DNA of 55,284 nucleotides, counting the filler, from Circinaria calcarea (taxonomy: Eukaryota), in the NCBI GenBank assembly GCA_051942165.1. It is 5 parts of 5 records of this genome, joined end to end, with 100 filler letters (N's around TTAATTAATTAA, not from the genome) between each part and the next. Parts side by side here need not be neighbours in the genome. Positions count along the whole stretch, not along the records: positions 22,182 to 33,157 come from JAVECS010000731.1; 4 more parts are not named here. The stretch is one strand, 5' to 3'. Below, in pieces: positions 1 to 55,284 of the stretch. The notes below the pieces were generated by a model. That model was not told where the DNA came from. It searched no databases and saw nothing but the letters and a program-made list of their open reading frames with translations. How positions within the stretch are numbered: the first letter of the stretch is position 1; each line of letters begins with the position of its first letter. The translations under genes were made by a program, and so were the position numbers.

Positions 1-4
1 GCAC

Positions 5-1789
5 TCAGACACCCGAATAGACCGCACTCACATACCGCCCACACTCGACCCTCTGCTCCAGACTGACCTGCCTGCCATTCACCTTGGCCTTGCCCCTCGG
101 CGTGATCTGAAACCGGTGCTCCTCCCTCCTGCCCTTTTCGCGATCCGCGTTCGCCTCCAGCGGCGCGATGTAAATCGGCTGCGACACATTGTTCCGCTTC
201 CCCGTGCCGAGCTGGTAGTGCTCATTGCCACCCCACCATAATACATCGGCACCCCAGTTGGTGTCGTTTTCCGAGCTGCCCGGGTGCGCGCCCAGGTGGG
301 TGACGTTGTTCATGGTGGCGGAGGCGTGTGTGCTGCCGACGCTAAGGCGCTGCAGGCGGATGGGGATGACGGTGTGGAGGGTCTCGTCGTATTCGAAGAG
401 GGCGGAGAGGGCGCGGATTTTGGTTGGAGTGCCTTGCAGGTGAGTCCAGCGGCCGTTGCCCAAGCCACCGTAGATGCCTTGTCCACAAGACCAGGTATCT
501 ACGGTTACGCGGCCGATACGGCGGGAGGGGGATGGGTCTTCGTTCTGGCCGGCAACGCGGATGGCATCGATGGTGAAGTAGGAATTCACACCGCCCGCAG
601 CGATAGAGGTGACCCGGGGCACGAGATTGGTGCCGGCATAGAGGTTCTGGATGGGGAGGAGGGAGGGGGCGTCGATGGTGGGGGATTCAGAAGAGTAGTC
701 AAAACCGAGCTGACCATAAGCGTTATCACCGAACGCAAAGACGCGGCCTTCTCTGTCCAGGGCGAGGGAGTGATAGTCTCCTGCTGATACGGCGGCGATT
801 TCGAAACCACGGAGAGTGGTGATTTCATGCGGTTGGTCGTAGGGCCCTTCAGGCCGAGTGGTCCACGTAAGGCCTGGAATACCAAGTTGGCCGCGAGACG
901 GGAATTCTTCGCTGCTGGAGGCGGCACTGAAGAGTCGGCCAGCCGAGGTGAGGATGAGGAGATGTTCAAGGCCGGAGGAGATGGAGGACACTTTTTCAGA
1001 CCGGGAAGCCAGGGGGGGTTGGATGGTGCGGTAGGAGATGGGAGACTGGGAAGAGTAGAAGGGAATCCAGGTGCTTTCGACGGGCTTGGGACCAGCGAGC
1101 TGATCGGTACGGGAGATGGGGAGAGAGTAGATTTTTCCGGAGGAAGAGAGGGCAATGACCCTATTTCGAGAGATAGCAACAGATATCAGGTCTTTCCCAG
1201 TTAATGTAGGCGTTGGCTGAGTGGTTTCTTCCGAATATCCCTTTCCCCATTGTAGCAGATCCCCCTTTTCAGTAATGGCAGCCGCAAAGTTTCGATCAAG
1301 CTTGAGATCCCGTAACAGGACTCCATCGAAAAAGGGTATTCGCCTCGGTGACTTGATAAATGCTTCGTCCGAATCGGGCGCTACCACCCGTCCACTGTTG
1401 GAACCCCAAGCATAGACGCCTGGGTTTTCCCAGCTGAGCTTGACTTGCAGGTGTTGTGAGCTGATCAGGTCTCGATTATCCTCCTTCGACAGCCCTTTTT
1501 TCTTCTTCGGCTTCTCTAGTTGAAAGTCCACTGGAGCTGGAGGGGACTCGGCATGCAGTTCTCTTAGCCCGAGTCGTTTCGAGCCGTGGAAGAAGGCTGC
1601 GCCGGTACCAATGGCAAGGAGAACGCCAAAGGAGCGGACCCACGTCTGTTGTGTACTTCTCTCCGAGGGTTCATTGAACCGACTGCTAATGTACCGCCGT
1701 GAGCTGGACTTGATGCCCCTGCTACCACTTGTTCGACATGCTCTGCAGACTTCGAGGAATGCCCGCGGTCCCGGTCGCAAGGTATACAT
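5..1789 (-). CDS. FMP25: Mitochondrial RCC1/BLIP-II repeat protein (Fmp25-like)
   Basis: Intronless 594-aa ORF. Arg/Ser-rich presequence, one TM segment, RCC1 repeats (VYAWGSN, SAGDYHSLALD..GRVFAFGDNAYGQLG, WWGGNEHYQLGTG). Confidence 0.85.
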   Translation of the reverse strand: MYTLRPGPRAFLEVCRACRTSGSRGIKSSSRRYISSRFNEPSERSTQQTWVRSFGVLLAIGTGAAFFHGSKRLGLRELHAESPPAPVDFQLEKPKKKKGLSKEDNRDLISSQHLQVKLSWENPGVYAWGSNSGRVVAPDSDEAFIKSPRRIPFFDGVLLRDLKLDRNFAAAITEKGDLLQWGKGYSEETTQPTPTLTGKDLISVAISRNRVIALSSSGKIYSLPISRTDQLAGPKPVESTWIPFYSSQSPISYRTIQPPLASRSEKVSSISSGLEHLLILTSAGRLFSAASSSEEFPSRGQLGIPGLTWTTRPEGPYDQPHEITTLRGFEIAAVSAGDYHSLALDREGRVFAFGDNAYGQLGFDYSSESPTIDAPSLLPIQNLYAGTNLVPRVTSIAAGGVNSYFTIDAIRVAGQNEDPSPSRRIGRVTVDTWSCGQGIYGGLGNGRWTHLQGTPTKIRALSALFEYDETLHTVIPIRLQRLSVGSTHASATMNNVTHLGAHPGSSENDTNWGADVLWWGGNEHYQLGTGKRNNVSQPIYIAPLEANADREKGRREEHRFQITPRGKAKVNGRQVSLEQRVECGRYVSAVYSGV

Positions 1790-2329
1790 TTACAGCTACG
1801 TCGCATCAGTAAATGACTCGGGAATATGGAATGTATGTATCATCACCTCTTCCCAATCAACTACCAGAATGTTAGCACTTCAGAGTATACAGAGTCCTCC
1901 AGTCCAGAGGAGGTCATCCAGAGATGTTTACGACCGTGCGAGTAGACGTCATCGAGTCGCTCTTAGCGTCTAGAACAGAGTCAATCGTTGCAAACCATCT
2001 TTCTATTCCGTCTACGTATGAACCCTATGTGAAGAATGATATCTCACGAGTCACGATATACACCATGGTACCTCTTAGAGTTGACGTCAACGGTCTGTGT
2101 AGGACGATTGTATGTGTACAAAGTGCAGAAGGCATTCTAGATGCTTCACAGCATTGGATCAGACTATTCCATCCTGCAAGTCGAATATAAGATCCATAAG
2201 CAAGCCTTGACAGGCCACCAACATCTTCGAGCTACCGAGGAGAGATCCGATGAAGAGACAGTCTTCTGACCTGATCCCCGAAATAATCCCAGCTTTTCCC
2301 AATATGTCCAACGAGCCTGCAGCACCTTT

Positions 2330-3628
2330 TCAGCAGAATACTGCTTTGAGCGACACAAATGGGCTACCGGGAAGAAGGCACTGTTGGTTGATTGGTTGAT
2401 ATATCGTGCCTTCGTCCCCTTGGCAATTGGGTTCCACGTAAAAGTTAACTGAGACCACATATTAGAACATACTTGCTTTCGTCAAACATTAAGGTAAAAG
2501 GGTCATCGTACGTTGGCATGTGGAGTATCTGATATATCGAGCATAGTTCTGATGGATCGAGATACACTCGTTATTCTGGACAGTGACTGAGCCTGCCCAC
2601 CCCCCATCTGGTGCACTGGGGCAAGCGTTCTGATTGGGATAGTAGAAATAGGTAATGGACGTGTCTCTAGTCTCAAGCGTCGAATTTCTCTGGCACAAAA
2701 GGTCGATATGAGCTATATCAAAGAGATAATGGAGGAGATACACACCTCATTGAGTTCACGCGTTTCTAGCCCGTCAGTAGAGGCAAGGTCACGCTTGGGT
2801 CCATGAAACTTGTAGCAGGTTGGATCGCCATCCCTACAATGATATGACGCCTGCGGACCAGGTTAGCTAAGTTAACTTTTTAAAGAGTATAAAAGTAGTG
2901 CGTACAGTTCTTTCTGGGTCTCTCGCCACAATAGCACTCGTTTTTAGGGAGGTTGGGGTCGGAGAGTCAGTCAAAGGTCCGTGGAAGGGCCCATGACAAT
3001 CCTTATCACTCAGAGGACAAGGACGAGGGCGATGCGGAATAGGTCCGAGAGGTCCAGGGCATCTTCCCTCTCCGAGTGGGCAGAAAATATGAACACTCTT
3101 TAATATCCAGTGTCAGTACGCTAGACACCTTAAGCGGTGATATCATTGTTCACCTCATCACGCGCTTCAACGATGTCTTTGGGACAGATCCCCACTCCGA
3201 GCGAGCAAGCTTCTGGTTCAGGCTCAACAATAGGACCGCAGGCTCCCTCTCCAAGTGGGCAGATGCGCTGAGTTGTCTCCTAGTATCTGGTGTCAGCACT
3301 GAGCACACGAAAAGAAAAGAGTTCTGTCATTCACCTCATCACGAGCTGCGACATCAGAGATAGTTGATAGAGGTTCGGGAGCTCCGTGGATACCGTGCGG
3401 GTTGACGAATGGCCCATCGAATGGGCCATGACAGTCAGGATTGGCCAGCGGACAAGGGTGGATGATGGCCTAGCACCATCAAGAACAGCATAAGTAGGAA
3501 GTCATTACGAAGGGAAGAATGTGGAGAGAGGGGACAAGACTCACAGCAGCCTCATCAATTGGAGCTGCCAACACACTCTTGAACCCGACCAGTACACCGA
3601 GGGTTAGTAGGGAAACAAAGACCTTCAT
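2330..3628 (-). CDS. Secreted Cys/Pro-rich modular repeat protein (~312 aa, 7 exons), unknown function
   Basis: Hand-spliced exons 3628-3545, 3469-3335, 3279-3154, 3097-2906, 2850-2746, 2689-2512, 2448-2330. All introns are GT..AG and the frame stays open. Signal peptide MKVFVSLLTLGVLVGFKSVLA, six Cx6C motifs, C-terminal 6-Cys domain. Confidence 0.85.
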
Positions 3629-4335
3629 GTTGGCAGTGGTAAGGGAAAGATTCCTAACAAGGGCTCGATGAGATAGCAGACAGACGGACAGACGCTTTAT
3701 TGAGATGATAGCGTCTGGCGGTATGATGGTTGTGGATGAGTAAAAGAAAGGAGGACAGGTGGCATCGGAGTGACCTTAAGTAGGACCAGAAGAGGCCAAA
3801 TGAGGCGAGCGGCGACGAGAGTGAAGGCGGAAGTGAAGGTAAGAGTCCATCAGGAGCGTACAAGGTGTTGTCCGAATGGAGAGTGGTGCCGGCAAGACTT
3901 CCCGTCTACGTGGGATCAGCGGTGCAGCATGGTCGCCAGGCACGATAGAAGTTAGCGTGGTTCTCTTGCAATAGCCATAGACGGCTCCAACGACCGTTTG
4001 ATTTCATAAGGTACAGGGAGCTGGAATGTAACACCGGAGGATGCCCTCCCTATTATATGTCTTCTTTCTAGGCCATTATCCAGGAAGTCGGTATCGAAAT
4101 TCATGTATCCGTGAAAACAATTAACTAACTATTCACATCATGTCTAAAGAGTCAGAATGCTTCTTGCAAACTAATGCCAGTCAGAACTCAAATCCAAACG
4201 TTATCCAAAGTGACTTAAAAGCCTCACCGCCCACCGCATACAGTCTCAGTAAATTCCCAATTGTATCCTCATCACAACCTGGAGACAGCCAACCCACCCC
4301 AACCCGAACTTCGTCCTCTATCTCAACTGGACAAC

Positions 4336-5298
4336 ATGTCGAGAAGATCAAACGCTCCATCGCCGTCTGAGGACCGTCAGGATGGATGGAAACGATCGAA
4401 TGTTCCATCTCCATTTGAAAGCTTTCGAAACGCAGCTGAGCCTGCTGTACCCGTTGGTTCCCAGGCCGAACAGCGCGCTGGAGGTGTCCAACATGCAAAA
4501 CCGCCCTTTCCCTCGATGCGGGATTTGGTCGATTTCCACCGCGAGTCACCATTGCCTGAACACTACTCGACCTACTTTCCCACGTCTTTTGAGCGAACCA
4601 GGATCGGTCTACCCATCTCACAGGGCGGAAATTTGGCCGACGAAACGTCACCAAAAGATAGAGGCTGTGTGGACACGGATGGGAATCTTGTCCACCCCCT
4701 TCCGTATCCTGATCCGCTGTCGGGTTTTGTAGCCGCCGAATCAACGGTAGAGCCTGCAGATGGCTTGGGCAGACTGAAAGCCTTCATCGAGGGCATGACC
4801 GAGGCCATGGCCGATGTCATGGACAATGGCCGCATTACTGGTTGGTTCGCGAACACGCACAATACGTGGGAACAGACGATCGAGGTCGAAACTGTTAATG
4901 GCAACGGGAAGCTCGAGCGTCAGACCTTGGCCGTTGCTACCGTAATCCAACGACTGTCACCCAAAGACGCCAAGCGCTTCAGACACGATCTAATCAAAGT
5001 GGCACTAGCCAGGATGAGGTAGTCTCACAAGATGGTCGTCGCCCTCTCTCACAGGGATGGCTATGACTGGGTCCTGGAGCCAGCTACCCTCAAGAATGTC
5101 TGCAACGTCCGGGAAAAGGGGATGTGGTCTTGTACATGGATTGATGAACGAGAGGTGGAAATGGTGATAGACTGGTACGCAAGTGGGCAGCAGGCATGGC
5201 CGTCGCACAGACATTGCAGGTCTTCAAGGCGTCTTCAACTGAATCTGGTTATGAGATTACCCGTACTCACTTCAAATAACCAATTGGATGATCTGTAG
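4336..5298 (+). pseudogene. Orphan ORF interrupted by one in-frame TAG (5020-5022)
   Basis: ORFs 4261-5022 and 5032-5298 are in the same frame, separated only by TAG-TCT-CAC-AAG. No usable intron there and no recognisable domain. Confidence 0.4.
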
Positions 5299-5818
5299 GA
5301 TATTATGCGTCGAGCTGAGAAGTTACAGCAGACTAGAGACGTCTAGAGCAAACCTATCAATTTGAGACGTTCCGTAGTGAGTGTATGAGTCTGTAGCTTT
5401 GTTGATACTTCATAACCTGAATATAAGACTCCCTAGCACATGAAGCATGGCTGTCCAGGGACTTTGTTACCTAGGTAGTCCATCCTCGCACATTAGCACT
5501 AGCGACACTAGCATCTATCCGATTCCTCGAATAAAAGCCTCTCGAATACGGTAATGAGAACGGTAGAGCCTCGAGGTGCTGAAAGAAGTTGAAGCAGCTC
5601 CCTGTATGAAGGGCTGTCGTTGTCATGCCTTTCAGCCCTATTCTATAAATTTACGACTAGGGTGTCCCGTCTGGCAAAACCAATGCAAGCTCTTCAGCAG
5701 ACAATATTTATATTAAATCGATGTTGCTCTAGGTAACAAAAACCTTTCCGAAGTAGACCAAGATGGGTTTCCGGTACTGCTGATCAGGAGATCAATTGGC
5801 TTCTCAGATTTCAAGAAG

Positions 5819-7156
5819 ATGGCCGAAATTGTTGAGGTAGAGGCAGGGTCACAGAGAGCCATCAAGGACCTACTTTCTGGCGCCGCAGGCGGTATCGCTC
5901 AGGTTTTGATAGGTCAGTCGTTGTGGGAATTCATAATTGATCTTTGGCGTCAGTCTTGCTGTTGTAGATATCTCGAATGCCTTTTACGTGGGTTTCATAT
6001 TTTCAAAAGAAAAAGCGATGACGCCTGAGAGCTCCACCAAGACTGGTATGGATTCATTTGTGTTCAAATATCCTGGAAACAACACACCTTTGTGGTGGGT
6101 TAGACCACTGACTTGTTATCTTCCTTCAGGACAGCCTTTCGGTAAGAGGTTCTAATCAGCCCGAAGATGATGCTATGGTCTTGACATTGCCATCATAGAC
6201 ATTGTCAAGGTTCGGCTGCAAACAACCACAAAATACTCTAATGCCTTGGATTGTGCGTCCCAAATCTTTAAGAATGAAGGAGCTACAGCATTCTACAAGG
6301 TAGGTTGACATCCTTTCGTTCCACTGGAGAACTTTGCTAAAGGCAAGGAACGTGATGATAGGGTACATTGACCCCTTTAGTAGGAATCGGAGCATGTGTA
6401 GGCCTACATCTACTCCCTGCAAAAGACCTTTTGCTCACCCTATAGGTATCAATCCAATTTGGCGCTTTCCACTGGGCTCGCCGACGCTATGAAAACTCAA
6501 ATCTCTCCTCGCATCCCTTCACTCCCGGGCTCTCATACTCCCAATACTACCTCTCAGGCGCCTTTGCCGGCGTAGCCAATTCCATCATCTCCGGGCCGAT
6601 CGAACATGTTCGCATACGTCTACAAACCCAACCCCATGGCGCTGCGCGTCTCTATAACGGCCCGATCGATTGTATTCGCAAGCTCTCCGCTCACGAAGGC
6701 GTACTTAAAGGTCTTTACAGGGGCGAAGCCGTAACCATCTTGCGAGAAGCCCAGGCATATGGTGTCTGGTTCCTGACGTTCGAGTATCTGATGAACGCTG
6801 ATGCAGCAAGAAATAAAATCAGAAGAGAAGAGATTCCGAGTTACAAGGTAGCTTTTTATGGAGGTCTGGCAGGTGAGGCTCTGTGGCTTGCGAGCTATCC
6901 CCTTGATGTGGTGAAGAGTAAAATGCAAAGTGATGGTTTCGGGCCAAATATGCAACACAAGAGTATGAGCGATTGCTTCAGGCAGACTTGGAGGACTGAG
7001 GGTGTGAGAGGGTTCTGGAAGGGTATCGGGCCTACACTGTTAAGAGCTATGCCTGTCAGTGCTGGAACCTTTGCGGTGTAAGTCTGCATTCTGTGCAATA
7101 TTTGAGGAAGCTAACGGTTCCATAGGGTGGAGGCGACAATGAGAGCTCTTGGATAG
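5819..7156 (+). CDS. YMC1: Mitochondrial carrier family protein (Ymc1/Ymc2-like)
   Basis: Multi-exon gene. Three Px[DE]xx[KR] motifs (QPFDIVKVRLQ, GPIEHVRIRLQ, YPLDVVKSKMQ) and GAAGGIAQVLIG. Confidence 0.85.
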
Positions 7157-7308
7157 CAAGAGCCCAGGATGACTTCCAGTGTGACTCCTTGCATTATTTA
7201 TATTTACATATTTGGTACAAACGTGCACAGAGAGGGGAGTCCCTAATGGCTACGATGCTTCTCCTTTCCATTCTCCCAGCGAATAATCTCTTTGTTTACA
7301 TATATTCT

Positions 7309-8490
7309 CTAATTGTGCATATCCGCCCCACTGCCGCCAAATCTAGCATCTCGAGTCCCGTCCTCGGTACCAAGTCGCACGGGCGTGTATGTGATCTCTC
7401 CTCTATGTGCCTTCTCCTTACGCCTCTGCTGTCCCTCTTCACCTGCCTTGCCCAGAACCCCGGCAATAACCTGCACGCACCGCAAACTATCATCATTTGC
7501 AGGTATAGGGTACGTTACCCAGGTAGGGTTAGCGTCCGTATCTATGATTCCAATGGTAGGGATGTTGTTTAACCCGCACTCGTGCAACAATACCCAATTC
7601 TCCAAGGGATTCATGCAGACCACAAGGTCTGGCTTTAGCACCGGCTGATCCAGCAGCGCTTCTTTGAATCCTTCAACTTCCCTATCGTATTCATCTACAA
7701 CTTTCAGTTTGCAACCGCCCAGTATCTGCTGTCCGTTCGTTATGCTTCCAGGTGTCCACCGCTCAAATAAATGGCAGCCGCCAGCCAGCTTCGCCGCGTT
7801 GACCACACATCTGTCCTGCCCTGGCCGGGTGCCGACAAACAAAATCAATCCTCCACGCTCAGCCACGCCAGAGACGACCCGGCAGGCGCGGCGCAGATGT
7901 GAAGCGGTAACGTCGAGGGAGATAATGTGGATGCCCTGTCGAATGCCAAAAATGTAGCGCGAGTTCATAGGATTCCAAAGGGAAGTCGAGTGACCCAGAT
8001 GGGACTGGGACGCTAGGAGGAGCTCGAGGGTGATTGATGATGGAGATGGGGGATTAGTGAGAAGGGTGTGCGGCTGGTAATAAGGGTCAATGTCACTGCC
8101 AAATTGACCGGTAGTATTTTCTAGAGATAGGCCGACTCAGCAACTGTGGTCCCTGTTGGTTATGATGGACTCTTACGTTGATGTTTGATAACACGATGTC
8201 TTCGAACCACCGAGTCGGACTCAAGGTCGAATGTAGCATGAGTGTTGTCATCGATGTGGGGGACGAAATCTGAACTCTCTTTCTCCAGTAACGATTCAAT
8301 GGAGTGAGTTTCTTTCAGGCTGTTGTCCAGAGATGCTTCGATAGCATCTACTTCGCTGGCGAAGGACCGGATGCATAACTTTGCTGGGGCTGATCCGAGA
8401 CGGCCACCTTGAATATTAGAGTCAGTAAAGTGGAATCGATTTACTCGTCTTTTGCCTACCTTGCCGTCGTAGTATATGCCTAAGAATCAT
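7309..8490 (-). CDS. MRP4: Mitochondrial ribosomal protein uS2m
   Basis: S2 motifs SHLGHSTSLWNP..YIFGIR, LILFVGTR, RWTPGSITN, IPTIGIIDTDANP..YPIPANDDS. ATG at 8490, intron-containing. Confidence 0.9.
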
Positions 8491-8633
8491 CCTGGCTGGT
8501 TTAGTCCTTTGAAAGCCCCATCCAAGATGTTGATGATCCTGAGCTTTGGCGAGAGTTTGCAACGTTTGCATCGAGCTCTCTCCTAGCTTCTTAGGCCAAC
8601 ATACTCCAACCTAGCATGAGGCCCCAAAACAAG

Positions 8634-11002
8634 ATGTATGAAGATGCCTCTTTCCATTCCATTCTGCCAAGGGAACAGCCTAAGGGGGAGAAATCCTATG
8701 GTTCGAAACATCGGAGGAAGAATTCTTTACTAGAACAGCCACAAGTAAGCCTAGCGAAGCGGTACAGCTTGCACCTGAACAATCTCTGATACTCTACGTA
8801 GGGTGGTGCCAGAGCTAACGAGAGCTTGATAGATGATGCAGCTGTACTTGGGGTTGTGAGACTACAAATCACTGGGCCACCAAAAGCTACGTTGAGCCGG
8901 CGCGCTCAGTCTTACGCCGACTTCCACTATGCTGTTGAAGCTGTGCTGGGTTCAGCATCGAAGCCTAAAGGAAGAGGTTCACACAAGGATACCAAGGAGA
9001 TAAAAACTGATCTCGATTTCAGTGACTGGTATGGGGATTTGGAAGAGGATCTCCTCGAGGCCAGCCACAGTCAGTACAAGTATGCACAACTCTTCCTATC
9101 GCAGGATGATTCCCGTGTACACTTGCTCATCGGAAATGCATAGGGTCTACCAGGATCAATTGAAGTTCACCGAGTCATACCTTGACTCGTTGTCCTCGGG
9201 TACATCGTCGGCGCTCGACCTTCTAGCCTCGTTGTCCAAATCCTTCCGAGATGTTGAAGCGCAAACCACCGCCTTCCAAAAACAATGCGAGAGCCTGATG
9301 GTTGAGCAGCAGCGGCTCACCAACCTAGCAGATAATTTCGGTGAGAACCTACAATACTACAGCTATCTTGAGCCGATTACCAGAAAGCTCAATGCCCCCG
9401 GCGCTGGCAACTTTGTCAGGGGCAAGGAGTTCTCTGATATGCTCGCACGTTTGGATGAATGTCTAGAATACATGGGAGCTCATGTACGTTATCTCCTGTT
9501 TGAGCTTGGGTCACATATGCTAAACTATATAGCCAAACCAACGTGAAGCAGCTACTTATCGCTCGCGGTACCGCTTACTGCTGACAAGGGGGCTCACCTT
9601 AATTCGTGTTCATTTTGGAGCTGCCTTGCGGGAAATAGCCCAAGACGTTACCAAAAGGATTGCCGATCGGCAATTGAATGATACGACCATGTCTACCCTA
9701 TTATACGCCAAGTTTCGTGCCGGTGCTTCGGAGCTTAAGCAGCTAGCCCAAGAAATCCGAAAACGAGCGGTAGTTCCACCTGGAGCTGAACCAGGCGCTG
9801 AAGCAGAGTATCAGAGTCTGATGAACGAGCTTTACACCAGTTACTCTGCAACACGGGGAAAGCTTGTGATTCCTTTAGTCCGTAAGAAGATCGCCGACAT
9901 TGCCATGGCTCCAAGTACCTCCAAGGACCTTATTGCCTTTGCGCGGAGTAGTGTTGGCTACGTCCGAGGAATCTGCTCTGATGAGTATGAGCTGTGGCGC
10001 CAGTGGTTCGATGGAGAAGAAGGCATGTACGACTTCTTAGAGTCGGTCTGTGAGCCCTTGTACGATCATTTGAGACCACAGATCGTTCATGAGAACCAAC
10101 TTGTTAAGCTTTGCGAGCTATGCACGTTATTGCAGACCAGGTATATGCAGGATCAGGATGAAGAAACGGAGGTGGTGAATGCGAATCAGTTAGACTATTC
10201 CCTCCTAATTCACTCGGCCCTGGAGGATGCTCAAACCAGACTGGTTTTCCGGACCCAGGCAGTGTTGCGAGATGACATTGAGAATTACCGACCTAAGCCA
10301 GAAGATTTGAATTATCCTGCTCGCAATAAACGCATCTCGCTTTCCGCCAGCAACTTGAATGGGCCCATTACTTCCGGGAGGAAGGGGTCTATTATGGAGT
10401 TGAAAAGACCAGTGCCAAAGGATCCAGTTGTAGTCGATATAGCTGATTCTCCAAACGGTCAATACAGCTTCGATCTGGATGCAGCATACCAAGGATGGTA
10501 TCCGACTCTGCGGAAGGCACTTTGGCTGCTCAGCCGCATCTATAGACTCGTCAACGTAAGTCGGCTCAACGAATCAGGTAAAGTCGTCCCGCTGACATAG
10601 TTTGCAGTCTACCGTCTTTGACGACTTGGCACACCAGATTGTCCACCAGACCACTCTTTCTCTCCACCGTGCTGCATCACTGATAGCTTCCAAAGCCACT
10701 CTTAGCGACAGCCAGCTTTTCCTTCTAAAGCACCTCCTCATTCTGAAACAACAAATAGTGGCCTTTGATATCGAATACGTTACACCCGACGTCTCCTTTG
10801 ATTTCTCCGGCGTCACAAATACGTTCTACGAACTCCGCGAACGAGGCGGTTTATTCGATCCACGCAATCTATGGCGATTCATGGGTGGTGGCCTTTTACC
10901 GAGAGTGGTAGAAAACATGCTCGATGCAAAGGTAGAGCTAGATGGGAGACTGCGAACCGTGATCAACGACTTCACCACCAACTTTGCAAGCCGCATCACC
11001 GC
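8634..11002 (+). CDS. COG3: Conserved oligomeric Golgi complex subunit 3 (Sec34), 3' truncated by contig end
   Basis: Sec34-type motifs YLEPITRKLNAPG, WYPTLRKALWLLSRIYRLVNSTVFDDLAHQIV, LFLLKHLLILKQQI. Confidence 0.9.
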
Positions 11003-11102
11003 NNNNNNNNNNNNNNNNNNNNNNNNNNNNNNNNNNNNNNNNNNNNTTAATTAATTAANNNNNNNNNNNNNNNNNNNNNNNNNNNNNNNNNNNNNNNNNN
11101 NN
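11003..11102. other. Artificial contig linker (N44-TTAATTAATTAA-N44)
   Basis: Six-frame stop linker embedded in Ns, identical at four positions. Confidence 0.98.
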
Positions 11103-11290
11103 TTATTAAATATATTTTAAAACGGCGTTTTAATAAAATATAATTTAATATTTTTAATATTTTCTTTAAATATTTTCGATTAAATTATATTTTCTAATAA
11201 TAATTTATATATTCGGGCGTAATTAAATATTTAGATTTATAAAAGCTGAATTAATTGGAGTTATATTAATGGAGTAATGATTTTTTGAAA
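11103..11290. repeat. Very AT-rich, RIP-like degenerate sequence at contig edge
   Basis: Extreme AT and TpA enrichment relative to the ~50% GC genes, typical of RIP-mutated repeats. Confidence 0.55.
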
Positions 11291-11605
11291 TAGTGGTTGG
11301 AATGCGGGGAAAATGCGGCATCGGGCCGGGTGCGGCATCGTTTAGGGATATCTGCTACTGGAAGAACGAGCCAAAAATGTGTTGGAATTTAACTGGAGAT
11401 GAAATTTCCACTTTTGATACGGGTCACCTATACAGAAATTCAAGCCATAGAGATTCATACGCTTGCTGTAATATTATATTAAAATAGCACACTTCCTCTC
11501 TTGACCACAATAAGGTAAATATTACCTTGAATTAACAAGGTAGGAGAAACACCTAGGTGATTAAGCACGGAATAGCCTAAGGCTGCTCGAGAAACCTTAG
11601 CCAGC

Positions 11606-12710
11606 TTATTGCCCCTTTTCTAAAACCCTAGCCGCAACCTCATCCACAATCTCGTGCGGCAACCCAAGTGTCTCGTTCATCAGCAGTCCCTGCTTTGCAA
11701 AATCCGCTCCATAAGCCTCCTTGAGACTACTGGCCAGCGCCAGTTTGCCCATCCCCCTCATGCTGCCCGCCTTCCATTCTTCCGTGCCGCTCCTTATCTG
11801 CTCGTCCGTGTCCACGTGGGTGACAGTCCACTCGTCCACGCCTGTAGCCTTCTTCAACGCGGCCAGGACGTCGTTTATGGAGCACTCAAAAGATGAGATA
11901 CAGACGCTTCGGTTCGCCGTCTCGACTGGGTGGGCCAGGACTCTGGCCACGGCAATGCCAATGGTCGCGCGCGTCGTCGCGGAAAAAGTGGCGTCGCCCG
12001 AGTCCCAAATCTCTGCGGTGTGTGAGGCAATGTTGAAGCCGAAGAAGCCACTCGTGATGCAGCTATTGCAAGTAGCTAGTTAGTTGACGAATCGAGATGT
12101 AAAGGTTTTGAGCCTTCTCTGAGAGTTCTCTTCGTTCTACGTAGCCAAGGAAGGGGAAGGAGAACAACAGCGGGCAGGGTGGTAATGGAATATGTACAAA
12201 TCGAAGAACAGGCCGCAGCAGATGGCAGTCCACGACCATCCGGGCTTCTCCACCGCTTTGAGCTCCTCGACTATCTGTGCTTTCCGGGCAGCGATGGGGA
12301 ACACCTTCTGAACCTCAGTGGTTTTGTCGTTGCCCCCGTAGCTGGATGCCACGAGGCGCTTCACCCCTGCCTTGACGGAGGCATGCGCTAGGGCGGAGTG
12401 GCGGTGATCGGCCAGAAAGCCCAGGGATAGGACGACGGCGTCTTGCCCCTTGAAGGCCTCGACCATCTCCTCGTCCGGATATCCATCGCCGACTTTAACA
12501 ACTTTGCTACCGTCTGGAAATGTGGCTGGGGAGTTGTGTCGGGTGATGATGGTCACGTCGAAAGCAGGATTATCTTGAATAGCTTTGAGAATGAACGGAC
12601 CTAGTCTCCCAGACGCCTAATACATATTTGTCAGAACGGTCTGGGTGCGATGGAAGAGATAACATGAGACGAACCCCGACAATGGCTACCTTGGATAGAA
12701 CTGAAGCCAT
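11606..12710 (-). CDS. NmrA/isoflavone-reductase-like NAD(P)-binding protein
   Basis: Three exons. KVAIVG|ASGRLG Rossmann motif, AFKGQDAVV, AGVKRLV, WTAICCGLFFD. Confidence 0.85.
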
Positions 12711-13503
12711 AGCACGCTGAATAGAAACGCTCGAGTGAGGAAGCCAAATGACGGAGTCAAATAACTGGTGCTGGAAATTCTCTGTGCAGGCAAAGGTAGG
12801 AAGCGTTCAGCAGTTTGGAGAATTATTCTAAGGTAATGATGGGGACAGGGAGCCAATAGCATATATGTGGGGTTACTTTGAGGCAGCAGTGTCTTGGATA
12901 AATTATGCCGGTCCCCGAACGGGTCAAGCATAATTCCTGACTTGCTTCCTCGAGCGGATGTAATAGTAATGAGAAATAGTTGATATTTTATACGCAGAGA
13001 GACTAGCTATTGTTCGGATTCTTTTGGCCTTTACAGATCATAAACCGCATTCACGTCCTAAGCCTGGAATAAAACTAAACCTAACTGTAGTCATCTACCA
13101 AGATCCGATAGTTTAGGCTCAAAGCTCGCTGTTGGGTACGCCGGCCGATCCAAGTCTACGCTCTTTCAGTACCGACCTCTATTTTCGCCCAGAGAAACTG
13201 TTCCCGTTAACACCAAACCACTACGAATTCCAACTAGGTCGGATTATAGGTCTAAGAGACCTCAGATAAAGCCATTACGCTTTAGATGGATACCGTCTCA
13301 AAGCCTACCCACTCGCAGTGCAGGAGGAATCGCCACTTTGGAAGAAGTGGATAGCAGCTGTTTGTAGGACATCAAATAATTCGATTTGCCAGCCATATTT
13401 TAATCTGTCTGCTAACCAATCAATCAGCCTTGTGCAGCACTCAGAGACTTGAACAGACAACACCATTAATATCAACACATAATACTCCAGCATATTTAAT
13501 TTA

Positions 13504-15341
13504 TTAAACTCTCCCCGCGGGAGTATCACGCACCCGTGTTTTGAGGAAAATGCGCTGAGTAGGATTCGGTGTTGATAATCCTTCGATATTGAACCTGGGC
13601 GGCTGACCAGGTTGGGTGCGATCCCATGATATATCATACTCGGCAATTAGCTTGCTGAAAAGGATCTTCATGAGCCGGACCGCGAAGAAGCGGCCAGGGC
13701 AAACGTGGTTGCCATAGCCAAAGCTGGCATATGTTATTAATGTTCAATGGAGTTGATGCAGGTCCCATCGACTTACACAAGATTGGTTGAGCCAACATGA
13801 GATGCGACCCATCTATTCACCTTATCTTCTGTTCGTGCATCTGCTGTAGTAAGCTTTGCGAACCGGAAGCCATCGAATTGAAGTGGGTTTTCGAAATAAT
13901 CCGGATCGCGCTGGGTTGATCCAGCCGGAAAGCCGATGCGAGAGCTTACGGGTAGCGTTAGGCCATCAGAGAAGGTAAAGGGTTCATGCATCACGGTACG
14001 AGTGCAGTTCACTAAATAAGGGTCAGTAACTGGAGTCCAACTTATAGCTGGGGCCACTCCGTACACGAGAAAATTGGATACATGCGATTAACCTCTCTAA
14101 TAAAACTGTCCTGCAATGGCAGACTATTAATGATTTTCTCGGACCAGCCATGCTTCGCGATAGCATCATCGACTTCCCGACGCAAAGGCTCGAGATAGCT
14201 TGGATCTTCTAAGATGAGAAACAGCATCTGAGTGATTATCGATCTAGGAGAGGTCTCTGAAGCCTATAGATTTTGAATAAGCTCATTCGAAATATACCAC
14301 AGCGGCTCGGATCCGTTAGGGTCAATCGAATGTTCGTTCAATAATTTGAGTGTCCACTCAATCCCGTCAATTCGAGGAGATGTTTGGATGCCGCGAGCTC
14401 GCTCTTGCATCCGCTTTTCAACGACGGGCGAGATGATACCGATCAACTGCCGTAGTTTTCGACGTTGGACAAAGGCAATCGGCCACGCCAAAACGCCTCG
14501 GAGTACTCCCAAATGGAGCTTAAGTAGAATAACGCCGGTGATAAAATTCCCCTGAAAATACGCTTGCGAGACCTTGAGAAAGTGCTTATCTCGACATAGC
14601 TCTTCTCCCATTATCACTAGAGAAACCGTACGCTGAGATATACTGGTGAACAATGTGAGAGCAGGAAACCCTCGGGATTCTGTATTTGTTAGCGGTAAAG
14701 ATTCGAAACCCTGGACGCGGAAAGTGGAAAGAGACTAACGACTGCAGTCACCGAGCTCGGCCTCGAAAGCGTAGCGTGCTTCGGAGATGCAAAGATCAGT
14801 AGCTTCAGCTATCCAGCTGTTAGTCCGAGGTCGGTGGAAAGTAGTAGTAAGTCTATACGTAAACGAGGATTGAGTCCCTTTTTAACAACATGGACCATTC
14901 GGTCACTTGAGAATAAATCCCCAACCCAGTATTTCATGAAGAACACCTGCTGGTCAGCTTGCTGATTTGAAAATCAGGGACTGTGACTCACATCAGATAT
15001 ATTGTCACGAAAGCTTAAATGCATCGGGTCGGCATGCTTAATATCAGACAGGTACTTCAGCGGCAGAATCACGTATTCTTTGGCCCAATATCGAATCAGA
15101 AACGGCTTTTGAGAGGGCTTGCTAATCTTTGAATGTTAGATGCCACCGTATTCCATGGGCATAACTCGGTATTAACCTTCTGGTAACCTCTGTCGAGAAG
15201 GTCTGTAACCGGATTCGAAAGTACCAAAGCATATCTCCATGTTCTGCCCACAGTATCGAAAGCCCCCTGAGAGCTTGGATACCACACAATACAAAGCAAG
15301 CAAACAGCCAACAAAGAAGAGATGATAGTTAACACTTCCAT
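13504..15341 (-). pseudogene. Cytochrome P450 with in-frame premature stop
   Basis: N-terminal anchor, ExxR (IREVNR), FDGFRF, heme motif FGYGNHVCPG. In-frame TAG at 14264-14266 (ELIQNL*ASETSP) in the I-helix region with no splice donor to remove it. Confidence 0.8.
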
Positions 15342-17088
15342 AACAGATTAATTCATAGAGTTTAAGTAATCGACTAGCAGCTCGACAAAGACGACTTTTC
15401 AACAAGTACAAACCTTTTTCAATTGCGATGCGAGAACGAACCAAACACTGTGCCACATTCGTAGCACAGCCGAGGGTTCCCGAGCATAAGCTGGTTCTTT
15501 TGCATATCAAGCCCCGACGCTACCAGAAGTTGCAGCAGCAATGGATGTACTGTGGTAAAAACAAGCGACTCCCCACCATCGACTCTAGAAGCAATCTACG
15601 TGTTTCCATTACATTGAACAAATTTGAGCTCTGAAAGCGTTTCGAAGGGGCAATTCTGCACGAAAAACTTGGCCGCGCCAAAATATTATGCAGGATTGCT
15701 AACCAAGTGACGGAATCCACGCGAGATGGCAAGGCAATGGCACACGGCCAATAAGCCGCAACCTGGCTGGGAGAACGAGAGTCGCGTTCTCACCGCCACG
15801 AGTTCGAATCCGGCCACCGATGCGGAGACACGCCACCCGCCTGGGATCGGCTACCGGGTGTGCCTACTACGTAACATGTCAGACCCCAGCTGATCTAAGG
15901 CAGTGGCAAGTTGCTCTGCCATCCGTGTGGCACTAGCAACGCCTGATACGAGGTTACATATATGGAGTGAGATTCTCACTCGGTAGTAGTGCACCATATT
16001 ACGAATATTATTAATCTACAACTGCAATATATATTAATAGTGTTACCTTGAATATTAATATGGGCCAAACTACACCACACACCCACCGATGCAGCGTGGA
16101 GGGGTACGCCTGCACTACACCGGCAGTATAGGGGGTTAGTACACCGTCAGTGTAATTTTAAATACAAAAATTATACAGCTTGGGAAAAAAATAAAGTTAT
16201 ATACAACTCTGAAACTGGGCTTGATTTAAGAATAATTCGTGTAGTTTACAAAAATCACCACCAACCCGACAAAATCCGTGATGGAAATTACATTTTGTTG
16301 AATATCTGGTAGGTCAACAGGGTGTCACGTGGAGGAGAGGGAATACTTCGTATGGAATGCGGGTATGCAGCGTATGCAAGAAAGTGGTGTGTAAATTGTG
16401 TGGTTCGCAAAGTGCGAACCACGGAGAAAACTCTGCAACACACGCTATTCTAGTGTAGTATGCACGCTATGCCTTATAATATACTGACTCCAAATGTTTA
16501 ACACATTTGTATTTATTCCCAATTTCATCATCGGTGGGATGGAGTTCCCGGCCGGGGAAACAGGTCACGGGGATTTATAAAACAACAGTCACTCGCCATG
16601 CCCCAGAAAATTGGGGGCTGTTGGTTGAGGATCCTCAGCTAGGCAACCTGCCCATTCGCCACCAGATAAGTACACCAAGCATGACCCTTTGATATAACGG
16701 CTGGGTGATCTGAGTGAGCCAGCTACCACAGGGCTAGAACGGCATACCGACAAGCCGATTCTGAAATCGCATCACAAAACTCGTTTATTGAACTACAGAG
16801 CATGCGAGTGGAAGTTTTATAACCGCGATTGAACTGGCCGAATCACGTGAACGAATTCTGTAAGCTATCTTGGCAATCATTTAAAATCAGTGGCCCTAGA
16901 AACACACGTATGGTATGCTTATCTATAAACAATCTCGGAGATTATTGCAATATGTGACACATGTCATGCGGAATAAGAAACTGGCTTTGCCGTTATCTCC
17001 ATAGCTGTCTCTTATGGAGAATCCCTGTTGCCACAGGATTGACATAGGTCGCATGCTTAAAGAGCCCTTCAGTTATGCGGCCACTGAT

Positions 17089-18486
17089 CTAGTGAGCTTG
17101 ATCGCTTCGATTGCGAACAGTGGGTGACAGAATAGGAGATTGGTATTCCTGAAAAGTGGGTAGGTGTGGGCCGAGTTCCAGTTCCGACTCAGATGCCTTG
17201 CGGGAGGAATGCTGTTGGCTGTAAGATCTGTCGCCGAGCTGGTTGCCTTGGTAGTCCCGAGTTTGGCTGAGGCTGATCCGTGATAGGAGACGCCTGAGAG
17301 TCGTGGCGCCTTTCGTAAAAATATATTCCCAGAGGATAGGAAGAGCTGGTAGGCACGCGGTAATAATAATAATAAGAGGCTCGTACATTCTGCAAATATC
17401 AGCGAAGTAGCTGAGTCGAGGGTATTATAAAATCAACGCACCCGATTACAATCACCGGCATTTAGTTCCAAAAGAGGTCGTCGGTGGGATCGTTTACCAC
17501 ACGGTAGTACAGCACCAGGATACTGCAAATACAAGCTCTCGGGCAGGTTAATACGGCCAGCGGACTTAACTTTGGAGCAAACTCATAATATCCCAGTGCT
17601 AAGAACGAGGATTATTCTAATCTTTCGGCGTGTCGATATTTGCAGGGTCGCGATTGTAGGTATGCTGATAACAAATACAAAGATATCCAGGAGCATGTTC
17701 AAGGCAGCAGAAGCTTGCCCAATTAAATCCTCATTTTATCACTGCATTTAGCGGGGAACTGTCCTCCGCCGCCGGACCTGAGCGAACAAACGATGCCGAA
17801 ATAGAGCGTAAGGATTACCGAATATAGGATATTGAGAGCGATTCCTGAGTAAATAAGATACGCTAAGGTCCGGCGAGCTCTTCTTGGAAAGAGTCGGAGC
17901 AAAAAGTAAAGAATCGAAAGTTTCGCGAATGTAGTCGACCAGATATTTACCAATTGGATAACGAATAGTCTCTGTATTTACTTAGCGCAAGAACTTTGAA
18001 TATTTTCTAGATGGTTTCCTAATTACCGCGGTAAACGCTGGATTGAAGAAGTCGATGAGCGGGACGTTCCACCAGTGGGGTCCGAGTCCGCCTTGATAGA
18101 AAGCTGAAATGCATGAATAAGTGGATGATATTATACGGTACATTTGAGGATATTCATCAGCGATCGTAACACCAGCAATTATCGTCGCAAAAACCTTTAA
18201 TTAAATGCTGTCAATGAATTAACACCTGGAGCGTGAGATTTGCCTAGAGGCAAATACTTACCCCAGCTGTCAAAGCCATCCAATTATCCATTCCTAGATG
18301 CTTAGAATATCGACTCTTCGAAAACATCCTCATCGAGAATATAATAAGCATGACTATCCACAGGACAGCGATAGCGGCAGTGGCGCCTGGAGTGCGAGTC
18401 GGCGGATTAACAAAATTTGGTAGAATACCAGATGGAGGCGGTCCTGCCGGCGTTGTCGCCAGCTGCTCTGGAGTCAACGGTGGTAT
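17089..18486 (-). pseudogene. PTH11-like/rhodopsin-domain integral membrane protein, disrupted
   Basis: Family motifs PPPSGILPNFVNP, GLGPHWWNVP, FAKLSILYFLLRLF, DIFVFVISIP. Lesions: no ATG (ATA at 18486), frameshift near 17733, donor ATGAGT instead of GTGAGT at 17586, TAA at 17462-17464. Confidence 0.8.
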
Positions 18487-18962
18487 AAATATCCTTGGAG
18501 TTTGTGGTTGAATAAACCAAGGAGTCAAAAACTCTCAGACCTGTCATCTAATTAGGAGGGAGATATAGCGGAGCATAGATAGAAGCTCGGTGGCCGATGC
18601 AGATAAGGTAAATCGGTGTACTACCCACCCTTCAATAATCCCTTGCATACCGTGCCTCCCTTATACGTTGTTATTTGATTTCGGCTAAACATACTCCGTA
18701 GGTCCTTCGCTTTAACACGTAAGCCACGTCCATGAGTAGCGCTTTGTCAGATATCGATTTAAGAATCGTATGACAACGAAGGCGGTTAATGCGCATACAG
18801 CATATTATTATCACAAAACTGCTTGGGTTATCTAAAGCAGGGATCGCAGTGGTAAAGCGTTCTATAATGCGTTTACAGGTCATTAAAGAATCTAATACCT
18901 AATTTGGCCTAAAGATAAGTTATAAAGTGCAGGAAGGCCTCTAGAGATTCCTTACTATTATA

Positions 18963-19916
18963 TTATTGTGGCTTTCGGCCCCACACCACGCGCAGCGGGA
19001 AGTTCGCTCCACGCTCCGATAATTCCGCTCTCAGACGAGGTACTAAAGTATCAAGCTCTTCTTTGGAGGGTAGCAAAGGCGGGGTTGGGAGTGCTAAATA
19101 GTCAGCCTCAAGTGCTTTGGCTCATCGAAGATGATGTATGTGGACTGACTTTTTGTGAAATCCACCAATCCCTTAGCAGCTATACAAGTCGAGTTAACTC
19201 CTCGCTGCGCAAGCTGGGGATCTGCATTCGTGGCTCCCATGTATACATCCACCAGACGTTCTTGAACATCCACAAACCCAGCAGCCTTAATCCAGCCGGC
19301 TACCTGGCGGGCAAACGTAACGTCCACTCCCATGGTCGTGAACACGTTCTTCATTACCTGGAGGAAATCGTGCATGGCTGGGCCGTCTTTCTCGCCGATG
19401 ATGCCCTGTGCTTCAATAAGCTGAATCCATCCGGCCGGCCTGACCAACTCTGTAAGATGCGTGACAGCAGTCTGCGCAGCCGGCCCAGCGCCCACGAGTG
19501 CTAAGCGCTGATGCACAATATCGAAGGAACCATGCCATTCCTTTGGCCATGGATCGTTGATGTTCTGAACTTGATATGTTGTGCCTGGCGGTGGAGGCTC
19601 TGGAAAACATTGAGGATTGATGCCGGTACCAATCAAGGTGTGGGTTAGACCAGACGGGACGGAAGATGCAAGGTCGCGGAGCCAGAAGCCTGTCGCAAAT
19701 GGTCCGTTAGCATCTCCCACCACATCACCATAAGTTTATCGGCCTACCATCGGCTGTTGCTGAATCCAAAATGCGCAGTGGGGCCGCTGCAAGGTCGACG
19801 GGCACTAGCAGCAGCCCGCCCATGGCGTCTTTGATCACTTCATGCTGGCTTGACAGGCGGCCCATCTCATCATCGCTCTCGAGGATGTAGTCGGTTTTTT
19901 TCCCATCCTCGGCCAT
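18963..19916 (-). CDS. Class I SAM-dependent methyltransferase (GliN/SirN-like N-methyltransferase type)
   Basis: Three exons. EMGRLSSQHEVIK, LRILDSATADG, FDIVHQR, LVRPAGWIQLIE, C-terminal VVWGRKP. Confidence 0.8.
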
Positions 19917-20424
19917 AATCGTAGGGACAGTCACGGGCAAGACGGCGGAGTTTGATATGGGATGATATCCAAAGGCCACCTAACGGTTGGCCCGGCACAG
20001 TGCGATGGCAATTATGGAGGATGGGTACGTAGAGCCGTTTAATGAAGCAGCAAGCAGGCCGAACCGGCTGCCGGGATATCTCGCAGTAGTTCTAATGCCC
20101 GAAAAACCGACTGACCAGCCATCTTTCTAGGGGCTCCTAAATTACCCGGTCGAAGTGCTGCTGAACGTCTCGTTGCTAACCCAATTCCTTCTCTCTCGCT
20201 CTTGCAATCTCGATTCGGTCCTCGGTTTGCTGCGAGTTGGAGCGGGTTGGCGCCGAGTGCGAAAGGGTTGATACCGTGGCTGCGCATAGCTAACTTAGCG
20301 AGGGTATAGAAATGACCGTGGGTTGACTTTATCACTTGCTGCTTCACCGTTTATGTAATGAACCTTCTGGTCTGAGGCAGGCACATTAAAAAAGATCTCG
20401 CATTCGGTTCCTCTTCTTGGCCCC

Positions 20425-21881
20425 ATGGCGTCTGCAAACACAAGTAGAATCGTCCAGCTTGCAGCGGCTATTCAGTCCCATACAATCAAGGTGGATGCCT
20501 ACCTTACCACGCACGGCCTTCCATCATTATCATTCGATGCCGAAATTCCCTCTCTACCCCCAGACACCGAAGCTTCCCGGATCTCTATTCTCGAAGCCAC
20601 AGACGAGATGGCGGATCTGATGCTCGGGCCTCGTCAGCTTGCCGAGTGTAATCCGCCTCAGGTTAATATGAAATCTCTATGCTGTATACTGTGATTGCTG
20701 ACGCAATTCCAACAGCACACTTCGCTCCTGGGCATCCAAGCTATCAGTCGATATGGCATTGCAAGCCAGGTCGGAACAGACGAAGAAGTAACGTTTACGG
20801 AGCTGGCTGAACGATGTAAACTTCCCGCCGACGATCTCCGGCGTCTTCTGCGGCAAGCAATGTCGAGGCATATCTTCAAGGAGCCACGCAAAGGCTACGT
20901 TGCTCATACCGCCGCATCGAGAATTCTTGCCACGTCTCGAGGTATCAACGACTGGGTCTATATGGCTTTGGATGAGATGTGGCCATCGGCTGCACACATG
21001 CTGGACGCTATGGATAAATGGAAAGGCTCAGAAGAAGCCTACGAGACAGTCGGTGATCAGCTTCCTGATAAGATGGATAAGCGGAAACTCGCTTCTAATA
21101 AACCTTTTCTTCAGGGATTCAACCTTGCCAAGGACACCAAAGACTCGTTTTTCGATAGTATGAAGGATCATCCACGCCGGAGAGACGCGTTCTCCAACGT
21201 CATGAGCTACGTACATTCCCGGCAAGGCATTGGATACTCTCTGTCGCATCTTCTTTCAAGCTATAACTGGGCTTCAGTCGGCACTATCGTCGATATTGGA
21301 GGGGGAACCGGTTCTACGAGTGCGGACCTTGCTCGAAATTACCCATCGATCCGTTGTATTGTCCAAGACCTGCCCGATATTGTTGCTCAGGGCCGCGAGC
21401 AAGTCGGAAGCGATGTGGCCGGGCAGATTACCTTTATGGCGCACGATTTCTTCCTGGAACAGCCAGTCAAGGATGTAGATGTGTATTTTCTTCGCTGGAT
21501 CCTGCACGATTGGTCGGACAAGAAGGCTATATCTATTCTAAAGAATCTGATCCCGGCTCTAAAGCATGGGGCCAATATTATCCTCCAGGAGTTCGTGATT
21601 CCTGAACCTGGTGTTCTCTCCTTCTATTATGAAAAGGTTTTGAGGTAAAACTCGGTTACGTCCGGTGCCCTGCCTAATATTACCTGCTAATAATATTTAA
21701 CAGATATTTTGATCTCGCTATGAAAATAAGCTTTAATTCAAAGGAACGAGAGATAGAGGACTGGATACAGCTACTTATAAATGCTGATTATCGTTTTAAA
21801 TTCGTCGGTGCAAAACTACCCCCTGGGTCTAATATGGCAATTATCCACGCTCGCTGGGAGGAAAATACCCTATCTATATAG
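20425..21881 (+). CDS. O-methyltransferase family 2 (fungal secondary metabolism)
   Basis: N-terminal dimerisation/wHTH region, IVDIGGGTG, IVQDLP, FMAHDFF, LRWILHDWSD, last exon NSKERE..W. Confidence 0.9.
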
Positions 21882-21916
21882 AATGAAGGCGAAATATATA
21901 TATATATTAACCCTCC

Positions 21917-21963
21917 CTCTCTACCCTCTACCCTCTACCCTTCTACCCTCTACTTTCTACCCT
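21917..21963 (+). repeat. Imperfect (CTCTACC)n tandem repeat in AT-rich contig end
   Basis: About 6 imperfect 7-mer copies visible. Confidence 0.6.
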
Positions 21964-22081
21964 ATCCACGCCCAATAAATTCACCGGGGCCTTTTTCGGG
22001 CCTTTTTCGGGCAATATAAGGCCTAGGTCCGGGGTCCAGGGAATAATATAATAATTTATTGGTGATAAACAGTATATATAA

Positions 22082-22181
22082 NNNNNNNNNNNNNNNNNNN
22101 NNNNNNNNNNNNNNNNNNNNNNNNNTTAATTAATTAANNNNNNNNNNNNNNNNNNNNNNNNNNNNNNNNNNNNNNNNNNNN
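22082..22181. other. Artificial contig linker
   Basis: N44-TTAATTAATTAA-N44. Confidence 0.98.
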
Positions 22182-22489
22182 GGGGGGGGGGGTGCGTGGG
22201 GGAAGCACTGGGAGGCGAGAAAACTGTGTTCTCGTCTCATGTATATAGGAAGTTGAAGCTATTCATAGGTTCTTATATGGTCAGATTTGCGTAGACTATA
22301 AGTGAAGTACCGTATCATAGCAATTTGTATGTACTGTGGCTCTATATAAAGCAATCTAAATCAGGTAAGGTGGGTGTGTGTCCGGAGCCAGATGGGTAAA
22401 TCGGCCCTATTTGAGGCCTACGGCGCCTTTCTCATCTTCATACTTCGTACAACTATATCATCTCATCACCGCCAGCTGTACTGCCAGAA

Positions 22490-23487
22490 ATGCAGCCGTT
22501 TGATAGTGAGACCTCGGAAACTTTTCTCAAGCATGCTCCTTTCCATGACTGGGACGATAAAAGGCCTAATCGACGCATGCGACACGCCCTCTGGCTATCT
22601 TGTTCCCTTAACGTCCTTCTCGCGCTCTCCTGGGTTGGCTTCATTTTTACACAGCGGCTACCGTCGTCATCTAGATCTTCTGCTTGTATACGGCCGCTCG
22701 AAGGTAAGAGTATATCCATGTTTTCTTGCCGGATTCCAACTCATGGAGCCTCGCAGATATCTATGATGATTTTGTGTCTACTATCCGCCATACCTCTATC
22801 CGTTATGATACCGACCCATCAGTGAATGATCTCGATTTCAAAATCTATTGGGGTCGACATTGGTTTGAGAACTCGCCTCAAGCGATCGACGAGTTATGGC
22901 AAGACCTCGCAAGCAGTAAGAAAGAAGCAAGCTCGTCCAGGTTGCCAGTTTACGAGCCCCGCCAGTACAAGTCCTGAGCATCACTGCCGAAGAGGCCGCA
23001 AAACTTCCTATCCCAACTGCTGGCGACCCAGATTCGCCGGGCAAGTTCGCGGTCTCGCCCCAAGTTTTTCACGATGTGCATTGCTTAGTATGTGCTTCCT
23101 TCTGTCTATTCCTCACTTTCCATTGCAAGCTTGACCGTTGCCTTTCAAGCATTATATCCGGAATCATGCTATGGGTTATGCGCCAATACATAACGAGACT
23201 GCGAGTAAGCATCTTGTTCACGTAGGTAAGGTGACTTCTTCATCTACTTCCATATATTAAGTTGCTGATGCTAGTACCATAAAGAGCACTGCCTAGGTAC
23301 TCTTCGCCAGAGTATCATCTGCGAGGGAAGTCTCCAGCCTGTGGTCTATACCTTAATTAACGGCACCGCTTACGCTAATCCTGGTGCTACACCTCGGACA
23401 TGTCGTGACTGGAGTATGATATGGGATTGGGGCAAGCATAGAGACATCACGAATGGAAGTGTTGGTAGAGATGGCAAGAAACACTAG
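22490..23487 (+). CDS. DUF3328/UstYa-like oxidase (copy 1)
   Basis: Five exons. N-terminal TM (SLNVLLALSWVGFIF), IDELWQDL, motif 1 VFHDVHCL, motif 2 HVEHCLGTLRQSIIC, C-terminal RTCRDW. Confidence 0.92.
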
Positions 23488-23646
23488 TTAATGATAGTCC
23501 TATACTTCTTAACGCGATAGCAGCCTATTACTCTTCCTAATCGCAAATAGTTCCTGAATCAGTCGAGATAACAACTTCCATCCAACGTGAAGGAGACCAT
23601 AGAAGAAGGCGTCTAAGCCACACAAAAAGCCATTCGCCTCGACGAC

Positions 23647-23978
23647 CTAAGCTTCTTCATACCTAGGATATGCGTTGGCTTGAGCGGTCAGTGATAACTT
23701 GCCTCTGAAGACTCACCCAAATGGAGGAAAGGGTTGGCTGTTCACGGAAAGTTAAAATTACTCAAGTTCTAAAGGTAGGAACTTACCCTACAAAGGGACG
23801 AGGTCAGTATATGCATGGACCGAGTCGGGAAGAGACACATAGAATTATCAGACCCACCTTTGACGAACACGTTAACAGACTCAAGGTCAGCTTCGCTGAT
23901 AACCGGTGCTGCTGGTGCGGCTAAGACGGCGGCAGTAGTGAAGACCGCAAGGCTGAAAGAGATCTTAAAAAACTTCAT
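23647..23978 (-). CDS. Putative RiPP precursor peptide (52 aa, secreted)
   Basis: Exons 23978-23858, 23787 (1 nt), 23737-23717, 23662-23647 give MKFFKISFSLAVFTTAAVLAAPAAPVISEADLESVNVFVKGQPFPPFGYEEA*. Clear signal peptide. Lies between two DUF3328 genes. Confidence 0.75.
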
Positions 23979-24415
23979 GATGGATCCCTGGTAGAGTTCG
24001 ATGGCGAGAACAGAATCAACAGGTAGGTTAGGGTACTTGATGTGAGAAGGTTAATAGAGGTTTGCGACTAGGAAGGAAACATTTTCTAGGAAATTACAGA
24101 ACAACAACATGATTAAATAAAGCAGGTGGGAGTAGAGCTATTCGAGATCATACCTGAAAAGTGCTACCCCCACTCGACAACGAATACGTGCATCAATAAA
24201 AGGATAATTGCGTTTCATAAGTGTCGGCAAATCTGCAAGCACATGCATGTGGTGTGCCACATGTGTGCCAAGTCTACAAACTAGGTAGGTTCTCAAGGGT
24301 TGTCATCTAGTGAAAAGCAACGCACAGCCTCTTCGAGAAAGTTATCGCCTCGTCACTCTTCGATCTAGCTACTGAACTTGCTGAATTTTAGTTTTTTGGA
24401 TCTTTAACGCCTCTC

Positions 24416-25299
24416 ATGATGGCGAGTAAAGCCTACACATACGAGCCTCTCGACCAGGTTTCCAGGTCAAGCATCGACATCTCCATGATTCAATCACGCA
24501 AGTCTTGGAAATATTTTCGCCTAGATATAAACAGCAGAGCGCTAATTGCTTTTATTGCCATTCTCCTCATAAACAACAGCATCTGGGTCTGGGTACTTGC
24601 GGCGCACGGCGTAACCCAAAGTTCTACTTCGTGGAGTTACTGTAAGTATCCAAATCAAAAATATGACCTGATTTAGGAGAACCCTAATCATAGGCTCTTG
24701 TTGCAAAAGACAACTCCACCACCCAAATATCCAAGTCCTTCCACTGGAATACGCCGTTCAGCAGCGACAATAAAACCGTCTCAAATCATTTATGGGCCGA
24801 ACTGTTTCCTCGTAAACATCTATTCCATCGGATACAACGCGTATATATATTCTAAGACTTCGCAGGTGGAGCTGGACTTGTGACCGTGGACGAGAAATGG
24901 GCCAAGGCCCAAAACCTCCCTATAAGCAAACAAGACCCTACGGATGCTAACCGCATGGTCTACTTCGTGGCTGCTCTGCACCAAGTCCACTGCCTGGTAC
25001 GCGATCGCCATTTTATTGTGAGGTTTCCGATCATGTCGCTAACATTTACCTGGCTGAGCTAGACGGTCATACGCGCCTCTCTTTTCCATTTCAATGAGGG
25101 AAGAGATCAGACCGTCCCTTGGAAGCATGTCACTCACTGTCTGGACAGCTTGCGGCAAGTCGTACTGTGTAAAATGGATGATACCCTTTTGTACACCGAA
25201 GATGCAAATGTGTTTGGTGACGGGCAGGTCCATATTTGCGGCGAGTGGAATGCGTTGTCGCAGTGGGCGGCGGATCATGCGTATGTGCAAGAGCAATGA
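24416..25299 (+). CDS. DUF3328/UstYa-like oxidase (copy 2)
   Basis: Four exons. TM ALIAFIAILLINNSIWVWVL, FHWNTPF..NHLWAEL, motif 1 LHQVHCL, motif 2 HVTHCLDSLRQVVLC, GDGQVHICGEW. Confidence 0.92.
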
Positions 25300-25435
25300 G
25301 GCCGGCTCCATGAAGCCATTAGGAATAAATCACTGGTACCATTGCACGATAGCCCCTCCTAGGCAGCAAGGTTTTGGTTCACTACAAAATTTCCATATAT
25401 TTCTGTACCTTACTGCTTACGCGCTAATTCGAGAC

Positions 25436-26297
25436 CTACACCTTGCCCTTTATCCATATATTCATCCCGATCTTTGACCCTTCGCTCACTGGCAAGCCCG
25501 CATGCAGCACTCGTTCGTCCCCCGTCCCGTTGGCTCCGAGATTGATCCAGAATACCCCACTACCCAAATTGGGCATAACGGCGAGGCCAGTGCGATTTGC
25601 AGTCGTTGAGAAGCGATCCCCGTGCACGTTCTCTGGCGGAGCAGGTAGTCTAGGAAAATAGGTCGCCCCTGCGGTGCAATTTGCGTCGAGGTAGAGGAAA
25701 AAGCTTGCAATGCGGTTGTAATCCTCTCCGCTGGTGCTCATGAGGGGTGTCTCGAACCAGTCGTAGTGCATTGCAAAAAGCGCGGACGGTCCGTACTGGA
25801 CTAGCTGGAGTGCTTCGACGCCTAGGAAGGGGATGAAACCTATCAACATGAGCGCGCGTTGCTTGACGAGTGAGACAATAGCGTCGCCGGTTGGCAAGAT
25901 GCACGAGGAGGATGTGCGGTAGGATGGTGGCGGAGTTTCCTCGTCGTAAGGACTAGTGTAGACTTTGGATGGTTGGAAAAGGGGCTCTCTATATTAGGGT
26001 CAGCTTAAAAGCTCTGCAGTTTGCGGCGCGTAGCAAGGCTGTTTTTAACCCTAGCTTGACGAGGTACTCCGTCTCTCGTGGATGGAGGAATCCATCGAGG
26101 TAGATCATCAGTGGATCGATCGATAGAACCTGTGCGGTGTATCTATGGCTCGTAGAAATTGATATTAGGTCCTGCGGCACATTCGACTTCGATGAAAGCC
26201 ACGTTGTAGCAAGCAAAGAGCCTTGAAGCCATGATATGACGAGGCTGAGAGCAATTGCCATGACAGACATGTGCAACACATACTGCGTGCCCGACAT
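25436..26297 (-). CDS. Prolyl 4-hydroxylase-like Fe(II)/2OG dioxygenase
   Basis: Two exons. N-terminal signal/anchor, LSIDPLMIYLDGFL, RTSSS, EALQLVQY, HYD...LHAGLPVSEGSK (HxD..H..K, the P4H arrangement). Confidence 0.88.
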
Positions 26298-26494
26298 TGT
26301 TCAATAGCGCTGAGAGGCCAGGATAGGGATTCATTCAGGGAGAGCTGGGGAGACAATGGCTCCCACAAGCATCGATTTCAGAACTTGGGCAGTGGTATGC
26401 ACGTCATGTAATTTTAAGGTATGGCAACGGGAGGCAAAGGCCTAGTTCTGTCTTCGTACTCTAGGTGGAGAGCTAATGTGCAGAGCTCACTTTC

Positions 26495-27415
26495 TTAAGC
26501 CACAAGGCCGTGAAACGGCGCATAGCGTCGCACTTTGCCTTCTGTGACACCATACTCGATCTCCGCCTCGTCAAGTATCCTGGCGTCGAAGAACGCTTTG
26601 GCCTCCGTCCAGTCGCCTTGCAGCAGCGCAGCCTGGACCTTATCCCGCGATTACAGCATAAACTCCAGCATGTTCGGAAACCGGTCATCGTCGAGCCAAT
26701 AATTCGAAAACGTGCCGTAAAGCTTGAATTTTGCCGCCCAGGCTTCGAATGATGGATAAGGATAGTGTAGGAGGACGGGGTATTGTCCTTCTGCCTCTTT
26801 CCTGGAACCCTCTTCCTGCTGAGATGCAGGCAAGGTTATAGCGACGCCCTCGTAGCCCACGAACCTGTGTGGTCCGTTAGGCACCACATTCCGGCTTAGC
26901 CTCACGGCCGATTTGCCGTTCCCATACGCCATGAACGCCTTGTCGCTATTCACGCTGAACCAGACACAGTCCATAAACGCATTGCTCGTAGGATGCGAGA
27001 TAGGAATAGCCTCGTGATTCGTGAACGTGACGTGGCCGACGCCCGGGCAAGTCCGCCAGCTTGTGTGACCGTTCTCAAACAGGACCTCATCCTGGTCGAT
27101 ATGCAGCAGCCACCAGCCGTCCGGCTTGTCTGCATGCTGCGCTGGCTGCGTCTGGTCGAGCAGGAAGGATATTGCGTGCTTGAGATTGCTGTTCTGGCGC
27201 AGGCGTAATCGATTGGAGCGAGCCATACGTGGGGCGTCCATTGCGCCGTCGAACAATCTTACGGCTCGGCCCACACACAGACTCTCGAAGATGGGCCGCC
27301 TGGTGGGATCGTCGATGTAGATAATCAGTAATTTACAGCGCTGAAGGTGATAGTCCAGCCAGATAACGAAACTGAGCGCGGGCTCTAGGATCGTGGTGAC
27401 GATTGCGAGGGCCAT
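26495..27415 (-). pseudogene. GT-A fold glycosyltransferase-like protein (KOBITO1/ELD1-like) with premature TAA near C-terminus
   Basis: Intronless. WLDYH..IIYIDDP, RQNSN, WLLHIDQDE (DxD), AYGNGKSAVR, PNGPHRF, VLLHY. TAA at 26651-26653, after which the frame continues (SRDKVQAALL...GLVA*) to 26495. Confidence 0.75.
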
Positions 27416-27596
27416 GGCTAGAGGTAGAAATGGAGAGTTTGTAACCGAGAGAGAGAGACAGACTTTGGGCTCTCGCAGCCTTGAAGACTAACGGATGCTT
27501 TTCCATTCTACGGCTACTTTTGCAGCTCAAAGCAGTCCGAGTTGTCGTGAGAGGGCCAAGGCGCTATATTTTCGTGTCACTACATGCAGTCATCCT

Positions 27597-30500
27597 TTAT
27601 GACTCTTTGGCTCTGCCGCTCGCCTCCCATGCCGCCTTCGCCAGCGCCAGCAGATCATCCTTGTCCATAGCAGCCTCACACATGCTCTTGAACATGCCAC
27701 CCTCCCTCTGGAGAAGCTTCCAAGGATGGTCGAATTCCATAACCTTGCCACGGTCCAACACGATGATCCTATCGTGTTCCACCACTGTTCGAAGTCGGTG
27801 AGCGACTGTAATGACCGTGGACCCCATTTTCCTGATACATCCCTGGATCTTGAGGTCCGTTGTATGGTCGATTGAGGCGGTAGCTTCATCCAGGATCAAT
27901 ATGCTTGACGCTTTGAGGATAGCACGCGCGATGCAAATAAGTTGCCGTTGTCCCTGGGAAATGTTGGAGCCTGACTCGGCAAGAACAAAGGACAGGTCGG
28001 CGAACTTATTGGTTATGGCGGTCGAATCCTGCGGCTTGCTGTGCTTCGACCCAGATCGTGAAGGTGCTCGGGCCAGTCCGCCGCTGTAAGATTCAAGTAA
28101 TCCGACGTTATCGAGAGCGCGGAGTACCTCCTCATCGGTGTGCTCGTCGCATGGGTCCAAGTTGAAACGTAAAGTACCCGCAAATAGTATTGGGTCTTGA
28201 GGTACAGTGGCTAATCTTTGGCGCAGAGCACGCAGGCCAATGTTTTTCGTGTCTACGCCGTCGATGCGGATCTGTCCGTTTTCAACTTCAAGCCCGCGCA
28301 GAAGGGTGAGGACAATGCTGGATTTGCCCGCACCAGTGCGACCGACAATACCGATCTTTTCAAGCGGTTTGATAGCGAAACTAAGTTCGCGGAGAATCTG
28401 ATCTAGGCCTGGAGCATAGCGAGTCGAGACGTTGTCGTATTCGATTACTCCCGTTCTAGGCCAGCCCTCGGATAGATTTGTGTTGTTCATAACTGCTGGT
28501 GCTTGCTGTGGAATATCAATGTACTTTTGAACACGTTGTAGTCTGTAGATATATGTCAGCATTCGAACACCCAAGCGTTGACCGCGACAGGACTTACGCA
28601 GTCACATTCTGCAAGTTTGAGGAATGATACCGCACGAGCCAGAGTACGTGTTCGGAGAACACAATGGCATAGGACATGCTCAGCCCGATTGCCCCCGCAC
28701 TGAGCTTGCCTAAACTCGAGATGGCAAATGAACTTGCGAATAGGGATACAAAGGCACCTATAAGACCAAGTCGAATCGAAAGCCATCTCTCCGTAGCTGC
28801 CGCAAAGAAAGAAGGCCTGTTGGCTCTATCAATTTGAGTAAAGTTACCCGCCGAGTACTGACCCATGGCGCCAAACGCGCGAATGGTGGTGACGCCTGAG
28901 AGCGTCTCACCAAGATGCTGGAAAAGAGGCGCGCGTTGGCTCGATTCAAACTCTTTGAGGTCGCGCGATGCAACAATGTAAACGGCGCCAATGAGGTAGT
29001 AGGCAATACTGATCGGAACTCCCGGGACAAGAAAACTGGGCGTAGTCATCGCTATGAGTATGACAATACCTGCGAGCGCTCCTAGAAAGTGCAAGGTTGC
29101 GATGATGAGCACAGCGAGGTGCTGGTCGACAATCTGCAAGTCTGTGGAGAACCTGCCAATGATCTGGCCGAAAGAGGTATCGTTGAAGAAGATGAAGCTG
29201 GCGTTCATGATAGACTTTATAAGCCGTCGGTGTATCACAGCTGAAGCCTGGAGAGAGCCAAAGGATACCAGGAACAGTCTCAGTAGGCCTACTACCATGT
29301 AAAGGCCAATAATGAGGCCATACATGCCAAAGTAGTAGGTAAGATTAATCCTCTTGGGGCTGAGCTGACAATCGTAGCTACTCTCAGACCGCATGCCATC
29401 CGAGTATTCCTTGGTAGCTTGCTGTCCTGCTTGCGTGTATGCATCGGATAAGTTCCGAACCCACCAGTTGGTGGCAATGGCTCCGAATTGCTGACCTATA
29501 AAGGAGAACACAAGCAGTGGCCAGAAGCTCCAGCCACCCATGCTAGCGAAATACCTAAAGATATCGCGCCACGAGAGCTTTTCATTTCGCTGAAGTTCCT
29601 CGGTAACAGATACGTCTCCATCTGGTCGATCCGCGTCCTCCTGCTGGATAACATCGTGTTTTTTCTTAATCTTTTCCGGTCTTGTTTTAGCTCCTAGAGG
29701 AGTGTCGGAAAATTGGTGGTTTCTTTGACTGCCCTGATCATCGTTATTCGTAGTGAACGAATTGTTGAGTGGGAAATGGAGGCCGAGTTTTGCAAGGTCA
29801 CTCGGGGCCCCCGCTGCAGCCACTTTTCCGTTCTCGAGAGCGACTAAAAAACGGGCATCAGCTGCAGCAAGAGCCAAGTTGTGGGTGACCAGTATACAGG
29901 TTCGGCCCTTGAGAAGAGATCCTTTGATACAATGTTGAAAAATCCATGCGGCAGTATGAGCGTCCACGGCACTGAGGCAGTCATCGAGAAGTAGATGACA
30001 GGCGTTTGAATAAGTAGCTCGCGCCAGCGCAATCCGTTGTTTCTGTCCGCCGGATAGGGAAATACCACGCTCGCCTACCTGTGTGCGCTCGCCTTGAGCA
30101 AGATCTTTGAGGTCAATGGCGAGCGCGCAAGCATCCAGAACCGCTCTATAACGCTCCTCGTTGTAAGGACTGCCGAACAGGATGTTATTACGGATTGTGT
30201 CATTGGTCAGCCAAGCTTCTTGTGCGCAATATGCTACGGCGTCGATTAGGCCAGAGTCTAGATCAACTGGTAAATCCTCACGGTTCACAGCTGCGGGCAT
30301 GCGCACGGCTCCTTTGATAAGTGTCATTTCGCCCAGCAGGGCCAGTAGCATTGAGGACTTGCCGCTGCCAGTCGGCCCGGTAATAATATTGAGCTGTCCG
30401 GATGCAAATTTGATGTTAAGATCTCTTAGAGTAAATTCGTTGCTGACATCGGAATGATCTTTTGAGGTACCGTTGATAACGTAATCCTCTGCGGAAGAGT

Positions 30501-31952
30501 CCCAGCCGAATGTGGCATGCTCGAAGCCAATTTCCGATGAAAAGTAGAGCCGCTGTTGAGGGAGTTGCTTATACTTGCCCGTCTCAGGTTCCTTCAAGAA
30601 AATTTCGACCCGCCTGACAGAGACGAGAGCGTCCTGAATACGAGCAAGCATTCCGACAAACTCGTCTAGGGGTGTTTTGAGAAGGTTGAAATATGAAAGT
30701 GAGGAAAATGCCAACGAGGGAGTCAGAGGCTTCCCCTCTATGATAGCGTAGACAAAGAACGATGTGAAGGTAATAAGCAAGGGCATACTATACCAGATGG
30801 TTGCAGCAATGGACCAAAGAATATATCGAGCGCGTAGAGCTCGAAGTTCTTCTGTTCTTTTCTCATCGATTCTCTGCTCAAAGCAAGACTCCCAAGCAAA
30901 GAATTTGATGACACGAATACTGCGGACCATTTCGGTCGTGCTCTGGATCCTTCGGTCCGATGCGGCCATGACTTGCAGCTGAATCGCGCCAAACTGTCGA
31001 GTAATTTGAGAGTTCAGCGGCACCACGGCGGTCATTAAAGCAACGCCAGCAAGGGCACTGAAACCTAGCGTGGAATACAGCAAAGAAATAGCTATAAGGA
31101 TTTGCACCGGAACTGATCCCCAGACTTGATGCATGCTGGCTCCTGCATCGGCAATTTTGAAAGCGTCCGTGGTAAGGAGGTTCATGATGGTTGCGACATC
31201 AGCCTGCGGGGCCGTTTCGGTTCCTGGCGGTGACTTTTCCGTTCTCTCAGACAGGGAGGAGGCAATTCGCCGTCTCAATGCTTTAGCGTATATTTCGCTG
31301 ATTATGATTGACCTCAAGCGGAAACCGATCTTCTGCCCGATCCACAAGGCACGACCTTCTGCAACGGCCGCTAAGATGCTGGTAAAGAACAGAAGAGCCA
31401 CATAGAGCCACGCTTGCTCCACAGTGATCTTACTCTTGTCTTCCACGTACTGCAAGATAGTCTGAAGGAGCAAAGTTGGAACAAATATGAGCACTCCGTA
31501 CAGAATCGCCCAGATTGATTGGATTGCGAACAACTTTTGAAAGTGTCTAAGCAGGCGGGATAGAAGACTAGGACCTTGACTATACATGGATCAGCTAAGC
31601 TCTAAATCTCAAAAGTGAAGAAAGGGATTATAGCTAACCTGGCTTCCTGAAAGGCATAGGCATTGGCGCTCGCGATATCTGCTGAGCCTAGGGAAGGCAT
31701 ATCTTGGAGCTTCAGTCCTCGGTTGTGCCAACCTTTTAACAGAAGACTATCCATCCAAGCAAAACTCAACTCGCCTAGTGTTGTTGCACAGAGCTCCCGC
31801 TCTGGCCTGCGCCATGTCAGAGCAGTAATGAGCACGAGCGCCATTGTTATGATCAATGCAAGATGAGACTCTTGTAAGGCGAGTTGCACCTTGGTGACGG
31901 TAGTGCTCCACTCCATCATCAATTGGCGGCTTTCCGGTATTGAGGGGAGCAT
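27597..31952 (-). CDS. ABCC/MRP-type ABC transporter (Ybt1-like)
   Basis: TMD-NBD-TMD-NBD. Walker A GPTGSGKS and GRTGAGKS, signatures LSGGQKQR and ISQGQRQ, lasso motif LSFAWMDSLLLKG. Two introns. Confidence 0.93.
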
Positions 31953-33157
31953 TCAATAGTAGGTGATCACGATGAAAGTAAGCATGCATATGCCTGTATC
32001 CTAAGGACCGTACTGCGAGGGAAGGAGATCGGAGGCGGATTCTCCTATATTTGGCAAGACGTGTGGGGGGAAAAAAAGGCATGGAGATGTGGTTAGAAAA
32101 TGGACGTACAAACATAGGTGGGTAGTTACCTCGAGGGGGGCACACCAAGCAGCTAGCGTTTGCATAGATAAATACGGTGGCATGAATCGAGGTTAGTGCA
32201 ACGTACTACGGTGGCATGAATCGACGTTCCGGCAACAATGATTTTTCGAGATTTTTTTTCGGAAAACCAAAATCGCTTTTCGACTTCGCGCACGCCAGTT
32301 TCTATCGTTCCTATTATAGTGTTGAACTTTACGAGGTTGGTAGATACTCGATAAAGCGTGATAGAATGGGGCACTGTGGAGCGTCTCTTATTACGTAGTC
32401 ACAATGCGGTATGTGAGGCAGTTCATGTATCGTATTCTGTCAAACCTTTGCGGTTAGATCCTCGGGCGGACGTTATTCCGCCCGTGCCCACACATAGATA
32501 GATTCTTCTGCTGCGTTACACACGCAGCATAGCAGACCATACACACGCACTTGTAGCAGCAGTTATTCTCTCGCTCCTTTATCAATGCCATAGTGACTCA
32601 GTAGCTTGACATATTCCTGTATGGGCGGAATTTATATGAAAGTGTGAAAAGTCTATGGAATTATGAGGCAGAAAACAACGCTTTTATGTGTGTTACGTGA
32701 AGGCGCTAATACTTCGCATATTACACTCCCGAGTCTACACTCGCGAGATCACGTGCATAGTGCTAAGTTCGACATATAGTAATTACTATGGCAGCAGCGA
32801 CAGCGCATATAATTAAATAGCTAGCTTGAGATAATACTGTTACGAAAGCAAATCTCTGTGTCAGGGCGCTGCAATCCTTGGGCTCAATGAGGAATATGTT
32901 AAGTCCCGATTGGTGATAGCACGGTTACATAGGGTGTAGTCGATCTGTTGCCCTAGGCTCAATAGTATGGAGTCTATTGAACACGGTCTATAAGCATGCT
33001 ATTCTAATGAGCGCAGAACAGCCTGCCTATATACTGAGGTTGCTTCCCTTGCTCCCGTTGCTCCCGTTCTGCCCGTCGTGAGCAACCGCACTGCTCCCTA
33101 TGCTCCCTATGGTTACACAGAGCACCAGTGTAAGCAACCCGGAGTATTGTTCCTCCC

Positions 33158-33257
33158 NNNNNNNNNNNNNNNNNNNNNNNNNNNNNNNNNNNNNNNNNNN
33201 NTTAATTAATTAANNNNNNNNNNNNNNNNNNNNNNNNNNNNNNNNNNNNNNNNNNNN
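33158..33257. other. Artificial contig linker
   Basis: N44-TTAATTAATTAA-N44. Confidence 0.98.
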
Positions 33258-33848
33258 CGAGTGCAACGAGACATACCTATGCCTTTAGTAACATCAGGCG
33301 TCGAGAACGGCAACCTGAGAGAGCTAGCCCTGAGCCGGATGAAGGACTTCGGTACTACGTGTCGAGATGTACGCACACGTGAAGTCGGCATCAACGAAGT
33401 CAAGCACAAAATCCGGCCTTCGCAGGTTGAGCTAGTCCGACGAGACTATGCTGCAAACGGTGGCTGGGAAACTTTCTTAGCGTACGAGGATCCGAAGCAA
33501 GATATCCTGATCGCCCTTCTACGTCTCCGTAAATGCAGTGAGACACATACTTTCAGACCAGAACTCACATCTCAACCTACGAGCCTGGTGAGAGAGCTAC
33601 ATGTGTACGGATCGGCCGTGCCCGTTCACGCACGGGATCCACGGAAGTTCCAGCATCAAGGGTACGGGACGTTGCTGATGGAGGAAGCGGAAAGGATAGC
33701 AAGAGATGAGCATGGCAGCAAGAAGATCAGTGTTATCTCAGGCGTGGGGGTCAGGAGCTATTACGCTAAACTTGGGTATACCCTAGAGGGACCATATATG
33801 TCAAAGATGCTTGAGCGGGCGGATGGAGAAGATAGCGATGACGAGTAA
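33258..33848 (+). CDS. ELP3: Elongator subunit 3, 3' part (5' truncated by contig start)
   Basis: [47 protein letters not shown]. Confidence 0.97.
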
Positions 33849-34172
33849 TGATATGCTATCCATGCTTGAACGATACGACTTGGGGTCGTTACGACGCTGC
33901 ATAGGCCATGATGGACGTAGCATATGGGCGCAAACTGGCAAGCCAAGTTTAATAGCATAGCGTTGGCGCAAGAGATTAGGAAATGTTTGAAAATGAACCT
34001 CTATGGACATTCCTACCAGAAATCTTGTTTAGATATAGCAAGCCAGCACCAAATTGCCGGTAACAAAGCGCCCCAACTCGAAGCCATGGAATATTCACAC
34101 GTCTCCCAAAAGAATCTCCCGGCGCCTCATTAACGTTTCCCTTGAAATGACTCAAGCGCCTGCCTCGTAACT

Positions 34173-34798
34173 CTAATACAGCGCTATCGATCCTCGCTTG
34201 CTTTCCCGTACGTGGAGGTAAGCTTGAAAACTGCAGAATATGAGGAAGGCCTACGGCATCACATTATTGTGTCAGAGAGTCAACTTGGGATGAGGGAGAG
34301 ATGTGCCGTAGGAAAAGGGTGCGGTAAGGAAAATGGAAGGGGAAGGTGATAAGCGGCGGAGACTCACGGCGTAGACTGCCACGGCGACGAAAATGCTTGC
34401 TGCTACAGGTCTTCCGTCTTTTGGATCTTCGATTGATCCGACCATGCTGTAGTGGTTGGCCTATCAAGAGCAGAGATATGTCAGCGCTTGTATAACCCCT
34501 CTCATCCATCCTTCGGCCCACCACCCGAGCAAAAAATTTCCTACGAGGTCTTCCAGAGCCTTTCCATGTCTTCACATGTGTATGGGGATCCGTATCAGGA
34601 AGAGAGGTTAGGTTGGGACGATCAGGGGAGAGATGTACATTGAACAAGGCCCCGATGGTAGAGAGGATAATAATCGCGGCGACCGAAACGACCACACTGT
34701 CAAAGATCACTGTCAGCAAAAGTGACTCAAAGGCTTCCCGGGTATGTGTAAGAATAATACCAGCTCCAGGCATTCAGTGCGGACACGACGGGCTTCAT
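34173..34798 (-). CDS. V-ATPase V0 subunit f (RNase kappa / yeast YPR170W-B family)
   Basis: Four hand-spliced exons give MKPVVSALNAWSCVVVSVAAIIILSTIGALFNANHYSMVGSIEDPKDGRPVAASIFVAVAVYAAFLIFCSFQAYLHVRESKRGSIALY*. Two TM helices. Confidence 0.85.
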
Positions 34799-35543
34799 GG
34801 CGCAGGATGGGAGCCCGGTGACGAGGCTCGGGGGTTCGGCTGGGGTTGTGGGTATCGGAAATGAATGTGACGAGCGAAATATGATGTAGTGGTCGGTGGT
34901 CTAGGAGGTGAGAGTACAAAAAGAAGATTTAAGGTGGAAGGCGACTTGATGGGGGTTTGCAAAGCTTCGCGAGCCTCGACGTTATGCGTCGTCGGTTACG
35001 GACTAATGGCAAAAGATTGGGGGGTGGGATGGAGATTCGTTGGAGGGCGGCTACCATATTAGCGCCCTTTTCGGGCTTTAGCCTTAGATCCTCACCATCC
35101 ATCACGAGGGGACACCTTCCGATTTGTTATTGTGCAACTGCTACTCATGTGACAATACGGCATGACCATTCAATATTGTCCATGCTTGCCCATTTGGGGA
35201 ATAAGGGAATAAGGGAAAACGGAAAAGAGGGTCCGATGTGAAGCTTTGTGATTTGGTGTCACATTACGCTGGGGAAAAGTGGACAAGTGGAAAAAGTTGC
35301 GATATCTAGTTTTAATATTCCGCGGGGTATCGGGAGGTATAAGGGATTCAACAAACATGATTAGGAGACGGCGTTTGGAGTAAGGAAGGGGGAGAAAAGA
35401 GTAAAAAGAGTACCTTGGGGAGAGGTGATGATGGAAAGAGGAGATGATAAAAACCGAGCTTTTTTCTTTATTACTAGGTAACACAAGCATCAGCTACCTA
35501 AAGCACAAAGTCCCTACTCCCTTCCCCTATCCCTCATGCCATC

Positions 35544-37203
35544 CTACCGCCTCTTCGGAACCATGACCCTTGCCTTGGGAAACTCCAACGGCAAGCGGAG
35601 TTTCGCGATCCCATGTGCCAGGCGTTGGCCCTTTGAGAGGTTTAGCCGTGCTAGCTCCGATTCCGTGGGGGTGCCGTAGCGGCAACCGAGTTCGCGGAAG
35701 TATTGGGAGATGCTGTGGGGAACAGGGGGGCTAAGTAAATGAAATACTTTGGGTGGCTTGGGCCGGAAGGGTGGGAATGGTCAAAGGAAGGGAAAGGGAG
35801 GGAAAGGGAGAGAAGAAGAACAACGACTTACATTTTCGGCTCTAGTTTGAGGTCTTCTCGCAGGTCGTACGTGTCGATTTCATAGTTGTCGACTGCGAGG
35901 GCCAAGGCACAGATGTGTGTCATTAGGTTGTCAATGGCCCATTTGTTTAGAGTCCTGTGAGGCGGTTTCAGTAGGGAGCGCTATTCGAATGACTACTGTT
36001 ACTCACATCTCTGGCGCAAATCGTTTCCTCACCCCCTCCAGGGTCCCCTCGCCTATTTCTGGACCGACCGCCTTCCCAATAGCCTCGTTTCCGGGAAACT
36101 TCTTGCCTCCCTTCGACCCTGGTTTCAGGGCTGCATTCCAATCGAGCAACAGGAGTAAAAATCTCAACGTCTTCAACCTCATCACATCTTCGGTTTGTAC
36201 AATCCGTACCAGTCTCCGCGAAACAAATCTGCTGCTGGTTTTGACATCCTCGCCCTTCCTCACCGCCTCTTGCCAATTCCTCACACTTAAAACTCGGAGA
36301 GCATCCAGACCCACTAGATCCTCAACCTTGTAGACATCCGCAGGTGTTTCGGCATCGAGGTTCGGTCTTGGTCTTGGCTTGCCTTCGTCGACCACGGCCT
36401 GAAGCTCTTCGCGAGAGGGTATGGTGGTGGAGGATTGAGACATCGATTCTATAACTGCGGACGCTGCGGGGTCCAGAGAGCGATTCTGAGTGGGTTTGGA
36501 CGGAGAGGTAATGGCATTTTCGGTTATGGCGCGGATGGCTTTCTGGGATTTCTTGGTACCAAAGGCTTGGCCAAGAACAGAGCGAGCGGATAGTTTCTAG
36601 ATTGTGGTGTCAGTGTGCTATTTGGAACTTCTCTACAAGAACAAAAGTACATTAAGGGGAGCCGCCTCGTCTTCGGTGCCATTGACCGTCGTTTCAGATC
36701 GTAAGACCCCGCGAACCACAAGCTTCCGGGCTTGTACCAATTGCAAGTCTCCGGTTTTGGGATCGTAAACACCGAGATAATGCTTTAGCAAGCTGTCCGC
36801 CCCGCTGTATTCCTCTTCCCGAGCGGTGTAATCAATTTTAGGATGAGCTGAGGTATGCAAGAGGAGCTCGGTAGTTGATATTGCGGTCCTTCCAGCCCCT
36901 GTATGGTGATCATCTCGGGGTTTCGTGTATACCTCGAGGGGTACGTTTGTAGGAACGTTCAGTCCAGGAGTAGTCGCTTTTCGTAGTCAGTTATGGGAGA
37001 TACGCTTTCCAACTTGGATAGGTAAACACCAATCCACTAATGTAGTACCTAGAAAAGTAGAATGACATACCAATCACAGGAGCCCAGTCCCCTACATTCT
37101 GCAGAATGGAGAAATTGACAGTCTGCGAGGTAGACTCCGTCACCCTCTTTTTCCTCGGGCGTTCACCTTCCTCGTGCCTTTGTTTTCTCTTCTTTTCTGA
37201 CAT
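35544..37203 (-). CDS. RPA49: RNA polymerase I subunit A49
   Basis: Multi-exon. IDYTARE, HYLGVYDP, LGQAFGTKKSQKAI, PNLDAETPADVY, YFRELGC, AKLRLPLEFP. Confidence 0.88.
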
Positions 37204-37443
37204 TGTTTCTCCAGGTCATAATAATTGAGCACTCGATAGGCATCCCTTCTCTAAAGTAGATCAGTACGAGCTGTATTACGGTTTACGGAATTATTTCCGG
37301 GGATAGATAATTTTACCAGAATCTCCCGAAGATCACCCGGTGTCGCAAGGCCGTTGCGACAGCTCCAATGGATGCCCACCACCATATTAAAAGCCTGACT
37401 CATTCTCCTGTGCAATTGTACCGTTATTGAAAATTGTTTTTAT

Positions 37444-39600
37444 ATGAGGACATTAAATGGTACTCTATGCCTTCTAACAAAATCACGATTGGGATTGCGT
37501 AAATCAGTTGAAGTCCCAAGGGCATTCTCCAAAGTCCCTACATACCAAAAGTATCAAGTCCCCAACTCTACACCGACAATGGCTACCTCTACTACCAAGA
37601 CCGGGAAGCCTCTGGATAAACCGGCCCTTGACTCCTTGCTACGCCGACGCCTATTTTACACTCCATCCTTCGAAATATACGGTGGTGTCTCCGGCCTCTA
37701 CGACTACGGTCCGCCTGGGTGCTCATTGCAAGCAAACATTGTTGATCTATGGCGAAAACATTTTGTATTGGAGGAGGATATGCTTGAAGTCGATTGCACA
37801 GTGCTGACACCACACGAGGTTCTGAAAACAAGTGGACATGTGGACAAATTTGCCGACTGGATGTGCAAGGACCCAAAAAGCGGAGAGATCTTCCGGGCAG
37901 ATCACCTAGTGGAAGAGGTCTTGGAGTCACGATTAAGAGGTGATAAAGAGGCTCGAGGTCAGAAGGTGGAGGTCGACGAAGAGAAGGAGGCGAAGAAAAA
38001 GAAGAAGAGTAAAGAGGCAAAGGCTTTGAAGCTAGATGACTCGGTGGCCAGGGAGTACGAGGAGATTCTCGCCAAGATTGACAACTACAATGGCGAGGAG
38101 CTTGGTTTATTAATTACAAAATACAACATCAAGAATCCTAACACTGGTGGAGATGTCCTACCCCCTGTTGCATTCAATCTCATGTTCCAAACATCTATCG
38201 GCCCGAGCAGTAATTTAGCCGGCTATTTGAGACCAGAAACTGCTCAAGGTCAATTCCTTACATTTCAAAAACTACTCGAGTTCAATCAACAAGCTATGCC
38301 TTTTGCTTCAGCGTCAATTGGTAAATCCTTTCGAAACGAAATCTCTCCACGGGCTGGTTTGCTTCGAGTTCGTGAATTTCTCATGGCGGAGATTGAGCAT
38401 TTTGTTGATCCTGAGGGTGGCAAGAAGCATCCTCGCTTCAGTGAAGTCAAAGACGTCGAGCTGACTCTACTAAACCGTAAAACCCAGCTCGAAGGTCGAA
38501 CCGATGTGGAGAATGTGACCATTGGTCAAGCGGTCTCTACCGGCCTCGTAGACAACGAGACGCTGGGTTACTTTCTTGCAAGGATTCATTTATTCCTGAA
38601 GAAACTGGGTGTTGACCAGTCTAAGGTCCGCTTCAGACAGCATATGGCGAACGAAATGGCTCACTACGCTGCTGACTGCTGGGACGCCGAACTACTGAGT
38701 AGCTCTGGCTGGATCGAATGCGTTGGTTGTGCGGATCGTAGTGCATACGATCTAACGGTACATGCAAAAAGAACCGGAGCGCCGCTTTGCGTCCGAGAGG
38801 TTCGAAGCGAGCCTCTAAAGATTGAAGAATGGCAAGTGGATCTTGACAAAAAGAAATTCGGGCCCAAGTTCAAAAAGGATGGGAAGACCGTTGAGGCAGC
38901 CGTGGACGCATTATCCCAGGACCTCCGTGAAAAATTGTCGGTAGAACTCGATAAGACGGGCAGGATCCTAATCGAAGTTCCTGGTGTCGGTAACGGTAAA
39001 GTAGAGATTGACAAGGATCTCATCGCGATCGAGAGGCGGACAAGGGTCGAGCACACAAGGGAGTATACCCCCAATGTGATTGAACCGTCGTTCGGTATCG
39101 GAAGAATACTGTACTGCCTCATAGAACATGTGTACTGGACCCGGGAAGGCGATGAAGCTCGGGGCGTAAGTAACTCGGAAGATGACTCGGATAGCCGAAG
39201 CTGACGGCTGTTTCAGGTTCTTTCATTTCCACCCCCAGTTGCACCAACCAAAGTCCTCCTCGTTCCCTTGTCAAACAATCCCGATTTCAAACCACTGATC
39301 AAGCGCCTTGGGCAAAAGCTACGCCAACAAGGCATAGCAAACCGGGTGGACGATTCATCGGTCAGCATTGGCAAGCGCTACTCGAGGAATGATGAGCTTG
39401 GCACGCCACTCGGTATAACCGTGGACTTCCAATCGGTCAAGGACAACACTTTTACCCTGCGTGACCGAGACACCACCAAACAAGTGCGCTCCGACGGAGA
39501 CACAATATGCGAGGTCGTCAAGAGTCTGGTGGAAGGTCGGAAAACGTGGGCGGACGTCCAGAACGAGTTACCCGAGTTTACCGGTCAAGAGATTGAATGA
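37444..39600 (+). CDS. GRS1: Glycyl-tRNA synthetase (class II, alpha2 type)
   Basis: YDYGPPG, YLRPETAQG, FRNEISPR, EPSFGIGR, anticodon-binding domain in exon 2. In-frame ATGs at 37444 and 37579. Confidence 0.97.
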
Positions 39601-40663
39601 AGCGGTAGTGACTCTTGGGCATCGATACGCATGCAAACGTCACAGCGGGGTAAGCGAGTCCCGACAAAGCTGTCGCTCCGCACATCGCATGAAGGTCCTG
39701 CGGCATCTTCCAATCGGATAGAAAGCCTCTTTGCTGGAAGCGATGGAAGGCTGAAACCCCACGTGTGGGTATGCATGGCCAAGGGCGACATTTCCAGGTA
39801 CCCGAGGATTCTAGTGTATCCGTAGAAGCATACAGAACGAAATGCAGGCGAGCCTGTTGATCATATTTCCATGCTGTTTACGGGTAACCAATGAATCGAT
39901 GCGACATGCCAATCTGTAACACCGAGCGCAGGGTTTAGGCTGGATGGTGTTGGCGGCAAAACGGGCTGTGGCGTTGACAAGCGCGCTTGATCCGTGCTCA
40001 TCACGCCCGACCTCCGTCGTATCGACCTTAATCGAAGGGACCTCATCCTCCTGGCCATTCCAGGATCAAGTCGAGTGCCTGCAGAAGAAGAACGTTTGGT
40101 GGAAGTCGATACAGTCCCGTCTGACACTCCCGCGACCAGGATCTGTGTGCGGGTATCCCGTCGCCGTGGCATGGGATCTTCTTTCCCTTCCCTTGTTCTC
40201 GTTGCACGAGCGCCATCGCTACTAGCTGTTCCCCTGTTCCCAACACGGAAATAATACTGTAGACCGAGATGCACTTGGCCACTAACACACCTGCATATGT
40301 TGATGATCTCCTGCATGCCCACACTCCGCGTCCTCAGCACATGGGAAATGGGCCGGTCTCATCTCTTTCTTTCCATAGCATCACCTCCTCGGTTTCATCG
40401 CTGTTTCTTTTAATCCCACTCAGAGCTGGATCGGTGACTCGAGCGCCAATTGCTTTTGCTGCTGTTGCAGTCATATTCATGGATCCCTTCAAGTCCACTT
40501 ATAATCTTCTTTTCGTACCTGCATCTCCCGAGAATTCATTTAGACTTTCACCGCAGCCCAGTCCCACCCGTATAAGCGCTGCCCACCGTGTTCATTACAT
40601 CTGCTCAGGGAATTCCCAATATAGCACCATTCCCATATGCAGCGAAGCTCTTCCTGAAAATTG

Positions 40664-41737
40664 ATGGCTGGAGACATAAGAGAAGCTGAGCAAGATGTAT
40701 CGTCGGAAGGGGACAGCAATGACGACCAGCTTATTGGTGATGAGCGCCGAAGTCTAGGTTCATCGGAGAGTGAAGGACACGCAAGTGTACCACGATCTCA
40801 GTATGTCGGTCCTTTCATTGCCGCTGCGGAAAAAGCTAACTGTGCTAGGGCTTCGACTAGATCTCTTACCGGTAGCATACTCGAGCAGATAGTCGAGAAT
40901 GGACGAAGTTATGCGAATGACCACTACTTTATGCCTACCGATGAAGCCGAACAAACACGCCTTGCCGTTACTCACCAGGCTTTTCTCCTTCTTCTGGATG
41001 GAAAGCTCACCATGGCTCGCGTTCAAGACACTGTAAAGCGAATTCTGGACATCGGAACAGGACCAGGTGATTGGGCCATTGCAATGGGTGAGCGATACCC
41101 AAACGCTGAAATCATCGCAACGGATATCAGCGCATGTCAGCCTACGCAGGTTCCTCCCAATGTTGTGTTCCAGTACGATGATGCCCAAGAGAATTGGACT
41201 TATTCGGCACCATTTGACTATATACATGTTCGAGGTATGGCTGGAGCATTTTCCGACTGGACTAGCATCTACGGCGAGGCCTTCAGACATTTGAAACATA
41301 ACGGAACCATTGAAATCGCAGATTTTGGAAACATTGAGCTTGAGCAAGAGTCACCAGACTCCTATGTCAGTATATATAACGGAGCGTGTCAGTCGGCGGC
41401 GGAAAAGGCGGGTACTCCGATTGGATTAGGCCATTTGAAAAGGAGTTTACTTGAGAGCGCTGGGTTTAGCGTCATGAAGTCGATGAACATGAATGTGCCT
41501 CTGGGCATGTGGAGTCCCGACCCTCACAAGAGATTGGTTGGCAAAATGGCGTTAATCTCGGCTTTGGAAGGCTTGGAAGCGACTAGTATGAGGCTACTTA
41601 CAAAACAGTTGGCGTGGACGGCGGAAGATGTTCGAGACTTATGTTTGAAGGTACAAGAGGAGGTTAGCAGTCCCAACGCTCATGCATCTATGCGGTGTCA
41701 GTTCGTTCTCGCGAGAAGATTAGTACTGCCTGAGTAG
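40664..41737 (+). CDS. LaeA-like/TAM-domain SAM-dependent methyltransferase
   Basis: ENGRSY..YFMPTDEAEQTRL, RILDIGTGPGDWA, FDYIHVR. Confidence 0.85.
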   Translation: MAGDIREAEQDVSSEGDSNDDQLIGDERRSLGSSESEGHASVPRSQYVGPFIAAAEKANCARASTRSLTGSILEQIVENGRSYANDHYFMPTDEAEQTRLAVTHQAFLLLLDGKLTMARVQDTVKRILDIGTGPGDWAIAMGERYPNAEIIATDISACQPTQVPPNVVFQYDDAQENWTYSAPFDYIHVRGMAGAFSDWTSIYGEAFRHLKHNGTIEIADFGNIELEQESPDSYVSIYNGACQSAAEKAGTPIGLGHLKRSLLESAGFSVMKSMNMNVPLGMWSPDPHKRLVGKMALISALEGLEATSMRLLTKQLAWTAEDVRDLCLKVQEEVSSPNAHASMRCQFVLARRLVLPE

Positions 41738-42233
41738 GGGGAAGAGGAGGCTCGCTTACCTCATGGGCTACAGTGAATTACTCATAAGCACTCGTTGGGG
41801 GGAGCCGCCGTCAGTTTCCCTTGAAATCCGGTTGCGCTGATGTATCTTTGGTATGATCAACAGGGGCCATGTACTTTTATCAGGCAAATGAGCGCCTGTT
41901 CTGGCGTAATACTTTTTCGGTTTCATGTACTGTAGCTCTTATGAACCAGAATGTCTGACAAACGTTGGGTTTGTCAGTGTGGCAGTATCACTTAGGAGGC
42001 AGAGTAGGGCTAAGCGCCGTGTTCCAAATAATAAAGTATTCGCTACCGAGCAGACACACCTGGAAACTGGTACACCCGAGGGACCGGACACGGCATAATC
42101 CTTGGAGCATTGTTACTATTGTGTACATACTTTTGTTCAAACCCCCCCACTCTATGCACCACGGCTTACGCACGCCCACTACGGAGTATAGAGTTTCATG
42201 TTATATGAGTAATTCAACGACGACCAGAACAGT

Positions 42234-44224
42234 ATGAGCCCACCCGTGGCGAGCGCGAAGCTAACCTTGTCTTGCCCCCTGTACGCTGCGGACTTTGATC
42301 CTCAAAATAACGGGTTCCTAATCGTGGGTGGCGGTGGTGGAGAAGGTCGTAGTGGCGTTGGTAACAAAATAGTAAGCGCTCGCAGTTGAAGGGGGCGGAG
42401 ATTCTCACACTGACCAGTGACCTATCATAGTCCCTCATCAATACCTCTCGCAAACACGAGCTTTCAGAGGTGGTCGAGATCAACCTCTCACGAGATGAGG
42501 ACTCTGTAACCTCGTTGGCCATTGCAAAATCGTCTGACATATCAGCTTCGGTCTTTGCCGGAATCAACTCCTCTACAGCAGAGCAGCAGGCCGGAAGGAA
42601 TGAGCATCTACGATCCTTTAGGATCAACTACCCGCCCAAGAGAGACAGAGGGACCGAGGGGCTTAAAACCTTAGAAGGAGAAGCAATAGAATCTGCGCCT
42701 GCGACGCAAGCCTTGGGTAGGGTTGCACTGTTCACCCCGTCTTCGGCAGCGAAGAAGGAGACATATCAGCGGGTTCTCAGGCTATCGTCTCTTATCAAAG
42801 ATGGTAATCCTAGGCTGGGGGTTATAGCAACTGGACTCGCGCCCGCAGGAGAGATTGTTGTTTTCAACGCTGAAAGGGATACACCAGATCAGAAGGACGT
42901 TCGCGGAAGAATACAATTGGCAAAGGGCCAAGAGGCATCAGATGTTGACATTATCGATACCGAAAATGAAGTGTATAGAGTCGCATACTGCACAGACTAC
43001 GAAGTCTATCTCTATGACATTCCGGCCAACTCCCAAGAAACTTCACGAGAACCGCGCTTTCTCCACGAAACCCCCTTCCCCGACGTTTTTGCAGCCTCCA
43101 AGGGTCGTCCTAAATTCCGCTCGCTACGCTTCCTGAACCCTACCTTGATCCTTCTCGTTCAAAACCAAATGAATCGCACGGGCGTGGAGCTTCTACTACT
43201 CGACATCTCCCAAACACCATCTCTTGCTAATGTCATTCTTCGGAAACGCCTCCATAAAGGCATCAAATCTGCCACTAGCCTCTCTACTGCCGTACTTTCC
43301 CCTCCCACACCCACTCAAAATACCCAACACGTCATCGCCGTCGCAGGACAGGATATCTCTCTCACTGTACTCTCTCTTGAACATCCGCCTTCCCGTTCTG
43401 CCTCTGCGAACCTCAAATTTCGCACGCATATCCTCCTCCGCAATGTACACCCCCTCCAAATGAGTGCCCTCGCATTCTCAAAATTTATACTCCCCTCAGT
43501 ACCGACTTTGGCTCCACCACAATATTTCAAACTTGCCTCCACCAGTATTGGCAACACCGTCGTCGTTCATACCTTCCCACTTAGACCTTATCCTCCCTCT
43601 TCCAAAACTCAGAAATCTGTAACCCGCTATGTGCTAACTCTTCCCAGCGCGGGCGAGACTGCACAGATGGGATTCAGTGTCCTTGTCTCGGTCATCGTCG
43701 TCGCCATCTTTGCATTCCTCATGCAAGCATTTATAGAAATTAGGGGCGGTACCCCAGAGTATCTGGGCGCGAAAAGCTGGTTAACTCAGCGGGTCCACGA
43801 TTACATTGCTCTACCATATATGTTTGAAAATATTACCGTTGCTGCACCAGTCATCCCGTCGCAGATGCCTAGTGTGGAGGACGTCAAGCGCAAAGTGCCA
43901 AGCTTGGAAAACGTACAAGAAGTCTTGCAAGATGTAAAACCAAAATTAGAAGAGCTACAAGACCAAATACATAACCCCGAAGAAATCAAAGATACCCTCC
44001 AGGACAGCGCCCAATCCATTCGCGACTCCATCCCCTCCACCGAGCAAATCAAGCACACCTTCTCCCTCCGCTCCCTCCTCTCCCACCGGCTCAACCCCAA
44101 CACGGAGGACACAGTTCCCGGCCTTCCCGACGAGAAATCAATCATGGTCCGCCATTCGGACACGGACCGTTCCCTCTCCACCGAGCTCCACGCTGACGCG
44201 GAGACATTGGCGAAGGAGGGGAAG
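42234..44224 (+). CDS. SEC12: Sec12/PREB-like Sar1 GEF, 3' truncated
   Basis: PLYAADF..VGGGGGEGRSGVGNKI K-loop motif, beta-propeller-like region, TM segment (VLVSVIVVAIFAFLM). Confidence 0.8.
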
Positions 44225-44324
44225 NNNNNNNNNNNNNNNNNNNNNNNNNNNNNNNNNNNNNNNNNNNNTTAATTAATTAANNNNNNNNNNNNNNNNNNNN
44301 NNNNNNNNNNNNNNNNNNNNNNNN
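44225..44324. other. Artificial contig linker
   Basis: N44-TTAATTAATTAA-N44. Confidence 0.98.
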
Positions 44325-44986
44325 CCCCCTTTCCCCTCAAACCCCCCACCATGCACGGAACAAACCAGATCAAACTTAAGGAAAGTCCGCATTCCTCGAC
44401 TCCCAGTCCCGCCACAGGGGGTTCCTTTTGGGAGATCGAAAGCGAGGGGGCGGATGCACAAAGCCAGAGAGTTGTGGACAGGAAAACCGGCGAGAAAGGT
44501 ACGGAAGAAAGAGCATTCGAGGAGGAGGAGAGAGGCCCTCTCCTGCCAATGGCAGATCCTGGAGCGCGCTTCACCGCGATGTGGTGCTCGGGAGAAAAAA
44601 ATAAATGTAGGCGCAGCGTCGAAAAAACCAAAGGGAGAGAGTAAATAGCCTCCATATGCGGATCATGTAATCGGTAATCTTACTATATACCTCTCAAATA
44701 TCCACTTCACTTCACTCCACTCCCGCGCCGTTTCTTACCAGCTACTTGCCTGCTGAACCAAAGACAAACCTCCAAGAAATAGGCTCCAGGGCCATTATAT
44801 CGAGCCCGCAAGACCGTTGCGGGATCCGGGAATCTGTTTGAAAGGAAAGGGAGTTTTTAAAGTCGAAAAGGTGGAAAACCGCTCCCAAGAGCGCGTAGAT
44901 GAGTGTTCGTAGAATTAAAACGCTCCAACGCCCTCGTCCATATCTACCGATTCCATCACTATACCCCTCATTCTCTCAGAAGCAAT

Positions 44987-46210
44987 TCAAACCCCCTCTC
45001 GAACCCCGTTGCCACCCACCAACGCCTCTGTTCCGCCTCCCACTGCGCCACCTCCTCCGCCAAGTCCCGAACCTCCGCCCCTCCTCCTTGTCCGGATGGG
45101 AGCCTTTTTCCTCCTCTCCACAACGCCCTTTCCATTTCCCCCTCCGCCAACCCCTTGCACGTCATCCTCTCCATCCCCGCCATGCACAGCATACCATTTC
45201 CTCCCCTCGTCCAACTCGTTTACATCCAGGGGCCGCATCCTCAACCACTTCATCCGCGGCCCCGTTTTCGCCCTCTCGTTTACCCGGAACCCATATATCC
45301 GCGGCTCGTGTATCTTCCCAGGTCCCAGACCCGGCGCTAAGTTTGCCGGTGCGGTGCCGTTTATGACGGCGGGCTGGTTCGGCGGGGGAAAGAATTCGGG
45401 TGGAGGTGAGACGGCTGGAGGTTGTGGGTTGGAGGTTAAGGAGGAGGAGCGGGACTTGTTGTTTGTACTCTCGGACGGAGTCGTGAGAGGTGCGTGATTA
45501 TTGATATTCGCGAAAATAGGATGAGTCGAAGCTAGTTTCAAGGGGTCTCCTTTCGAGGAGACCTCAAATTCGGGAAAGGTCATGAAGAATAGGCAGCCGA
45601 AGGTTGTACCGAAAAAGGCACCGTCGACGGACTGAAATCGACTATTGGGTGGGGTGTAGACATCCAGACAGCTAGGGCAGAACAGTTTTACGGTATCTAT
45701 ACCGGGTGTGTCATGGCAGCCTACTGGCAAGACTTTGGCACTGTTGCAGAAGACGCGAGGACAAGCGCCGAAATGTTGGAGGTCGTATTTTTCGGCCATT
45801 TGCTGGATGCCCGGCCGCGATGTAATATAGCGCTGGTGTATGAGACCGTAGAGAAGCTCCGCGGAAGATTCTATCACAGAGAGGTCGCTGGCCATCCGCA
45901 TATGCCGTCGATCACCCGCTGCGCGCCTATAACTCGTATCTAGCTTTTCGCCATTCTCGTCCCGCATACCATCGTCTTCGTCATCGTCTTCCTCCTCATC
46001 TTCGTCCTCCTCTTCATCGTCCTCTTCTGGCTCAACGTCAAGTATCATTTCTAACGCTTCCTTGTACATTGGTACTTGTGACTGAAGACCTGTGAGGTTG
46101 AAGTCATCTTCTATGAAATCCTCCGATACCTCTGCAAAGTATTCGTGACCTAGTAACGAGCAAAAGGATGATATCCAGGATTCTGGAGCCGGGGACTCCG
46201 AGGAGGACAT
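44987..46210 (-). CDS. CKB1: Casein kinase II regulatory subunit beta-1
   Basis: SWISSFCSLLGHEYF, FIEDDFNLTGL, acidic loop, zinc finger CPRVFC..LFCPSC, DGAFFGTTF, PRIYGF. Confidence 0.95.
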   Translation of the reverse strand: MSSSESPAPESWISSFCSLLGHEYFAEVSEDFIEDDFNLTGLQSQVPMYKEALEMILDVEPEEDDEEEDEDEEEDDDEDDGMRDENGEKLDTSYRRAAGDRRHMRMASDLSVIESSAELLYGLIHQRYITSRPGIQQMAEKYDLQHFGACPRVFCNSAKVLPVGCHDTPGIDTVKLFCPSCLDVYTPPNSRFQSVDGAFFGTTFGCLFFMTFPEFEVSSKGDPLKLASTHPIFANINNHAPLTTPSESTNNKSRSSSLTSNPQPPAVSPPPEFFPPPNQPAVINGTAPANLAPGLGPGKIHEPRIYGFRVNERAKTGPRMKWLRMRPLDVNELDEGRKWYAVHGGDGEDDVQGVGGGGNGKGVVERRKKAPIRTRRRGGGSGLGGGGGAVGGGTEALVGGNGVREGV

Positions 46211-47415
46211 GGTACTGCTGGTGACGGAAGCAGAGAGGAGAGTCGGCGATGTGCCGTGCGGAATGAGCGTTAGATCTTGGATGCCAGCAGCCAAAGCTGA
46301 ATCTATGTTGGTAGACACGATGCCTGTTTGCTCGAGCCTCTTGGGTAGAAAGCGGTCGCGCTTGACTTTCCCACTGTCTGAGTTTGGGCGACCCGTCCAG
46401 CTACCAAGTCACACCTTCCGAGGATCTAGGGCCTAAGACGCAGGGCTCTGTCATCAAAGTATGTAGCAGTGACGGATGGACGGCGATGGAGGTTATGAAT
46501 GTATAGGTACAGATGCGGGGTGATTTATATGAGAAGAAAAGGCGTCTGACAGCTGGGTGTTGAAATGGACCCGACTCTCATGCATCATCAGCACCCAAGC
46601 AGCTTGATTTAAGAGGAAGGGCAGGCGCGAAGAGCGGCGATAGTCGTCTGATATGCGATTTCCTCTTACGAGGTCAATGCCCTTTACTAACTGACAATGA
46701 GGCCACCAGGTCAGCACAGCTCTCTTCCATTGTTCACCCGATGCTGGAGGGGGTCTGGTAGAGAAAATTCAGGCTTTACCGGATTGACCAACGGTATAAA
46801 AGTGCTTGATGATATCAGGATCTGATTGAAATGAATGTGCCCATTCTCCACGTCTTGCGTTTACTTTGTTCGGCGTTGGATGAGGTGGTTGACATGGGCA
46901 GTTGGGGGCAACACACTGGGTTTCACAGCCACAATCGTGGGGGGCTGACGAAGTAATACTATGATAATGCTGGGGACGCCTAGTCTATCATACAGCCTTA
47001 TGGTACCGGACTAGTCCCGAGCCGGCCAGCCCTCACATGAAACGCGCTTATTTCCAGGTCGATTCGGTTTGGAGTGATTCAACATCGTGTCGTGCCTTGT
47101 TTTATGAACGGTACTGATCCTGCTTTCCTTGTCTTTCAATCGAATATCACACCCTGGCTATTCTTTGCCGAAGCTGTCGGTACTCTGTAGAATAAAGGTC
47201 GCAGAGCGGCATTACGTCCCCGGCGCAACCTTCTTGAATCTTGATACTGGTACTAGCTCTATTCGACGTTTACAAAGGCAGTCGAGACTAAACCAAGATG
47301 TATCCTTTCATTTACGCACCGACGAGTGTTTGGACCAGCTAGGGCGATGGCTTTTTGTACTGTACATGAAAAGATGCCAGCACTACAAGATAACATGTTA
47401 TAATAATGTCAGGCC

Positions 47416-49835
47416 TCAGAAGAGATCCCTCATGATCCGCGCAAAGTCTTCTTCGTTACCAAATATTCCCACCACACCATCCGCTGGCTGGGTCATCGCA
47501 CGCTGTGTCCCGATATACGCATCCATACCGTCCACACCGTGACTCTCAGAGGCCATCACAGTTCCACTAAACGCCCCGGCGGCTTCAAAAAGGTTCGTCA
47601 GCTCATAGCTCATTTGTTGTCCATTTCTAGGACTGCTTCCCAAAGAGGCCGGCCTTGGTCCTTGGGATTGAGAGAAGAGGGCCAGCTCGTCAACAGAGTG
47701 ACCAGCAAGGCCAGCCATAGCTACGGCTGCAGAGGAGTGTGGATCATTGTCATCTGGCAAGACTGTTTGGGTGACAAGACCAAGCCGAGGTCCAACCTCT
47801 TTCAGCCCTTTAATTGTCTTCCAAAGCCGCTTAGAGACATACGACTTGGTGCTAAACCCTTTTACCAAGTCGAGCGCCATGTAGAATTCGTCCCTCACTT
47901 GGCGACTGAACTCAACCGGCGCGTGAGAAACTCCAAGAAACAGAACTGCAAGAGCGCTAAGGAGAAAGTAATTGAAACAAACTTGCTGCGTCCGATAAAT
48001 GTCTGATGTCTGGTTGAGCCGTGTCAGTACTCGAACTGTATCTTTGGCTACCTCCACCACTGTTTGGGCGTGAGCTCGGTTCTCCATGATGCTTGTCGCA
48101 GAGTGTAAGACCGGCCTATAAATCATGATCCGCAATTGATTGGTTCGAAGGTACAGTAGAACACGCAGCCGGCGGATGGCGCGCTTTTGTGCTGCTGGGC
48201 CAGGACAGTTGTCAGCCGCGCTGAAATGTAAGGATTCGGGGATATTCATTTGCCACTGTTGAATCTGATAATCCAGGTACCCAATCTCATCTTGTCTGAT
48301 GTCAGGGACCACGCTGTCCAAAGCAGTGACTGAGCGCCAGACTCTGGATGATATGCGGCCATAAGCAACCATTGCTACCAAGTAAGGCGTTCCTTCGTCC
48401 TGCTGGGGTTGTCAGCTACTCAAGTTATATTTAGTCTGAGTGAATAGAAACGCACCGGTTCAGGCAATGATGCATCAATATCTGAGTCCTGAATCCCAAA
48501 TGGCATACCAGTTCCGAAACTCCATCGGCGATCTAATACGTATATAGACCAGAAAAGTCGCACTGCCCAGGAGCAATCATTTTCGGACACGAAGTTTCTT
48601 GTCAAGACTTCTCGGCGATGCAGGCCCATTTCAAAGCACATCCTTGCAGCTAGGCCGATTATTCTATATGCTCGCGCTTCCTCGTCGAGGTGGAAGTAGT
48701 ACTCAGCCTTCACCCGGAGTCAGGTCAGTCGCAAAGGTAAGTGTTGGAGACACTTACTACTATCACTAGGAGAATGAGACCCTTGACGGTGACCGGCTGC
48801 CACAGCCTTCTTCCAGAAACAACCTGTACAGTACCAAAAAGTTTCTGGCCGAGCTCACTCTGACCGCTGCCTTCAACGGTCAAGGCGACCGCCAGGACCA
48901 TTTTCAATATGATACTGTCATCGTCATTTAAAGAATCACTACCTGACATCTCTGCGGATAGAAGGCCGGTCCTGGTGGCCGATTCCATAAAGTCAAAGAG
49001 CATTTTAGCCTTGGATATTATCCTTTCGATATCAAGGATGGGGTACATGATGCCTACTTCGTCCTCATATACCCTGCAAAGCCTTAGTACTTCATCTCTT
49101 CCAAGAGTCCACAAAGGGTCCTTGGTTGGGTGCGCTGCCATTTGCGCCAGGGGTGCCTGGTTTCTCGGTGGGGTTCCCGGTGGAGTCGCGTCTTGTGTCA
49201 CGAGCCCCTCATCCGCGATGTACTCTGATGTTGTAATCCCCATGGTCTGTAGGCTTGTGTTGGCGATATCAAAATTAAACGCAGAGCTTGTCGGTCCCCG
49301 AAAACGGACTGCCTTGGACTCTTCGTCTGGCGAGGCGTCAGGATTCGGGTAGGCGGCCTGGAGACGTGGAGGAGGAATGGGAACATGGCGGTAGGCGACA
49401 GGTTCTGGATCGGAGACCACATGGTTGACTTGAGTCTGGTGCAAGGAATTAAGGATCGCGTAGAGGTGGTTGACTTGTTCCTGGAGAGACTGGATATGGT
49501 TGTTCAGCTGACGGAACTCCCTGCAATTCCCTATCAGCAGGCCGGACGTTGCCGAGCATCAAGCCAGGGACCTACTCCGAGTCCTTGAAGCTACTACAGC
49601 AGTTGGGAACATAGAGACACTCGAGCGACAAGTTTCCGCAGCGGAGGCAAGGCGTTTCGCCATTGCATTTTACTTTCCGCCTTTTGCACTCGGAGCAGGC
49701 AATGGAGACGTAGCGATTCCTCTTCGCTCGCGACTGGTTGACTGCTAAGCCATCCTCGCCTTTTCTTTTCGAGCCCTCCGGCGTGGATGCAACCGTGCTG
49801 CTTTCCACGCTCTGGTGACGGCCACGACCGTTCAT
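47416..49835 (-). CDS. Zn(II)2Cys6 transcription factor with fungal-specific TF domain
   Basis: CSECKRRKVKCNGETPCLRCGNLSLEC and middle homology region RLFWSIYVLDRRWSFGTG. Four exons. Confidence 0.92.
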
Positions 49836-50004
49836 CGTCCAAGCTACCTACATGCCCTACCGTTAGGTACCCGGTTCAAAGACGGAGGGATCCCGCCTAC
49901 AGCATTGCGGAATCATTCCAGGTCGGGCAAGTGGGGATGAGATCCTTATCAAGACTTGACTTACCCCGGTAGAGCTAGTGAAATGCGGGGTACCGTAGCT
50001 CTAC

Positions 50005-50218
50005 TTATGGTTGCAGGGACAATAGATGTTAGCGTGGGTTTCGACCAACCCGGGTACACTCAGCAAAGACTATATGAATTCTTTCGAAAAAGAGGTGTAA
50101 TATGGAGGGCATCCTCCGGTGTATATTCCGTCTTTCTGTATGAAAGCAAACTGTCGTTTGGGCCTTCTATGATTATGTAAGATAACCACACTAACATCTA
50201 TTATGCCTGCTACCATAA
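50005..50218 (+). mobile_element. ~210-bp MITE copy (RIP-degenerate)
   Basis: Decayed TIRs TTATGGTTGCAGGGACAATAGATGTTAG / CTAACATCTATTATGCCTGCTACCATAA. Internal sequence is the reverse complement of the units in 50309-50703. Confidence 0.75.
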
Positions 50219-50220
50219 TA

Positions 50221-50846
50221 CTGTGGTCGCATGGGAAATAAATTATAGCTCGGCGCTAGTAGAAAAATATTTATTATAATTAAATTCTGAAAAGGGCTTT
50301 ATTATTTACTGTGGTCGCAGGCATAACAGATATTAGTATGGTTATCTTGCAATTATTATAGAAGGCCTAAACGATATTTTAATTTCATACAGAAAGACGG
50401 AATATATACCGGAGGATGCCCTCCATCTTATACCTCTTTCTCGAAAGAATTCATACAGCTTTTACTGAGCATACCGGAGTTAATCGAAGCCCGCGTTAAC
50501 ATCTATCAGATATTAATATAATTATCTTGCAATTATCATAGAAGGCCCAAACGACATTTTGATTTCATACAGAAGGACGGAATATACACCGGAGGATGCC
50601 CTCCATATTACACCTCTTTTTCGAAAGAATTCATACAGCCTTTGCTGAGCATACCGGAGTTGGTCGAAGCCCGCGCTAACATCTGTTATGCCTGCGACCA
50701 CAGTACTTCCAGTGTTTCGTTTGCATGCCACTTGCACCAATCAGAATAGGAAATGGAGTTAAAATACTTGGAAAATTTTAATAGTCTGAGTAAGGATTTT
50801 AGTGACTTTAGCGCTGAGCTAAGATTTATTTCCCATGCGACCACAG
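50221..50846. mobile_element. Non-autonomous TIR element (Tc1/mariner-type, TA-flanked) hosting a nested MITE
   Basis: TA|CTGTGGTCGCATGGGAAATAAAT ... ATTTATTTCCCATGCGACCACAG|TA. Confidence 0.8.
50309..50703 (-). mobile_element. Nested MITE, tandem dimer of the ~200-bp unit
   Basis: TA|CTGTGGTCGCAGGCATAACAGAT ... ATCTGTTATGCCTGCGACCACAG|TA. Internal direct duplication (junction near 50506) whose copies differ mainly by CA>TA and TG>TA changes. Confidence 0.82.
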
Positions 50847-51140
50847 TAGGGTATGCCACCCCAAGATCGAGACGGAGGCCTCGTGTAAGCTCGATGCTAA
50901 ACCAGCTGCCTTATTATCCCTTTGCATGAGGGTGACAGGTGTAAGTTGTTTCTATAAGAGTATGCCTCATGACAAGGACAATTGAGGATACTTGGTTCAT
51001 AAAGGAGCTTTGCCAATGCCAGGTTCTAACGGAGAATATGTATAACCGTGGGATAAGTTGAATCATGATATCAAGACCAGAACCTACCCAATATAAGACA
51101 ACCCCGCTGCAGGACCGGTATCGTTATTCTGTCCTCTTCC

Positions 51141-53266
51141 TTATTTCGATATCCTTTGTTCTACTGACTCAATGCACTGCTGAATGATCCCAAGGACACC
51201 AAGAAGCCCTGACCTGATCATGTGCCGCATATTTCCCAACAGATCTCCCAGTCCGACCCCTGTTTGTCGCAGTCGGTACGCTCCAACTATTGTCAACACC
51301 AACACTGCGTAACCAAGAGCCTTTCTAACTCTCTGCTTGATCATGCCTTTCCTAGTGTAGGCGACATTCCAATCACTCCACTTTGGGAACATGCATCTCA
51401 AGGAGTAATCGATTTGAGAACGTCTGCAAGCATGTTAGATGATAGAGAATCGAAATTGTAAGAAAAGAACCTTGCTCACGGATAGGCAGTCGCGTTCCAT
51501 CCAACATCGTTCTTGTACCAACTATGACAACCTCCAGTCGTCCATACGGTATACTTGAGCTCTTCCTGCATAGCGTTTGTCCATGCAACTTCCGCGTCCT
51601 TTTTAACCTCGAAGGTCCTAACATCACCCTTGAGAAGAGGCTTCAGGAAATGTAAAGTATAGTTCACCATGTTCTCACTCGCGAGGATCACCGATGAATG
51701 GCCGGTAGCTGTGTTCGGACCGAAGAGGATGAAGAAGTTTGGGAACCCGTCCATGGCAGCGCCCATATACGCTTGAGGCCCTCCCCGTTCATCCCAGACA
51801 TCTTGCAACAGCTTGCCTCCTTTACCAACGACCCTGAGGGGGTGGAGCCAAGTGCTGAGGTCGAAGCCGTTTGCGAGAATAATGGTATCTGCGGGGAGTT
51901 TAATCTCATCCGTTGGCGCTTTAGAGTCTATCTTATTAGAAGCGGGATAGGTACGGCCCGGACCGAGCGTGATTCCTCGAGGTTGGACGCTGGTGAGAGG
52001 CTGTGTGGTTAAGAGGAAGTTGGGGTCGTTCATTGATGCGAACCAGTCGCTGCCGAAAATGCGTCGTTTGCAGCCGAGGCCATAGTCAGGTGTTAGTATT
52101 TCGTGGTACTTTTCCGGAGCGATAGCTTTCATGTGCTGTAGAAGCCTAGCCTCTGCTTTCTTTCGCCCTTTGACGCTGAACTTGTTATTGAAGAAGAGAG
52201 TTTGGAATTCAATCTCAGTGAGAATAAAAACCAAGGTACGTAGAAGGCGGGCGAGCCCAGGGACTCTGCTGAAGAGCTTGGATCTGCGTTCGCTGAACTT
52301 CTCCCCTCCATAAGATGGTGCAAATCGAGGACTGACCCACGGAGGTGATCGCATAAGCTGGGTAACTGATTTCGCATTGTAAGGTGCCTTTGTCAAGAGC
52401 GGCACAATTTGAGCCGCGCTACATCCAGTACCCACCACAACAACGTCTTTCCCGTTAAGATCGACATCCTTCTTCCAGCGTGCAGTGTGAAAGACATCTC
52501 CTTCAAACTCCTTGATTCCTGGAATGGTATCAGGCCAGCTCTTCGGCTCGACCAGACCGCCCACAGCACTAACGATTACCTTTGCCCTTACTTTCTCCCG
52601 TCTCAGATACACACTCTGCTCGCTGTGAGCCGAGATGTATTGCCGACGCTCTTTCTCGCTGAGATCTCCTGTTCCTGGAGTCAGATGAGTCAAGGTGACT
52701 TCCCAAAGCTCCTCTTCCTCTAGCCATCGTACTTCCGACACGTCGGTGTTTAATTGTATTTTGTCGAGAATCTGATATTTCTGACAAACACCTTGGAGAT
52801 ATTTGATAATCTCCGATCCTGGCGCATAGAAGCTGGTCCATTTGTGATTTGGGGCAAATGAAAAGGAGTAGAGTATTGCCGGTCTAGATACGGTACTATC
52901 TTCAGTGGGAGGTCGCGTTTATAGCACAGGATACTTACATATCTGAGAGCCATTAGCCTGACTTACTCCATTATGTGCCAATCAACCTTACCGCATGCGA
53001 CTCCTGGGTATCTATTTATCCACCAAGTCCCTGATTATTTGCTTTTAGAATCTTGAACGCATTGCGGCCCCGACTAGATAATACCGACCTCCTAGACCCG
53101 CCTGGCGATCGAAGAGTCTGAATTGATCGAAGCCCAGCTCGTCCTTTAGTCGACATCCCATTGCGATACCGGTTTCGCCAGCACCAATAATCAGGACGGG
53201 GTAATAGATATATGACCCTTCATCGTAGCCGTTCTCCATGTGAATGCATTCCGAGGATTTTGCCAT
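51141..53266 (-). CDS. Baeyer-Villiger/flavin-containing monooxygenase
   Basis: VLIIGAG, GTWWINRYPGVACDIP, BVMO fingerprint FEGDVFHTARW, VVGTGCSA, GFPNFFILFGPN. Includes a 4-nt exon. Confidence 0.92.
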
Positions 53267-53855
53267 TACTCTTTGATGATCCACTTGAAAATAGAATAAT
53301 GAATACTAAAGGTAGAGAAGAGGGGGTATTGCAAAGGTCGAGGGAGCTTTGGACAGAAGCTCAACGCTGAGAAGACAACAGTAGTTGGTATGCGAAGATA
53401 GAAAGGTGAGAAACCGAAAGGAGACCACTGCCAAACCTCAAGTGATAGAACGCTTTGACGGACGGGAGAGGAGCAAAGTATTGGCTCGCGTCATTGCCTC
53501 GAGAGTAGTAAAAAGATCGTCAACAAGGTATGGTATAGGACAAGCGGGGTTGGTGAAAGCTTGCCGAAGAACCGAGGCAACTGGCATCACACATATCTGT
53601 TGGAGCACAGAGCTACTGTAGGTAGCAGATCATTCATCACGGACTTCTCGTCCAGAACCGTATGAAGGTCCGTCATTGCTTATGGATCCCTACGCAGATC
53701 TTGGGGAGGTGGAAGGCAGATCTGAGCAGATGAGTATTCTCTTCTAAGCACTACCATACCAGAATGGAAGATCCGGCTAAGTTGGCAATTGGCAGGGGTT
53801 TCGCTTCCGATGAATTGATTGCAACGGCAACGTCAGGCCAAATACAAAGCAAGGC

Positions 53856-54805
53856 ATGATTAAGAGACACTCGAAGCTCTCAATCCTCACTCATCAAATA
53901 CAACGGGTACCGTATTCAACGAGTTTACAATGGCGACAAGTCGCCACAATACAAGACGGAAGCGTGGAAACCTTCCGAGCAAAAGCTTTTAACCCCTCAG
54001 TTCCCTGCATAATGCCTCGAGGGCTGTTTGCATCTTTCCCAGCAATACAGAAATGGTTTCGTACAGACTCCGGCGGGGGAGTGGTCATGAATGCTAGATA
54101 TCTCGAATCCTTTGGTCACGCAATGGTTCCCCTCGAATTTACCCGGCTCCCAGCCTCGTCGGAACGAACGGGAAATGAGTTCCTACGTTCCAAGGCGCCC
54201 TTGAGCCTCTTCCTTGAATGGACCCAGAAGGCGGAAAGCGATACCTTGGATCGATTGTATCTAGCACAAGCCTCTTTTTTGGACTTGCCACGAGCAATGG
54301 TCCATGATCTGCCTGTCCCAGATTTCGTCACCAAGGCTGGGAAAGGTGACATATATGACACGAATCTCTGGATAGGTGTTCCGCCAACTTATACGCCTCT
54401 GCACCGAGATCCAAATCCGAATCTATTCGTACAGCTGGTAGGTCGGAAGATAATAAGAATGGTGGAGCCGGAGAAGGGTCTGGAGATCTTTGCACATGTC
54501 CAGAGAGACCTGGGAAATTCTGGGTCGGCTTCTTTTAGAGACGAAGGAATGATGAAAGGACAGGAGCGGAGGGTGTTTGAAGATATCATCTGGGACGATT
54601 CGCAGATATTATCTGAAAAGATGTCCACTGGCTACGAAGTTCACCTTGGGAGCGGAGATGGCCTCTTCATTCCCAACGGATGGTGGCATAGTATAAAAGG
54701 CGTTGGCGAAGGCATCACCGGCTCTGTAAGTACCCCTGATGGTAATCGTCAAGTACAATTTATCCATACTAACCACCATGTCAGGTGAATTGGTGGTTCC
54801 GTTGA
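53856..54805 (+). CDS. JmjC/Cupin_8 Fe(II)/2OG oxygenase
   Basis: LYLAQ, NLWIG..TPLHRDPNPNLFVQLVGRK, GDGLFIPNGWWHSI. Terminal exon VNWWFR*. Confidence 0.9.
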
Positions 54806-55284
54806 GTACACATCAGAGATGGTCAAGTAAATTCTCTATCATTTATCCCTTAAAGTTTTGCTCTGACGGATTGGATACAAAGTTGGAATTGGTTAACCTA
54901 GGCTGGCACGGACCAGGAGCTGGGATGACATGGTTCTGTCCGCTCGAGCAACACTTTTAGGGATAATCTACCTGTAGCCCTAAAGTTCCCCCCTTGCACA
55001 AATCGCCCCTTGAAAAATAATTCCCCTCTAGCTCAAGGATATCCCATGATGATGCAATCCTTAGCAGTAAATTAGATATCCCGAAACCCCAAAAGCGTCC
55101 CCCCTTAGTTCTACTTATGATACCACGCACGGGCTCACGCTACATGGAAAACCCCTGAGAATTCGATTAGAGAATCATCTGCTTTTTTAAATAAAAGATT
55201 TTTTAATCCCTCACTCGCGCCCGAAAACCCTCCCCCTTCCCCTTCCCCAGAGAAAAGGAGTTGGGCAAACCTCACATCTTTCCC

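Follow-up and report, generated by a model that had tools for sequence, protein, structure and literature searches.

Two UstYa/DUF3328 oxidases and a prolyl 4-hydroxylase-like enzyme in a compact Circinaria calcarea gene set that may tailor a small proline-containing peptide

The window analysed here, a stretch of 55,284 nucleotides from Circinaria calcarea, is made up of five contigs joined by runs of N, the third of which (22182-33157; 10,976 bp, complete) carries the gene set; its length agrees with that on record for the contig of its own glycosyltransferase, P0017. We found six genes where an earlier note on this DNA had placed them, all on this one contig, in the order Y1 (+), small ORF (-), Y2 (+), P4H (-), GT (-), ABCC (-):

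22490-23487, plus strand: Y1, UstYa/DUF3328 oxidase, 257 aa, five exons, PF11807
23647-23978, minus strand: candidate small secreted-peptide gene, splice model only, 52 aa in frame
24416-25299, plus strand: Y2, UstYa/DUF3328 oxidase, 231 aa, four exons, PF11807
25436-26297, minus strand: membrane-anchored P4H-like 2OG-Fe(II) oxygenase, 266 aa, two exons, PF13640
26495-26650, minus strand: conserved C-terminal 51 codons of the glycosyltransferase, in frame right after the TAA
26651-27415, minus strand: GT-A glycosyltransferase, GT92/GT2_4-like (protein P0017), 254 aa up to an in-frame TAA
27597-31952, minus strand: ABCC (MRP-type) full transporter, 1413 aa, three exons, no TMD0

The layout proved to be as previously described, with two DUF3328 genes on either side of a tiny ORF that starts with a signal peptide, followed by P4H-like, GT-A and ABCC genes whose families were all confirmed by domain or structural relatives. 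A gap of 308 bp separates the start of Y1 from the end of the contig, close to the earlier estimate of about 300 bp, and 1.2 kb of contig is left beyond the ABCC gene; an NRPS, a repeat precursor or other genes may therefore lie outside it. Domain and precursor searches of the contig found no tyrosinase or peptidase, as the note had remarked, and no repeat-type precursor.

In the case of the oxidases, Y1 was modelled in frame with exons at 22490-22703, 22757-22915, 22966-23087, 23150-23225 and 23285-23487, separated by GT..AG introns of 53, 50, 62 and 59 nt. The protein has an N-terminal hydrophobic anchor at about residues 33-54 and twin motifs, HDVHC at residue 160 and HVEHC at 189, the latter spanning the exon 4/5 junction. 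The exons of Y2 are 24416-24641, 24710-24811, 24866-24996 and 25063-25299, and of its junctions the first, picked by frame, is the least certain; its anchor covers about residues 41-64, with HQVHC at 148 and HVTHC at 175. Both proteins matched the Pfam UstYa profile PF11807 above the cut-off of 25, the check that the earlier note had proposed for its assignment: Y1 through exon 5 (42.0 bits, E 1.2e-10), with exon 3 matching weakly, and Y2 through its last exon (45.3 bits, E 1.3e-11). Spliced Y2 also matched a profile of 13 homologues from end to end (E 5e-93); it is 49-52% identical to Sordariales proteins and 24% identical to Y1. DUF3328 proteins are described as membrane-associated binuclear-copper enzymes in which the HxxHC pair is the metal ligand and the substrates are peptides (PMC12435403).

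The neighbouring oxygenase is encoded by exons 26297-26050 and 25988-25436, with an intron of 61 nt, and matched PF13640 at 33.7 bits. Its solved relatives include the algal P4H structures 2jig, 3gze and 2jij (E about 1e-14; best 2jig, E 9e-15) and the catalytic domain of human C-P4H alpha-2 (7zsc, E 2.6e-12); the HxD and the distal His align. Judged by sequence comparison, its nearest solved relatives are peptidyl prolyl 4-hydroxylases, enzymes that act on peptidyl proline. The ABCC gene (exons 31952-31639, 31579-28598 and 28542-27597; introns 59 and 55 nt; no stops) matches ABC_membrane and ABC_tran domains, with TIGR00957 as its best NCBIfam match and MRP1 (8vt4, E 2.9e-134) as its best solved relative, alongside ABCC3/2/4 and Ycf1.

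Turning to the glycosyltransferase, the GT-A family assignment stood, but the gene carries an in-frame TAA (26651-26653) that the earlier note had missed. All 33 of 33 homologues read on at this column (R in 11, Q in 11, E in 4, K in 3, L in 2, H in 1 and Y in 1), and SRD comes next in 31/33. Past the stop, the frame stays open for 51 codons, which share 62% identity with the homologue P0018 (E 1e-16), and in the model of a full-length homologue this segment forms helices with a block pLDDT of 90-98. The truncated protein was predicted to fold less well (mean pLDDT 73.0, and 55-60 in 3/5 models) than the full-length homologue (85.2). Barring stop read-through or an assembly error, the TAA would thus cut a conserved segment, confidently folded in the model, off the enzyme. 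In addition, sequence prediction gave no signal peptide, and no anchor beyond the first strand, which would put the enzyme in a different compartment from lumenal enzymes. Truncation together with the lack of a signal peptide or anchor makes glycosylation of the product, which the note had thought possible, doubtful in this genome.

Across the GT family, DD and DxDE are invariant; 33/34 members match PF13704 and 12/34 match PF01697, while none of 81 homologues has a precomputed Pfam domain. The plant enzyme GalS1 (GT92; 8d3t) was the top Foldseek match (E 4.5e-5), and VIA-align of the full-length homologue gave Z 14.0 to GalS1. Second came SunS (Z 11.9, 198 residues, rmsd 4.3), one of the glycocin S-glycosyltransferases SunS/ThuS, which rank 5, 8 and 25 in Foldseek; these are peptide-modifying GT-A enzymes that glycosylate ribosomal peptides. 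However, sequence identity to SunS/ThuS is just 9-14% and GalS1 matches better; this structural likeness allows no conclusion that specificity is shared.

The small ORF starts at 23978 on the minus strand in a good start context, with a textbook signal peptide. In the splice model, exon 1 (23978-23858; signal peptide and about 20 aa) is followed by an intron (23857-23788), a one-nucleotide exon (G at 23787), a second intron (23786-23738), a 21-nt exon encoding QPFPPFG (23737-23717), a third intron (23716-23663) and a last exon including the stop (23662-23647), the three introns and the one-nucleotide exon being required for the reading frame. Alternative splice choices give different C-termini, and among the splice readings worked out, only that of the earlier note yields a C-terminal stretch with three prolines. 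The intron signals themselves are far beyond chance: the three strict intron-like elements form the sole such triple cluster on both strands of the window, and 200 shuffles yielded 1 cluster. A word-indexed search for homologues returned no candidate, and an atlas search, in which the ORF scores 0.76, found none either. The sole phmmer match among 1.84 billion representatives, a protein of 455 aa matched in five stretches, was taken as spurious. The precursor model is without repeats and has no dibasic site ahead of the proposed core. Of the earlier claim of a single-core precursor, the signal peptide and intron cluster speak in favour; the lack of a homologue, of repeats and of dibasic sites, together with the one-nucleotide exon, speaks against.

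We then compared the enzyme set with that of other genomes. In 3/22 metagenome loci, L002, L003 and L004, the gene immediately upstream of a Y2 homologue (48-58% identity) encodes a P4H homologue (43-47%); L002 and L003 are near-copies, so that these represent two lineages. Their gene order differs from that of the C. calcarea contig, a difference that speaks for selection having acted on the linkage as such. In four Sordariales genomes (Cladorrhinum sp. PSN332, Lasiosphaeria ovina, Chaetomium sp. MPI-SDFR-AT-0129 and Dichotomopilus funicola), exactly two protein accession numbers separate the homologue of Y2 from that of the GT, the two being on contigs of equal length; this gap fits an oxidase-P4H-GT order in which the middle gene would be the P4H. 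The conserved synteny proposed in the earlier note was therefore borne out for P4H-Y2 and for the Y2-GT spacing, which cover only part of the set. Finally, Y2 relatives in two independent lineages (L005; L009 with L010) adjoin signal-peptide precursors with repeated cores, in L009 with the precursor directly upstream of the oxidase. These neighbours belong to more distant relatives of Y2 and constitute a RiPP context.

The enzyme core is a real, conserved and uncharacterised set, and because it recurs in other fungi, a small proline-rich peptide is probably the substrate that it tailors. For the contig as a whole, we tentatively favour, at a little short of an even chance, a compact cluster whose enzymes act in the secretory pathway to tailor a small peptide that contains proline, with the small gene as precursor. 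The gene between the oxidases would encode a prepropeptide of about 52 aa that enters the ER via its signal peptide, and the membrane-anchored P4H would hydroxylate at least one proline of the C-terminal QPFPPFG(Y). Both membrane-anchored binuclear-copper UstYa oxidases would perform C-H oxidations, most likely cross-linking the side chains of Tyr or Phe through an aryl ether or a similar bond, and proteases would remove the leader and short tail. Relatives in which the GT-A gene is intact would use it to add a sugar, probably to hydroxyproline, a step probably lost in this genome, and the ABCC pump would clear the product from the cytosol, either into the vacuole or out across the plasma membrane. 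The RiPP reading of the earlier note is plausible in light of the PF11807 oxidases, the partial linkage and the repeat precursors beside Y2 relatives; the peptide gene, being without a homologue, is the part that was not borne out.

The cluster resembles the dikaritins (ustiloxin, phomopsin, asperipin-2a and victorin), in which one or more anchored twin-HxxHC UstYa oxidases likewise accompany a signal-peptide precursor and a transporter, and aromatic core residues are available for oxidative cross-linking. The present cluster differs in lacking a tyrosinase, methyltransferase and peptidase, and in having an extra peptidyl P4H and a GT-A transferase. Furthermore, the candidate precursor has a single core with neither tandem repeats nor a dibasic Kex2 site, whereas repeats and dibasic sites are defining features of dikaritin precursors. 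The definition and examples are as described in PMC12048977 and PMC7329392. A literature search of titles and abstracts found no paper linking a P4H or a GT-A transferase with DUF3328.

It is also possible, if rather unlikely, that the enzymes tailor a peptide encoded elsewhere, beyond the contig ends or unlinked, either from a repeat-type precursor or as an NRPS product, the small ORF being an unrelated secreted protein or non-coding. DUF3328 enzymes are described as serving NRPS and polyketide pathways too (PMC12048977; PMC12435403), and in the case of cyclochlorotine (CctR/CctP/CctO) and the astins, which are small cyclic peptides with proline, C-H bonds are oxidised by DUF3328 enzymes that depend on copper (PMC12435403), much as in the pathway proposed here. 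The short contig with Y1 so near its end, the orphan status of the small ORF, the use of repeat-type precursors by Y2 relatives and the absence of one here all fit such a view, as does the fact that L003 and L004, which are Pleosporales-like, have the P4H-Y2 pair but, in the 2-3 kb that they cover, no small ORF with a signal peptide of this kind. Against this, there is no NRPS on the contig, and the nearest Y2 relatives with readable flanks adjoin ribosomal repeat precursors. Moreover, the small ORF occupies exactly the place that precursors have next to Y2 relatives, as in L009, combines a classic signal peptide with its intron cluster, and has, in the earlier splice model, a proline-rich C-terminus that suits the neighbouring P4H.

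We think it improbable that the cluster in this strain is a decaying remnant whose product is no longer made, with the nonsense codon as its first visible lesion. The position of the TAA, the conserved segment lost and the poorer predicted fold of the truncated protein would fit decay, but the remaining five genes are open and splice-consistent, and a pathway does not halt for want of a single tailoring reaction. The open, conserved codons past the stop imply that the change is very recent, an assembly error or tolerated.

The least probable reading, and a very unlikely one, is that P4H and GT form a general hydroxyproline-glycosylation pair for secreted or wall proteins, with UstYa genes and pump sharing no product: although Nocardia and other bacteria have this pairing with no UstYa gene present, and GT homologues occur in many fungi, among them Penicillium, Xylariales and Mycosphaerellales, with no Y2 homologue there among the matches listed, P4H adjoins Y2 relatives in two further lineages in a different order, the Y2-GT spacing is kept in four genomes, and a GT without a signal peptide is poorly placed for secretory proteins.

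Returning to a peptide-tailoring cluster with the small gene as precursor, its layout of signal peptide, propeptide and short proline-containing C-terminal peptide is that of the plant CLE, PSY and CLV3-type peptides, and its P4H shares a family with 2jig, a cell-wall P4H from an alga. Plant small secreted peptides are hydroxyproline-glycosylated by a P4H and then HPAT. Here, in contrast, the GT is GT92/GT2_4-like and not of the HPAT family, the genes are clustered, and the oxidases are UstYa and not BURP. Side-chain cross-links made by a copper enzyme are described for the plant BURP-domain cyclases (PMC12186524).

The same P4H and GT families also lie adjacent in an uncharacterised bacterial pair, a pairing that counts in favour of the peptide-tailoring reading as well. 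Among bacterial loci of the GT family, 22/79 have a P4H match, as do 14/16 Nocardia loci, with the P4H directly upstream in six; these loci are without UstYa and ABCC genes. Some of these co-occurrences are incidental, as in L042, where unrelated thiamine genes lie between P4H and GT. The bacterial GTs are 38-41% identical to P0017, and those of Nocardia form the sister group of the fungal GTs (SH-aLRT 97).

The 55,284-base window is made up of five contigs, each about 11 kb long and separated by paired 44-N runs, and the cluster lies on the third. This contig (22182-33157; 10,976 bp) is complete in itself, not a fragment of a longer record, since the protein database gives the same length for the contig of P0017, the window's own GT protein. 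It opens with twelve consecutive G (22182-22193), which resembles an end artefact of sequencing or assembly rather than biology. The genes that concern us here are the following.

22490-23487, + strand: Y1, the first UstYa/DUF3328 oxidase gene; five exons, GT..AG introns of 53, 50, 62 and 59 nt, open frame, 257 aa
start at 23978, - strand: the small gene, a candidate precursor; transcribed away from Y2, with 437 bp between them
24416-25299, + strand: Y2, the second UstYa/DUF3328 oxidase gene; four exons, 231 aa
26297-25436, - strand: P4H, a prolyl 4-hydroxylase-like gene; 266 aa with an N-terminal anchor, a single intron of 61 nt
27415-26651, - strand: GT, a predicted GT-A glycosyltransferase gene, GT92 / Glyco_tranf_2_4-like
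31952-27597, - strand: an ABCC transporter gene; three exons, open frame, 1413 aa

The three genes ABCC, GT and P4H, all on the - strand, are spaced by about 180-200 bp (27416-27596 and 26298-26494), which is unusually tight for fungal tandem genes. A comparison of promoter words found no 8-mer common to at least three of the five intergenic regions, and the three tandem arrays on the contig are short and non-coding or incidental, none being a coding repeat.

As the earlier note had proposed, both oxidases belong to the DUF3328 family: in a Pfam scan that covered single exons, not spliced proteins, the last exon scored 42.0 bits for Y1 and 45.3 bits for Y2 against PF11807 (UstYa; gathering cut-off 25). 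The twin HxxHC motifs and N-terminal transmembrane segment read previously were recovered in both spliced models, with HDVHC at 160 and HVEHC at 189 in Y1, HQVHC at 148 and HVTHC at 175 in Y2, and a single N-terminal hydrophobic helix in each (window near residues 33-64). DUF3328 proteins are described in PMC12435403 as membrane-associated homodimeric enzymes that require O2 and electrons and have a binuclear copper centre made up by the HxxHC pair. Over its whole length Y2 aligned with a profile built from 13 homologues (E 5e-93), and it shares 49-52% identity with Cladorrhinum, Lasiosphaeria, Chaetomium and Dichotomopilus proteins. With 24% identity to Y2, Y1 is a remote paralogue.

The prolyl hydroxylase and exporter assignments were likewise borne out. 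P4H matched PF13640 at 33.7 bits (cut-off 27), and all eight of its solved relatives were prolyl 4-hydroxylases, the best being 2jig, a cell-wall enzyme of an alga (E 9e-15), with the catalytic domain of human collagen P4H alpha-2 also among the leading matches. In the printed alignment, the HYD motif of P4H aligned to the HYD of 2jig, the distal His was aligned, and a Lys preceded the final strand. By sequence, P4H thus has the features expected of a peptidyl prolyl 4-hydroxylase of the 2OG-Fe(II), P4H alpha type. The ABCC gene carried Pfam matches on both halves (two transmembrane and two nucleotide-binding domains) and its top solved relatives were MRP1, ABCC3, ABCC2, SUR, ABCC4 and Ycf1, indicative of an ABCC-type exporter; TIGR00957 was its best NCBIfam model, with a score under the cut-off for the full length, as the scan covered a single exon. 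NCBIfam held no family for P4H or GT.

Two independent lines indicate that this gene set is in part conserved, as the check on synteny proposed in the earlier note would have it. When metagenomes were scanned for the Y2 family, 22 loci were recovered, and in three of these (L002, L003 and L004) the gene immediately upstream of the Y2 homologue, in the same orientation, encodes a P4H homologue (43-47% identity). As L002 is nearly a copy of L003, the three loci represent two lineages, and their Y2 C-termini resemble Pleosporales proteins. Since Y2 and P4H are convergent in the window, and the gene order in L002-L004 is therefore different, the association points to selection on the Y2-P4H linkage itself. 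The second line comes from four Sordariales genomes, in which the Y2 and GT homologues lie on equal-sized contigs with protein accessions exactly two apart.

Cladorrhinum sp. PSN332: Y2 and GT homologues KAK3997788 and KAK3997786
Lasiosphaeria ovina: Y2 and GT homologues KAK3358574 and KAK3358572
Chaetomium sp. MPI-SDFR-AT-0129: Y2 and GT homologues KAH6618350 and KAH6618348
Dichotomopilus funicola: Y2 and GT homologues KAK4147277 and KAK4147279 (tags C8A04DRAFT_24519 to 24521)

Protein accessions within one annotated assembly usually follow gene order; a gap of two would thus place one gene between the Y2 and GT homologues, matching the Y2-P4H-GT order of the window.

The GT ORF had no Pfam match of its own in the contig scan, and its profile returned a single, insignificant row (E 0.57) against the sequences of solved structures; the assignment to the GT-A class made earlier was upheld through its family. 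It has 81 homologues, and the family keeps an invariant DD at 35-36 and D107-x-D109-E110. Of 34 family members, 33 matched PF13704 (best E 3.5e-10) and 12 the GT92 model; against PF13704 the window protein alone reached only E 0.075. When the predicted structure of the window protein was searched with Foldseek, poplar GalS1 (GT92) was closest (E 4.5e-5, TM 0.52), and the probability was 1.00 for GalS1, SunS, SpsA and GlcAT-P alike. For a full-length homologue, VIA-align ranked GalS1 first (Z 14.0 over 221 residues) and the peptide glycosyltransferase SunS second (Z 11.9). By these comparisons GT has a predicted GT-A fold bearing a DxD motif. The window protein and those of Sordariales type begin directly at the first strand without a signal peptide, while the Anthostomella and Penicillium homologues have one.

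The previous account of the cluster was right that a GT gene is present, but it overlooked an in-frame TAA at 26651-26653 (- strand), which ends the frame early. At the position of the stop, 33 aligned homologues have R, Q, E, K, L, H or Y, and in 31 of the 33 the next residues are SRD. The 51 codons behind the TAA are open, in frame and conserved (62% identical to a homologue, E 1e-16), and the model of P0018, a homologue of full length, has three helices and a strand in the same segment, where block pLDDT is 90-98 (mean of the whole model 85.2). The truncated window protein was predicted with a mean pLDDT of 73.0, and of 55-60 in three of five models. Because a conserved, confidently folded C-terminal segment is lost and the truncated protein is predicted less well, the enzyme is probably impaired in this genome, provided that the stop is genuine and is obeyed; the TAA would be a nonsense mutation of very recent date, an error of assembly or a site of read-through.

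A pairing of P4H and GT was also seen in bacteria. GT homologues occur in 79 bacterial loci, 22 of which have a P4H-like match in their flanks. In Nocardia (L023-L038), where the two genes make a conserved adjacent pair, the proportion rises to 14 of 16 loci, six of these with P4H directly upstream on the same strand. In one of the Nocardia loci, L028, the two genes of the pair lie at 5932-6774 and 6968-7909, and upstream of them are an ORF of proline-rich repeats (745-2760) and a protein resembling WXG100. Not all bacterial co-occurrences are meaningful, and some are incidental: L042, where the P4H-like gene is 4.4 kb from GT with thiamine genes between, was set aside as a pair. In a maximum-likelihood tree, a quick one built from 33 rows, in which the long branch of L053 within the fungal group is to be disregarded, the Nocardia GTs were sister to the fungal GTs (SH-aLRT 97), which raises the possibility of a transfer of the family between actinobacteria and fungi. 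In the same tree, the window protein fell in a fully supported set of eight comprising Sordariales proteins, a Nemania protein, a lichen-metagenome protein, an ENA protein and the window GT itself. The P4H-GT pairing, reaching as it does to Nocardia, offers an independent handle on the role of this GT family.

Between the two oxidases, the small gene begins with an A at -3 and encodes a predicted signal peptide with a basic n-region, 15 hydrophobic residues and a small-x-small site. It is followed by three intron-like elements, each with a strong donor, a YTRAY branch and a YAG acceptor.

23857-23788, - strand: first intron-like element
23786-23738, - strand: second intron-like element
23716-23663, - strand: third intron-like element

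The strict intron pattern was found 12 times per strand across the window, and with both strands checked the triple tandem occurs only here; 200 block shuffles of the window yielded one triple cluster in total. At the level of sequence, these counts are good evidence that the small gene would give a genuine spliced transcript. The first two elements are parted by a single G (in the 23788-23786 region), which may be a one-nucleotide exon; one-base exons are documented in Arabidopsis, though rare (PMC4674806). The abutting introns do not form a [D1,2] stwintron, a layout described from Hypoxylaceae in which the internal intron splits the outer donor after its G1 and before its T2 (PMC9024468): the GGTAAGT after the first acceptor does not fit, and the elements are simply consecutive. 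If both first elements are removed, the 21-nt exon reads QPFPPFG within a protein of 52 aa, the form previously modelled. Unspliced, the gene would encode 69 aa, and with the first intron only about 41 aa, while joining the first donor to the second acceptor puts the 21-nt exon into another frame. If the third intron used a CAAG acceptor further upstream, it would be 38 nt long, judged too short. The C-terminus of the peptide would thus depend on splice choice, and the 52-aa form is one candidate model among these.

As to the proposal that this gene is a single-core precursor, a signal-peptide ORF does lie between the oxidases, but the 52-aa model has no repeat and no dibasic pair before the proposed core, and so lacks the defining feature of a dikaritin precursor. 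Nor was a homologue found by any of three routes, which with a 40-residue query is weak evidence either way. A word-indexed search gave no candidate; the sole match of exon 1 in an exhaustive phmmer run, the 455-aa protein P0098 (E 1.5e-4, five stretches), was taken as low-complexity noise; the best scores of an atlas comparison (0.76) were not meaningful; and a single match to a core-like motif in the 22 metagenome loci proved to be intron read-through within the DUF3328 gene of L018.

More distant relatives of Y2 are flanked by precursors of a different kind.

L005, 1847-1515, - strand: signal-peptide ORF of 110 aa with seven copies of DPAVLQ[SG]R; the oxidase is some 700 bp away
L009, about 8780-9195, + strand: signal-peptide exon, then four IKADY cores with RR spacers, directly upstream of the oxidase
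L010, 277-480, + strand: near-copy of L009, four IKADY cores with RR spacers

By their sequences these are textbook Kex2-type precursors, of the repeat type described in PMC7329392 and PMC12048977, and L005 and L009/L010 appear to be dikaritin-like clusters, seemingly undescribed. Judged from these flanks, the Y2 family would be a RiPP family. Dikaritin clusters have a signal-peptide precursor beside the DUF3328 genes, and on the window's contig the ORF between Y1 and Y2 is a candidate for that place. The contig differs in that dikaritin precursors carry repeated cores and dibasic Kex2 sites and the candidate has neither; no repeated 4-mer was found in any six-frame ORF of the contig. It also differs from the older, five-gene definition, which includes tyrosinase and methyltransferase partners (PMC12048977): in agreement with the absence of a tyrosinase noted before, neither partner was among the Pfam matches on this short contig.

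Our leading reading, to which we give slightly less than an even chance, is that the mini-precursor is tailored by P4H and the UstYa oxidases. The secreted peptide would have its proline hydroxylated by a lumenal P4H, would be oxidised, and probably cross-linked, by the two copper oxidases, and would afterwards be trimmed; in relatives, it would be glycosylated by the GT-A enzyme, and the ABCC pump would move the product. Alternatively, the enzymes may act as read on a substrate encoded elsewhere, a less probable but still credible arrangement, given that the contig ends close by and that DUF3328 enzymes serve NRPS pathways too. Both further readings are less likely than these two: that the cluster is decaying is improbable, and that P4H and GT form a general protein hydroxyproline-glycosylation pair is slightly more so.

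To our knowledge, characterised dikaritin-type (DUF3328-dependent) RiPPs all derive from repeat-type, Kex2-processed precursors, and genome-mining rules rest on this pattern. If a single-core mini-gene as the sole nearby candidate substrate is the true one, such rules overlook a class of pathway, and hydroxyproline, possibly with its glycosylation, would be added to fungal RiPP chemistry. In a search that covered few subscription journals, we found no literature linking DUF3328 with a prolyl 4-hydroxylase or, as judged by titles and abstracts, with a glycosyltransferase in one cluster; in the literature searched, such partners are unreported for the family. What may be new here is a UstYa cluster whose set of partners is unreported and whose candidate precursor departs from the canonical type. 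A bolder generalisation, which we consider unlikely, is a fungal class of single-core ribosomal peptides that combines plant-style maturation (signal peptide, propeptide, prolyl hydroxylation and hydroxyproline glycosylation) with ustiloxin-style copper cross-linking in a UstYa-P4H-GT92-like module, its P4H-GT half being common to actinobacteria. On the same doubtful reading, the precursor would have been missed by annotation, being tiny, with three introns around a one-nucleotide exon. If the small gene is not the substrate, a conserved orphan module deserving a product would remain; this would not surprise specialists, because many DUF3328 clusters are uncharacterised and orphan ones are common.

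On the other contigs of the window, Pfam matches were otherwise to housekeeping proteins: RCC1, a mitochondrial carrier, ribosomal S2, COG3, RNA polymerase I A49, a class II tRNA synthetase and CK2 beta. Possible secondary metabolism was seen on the contig at 11103-22081, where an O-methyltransferase (20695-21645) is near an NmrA-like ORF (12140-12616), and on that at 44325-55284, where a flavin monooxygenase (51479-52918) occurs with a cupin-8 protein (53814-54785).

Follow-up and report, generated by a model that had tools for sequence, protein, structure and literature searches.

Our analysis suggests that a small minus-strand gene, lying between two UstYa genes that both match PF11807, is real and encodes a secreted, nonrepetitive RiPP precursor that would reach a length of 52 aa through the removal of three introns. 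We assign this reading a probability of about 0.5. The window, by which we mean the whole 55,284-nucleotide stretch of Circinaria calcarea DNA analyzed here, is fungal, with genes interrupted by 50- to 70-nt GT..AG introns and with Pfam matches to UstYa, P450, ABC transporter, and similar families.

An earlier note on this DNA had proposed the gene, and its coordinates and letters proved right: the ATG lies at 23978 on the minus strand, in good context with A at -3, and the stop codon TAG lies at 23649..23647. Its description of a signal peptide followed by an acidic pro-region likewise agrees with our results. Exon 1 (23978..23858, minus strand) comprises 40 codons and the first base of the Gly-41 codon, and its product opens with a basic segment (MKFFK), followed by an uncharged hydrophobic run of 15 residues and a VLA↓AP cleavage-type site; after the signal peptide (about aa 1 to 20) follows an acidic pro-region that ends in VFVK at K40. 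The ORF is among the 7 of 438 ATG ORFs of at least 25 aa in the window that a crude signal-peptide rule selects. Since it also selects the P450 membrane anchor and two antisense ORFs inside UstYa B, this rule is specific but not clean.

Codon usage provides a second line of evidence. Using a model trained on 5,797 codons of the window's long, mostly Pfam-supported ORFs, we obtained for exon 1 a log-likelihood ratio of +0.271 bits/codon in frame, and the two shifted frames gave -0.64 and -0.87; 40-codon windows of the coding reference span 0.02 to 0.32 bits/codon (5th to 95th percentile). This places exon 1 second in a ranking of the window's 162 short ATG ORFs, where its neighbors are mostly the first exons of real genes. 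The unspliced frame from the ATG stays open for 69 codons before reaching a stop, and the 24 codons that continue it past 23858 score -0.209 bits/codon, under the coding 5th percentile. Coding thus ends where the proposed intron 1 starts, and, with read-through rejected by the codon statistics, intron 1 is in all likelihood real. We regard it as very probable that exon 1 belongs to a real secreted-peptide gene. The third rank among the 162 ORFs (+0.268 bits/codon) is held by another short minus-strand ORF, running from 3628 downward (window about 3482 to 3628), with a signal-peptide-like start, MKVFVSLLTLGVLVG...; it lies outside the cluster, between an RCC1-repeat gene and a mitochondrial carrier gene.

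Beyond exon 1, the minus strand carries three intron-like segments in close succession. Intron 1 (23857..23788, 70 nt) has a GTGGGT donor and a CTGAC branch 16 nt before its TAG. It is followed by a proposed 1-nt exon (g, position 23787), predicted to supply the second base of the Gly-41 codon if introns 1 and 2 are both removed, and by intron 2 (23786..23738, 49 nt), with a GTAAGT donor, a TTAAC branch, and a CAG acceptor. A 21-nt exon (23737..23717) then precedes intron 3 (23716..23663, 54 nt), which has a GTGAGT donor and a CTGAC branch lying 25 nt ahead of its TAG, and the last coding piece of 16 nt (23662..23647). When introns were defined by the donor GT[AG]NGT, a CTRAY or TTRAC branch, YAG 5 to 30 nt further on, and a total length of 45 to 90 nt, 28 segments over both strands of the window fit the pattern, approximately the number found in shuffles. 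The sole chain of three with gaps of at most 25 nt on either strand, and the only two adjacent pairs, are formed by the three segments of the candidate gene, and Markov-shuffled strands yielded a chain of three in 0 of 300 cases and a pair in 13 of 300. This run of three intron-like segments is not due to chance. A stricter rule, in which the first AG after the branch is used, failed to recover the chain, owing to an AAG that lies in intron 3, 9 nt past the branch A. We rejected this AAG as the acceptor, as it would produce a 38-nt intron, shorter than any modeled here and presumably too short.

Removal of all three introns, as in the mRNA that we consider likeliest, takes 173 nt out of the message between the ATG at 23978 and the stop at 23647. 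In the frame of the earlier note, the 21-nt exon then encodes QPFPPF and two bases of a Gly codon, which the last piece completes before continuing with YEEA, so that the C-terminal 12 residues are Pro/Phe rich with one Tyr. We enumerated splice models from 12 candidate introns, with up to 3 introns per model, and the 52-aa product proposed in the note was reproduced, albeit by one combination only, in which the three introns are removed and the 1-nt and 21-nt exons are kept; the need for a 1-nt exon, which had gone unmentioned there, is the weakest link in the 52-aa model. The basic residues of this product are K2, K5, and K40; it contains neither Arg nor a KR or RR pair, and K40 is the single Lys preceding the proposed core, GQPFPPFGY, itself a prediction that depends on splicing of the 1-nt exon.

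Exons of a single nucleotide occur in fungi but are very rare: long-read annotation of Coprinopsis cinerea includes 13 of them in 13 genes, according to the sections of that report on such exons (PMC12230235). Whatever the order of removal, loss of all three introns leads to the message of the earlier note, and the sequence holds nothing against this in an intron-defined system. We also considered a stwintron ([D1,2]) reading, in the definition given by PMC12403724, and rejected it, as the primary sequence already shows an unbroken GTAAGT donor. If true, the 1-nt exon would defeat standard gene callers, which bears on annotation.

The absence of repeats and of dibasic Kex2 sites, which the earlier note had stressed, was borne out. 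No TRF tandem repeat in the window fits a repeat-type precursor, no 4-mer recurs three or more times in any stop-free segment of at least 40 aa in the six frames of the window, and there are no direct repeats of note within 23500 to 24450. With no repeats in its product, the gene would indeed be missed by repeat-based (KEP) mining.

The candidate gene lies within a cluster spanning about 11.6 to 32.2 kb of the window. On one side is UstYa A (22490..23487, plus strand), with an N-terminal membrane anchor, four introns of about 53 to 61 nt each in our hand-built gene model, and two HxxHC motifs (HDVHC and HKEHC); on the other is UstYa B (24419..25299, plus strand), also membrane anchored, with the motifs HQVHC and HVTHC. 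From their last exons alone, UstYa A (E 1.2e-10, 42.0 bits) and UstYa B (E 1.3e-11, 45.3 bits) both score over the Pfam gathering cutoff of 25 bits by which we defined PF11807 membership, and the expected placement of the precursor beside DUF3328 genes therefore holds on both sides. The candidate and UstYa A are convergent, with 159 nt from stop to stop, while the candidate and UstYa B share a divergent intergenic region of about 437 nt (23979..24418). Next to UstYa B, and all on the minus strand, follow a prolyl-4-hydroxylase-like 2OG-Fe(II) oxygenase with an N-terminal anchor (25436..26297; PF13640, E 7.5e-8), a 278-aa ORF with only a faint GT2-like match (26651..27487), and an ABC transporter with two ABC_membrane and two ABC_tran regions (27597..31952). 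Beyond UstYa A, we found an O-methyltransferase (20362..21648, plus strand; PF00891, E 1.1e-29), a putative methyltransferase-like gene that has no Pfam match and whose family was deduced from its translation (19094..19916, minus strand), and a cytochrome P450 with an anchor-like N terminus (13773..15341, minus strand; PF00067). A gene for a multipass membrane protein is also part of the cluster, which is flanked by COG3 and ribosomal protein S2 genes at one end and by GNAT-type acetyltransferase and tRNA synthetase genes at the other. Between the O-methyltransferase and UstYa A, the intergenic sequence includes simple repeats (21915 to 22012), with CTCTACC present about 6 times, followed by about 2.4 copies of GGGCCTTTTTC.

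Neither an NRPS nor a PKS was found among the ORFs of the window scanned against Pfam, a scan that covered long ORFs, and the 23 kb on one flank of the candidate and the 31 kb on the other are free of backbone synthases among these ORFs. Without an NRPS or PKS in the window, a ribosomal substrate that passes through the secretory pathway is the simplest reading, and the candidate is the only ribosomal substrate candidate seen in the cluster. We consider it probable that this ORF is the precursor of the cluster. A tyrosinase gene was not found in the window, and no peptidase family appeared among its Pfam matches, which covered the long ORFs.

With respect to its wider distribution, UstYa B belongs to a well-conserved subfamily. 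Relatives with E of 1e-5 or below made up 16 of 23 candidates, were 50 to 70% identical over the last exon, and are assigned by their sources to Sordariales, Pleosporales, and a Xylographa; the closest match (P0004) shares 53% identity over 190 columns. By source name, P0004, P0005, and P0007 come from Cladorrhinum sp. PSN332, Chaetomium sp. MPI-SDFR-AT-0129, and Lasiosphaeria ovina, respectively. For UstYa A, no close relative emerged from a word search, and none of the 599 pattern matches obtained by scanning metagenomes with its last exon was confirmed. A second, profile-based scan of JGI metagenomes returned 20 loci. In the three closest of these (L001 to L003; last-exon identity, about 60%), a relative of the 2OG oxygenase (43 to 47% identity) adjoins the UstYa B-like gene, so that the two genes look like a conserved module; the three contigs are too short to reveal any precursor. 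The pairing of UstYa B with a prolyl-hydroxylase-like enzyme fits a proline-rich core. Comparing L001 (1-1943) with L002 (1-2935), both of which carry the pair, we noticed that the UstYa ORF is unbroken in the former (226 aa) and holds an intron-like insert in the latter, which makes L001 look like a sequence derived from spliced RNA.

Three more distant loci of the 20 contain classical repeated precursors beside UstYa genes. In L010 (74-483, also present in the larger contig L009), the precursor lies upstream of the UstYa gene and consists of a signal-peptide exon, two introns, and at least four units of G-D-I-K-A-D-Y followed by RR or R. The units of the L005 precursor (minus strand, from 1847) end in DPAVLQSR and lack a dibasic site, and those of L018 (minus strand, from 6231) contain IVPIYSF and are flanked by KR. 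Repeats thus stay the norm around related UstYa genes.

As a check, the earlier note had suggested screening related genomes for a leader that is conserved and a core that varies beside DUF3328 genes, and in the searches that we ran no peptide homolog turned up. A word search with the 69-aa read-through ORF found none. Neither did phmmer against 1.84 billion representatives, for which the two matches with E values up to 0.001 were dismissed as repeat proteins (4,191 and 847 aa) whose scores sum matches of 18 to 48 residues. The best ESM Atlas score for the precursor, 0.76, was below a useful level, and tblastn of exon 1 against the 20 metagenome loci gave best E values of 0.46 to 2.4, which are not significant. 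The window's own precursor ORF is also missing from the protein database. Since short, intron-split ORFs are seldom annotated, we take the missing homologs as weak negative evidence.

Two of the metagenome loci carry small nonrepetitive ORFs of a comparable kind. In L011, a small gene (minus strand, from 7483) with a signal-peptide-like start and an acidic leader lies on the opposite strand between two UstYa genes, convergent with the first and divergent from the second, as in the window. A probable phase-1 intron follows a G behind its acidic leader, the downstream exon is not clear, and the orthology of the flanking UstYa genes to those of the window is ambiguous. L013 encodes a 55-aa nonrepetitive signal-peptide ORF (1417-1250, minus strand) that has two Cys and a C-terminal KR site and is convergent with a UstYa gene; it may be another single-copy precursor. 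Across 390,564 six-frame residues, the motif [ED]AA?D.?[LT][EP]S fits the window, L011, and L013 and nothing else; because it was derived from these same three sequences, we rejected it as evidence and treat it as a lead. When the mature parts were tested by shuffling, p values of 0.28, 0.27, and 0.09 were obtained, and the resemblance between L011 and the window precursor was not significant once the signal peptide was excluded (p = 0.28). With this result and a post hoc motif, we take L011 as a positional analog only.

Even if the ORF is the precursor of the cluster, its C terminus might differ from the one proposed. Were intron 1 alone removed, the frame would stop two codons later, yielding 41 aa that end at Gly-41, with the core in SVNVFVKG. 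A single 120-nt intron (23857..23738), which skips the 1-nt exon, would turn the 21-nt exon into ANPFLHL and give 56 or 63 aa, and retention of intron 3 would result in a 48-aa product; retention of intron 1 would result in 72 aa. These C termini draw on the same splice signals, and skipping the rare 1-nt exon calls for no unusual event. Codon totals over the C-terminal part are +1.57 bits for the three-intron model (12 codons), -1.75 bits for the 120-nt intron, and -4.53 bits for retention, so that the statistics only weakly prefer, by a few bits over 12 codons, the frame proposed in the earlier note. However, the 41-aa model would place two consensus introns in the 3' untranslated region and make the unique chain of three a coincidence, while the 120-nt intron, besides its negative score, would pass over a TAG and consensus branch situated 70 nt from its donor and compares poorly with the hand-modeled UstYa A introns, which measure only about 53 to 61 nt. 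The three-intron frame also has 3 Pro in its 9 core residues, against 1 in either alternative frame of the 21-nt exon, and in a cluster with a prolyl-4-hydroxylase-like 2OG oxygenase this is a functional hint in its favor. Only the three-intron model with the 1-nt exon puts one Tyr and two Phe in the core; the other models have no Tyr. A precursor with another C terminus thus seems possible but doubtful to us, and for the exact 52-aa product with its 1-nt exon we would give even odds. We further examined a weak donor, GTCTGT at 23880, whose 143-nt intron would reach the same C-terminal frame without a 1-nt exon and yield 44 aa; it was rejected for poor donor fit, as C at +3 and A at -1 agree poorly with the donor consensus.

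More fundamentally, the ORF might not be the substrate at all. It could have arisen by chance or encode a small secreted peptide unrelated to the cluster, and the UstYa enzymes would then act on a precursor or metabolite encoded elsewhere. Consistent with this, the word search, phmmer, and the ESM Atlas all failed to find a homolog of the peptide, and the signal-peptide rule also passes probable false positives. Genes for DUF3328 proteins are found in the astin and atpenin clusters too, UstYa proteins act in NRPS and polyketide pathways, and a precursor may sit outside its cluster, as discussed in sections of a study of lichen clusters (PMC12048977). Nevertheless, the second rank in codon score and the nonrandom intron chain point to a real gene. 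Among the ORFs scanned, there is no backbone synthase in the 23 kb and 31 kb on its two sides, both flanks of the cluster are occupied by housekeeping genes, and three anchored lumenal enzymes would need a substrate in the secretory pathway; we judge this alternative unlikely. The repeated precursors near the related UstYa genes of L005, L010, and L018, the lack of relatives of the ORF, and its oddly fragmented 3' part would also agree with a decayed remnant of a repetitive, Kex2-processed precursor in a silent or dying cluster. Yet the two UstYa genes look intact, as do the oxygenase and the transporter, no trace of a repeat was seen in any frame, and the splice signals are of consensus quality, which decay would have eroded. 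Such a remnant appears more improbable still.

Compared with known systems, the setting resembles that of the dikaritins, with UstYa/DUF3328 oxidases, one or more methyltransferases, a P450, and a transporter. Like the dikaritin precursors UstA (ustiloxin), PhomA (phomopsin), and AprA (asperipin-2a), the window peptide has an N-terminal signal peptide. Dikaritin cores carry an aromatic residue, usually Tyr, for ether cross-linking, and the predicted core of the window peptide would include a Tyr if spliced according to the three-intron model. Known dikaritin cores are present in many copies and are released by Kex2 at KR or RR sites, whereas the window peptide has one putative core copy and no such site. 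Its gene also differs from theirs in being split by three introns, with exons of 1 and 21 nt, and the cluster in having a prolyl-hydroxylase-like oxygenase and no tyrosinase that we could find in the window. Since repeats and Kex2 sites are two defining features of dikaritins, we do not count the window peptide as a member. Tyr is found in 65.6% of the repeat units of DUF3328-associated KEPs, according to PMC7329392.

Another parallel is offered by the UstY RiPP clans R1 and R2 of Parmeliaceae lichens, which, in the sections of PMC12048977 that describe them, have DUF3328 genes and, like the window, no repeated precursor detected. Clan R1 shares an O-methyltransferase with the window, but there it sits between the two UstY genes, where the window has a small secreted ORF; R1 also has a tyrosinase, none being seen in the window, and an FGE-sulfatase. 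For these UstY clusters without repeats, the lichen study left the precursor question open, offering as explanations that the precursor has one core only or that it is encoded beyond the cluster, and no candidate single-core gene is named in its relevant sections (PMC12048977). The MSDIN/cycloamanide precursors of Amanita and Galerina are, as the window peptide is predicted to be, short, single core, and proline containing. These, however, have no signal peptide, share a conserved MSDIN start, and are processed by a prolyl oligopeptidase, as the pertinent part of PMC10840396 describes, in contrast to the MKFFK start and signal peptide of the window peptide and to a window among whose long ORFs no peptidase gene was found.

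We propose the following scenario for the 52-aa precursor. The signal peptide would carry it into the ER, where signal peptidase would cut after residue 20, and the resulting 32-residue propeptide would meet the anchored, lumenal UstYa A, UstYa B, and 2OG oxygenase in the ER or Golgi. Within the single C-terminal core, the UstYa enzymes would oxidize or cross-link aromatic residues, and the oxygenase would hydroxylate Pro. The methyltransferases and the P450 could then tailor the product. Next, the leader would be cut at or near K40 by a protease; Kex2 cuts at dibasic sites, and since the precursor has none, it is unlikely to be this protease. Finally, the ABC transporter could export the product. 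More tentatively, and with odds that we place well below even, the cluster may represent a new UstYa-dependent RiPP branch, defined by a single-copy, Kex2-independent precursor whose Pro/Phe/Tyr core spans a 1-nt and a 21-nt exon and is hydroxylated by a prolyl-hydroxylase-like enzyme of the cluster that travels with the UstYa B subfamily across Sordariomycetes, Dothideomycetes, and Lecanoromycetes.

In the searchable literature, which covers few subscription papers, we found no characterized single-core UstYa-dependent RiPP; provisionally, all the characterized UstYa-dependent RiPPs found there derive from repeat-type, Kex2-processed precursors. Nor did we find in it a paper that joins DUF3328 with prolyl 4-hydroxylase. 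As mining pipelines look for repeats, a validated single-core precursor between UstYa genes would provide a template for finding missing precursors and, if our reading is true, would explain why many UstYa clusters seem to lack one. It would also show that UstYa oxidases can work without repeats released by Kex2 and would tie a prolyl-hydroxylase-like enzyme to UstYa chemistry.

Two further features of the window lie apart from the candidate gene. On the 5' side of the GNAT-type acetyltransferase ORF, a run of N at about 33213 to 33257, which we read as an assembly gap, appears as X in the translation. At 50327 to 50684, an intergenic region contains an AT-rich unit of 180 nt as a tandem pair with 90% identity (TRF score, 597).

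Follow-up and report, generated by a model that had tools for sequence, protein, structure and literature searches.

Exons of a single base are already known. The first known case, a single-nucleotide exon in Arabidopsis, was found experimentally (PMC4674806), and Nelson & Syed (2026) described a one-base exon in 24 Fusarium CYP621A genes, by the count given there the second known case and the first in fungi (PMC12940212). As described in that paper, the Fusarium exon was inferred because an intron was twice as long as the median and by comparison with an intronless relative; SRA reads then confirmed it (PMC12940212). Work on stwintrons describes how fungal spliceosomes can re-use the junction left by an earlier splice (PMC12403724, PMC6616335, PMC5587772). 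Regarding peptides made in UstYa-containing clusters, typical dikaritin precursors are described as having repeated cores with Kex2 sites, and UstYa substrates of the secretory pathway as beginning with a signal peptide (PMC12048977). According to the same account, UstYa proteins are found in non-RiPP clusters too, and lichen UstY clusters have been reported without recognisable precursors, a single core peptide being raised as one explanation (PMC12048977).

We analysed a stretch of the minus strand (23978-23647) that we suggest is a real mini-gene of a lichen-forming ascomycete, overlooked by gene predictors. Within it, two complete canonical introns lie exactly one base apart (Table 1). We put the probability that this base, a G, is kept as a one-base exon in a major transcript at roughly 0.5; based on the splice signals, such an exon is credible but unproven, and it is the most likely of the splice outcomes. 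The phenomenon being known already, the locus would be a further member of it: if cDNA bears it out, the number of reported one-base exons would rise to three, and that of fungal ones to two, following the count in PMC12940212. It would also be the first such exon in a gene for a small secreted peptide or of RiPP type, and annotation pipelines would have to accept exons of fewer than 3 nt.

The closest comparison is with the Fusarium CYP621A genes. In both cases, two short introns surround a single G in the context AG/G/GT, which supplies the middle base of a Gly codon; in both, the stretch looks like one intron of about double the usual length, and predictors overlook the exon (PMC12940212). 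The two cases differ in what argues for the base. In CYP621A, as reported, it is required by the alignment with an intronless paralogue and by a conserved PKG motif, and the exon is conserved in 24 genes and backed by reads (PMC12940212), whereas the searches for the mini-gene returned no homologue and its exon is a candidate seen in the DNA sequence of one locus. The Arabidopsis exon resembles the candidate described here in being one base between two spliceosomal introns, but it is found in a plant (PMC4674806). Unlike in either of these cases, no conserved protein calls for the extra base in the mini-gene. Stwintrons and the mini-gene have in common the consecutive splicing of adjacent or nested short fungal introns; in a stwintron, however, the internal intron interrupts a splice motif of the outer one and no exon base is left, while in the mini-gene both introns are complete and have one base between them (PMC12403724, PMC6616335, PMC5587772). 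A stwintron reading was rejected because introns 1 and 2 are each complete on their own: after in silico removal of either, the other keeps intact signals, and no outer intron is needed.

Table 1. Features of the mini-gene and of the genes around it, in window coordinates; exons and introns are candidate assignments
Feature	Position	Strand	Length (nt)	Remarks
O-methyltransferase ORF	20695-21648	+		Pfam Methyltransf_2, 103.7 bits; on the preceding contig
UstYa/DUF3328 gene 1	22490-23487	+		last exon Pfam UstYa, 42.0 bits (cut-off 25)
Exon 4, coding part in the favoured reading	23647-23662	-		last Gly base, YEEA, stop TAG (23649-23647)
Intron 3	23716-23663	-	54	donor GTGAGT; branch ACTGAC 23692-23687, A at 23688, 25 nt from the TAG end; acceptor TAG
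Exon 3	23737-23717	-	21	all three frames open
Intron 2	23786-23738	-	49	donor GTAAGT (perfect consensus); branch TTTAAC 23756-23751, A at 23752, 14 nt from the end; acceptor CAG
Candidate one-base exon G	23787	-	1	between introns 1 and 2; context AG/G/GT
Intron 1	23857-23788	-	70	donor GTGGGT; branch ACTGAC 23808-23803, A at 23804, 16 nt from the 3' end; acceptor TAG
Exon 1	23858-23978	-	121	ATG at 23978 to G at 23858
UstYa/DUF3328 gene 2	24416-25299	+		last exon Pfam UstYa, 45.3 bits (cut-off 25)
Prolyl-4-hydroxylase-like 2OG-Fe(II) oxygenase	25436-26300	-		2OG-FeII_Oxy_3, 33.7 bits (cut-off 27)
ABC transporter	27597-31952	-		two ABC_tran and two ABC_membrane regions

The mini-gene and its neighbourhood

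The window, that is, the whole stretch of 55,284 bases that was analysed, is made of five unlinked contigs of ~11 kb each, joined end to end by four N(44)-TTAATTAATTAA-N(44) linkers (11003-11102, 22082-22181, 33158-33257, and 44225-44324); gene neighbourhood across the linkers is therefore not real. The mini-gene is carried by the piece at 22182-33157 (10,976 nt). Directly after the linker, this contig opens with a run of G (22182-22194), which looks like a sequencing or assembly end artefact.

Reading of the minus-strand sequence bore out every coordinate that the preliminary description had given for intron 1, the single G and intron 2. Each of the three introns has a complete set of signals of its own, consisting of a donor, a branch point 14-25 nt from the acceptor, and a YAG acceptor. 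The donor of intron 1 is sub-consensus and weaker than GTAAGT or GTGAGT, which is the chief weakness of the one-base exon reading, and intron 3 has an alternative acceptor, AAG at 23679, which lies 9 nt from the branch A and would give a 38-nt intron. Exon 1 begins with an ATG that has A at -3 and contains an ORF of 40 codons. Judged by eye, its start is signal-peptide-like, with a basic n-region (MKFFK), a core of 15 hydrophobic residues and small residues ahead of AP, making cleavage likely near VLA/AP; a 20-residue pro-region that ends in VFVK follows, and exon 1 closes with the opening base of a further codon. If kept, the G would stand second in a Gly codon (G-G-C) whose outer bases come from exon 1 and exon 3, and in this frame exon 3 encodes QPFPPF plus two bases of another Gly codon.

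The mini-gene sits in the gap between two UstYa genes, and the oxygenase and the ABC transporter are on the same contig. UstYa gene 1 has several short introns and is convergent with the mini-gene, with ~160 nt from stop to stop, while UstYa gene 2 is divergent from it, with ~437 nt from ATG to ATG, and has an N-terminal ORF with a hydrophobic segment. The HxxHC motif is characteristic of the UstYa family, and HxxHC-like motifs occur in the ORF translations of both genes. The oxygenase has 39 homologues at E<=1e-10, some of which are named prolyl 4-hydroxylase by their source. Among its closest relatives are two proteins, 67-68% identical, that come from two further MAGs of lichen fungi. Between the oxygenase and the ABC transporter lies an open frame of 278 codons (26651-27487, minus strand) with no Pfam match at E<=0.01.

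Distant relatives of the UstYa genes were found in metagenome contigs, where the last exon of UstYa gene 1 gave 333 pattern matches that reduced to four loci with 37-46% identity over 28-57 residues (L001, 1663-1836; L002, 4001-4174; L003, 4001-4084; L004, 4001-4099). The L001 and L002 matches are identical. When all ORFs of >=30 aa from 22182-26400 were compared with these four loci by tblastn, only UstYa C-termini were matched and nothing corresponded to the mini-gene. Against longer proteins, the last exon of UstYa gene 1 gave eight candidates, none of them at E<=1e-5.

Intron clustering, intron sizes and relatives

To count introns that arise by chance, we used a loose definition of a candidate intron, namely a donor GT[AG]NGT, a YTRAY 8-30 nt before a non-G AG, and a length of 45-100 nt. 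On both strands of the whole window, 74 such candidates from 52 donors were found, against 65.7 and 42.1, respectively, in first-order Markov simulations. Because this is barely an enrichment, single candidate introns mean little. The window has one tandem pair with a gap of 0-10 nt, which is the one at the mini-gene locus, compared with a mean of 0.37 in 100 simulations; for tandem pairs exactly 1 nt apart the simulated mean was 0.05, and at least one such pair occurred in 4 of the 100 simulations. Three candidate introns in a row, each <=60 nt from the next, were found once in the 55 kb on both strands, again at the mini-gene, and in none of 200 simulations. An accidental origin of the three-intron array is very unlikely, and since the chain goes beyond chance, we argue that the whole stretch is a real, spliced mini-gene.

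Intron lengths were surveyed in a separate census of candidates that connect two stretches open for 40 codons and whose retention would disrupt the frame (156 donors). The lengths peak at 50-60 nt, a class that holds 28 of the 156 donors compared with ~9 expected from a flat background of false candidates, and only 2 of the 156 have candidates of <=40 nt. For introns in this genome, 49, 54 and 70 nt are typical lengths. An intron of 120 nt would have roughly double the usual size, and one of 38 nt is at the extreme low end.

The searches for relatives of the peptide returned no true match. Exon 1 (40 aa) had no candidate among proteins of 22-70 aa in a collection of 5.8 billion. The 69-aa unspliced ORF, compared by phmmer with 1.84 billion representative proteins, gave two matches at E<=0.001; both are spurious because long repeat proteins match through many copies of a short segment. 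Compared with metagenome contigs, the same ORF gave 592 pattern matches, of which 0 were confirmed. As exon 1 is in no library protein, the mini-gene is evidently unannotated, and the proposal that the gene had been missed by predictors fits this absence of exon 1 from the proteins of either library.

The same results would also fit if there were no expressed gene here and the locus were a decayed remnant or a chance ORF with splice-like motifs, or if its frame were an artefact of one wrong base in the draft assembly of a metagenome. A homologue is absent among the 1.84 billion representatives, exon 1 is in no recorded protein of either library, and the contig is ~11 kb long and begins with the poly-G run. 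This explanation would, however, require that a signal-peptide-like start with A at -3 and three consensus-grade introns of typical size coincide, and that they do so in a 0.9-kb gap between two UstYa genes; moreover, RiPP precursors are described as often being without detectable homologues (PMC12048977). We consider it unlikely that the locus is not an expressed gene.

Other explanations of the sequence were tried and set aside. The reading of the mini-gene as a structured or noncoding RNA was rejected, as the region had no Rfam match at E<=1 and its RNA fold had a z-score of 0.10, indicating no unusual structure. Duplication of an intron as the origin of the array was rejected because the alignment of the three introns is poor, only 12 of its 76 columns being invariant. 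The core-like DNA motif has no second copy on the mini-gene contig. A match with one mismatch at 35764-35780 (minus strand) was considered as a possible paralogue and is taken as chance; it lies on another contig, in a pyrimidine-rich stretch that appears to be intronic sequence of an unrelated gene. The peptide motif had no match in the literature searched.

Splice outcomes and their products

Short fungal introns are recognised one by one by the spliceosome (intron definition). Given individual recognition, introns 1 and 2 would be removed separately, leaving the G between them. We propose that the pre-mRNA has three ordinary short introns (70, 49 and 54 nt), of which introns 1 and 2 would be spliced one after the other, in either order, with the single G staying in the mRNA. 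Both orders are compatible with the signals in silico: if intron 1 is removed first, the donor of intron 2 is left intact in the context AGG/GTAAGT, and if intron 2 is removed first, the acceptor of intron 1 is left intact as TAG followed by the G. The retained G would then set the frame, so that the putative signal peptide and 20-residue pro-region are followed by the proline-rich GQPFPPFG.

With all three introns removed and the G kept, the enumerated product has 52 aa and ends in K-GQPFPPFG-YEEA. If the AAG acceptor is used for intron 3, the core GQPFPPFG is unchanged and a different four-residue tail follows, and if introns 1 and 2 are removed and intron 3 is retained, a stop comes right after the core, at the TGA inside GTGAGT. 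With the G kept, GQPFPPFG is made in all three outcomes of intron 3. The tail would accordingly be YEEA with the 54-nt intron and four other residues with the AAG acceptor, and translation would end straight after GQPFPPFG with intron 3 retained. In the favoured frame, retention of intron 2 or of intron 3 leads to a stop inside the donor hexamer (TAA in 23786-23781 and TGA in 23716-23711, respectively). Because these stops are within the donors GTAAGT and GTGAGT, each unspliced form ends exactly at the exon border.

The favoured peptide has competitors: at least four further ways of splicing leave a frame open and yield different products. Two products follow if the G is skipped in a single 120-nt intron (23857-23738). 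With the 54-nt intron 3, skipping gives 63 aa, with KANPFLHL and a basic 15-residue tail, and with the 38-nt intron 3 it gives 57 aa, with KANPFLHL followed by ANAYPRYEEA. Both peptides quoted in the preliminary description, K-GQPFPPFG-YEEA for inclusion and KANPFLHL-ANAYPRYEEA for skipping combined with the 38-nt intron, were reproduced. The accompanying argument that the frame must reach YEEA, and that the G is needed for this, did not stand: it is circular because it overlooked that skipping combined with the ordinary 54-nt intron 3 is also open and yields the 63-aa product. As the peptide is without a homologue, homology does not fix the reading frame either.

The 120-nt intron, with GTGGGT, TTTAAC and CAG, is formally valid, both of its products are open, and the 63-aa one has dibasic KK and RR sites. 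For it to be spliced in this way, however, the perfect internal GTAAGT and the perfect ACTGAC...TAG would both have to be ignored, and its length is about twice the local peak of 50-60 nt. We regard a single 120-nt intron as quite unlikely.

Alternatively, intron 1 may not be an intron, in which case the frame would read through 23857-23788 and GTAAGT at 23786 would be the first donor. The product would be a secreted protein with two Cys residues, of 72 or 92 aa depending on the acceptor of intron 3, as the retained intron is in frame for 24 codons with no stop. Retention of intron 1 is possible given its sub-consensus GTGGGT and these 24 in-frame codons; the donor GTGGGT is weaker than GTAAGT and GTGAGT, the 70 nt are free of stops, and AGG/GTAAGT is a good donor context. 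Against this, we estimate that 24 open codons occur by chance in ~1 of 3 cases ((61/64)^24), whereas a perfect ACTGAC 16 nt before TAG, with a GT..GT donor 49 nt upstream, would have to be accidental, as would the three-intron chain that was seen in 0 of 200 simulations. In addition, the phmmer query that included the read-through matched repeat proteins only, and spuriously. Altogether, translation through intron 1 appears improbable.

If intron 1 alone is removed, the product has 41 aa and ends in K-G-stop at the TAA inside GTAAGT. It would be a pre-peptide whose stop lies in GGTAAGT directly after intron 1, as the frame requires, and the downstream introns would be part of the 3'UTR or would be accidental. 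However, at a chance density of ~42 donors per 110 kb, two more candidate introns within 200 nt are improbable, and the same 0 of 200 simulations argue against this outcome, to which we give only a slim chance.

For the inclusion of the G, it also matters that the frame hinges on three consecutive G (23788-23786) in a fragmented metagenome assembly, where an error of one base would alter the reading.

The peptide and its possible modification

The comparison with dikaritins concerns the role of the product. Like the precursors of ustiloxin, phomopsin and asperipin-2a, the mini-gene is a small gene with a putative N-terminal signal peptide beside UstYa/DUF3328 genes and with a transporter nearby (PMC12048977). 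Unlike dikaritins as described there, its product lacks repeated cores and Kex2 KR sites, and there is no tyrosinase on the contig; a single proline-rich stretch is the candidate core, and the neighbouring oxygenase is P4H-like. It would correspond to the 'single core peptide' case raised in the lichen paper (PMC12048977).

Based on this setting, we propose that the two flanking UstYa oxidases and the prolyl-hydroxylase-like oxygenase would act on the peptide as a single-core substrate and that the ABC transporter would export it. That the product is a UstYa-modified peptide is a tentative proposal, which we hold to be possible but not probable. Of the features of dikaritin systems, a UstYa/DUF3328 gene close by is present here in the form of two flanking genes. 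Repeated cores with Kex2 (KR) sites are absent: no repeat was found in any enumerated product, and the favoured product lacks KR. The dibasic KK and RR sites named above belong to the 63-aa product of skipping. A RiPP role of the peptide is plausible but unproven, and what points to it is the neighbourhood. The name 'RiPP core' used in the preliminary description was in this respect too strong, as it derives from the neighbourhood only and the peptide is without the repeats and the Kex2 (KR) sites of typical dikaritin precursors.

It had also been suggested that inclusion versus skipping of the G acts as a switch between cores. This is a conjecture that we judge to be far from probable. A broader proposal combines these elements: in a lichen UstYa cluster, a single-core, Kex2-independent, proline-rich substrate would be encoded in a ~330-nt mini-gene with three introns, its frame would be set by a one-base exon, and one gene would yield two different cores depending on whether the G is included or skipped. 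Such genes would be invisible to predictors, which could explain the missing precursors of lichen UstY clusters. We consider this combined proposal unlikely. If the one-base exon were confirmed by cDNA, UstYa clusters could be seen to hide single-core precursors in multi-intron mini-genes, and the question of the 'missing precursor' in lichens (PMC12048977) could be tested through the intergenic gaps beside UstYa genes.

An O-methyltransferase is among the genes described for lichen UstY clusters (PMC12048977). The window contains an O-methyltransferase ORF (Table 1); because it is on a different contig, it cannot be counted as a neighbour of the UstYa genes or of the mini-gene.

Elsewhere in the window, a dense nest of repeats occupies 50005-50850. 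It includes a 180-nt tandem pair that is 90% identical and inverted arms of 155-169 nt that are 85-91% complementary, and short pieces related to these repeats are found on another contig, at 3961-4066. The nest may be the remnant of a transposon or MITE.
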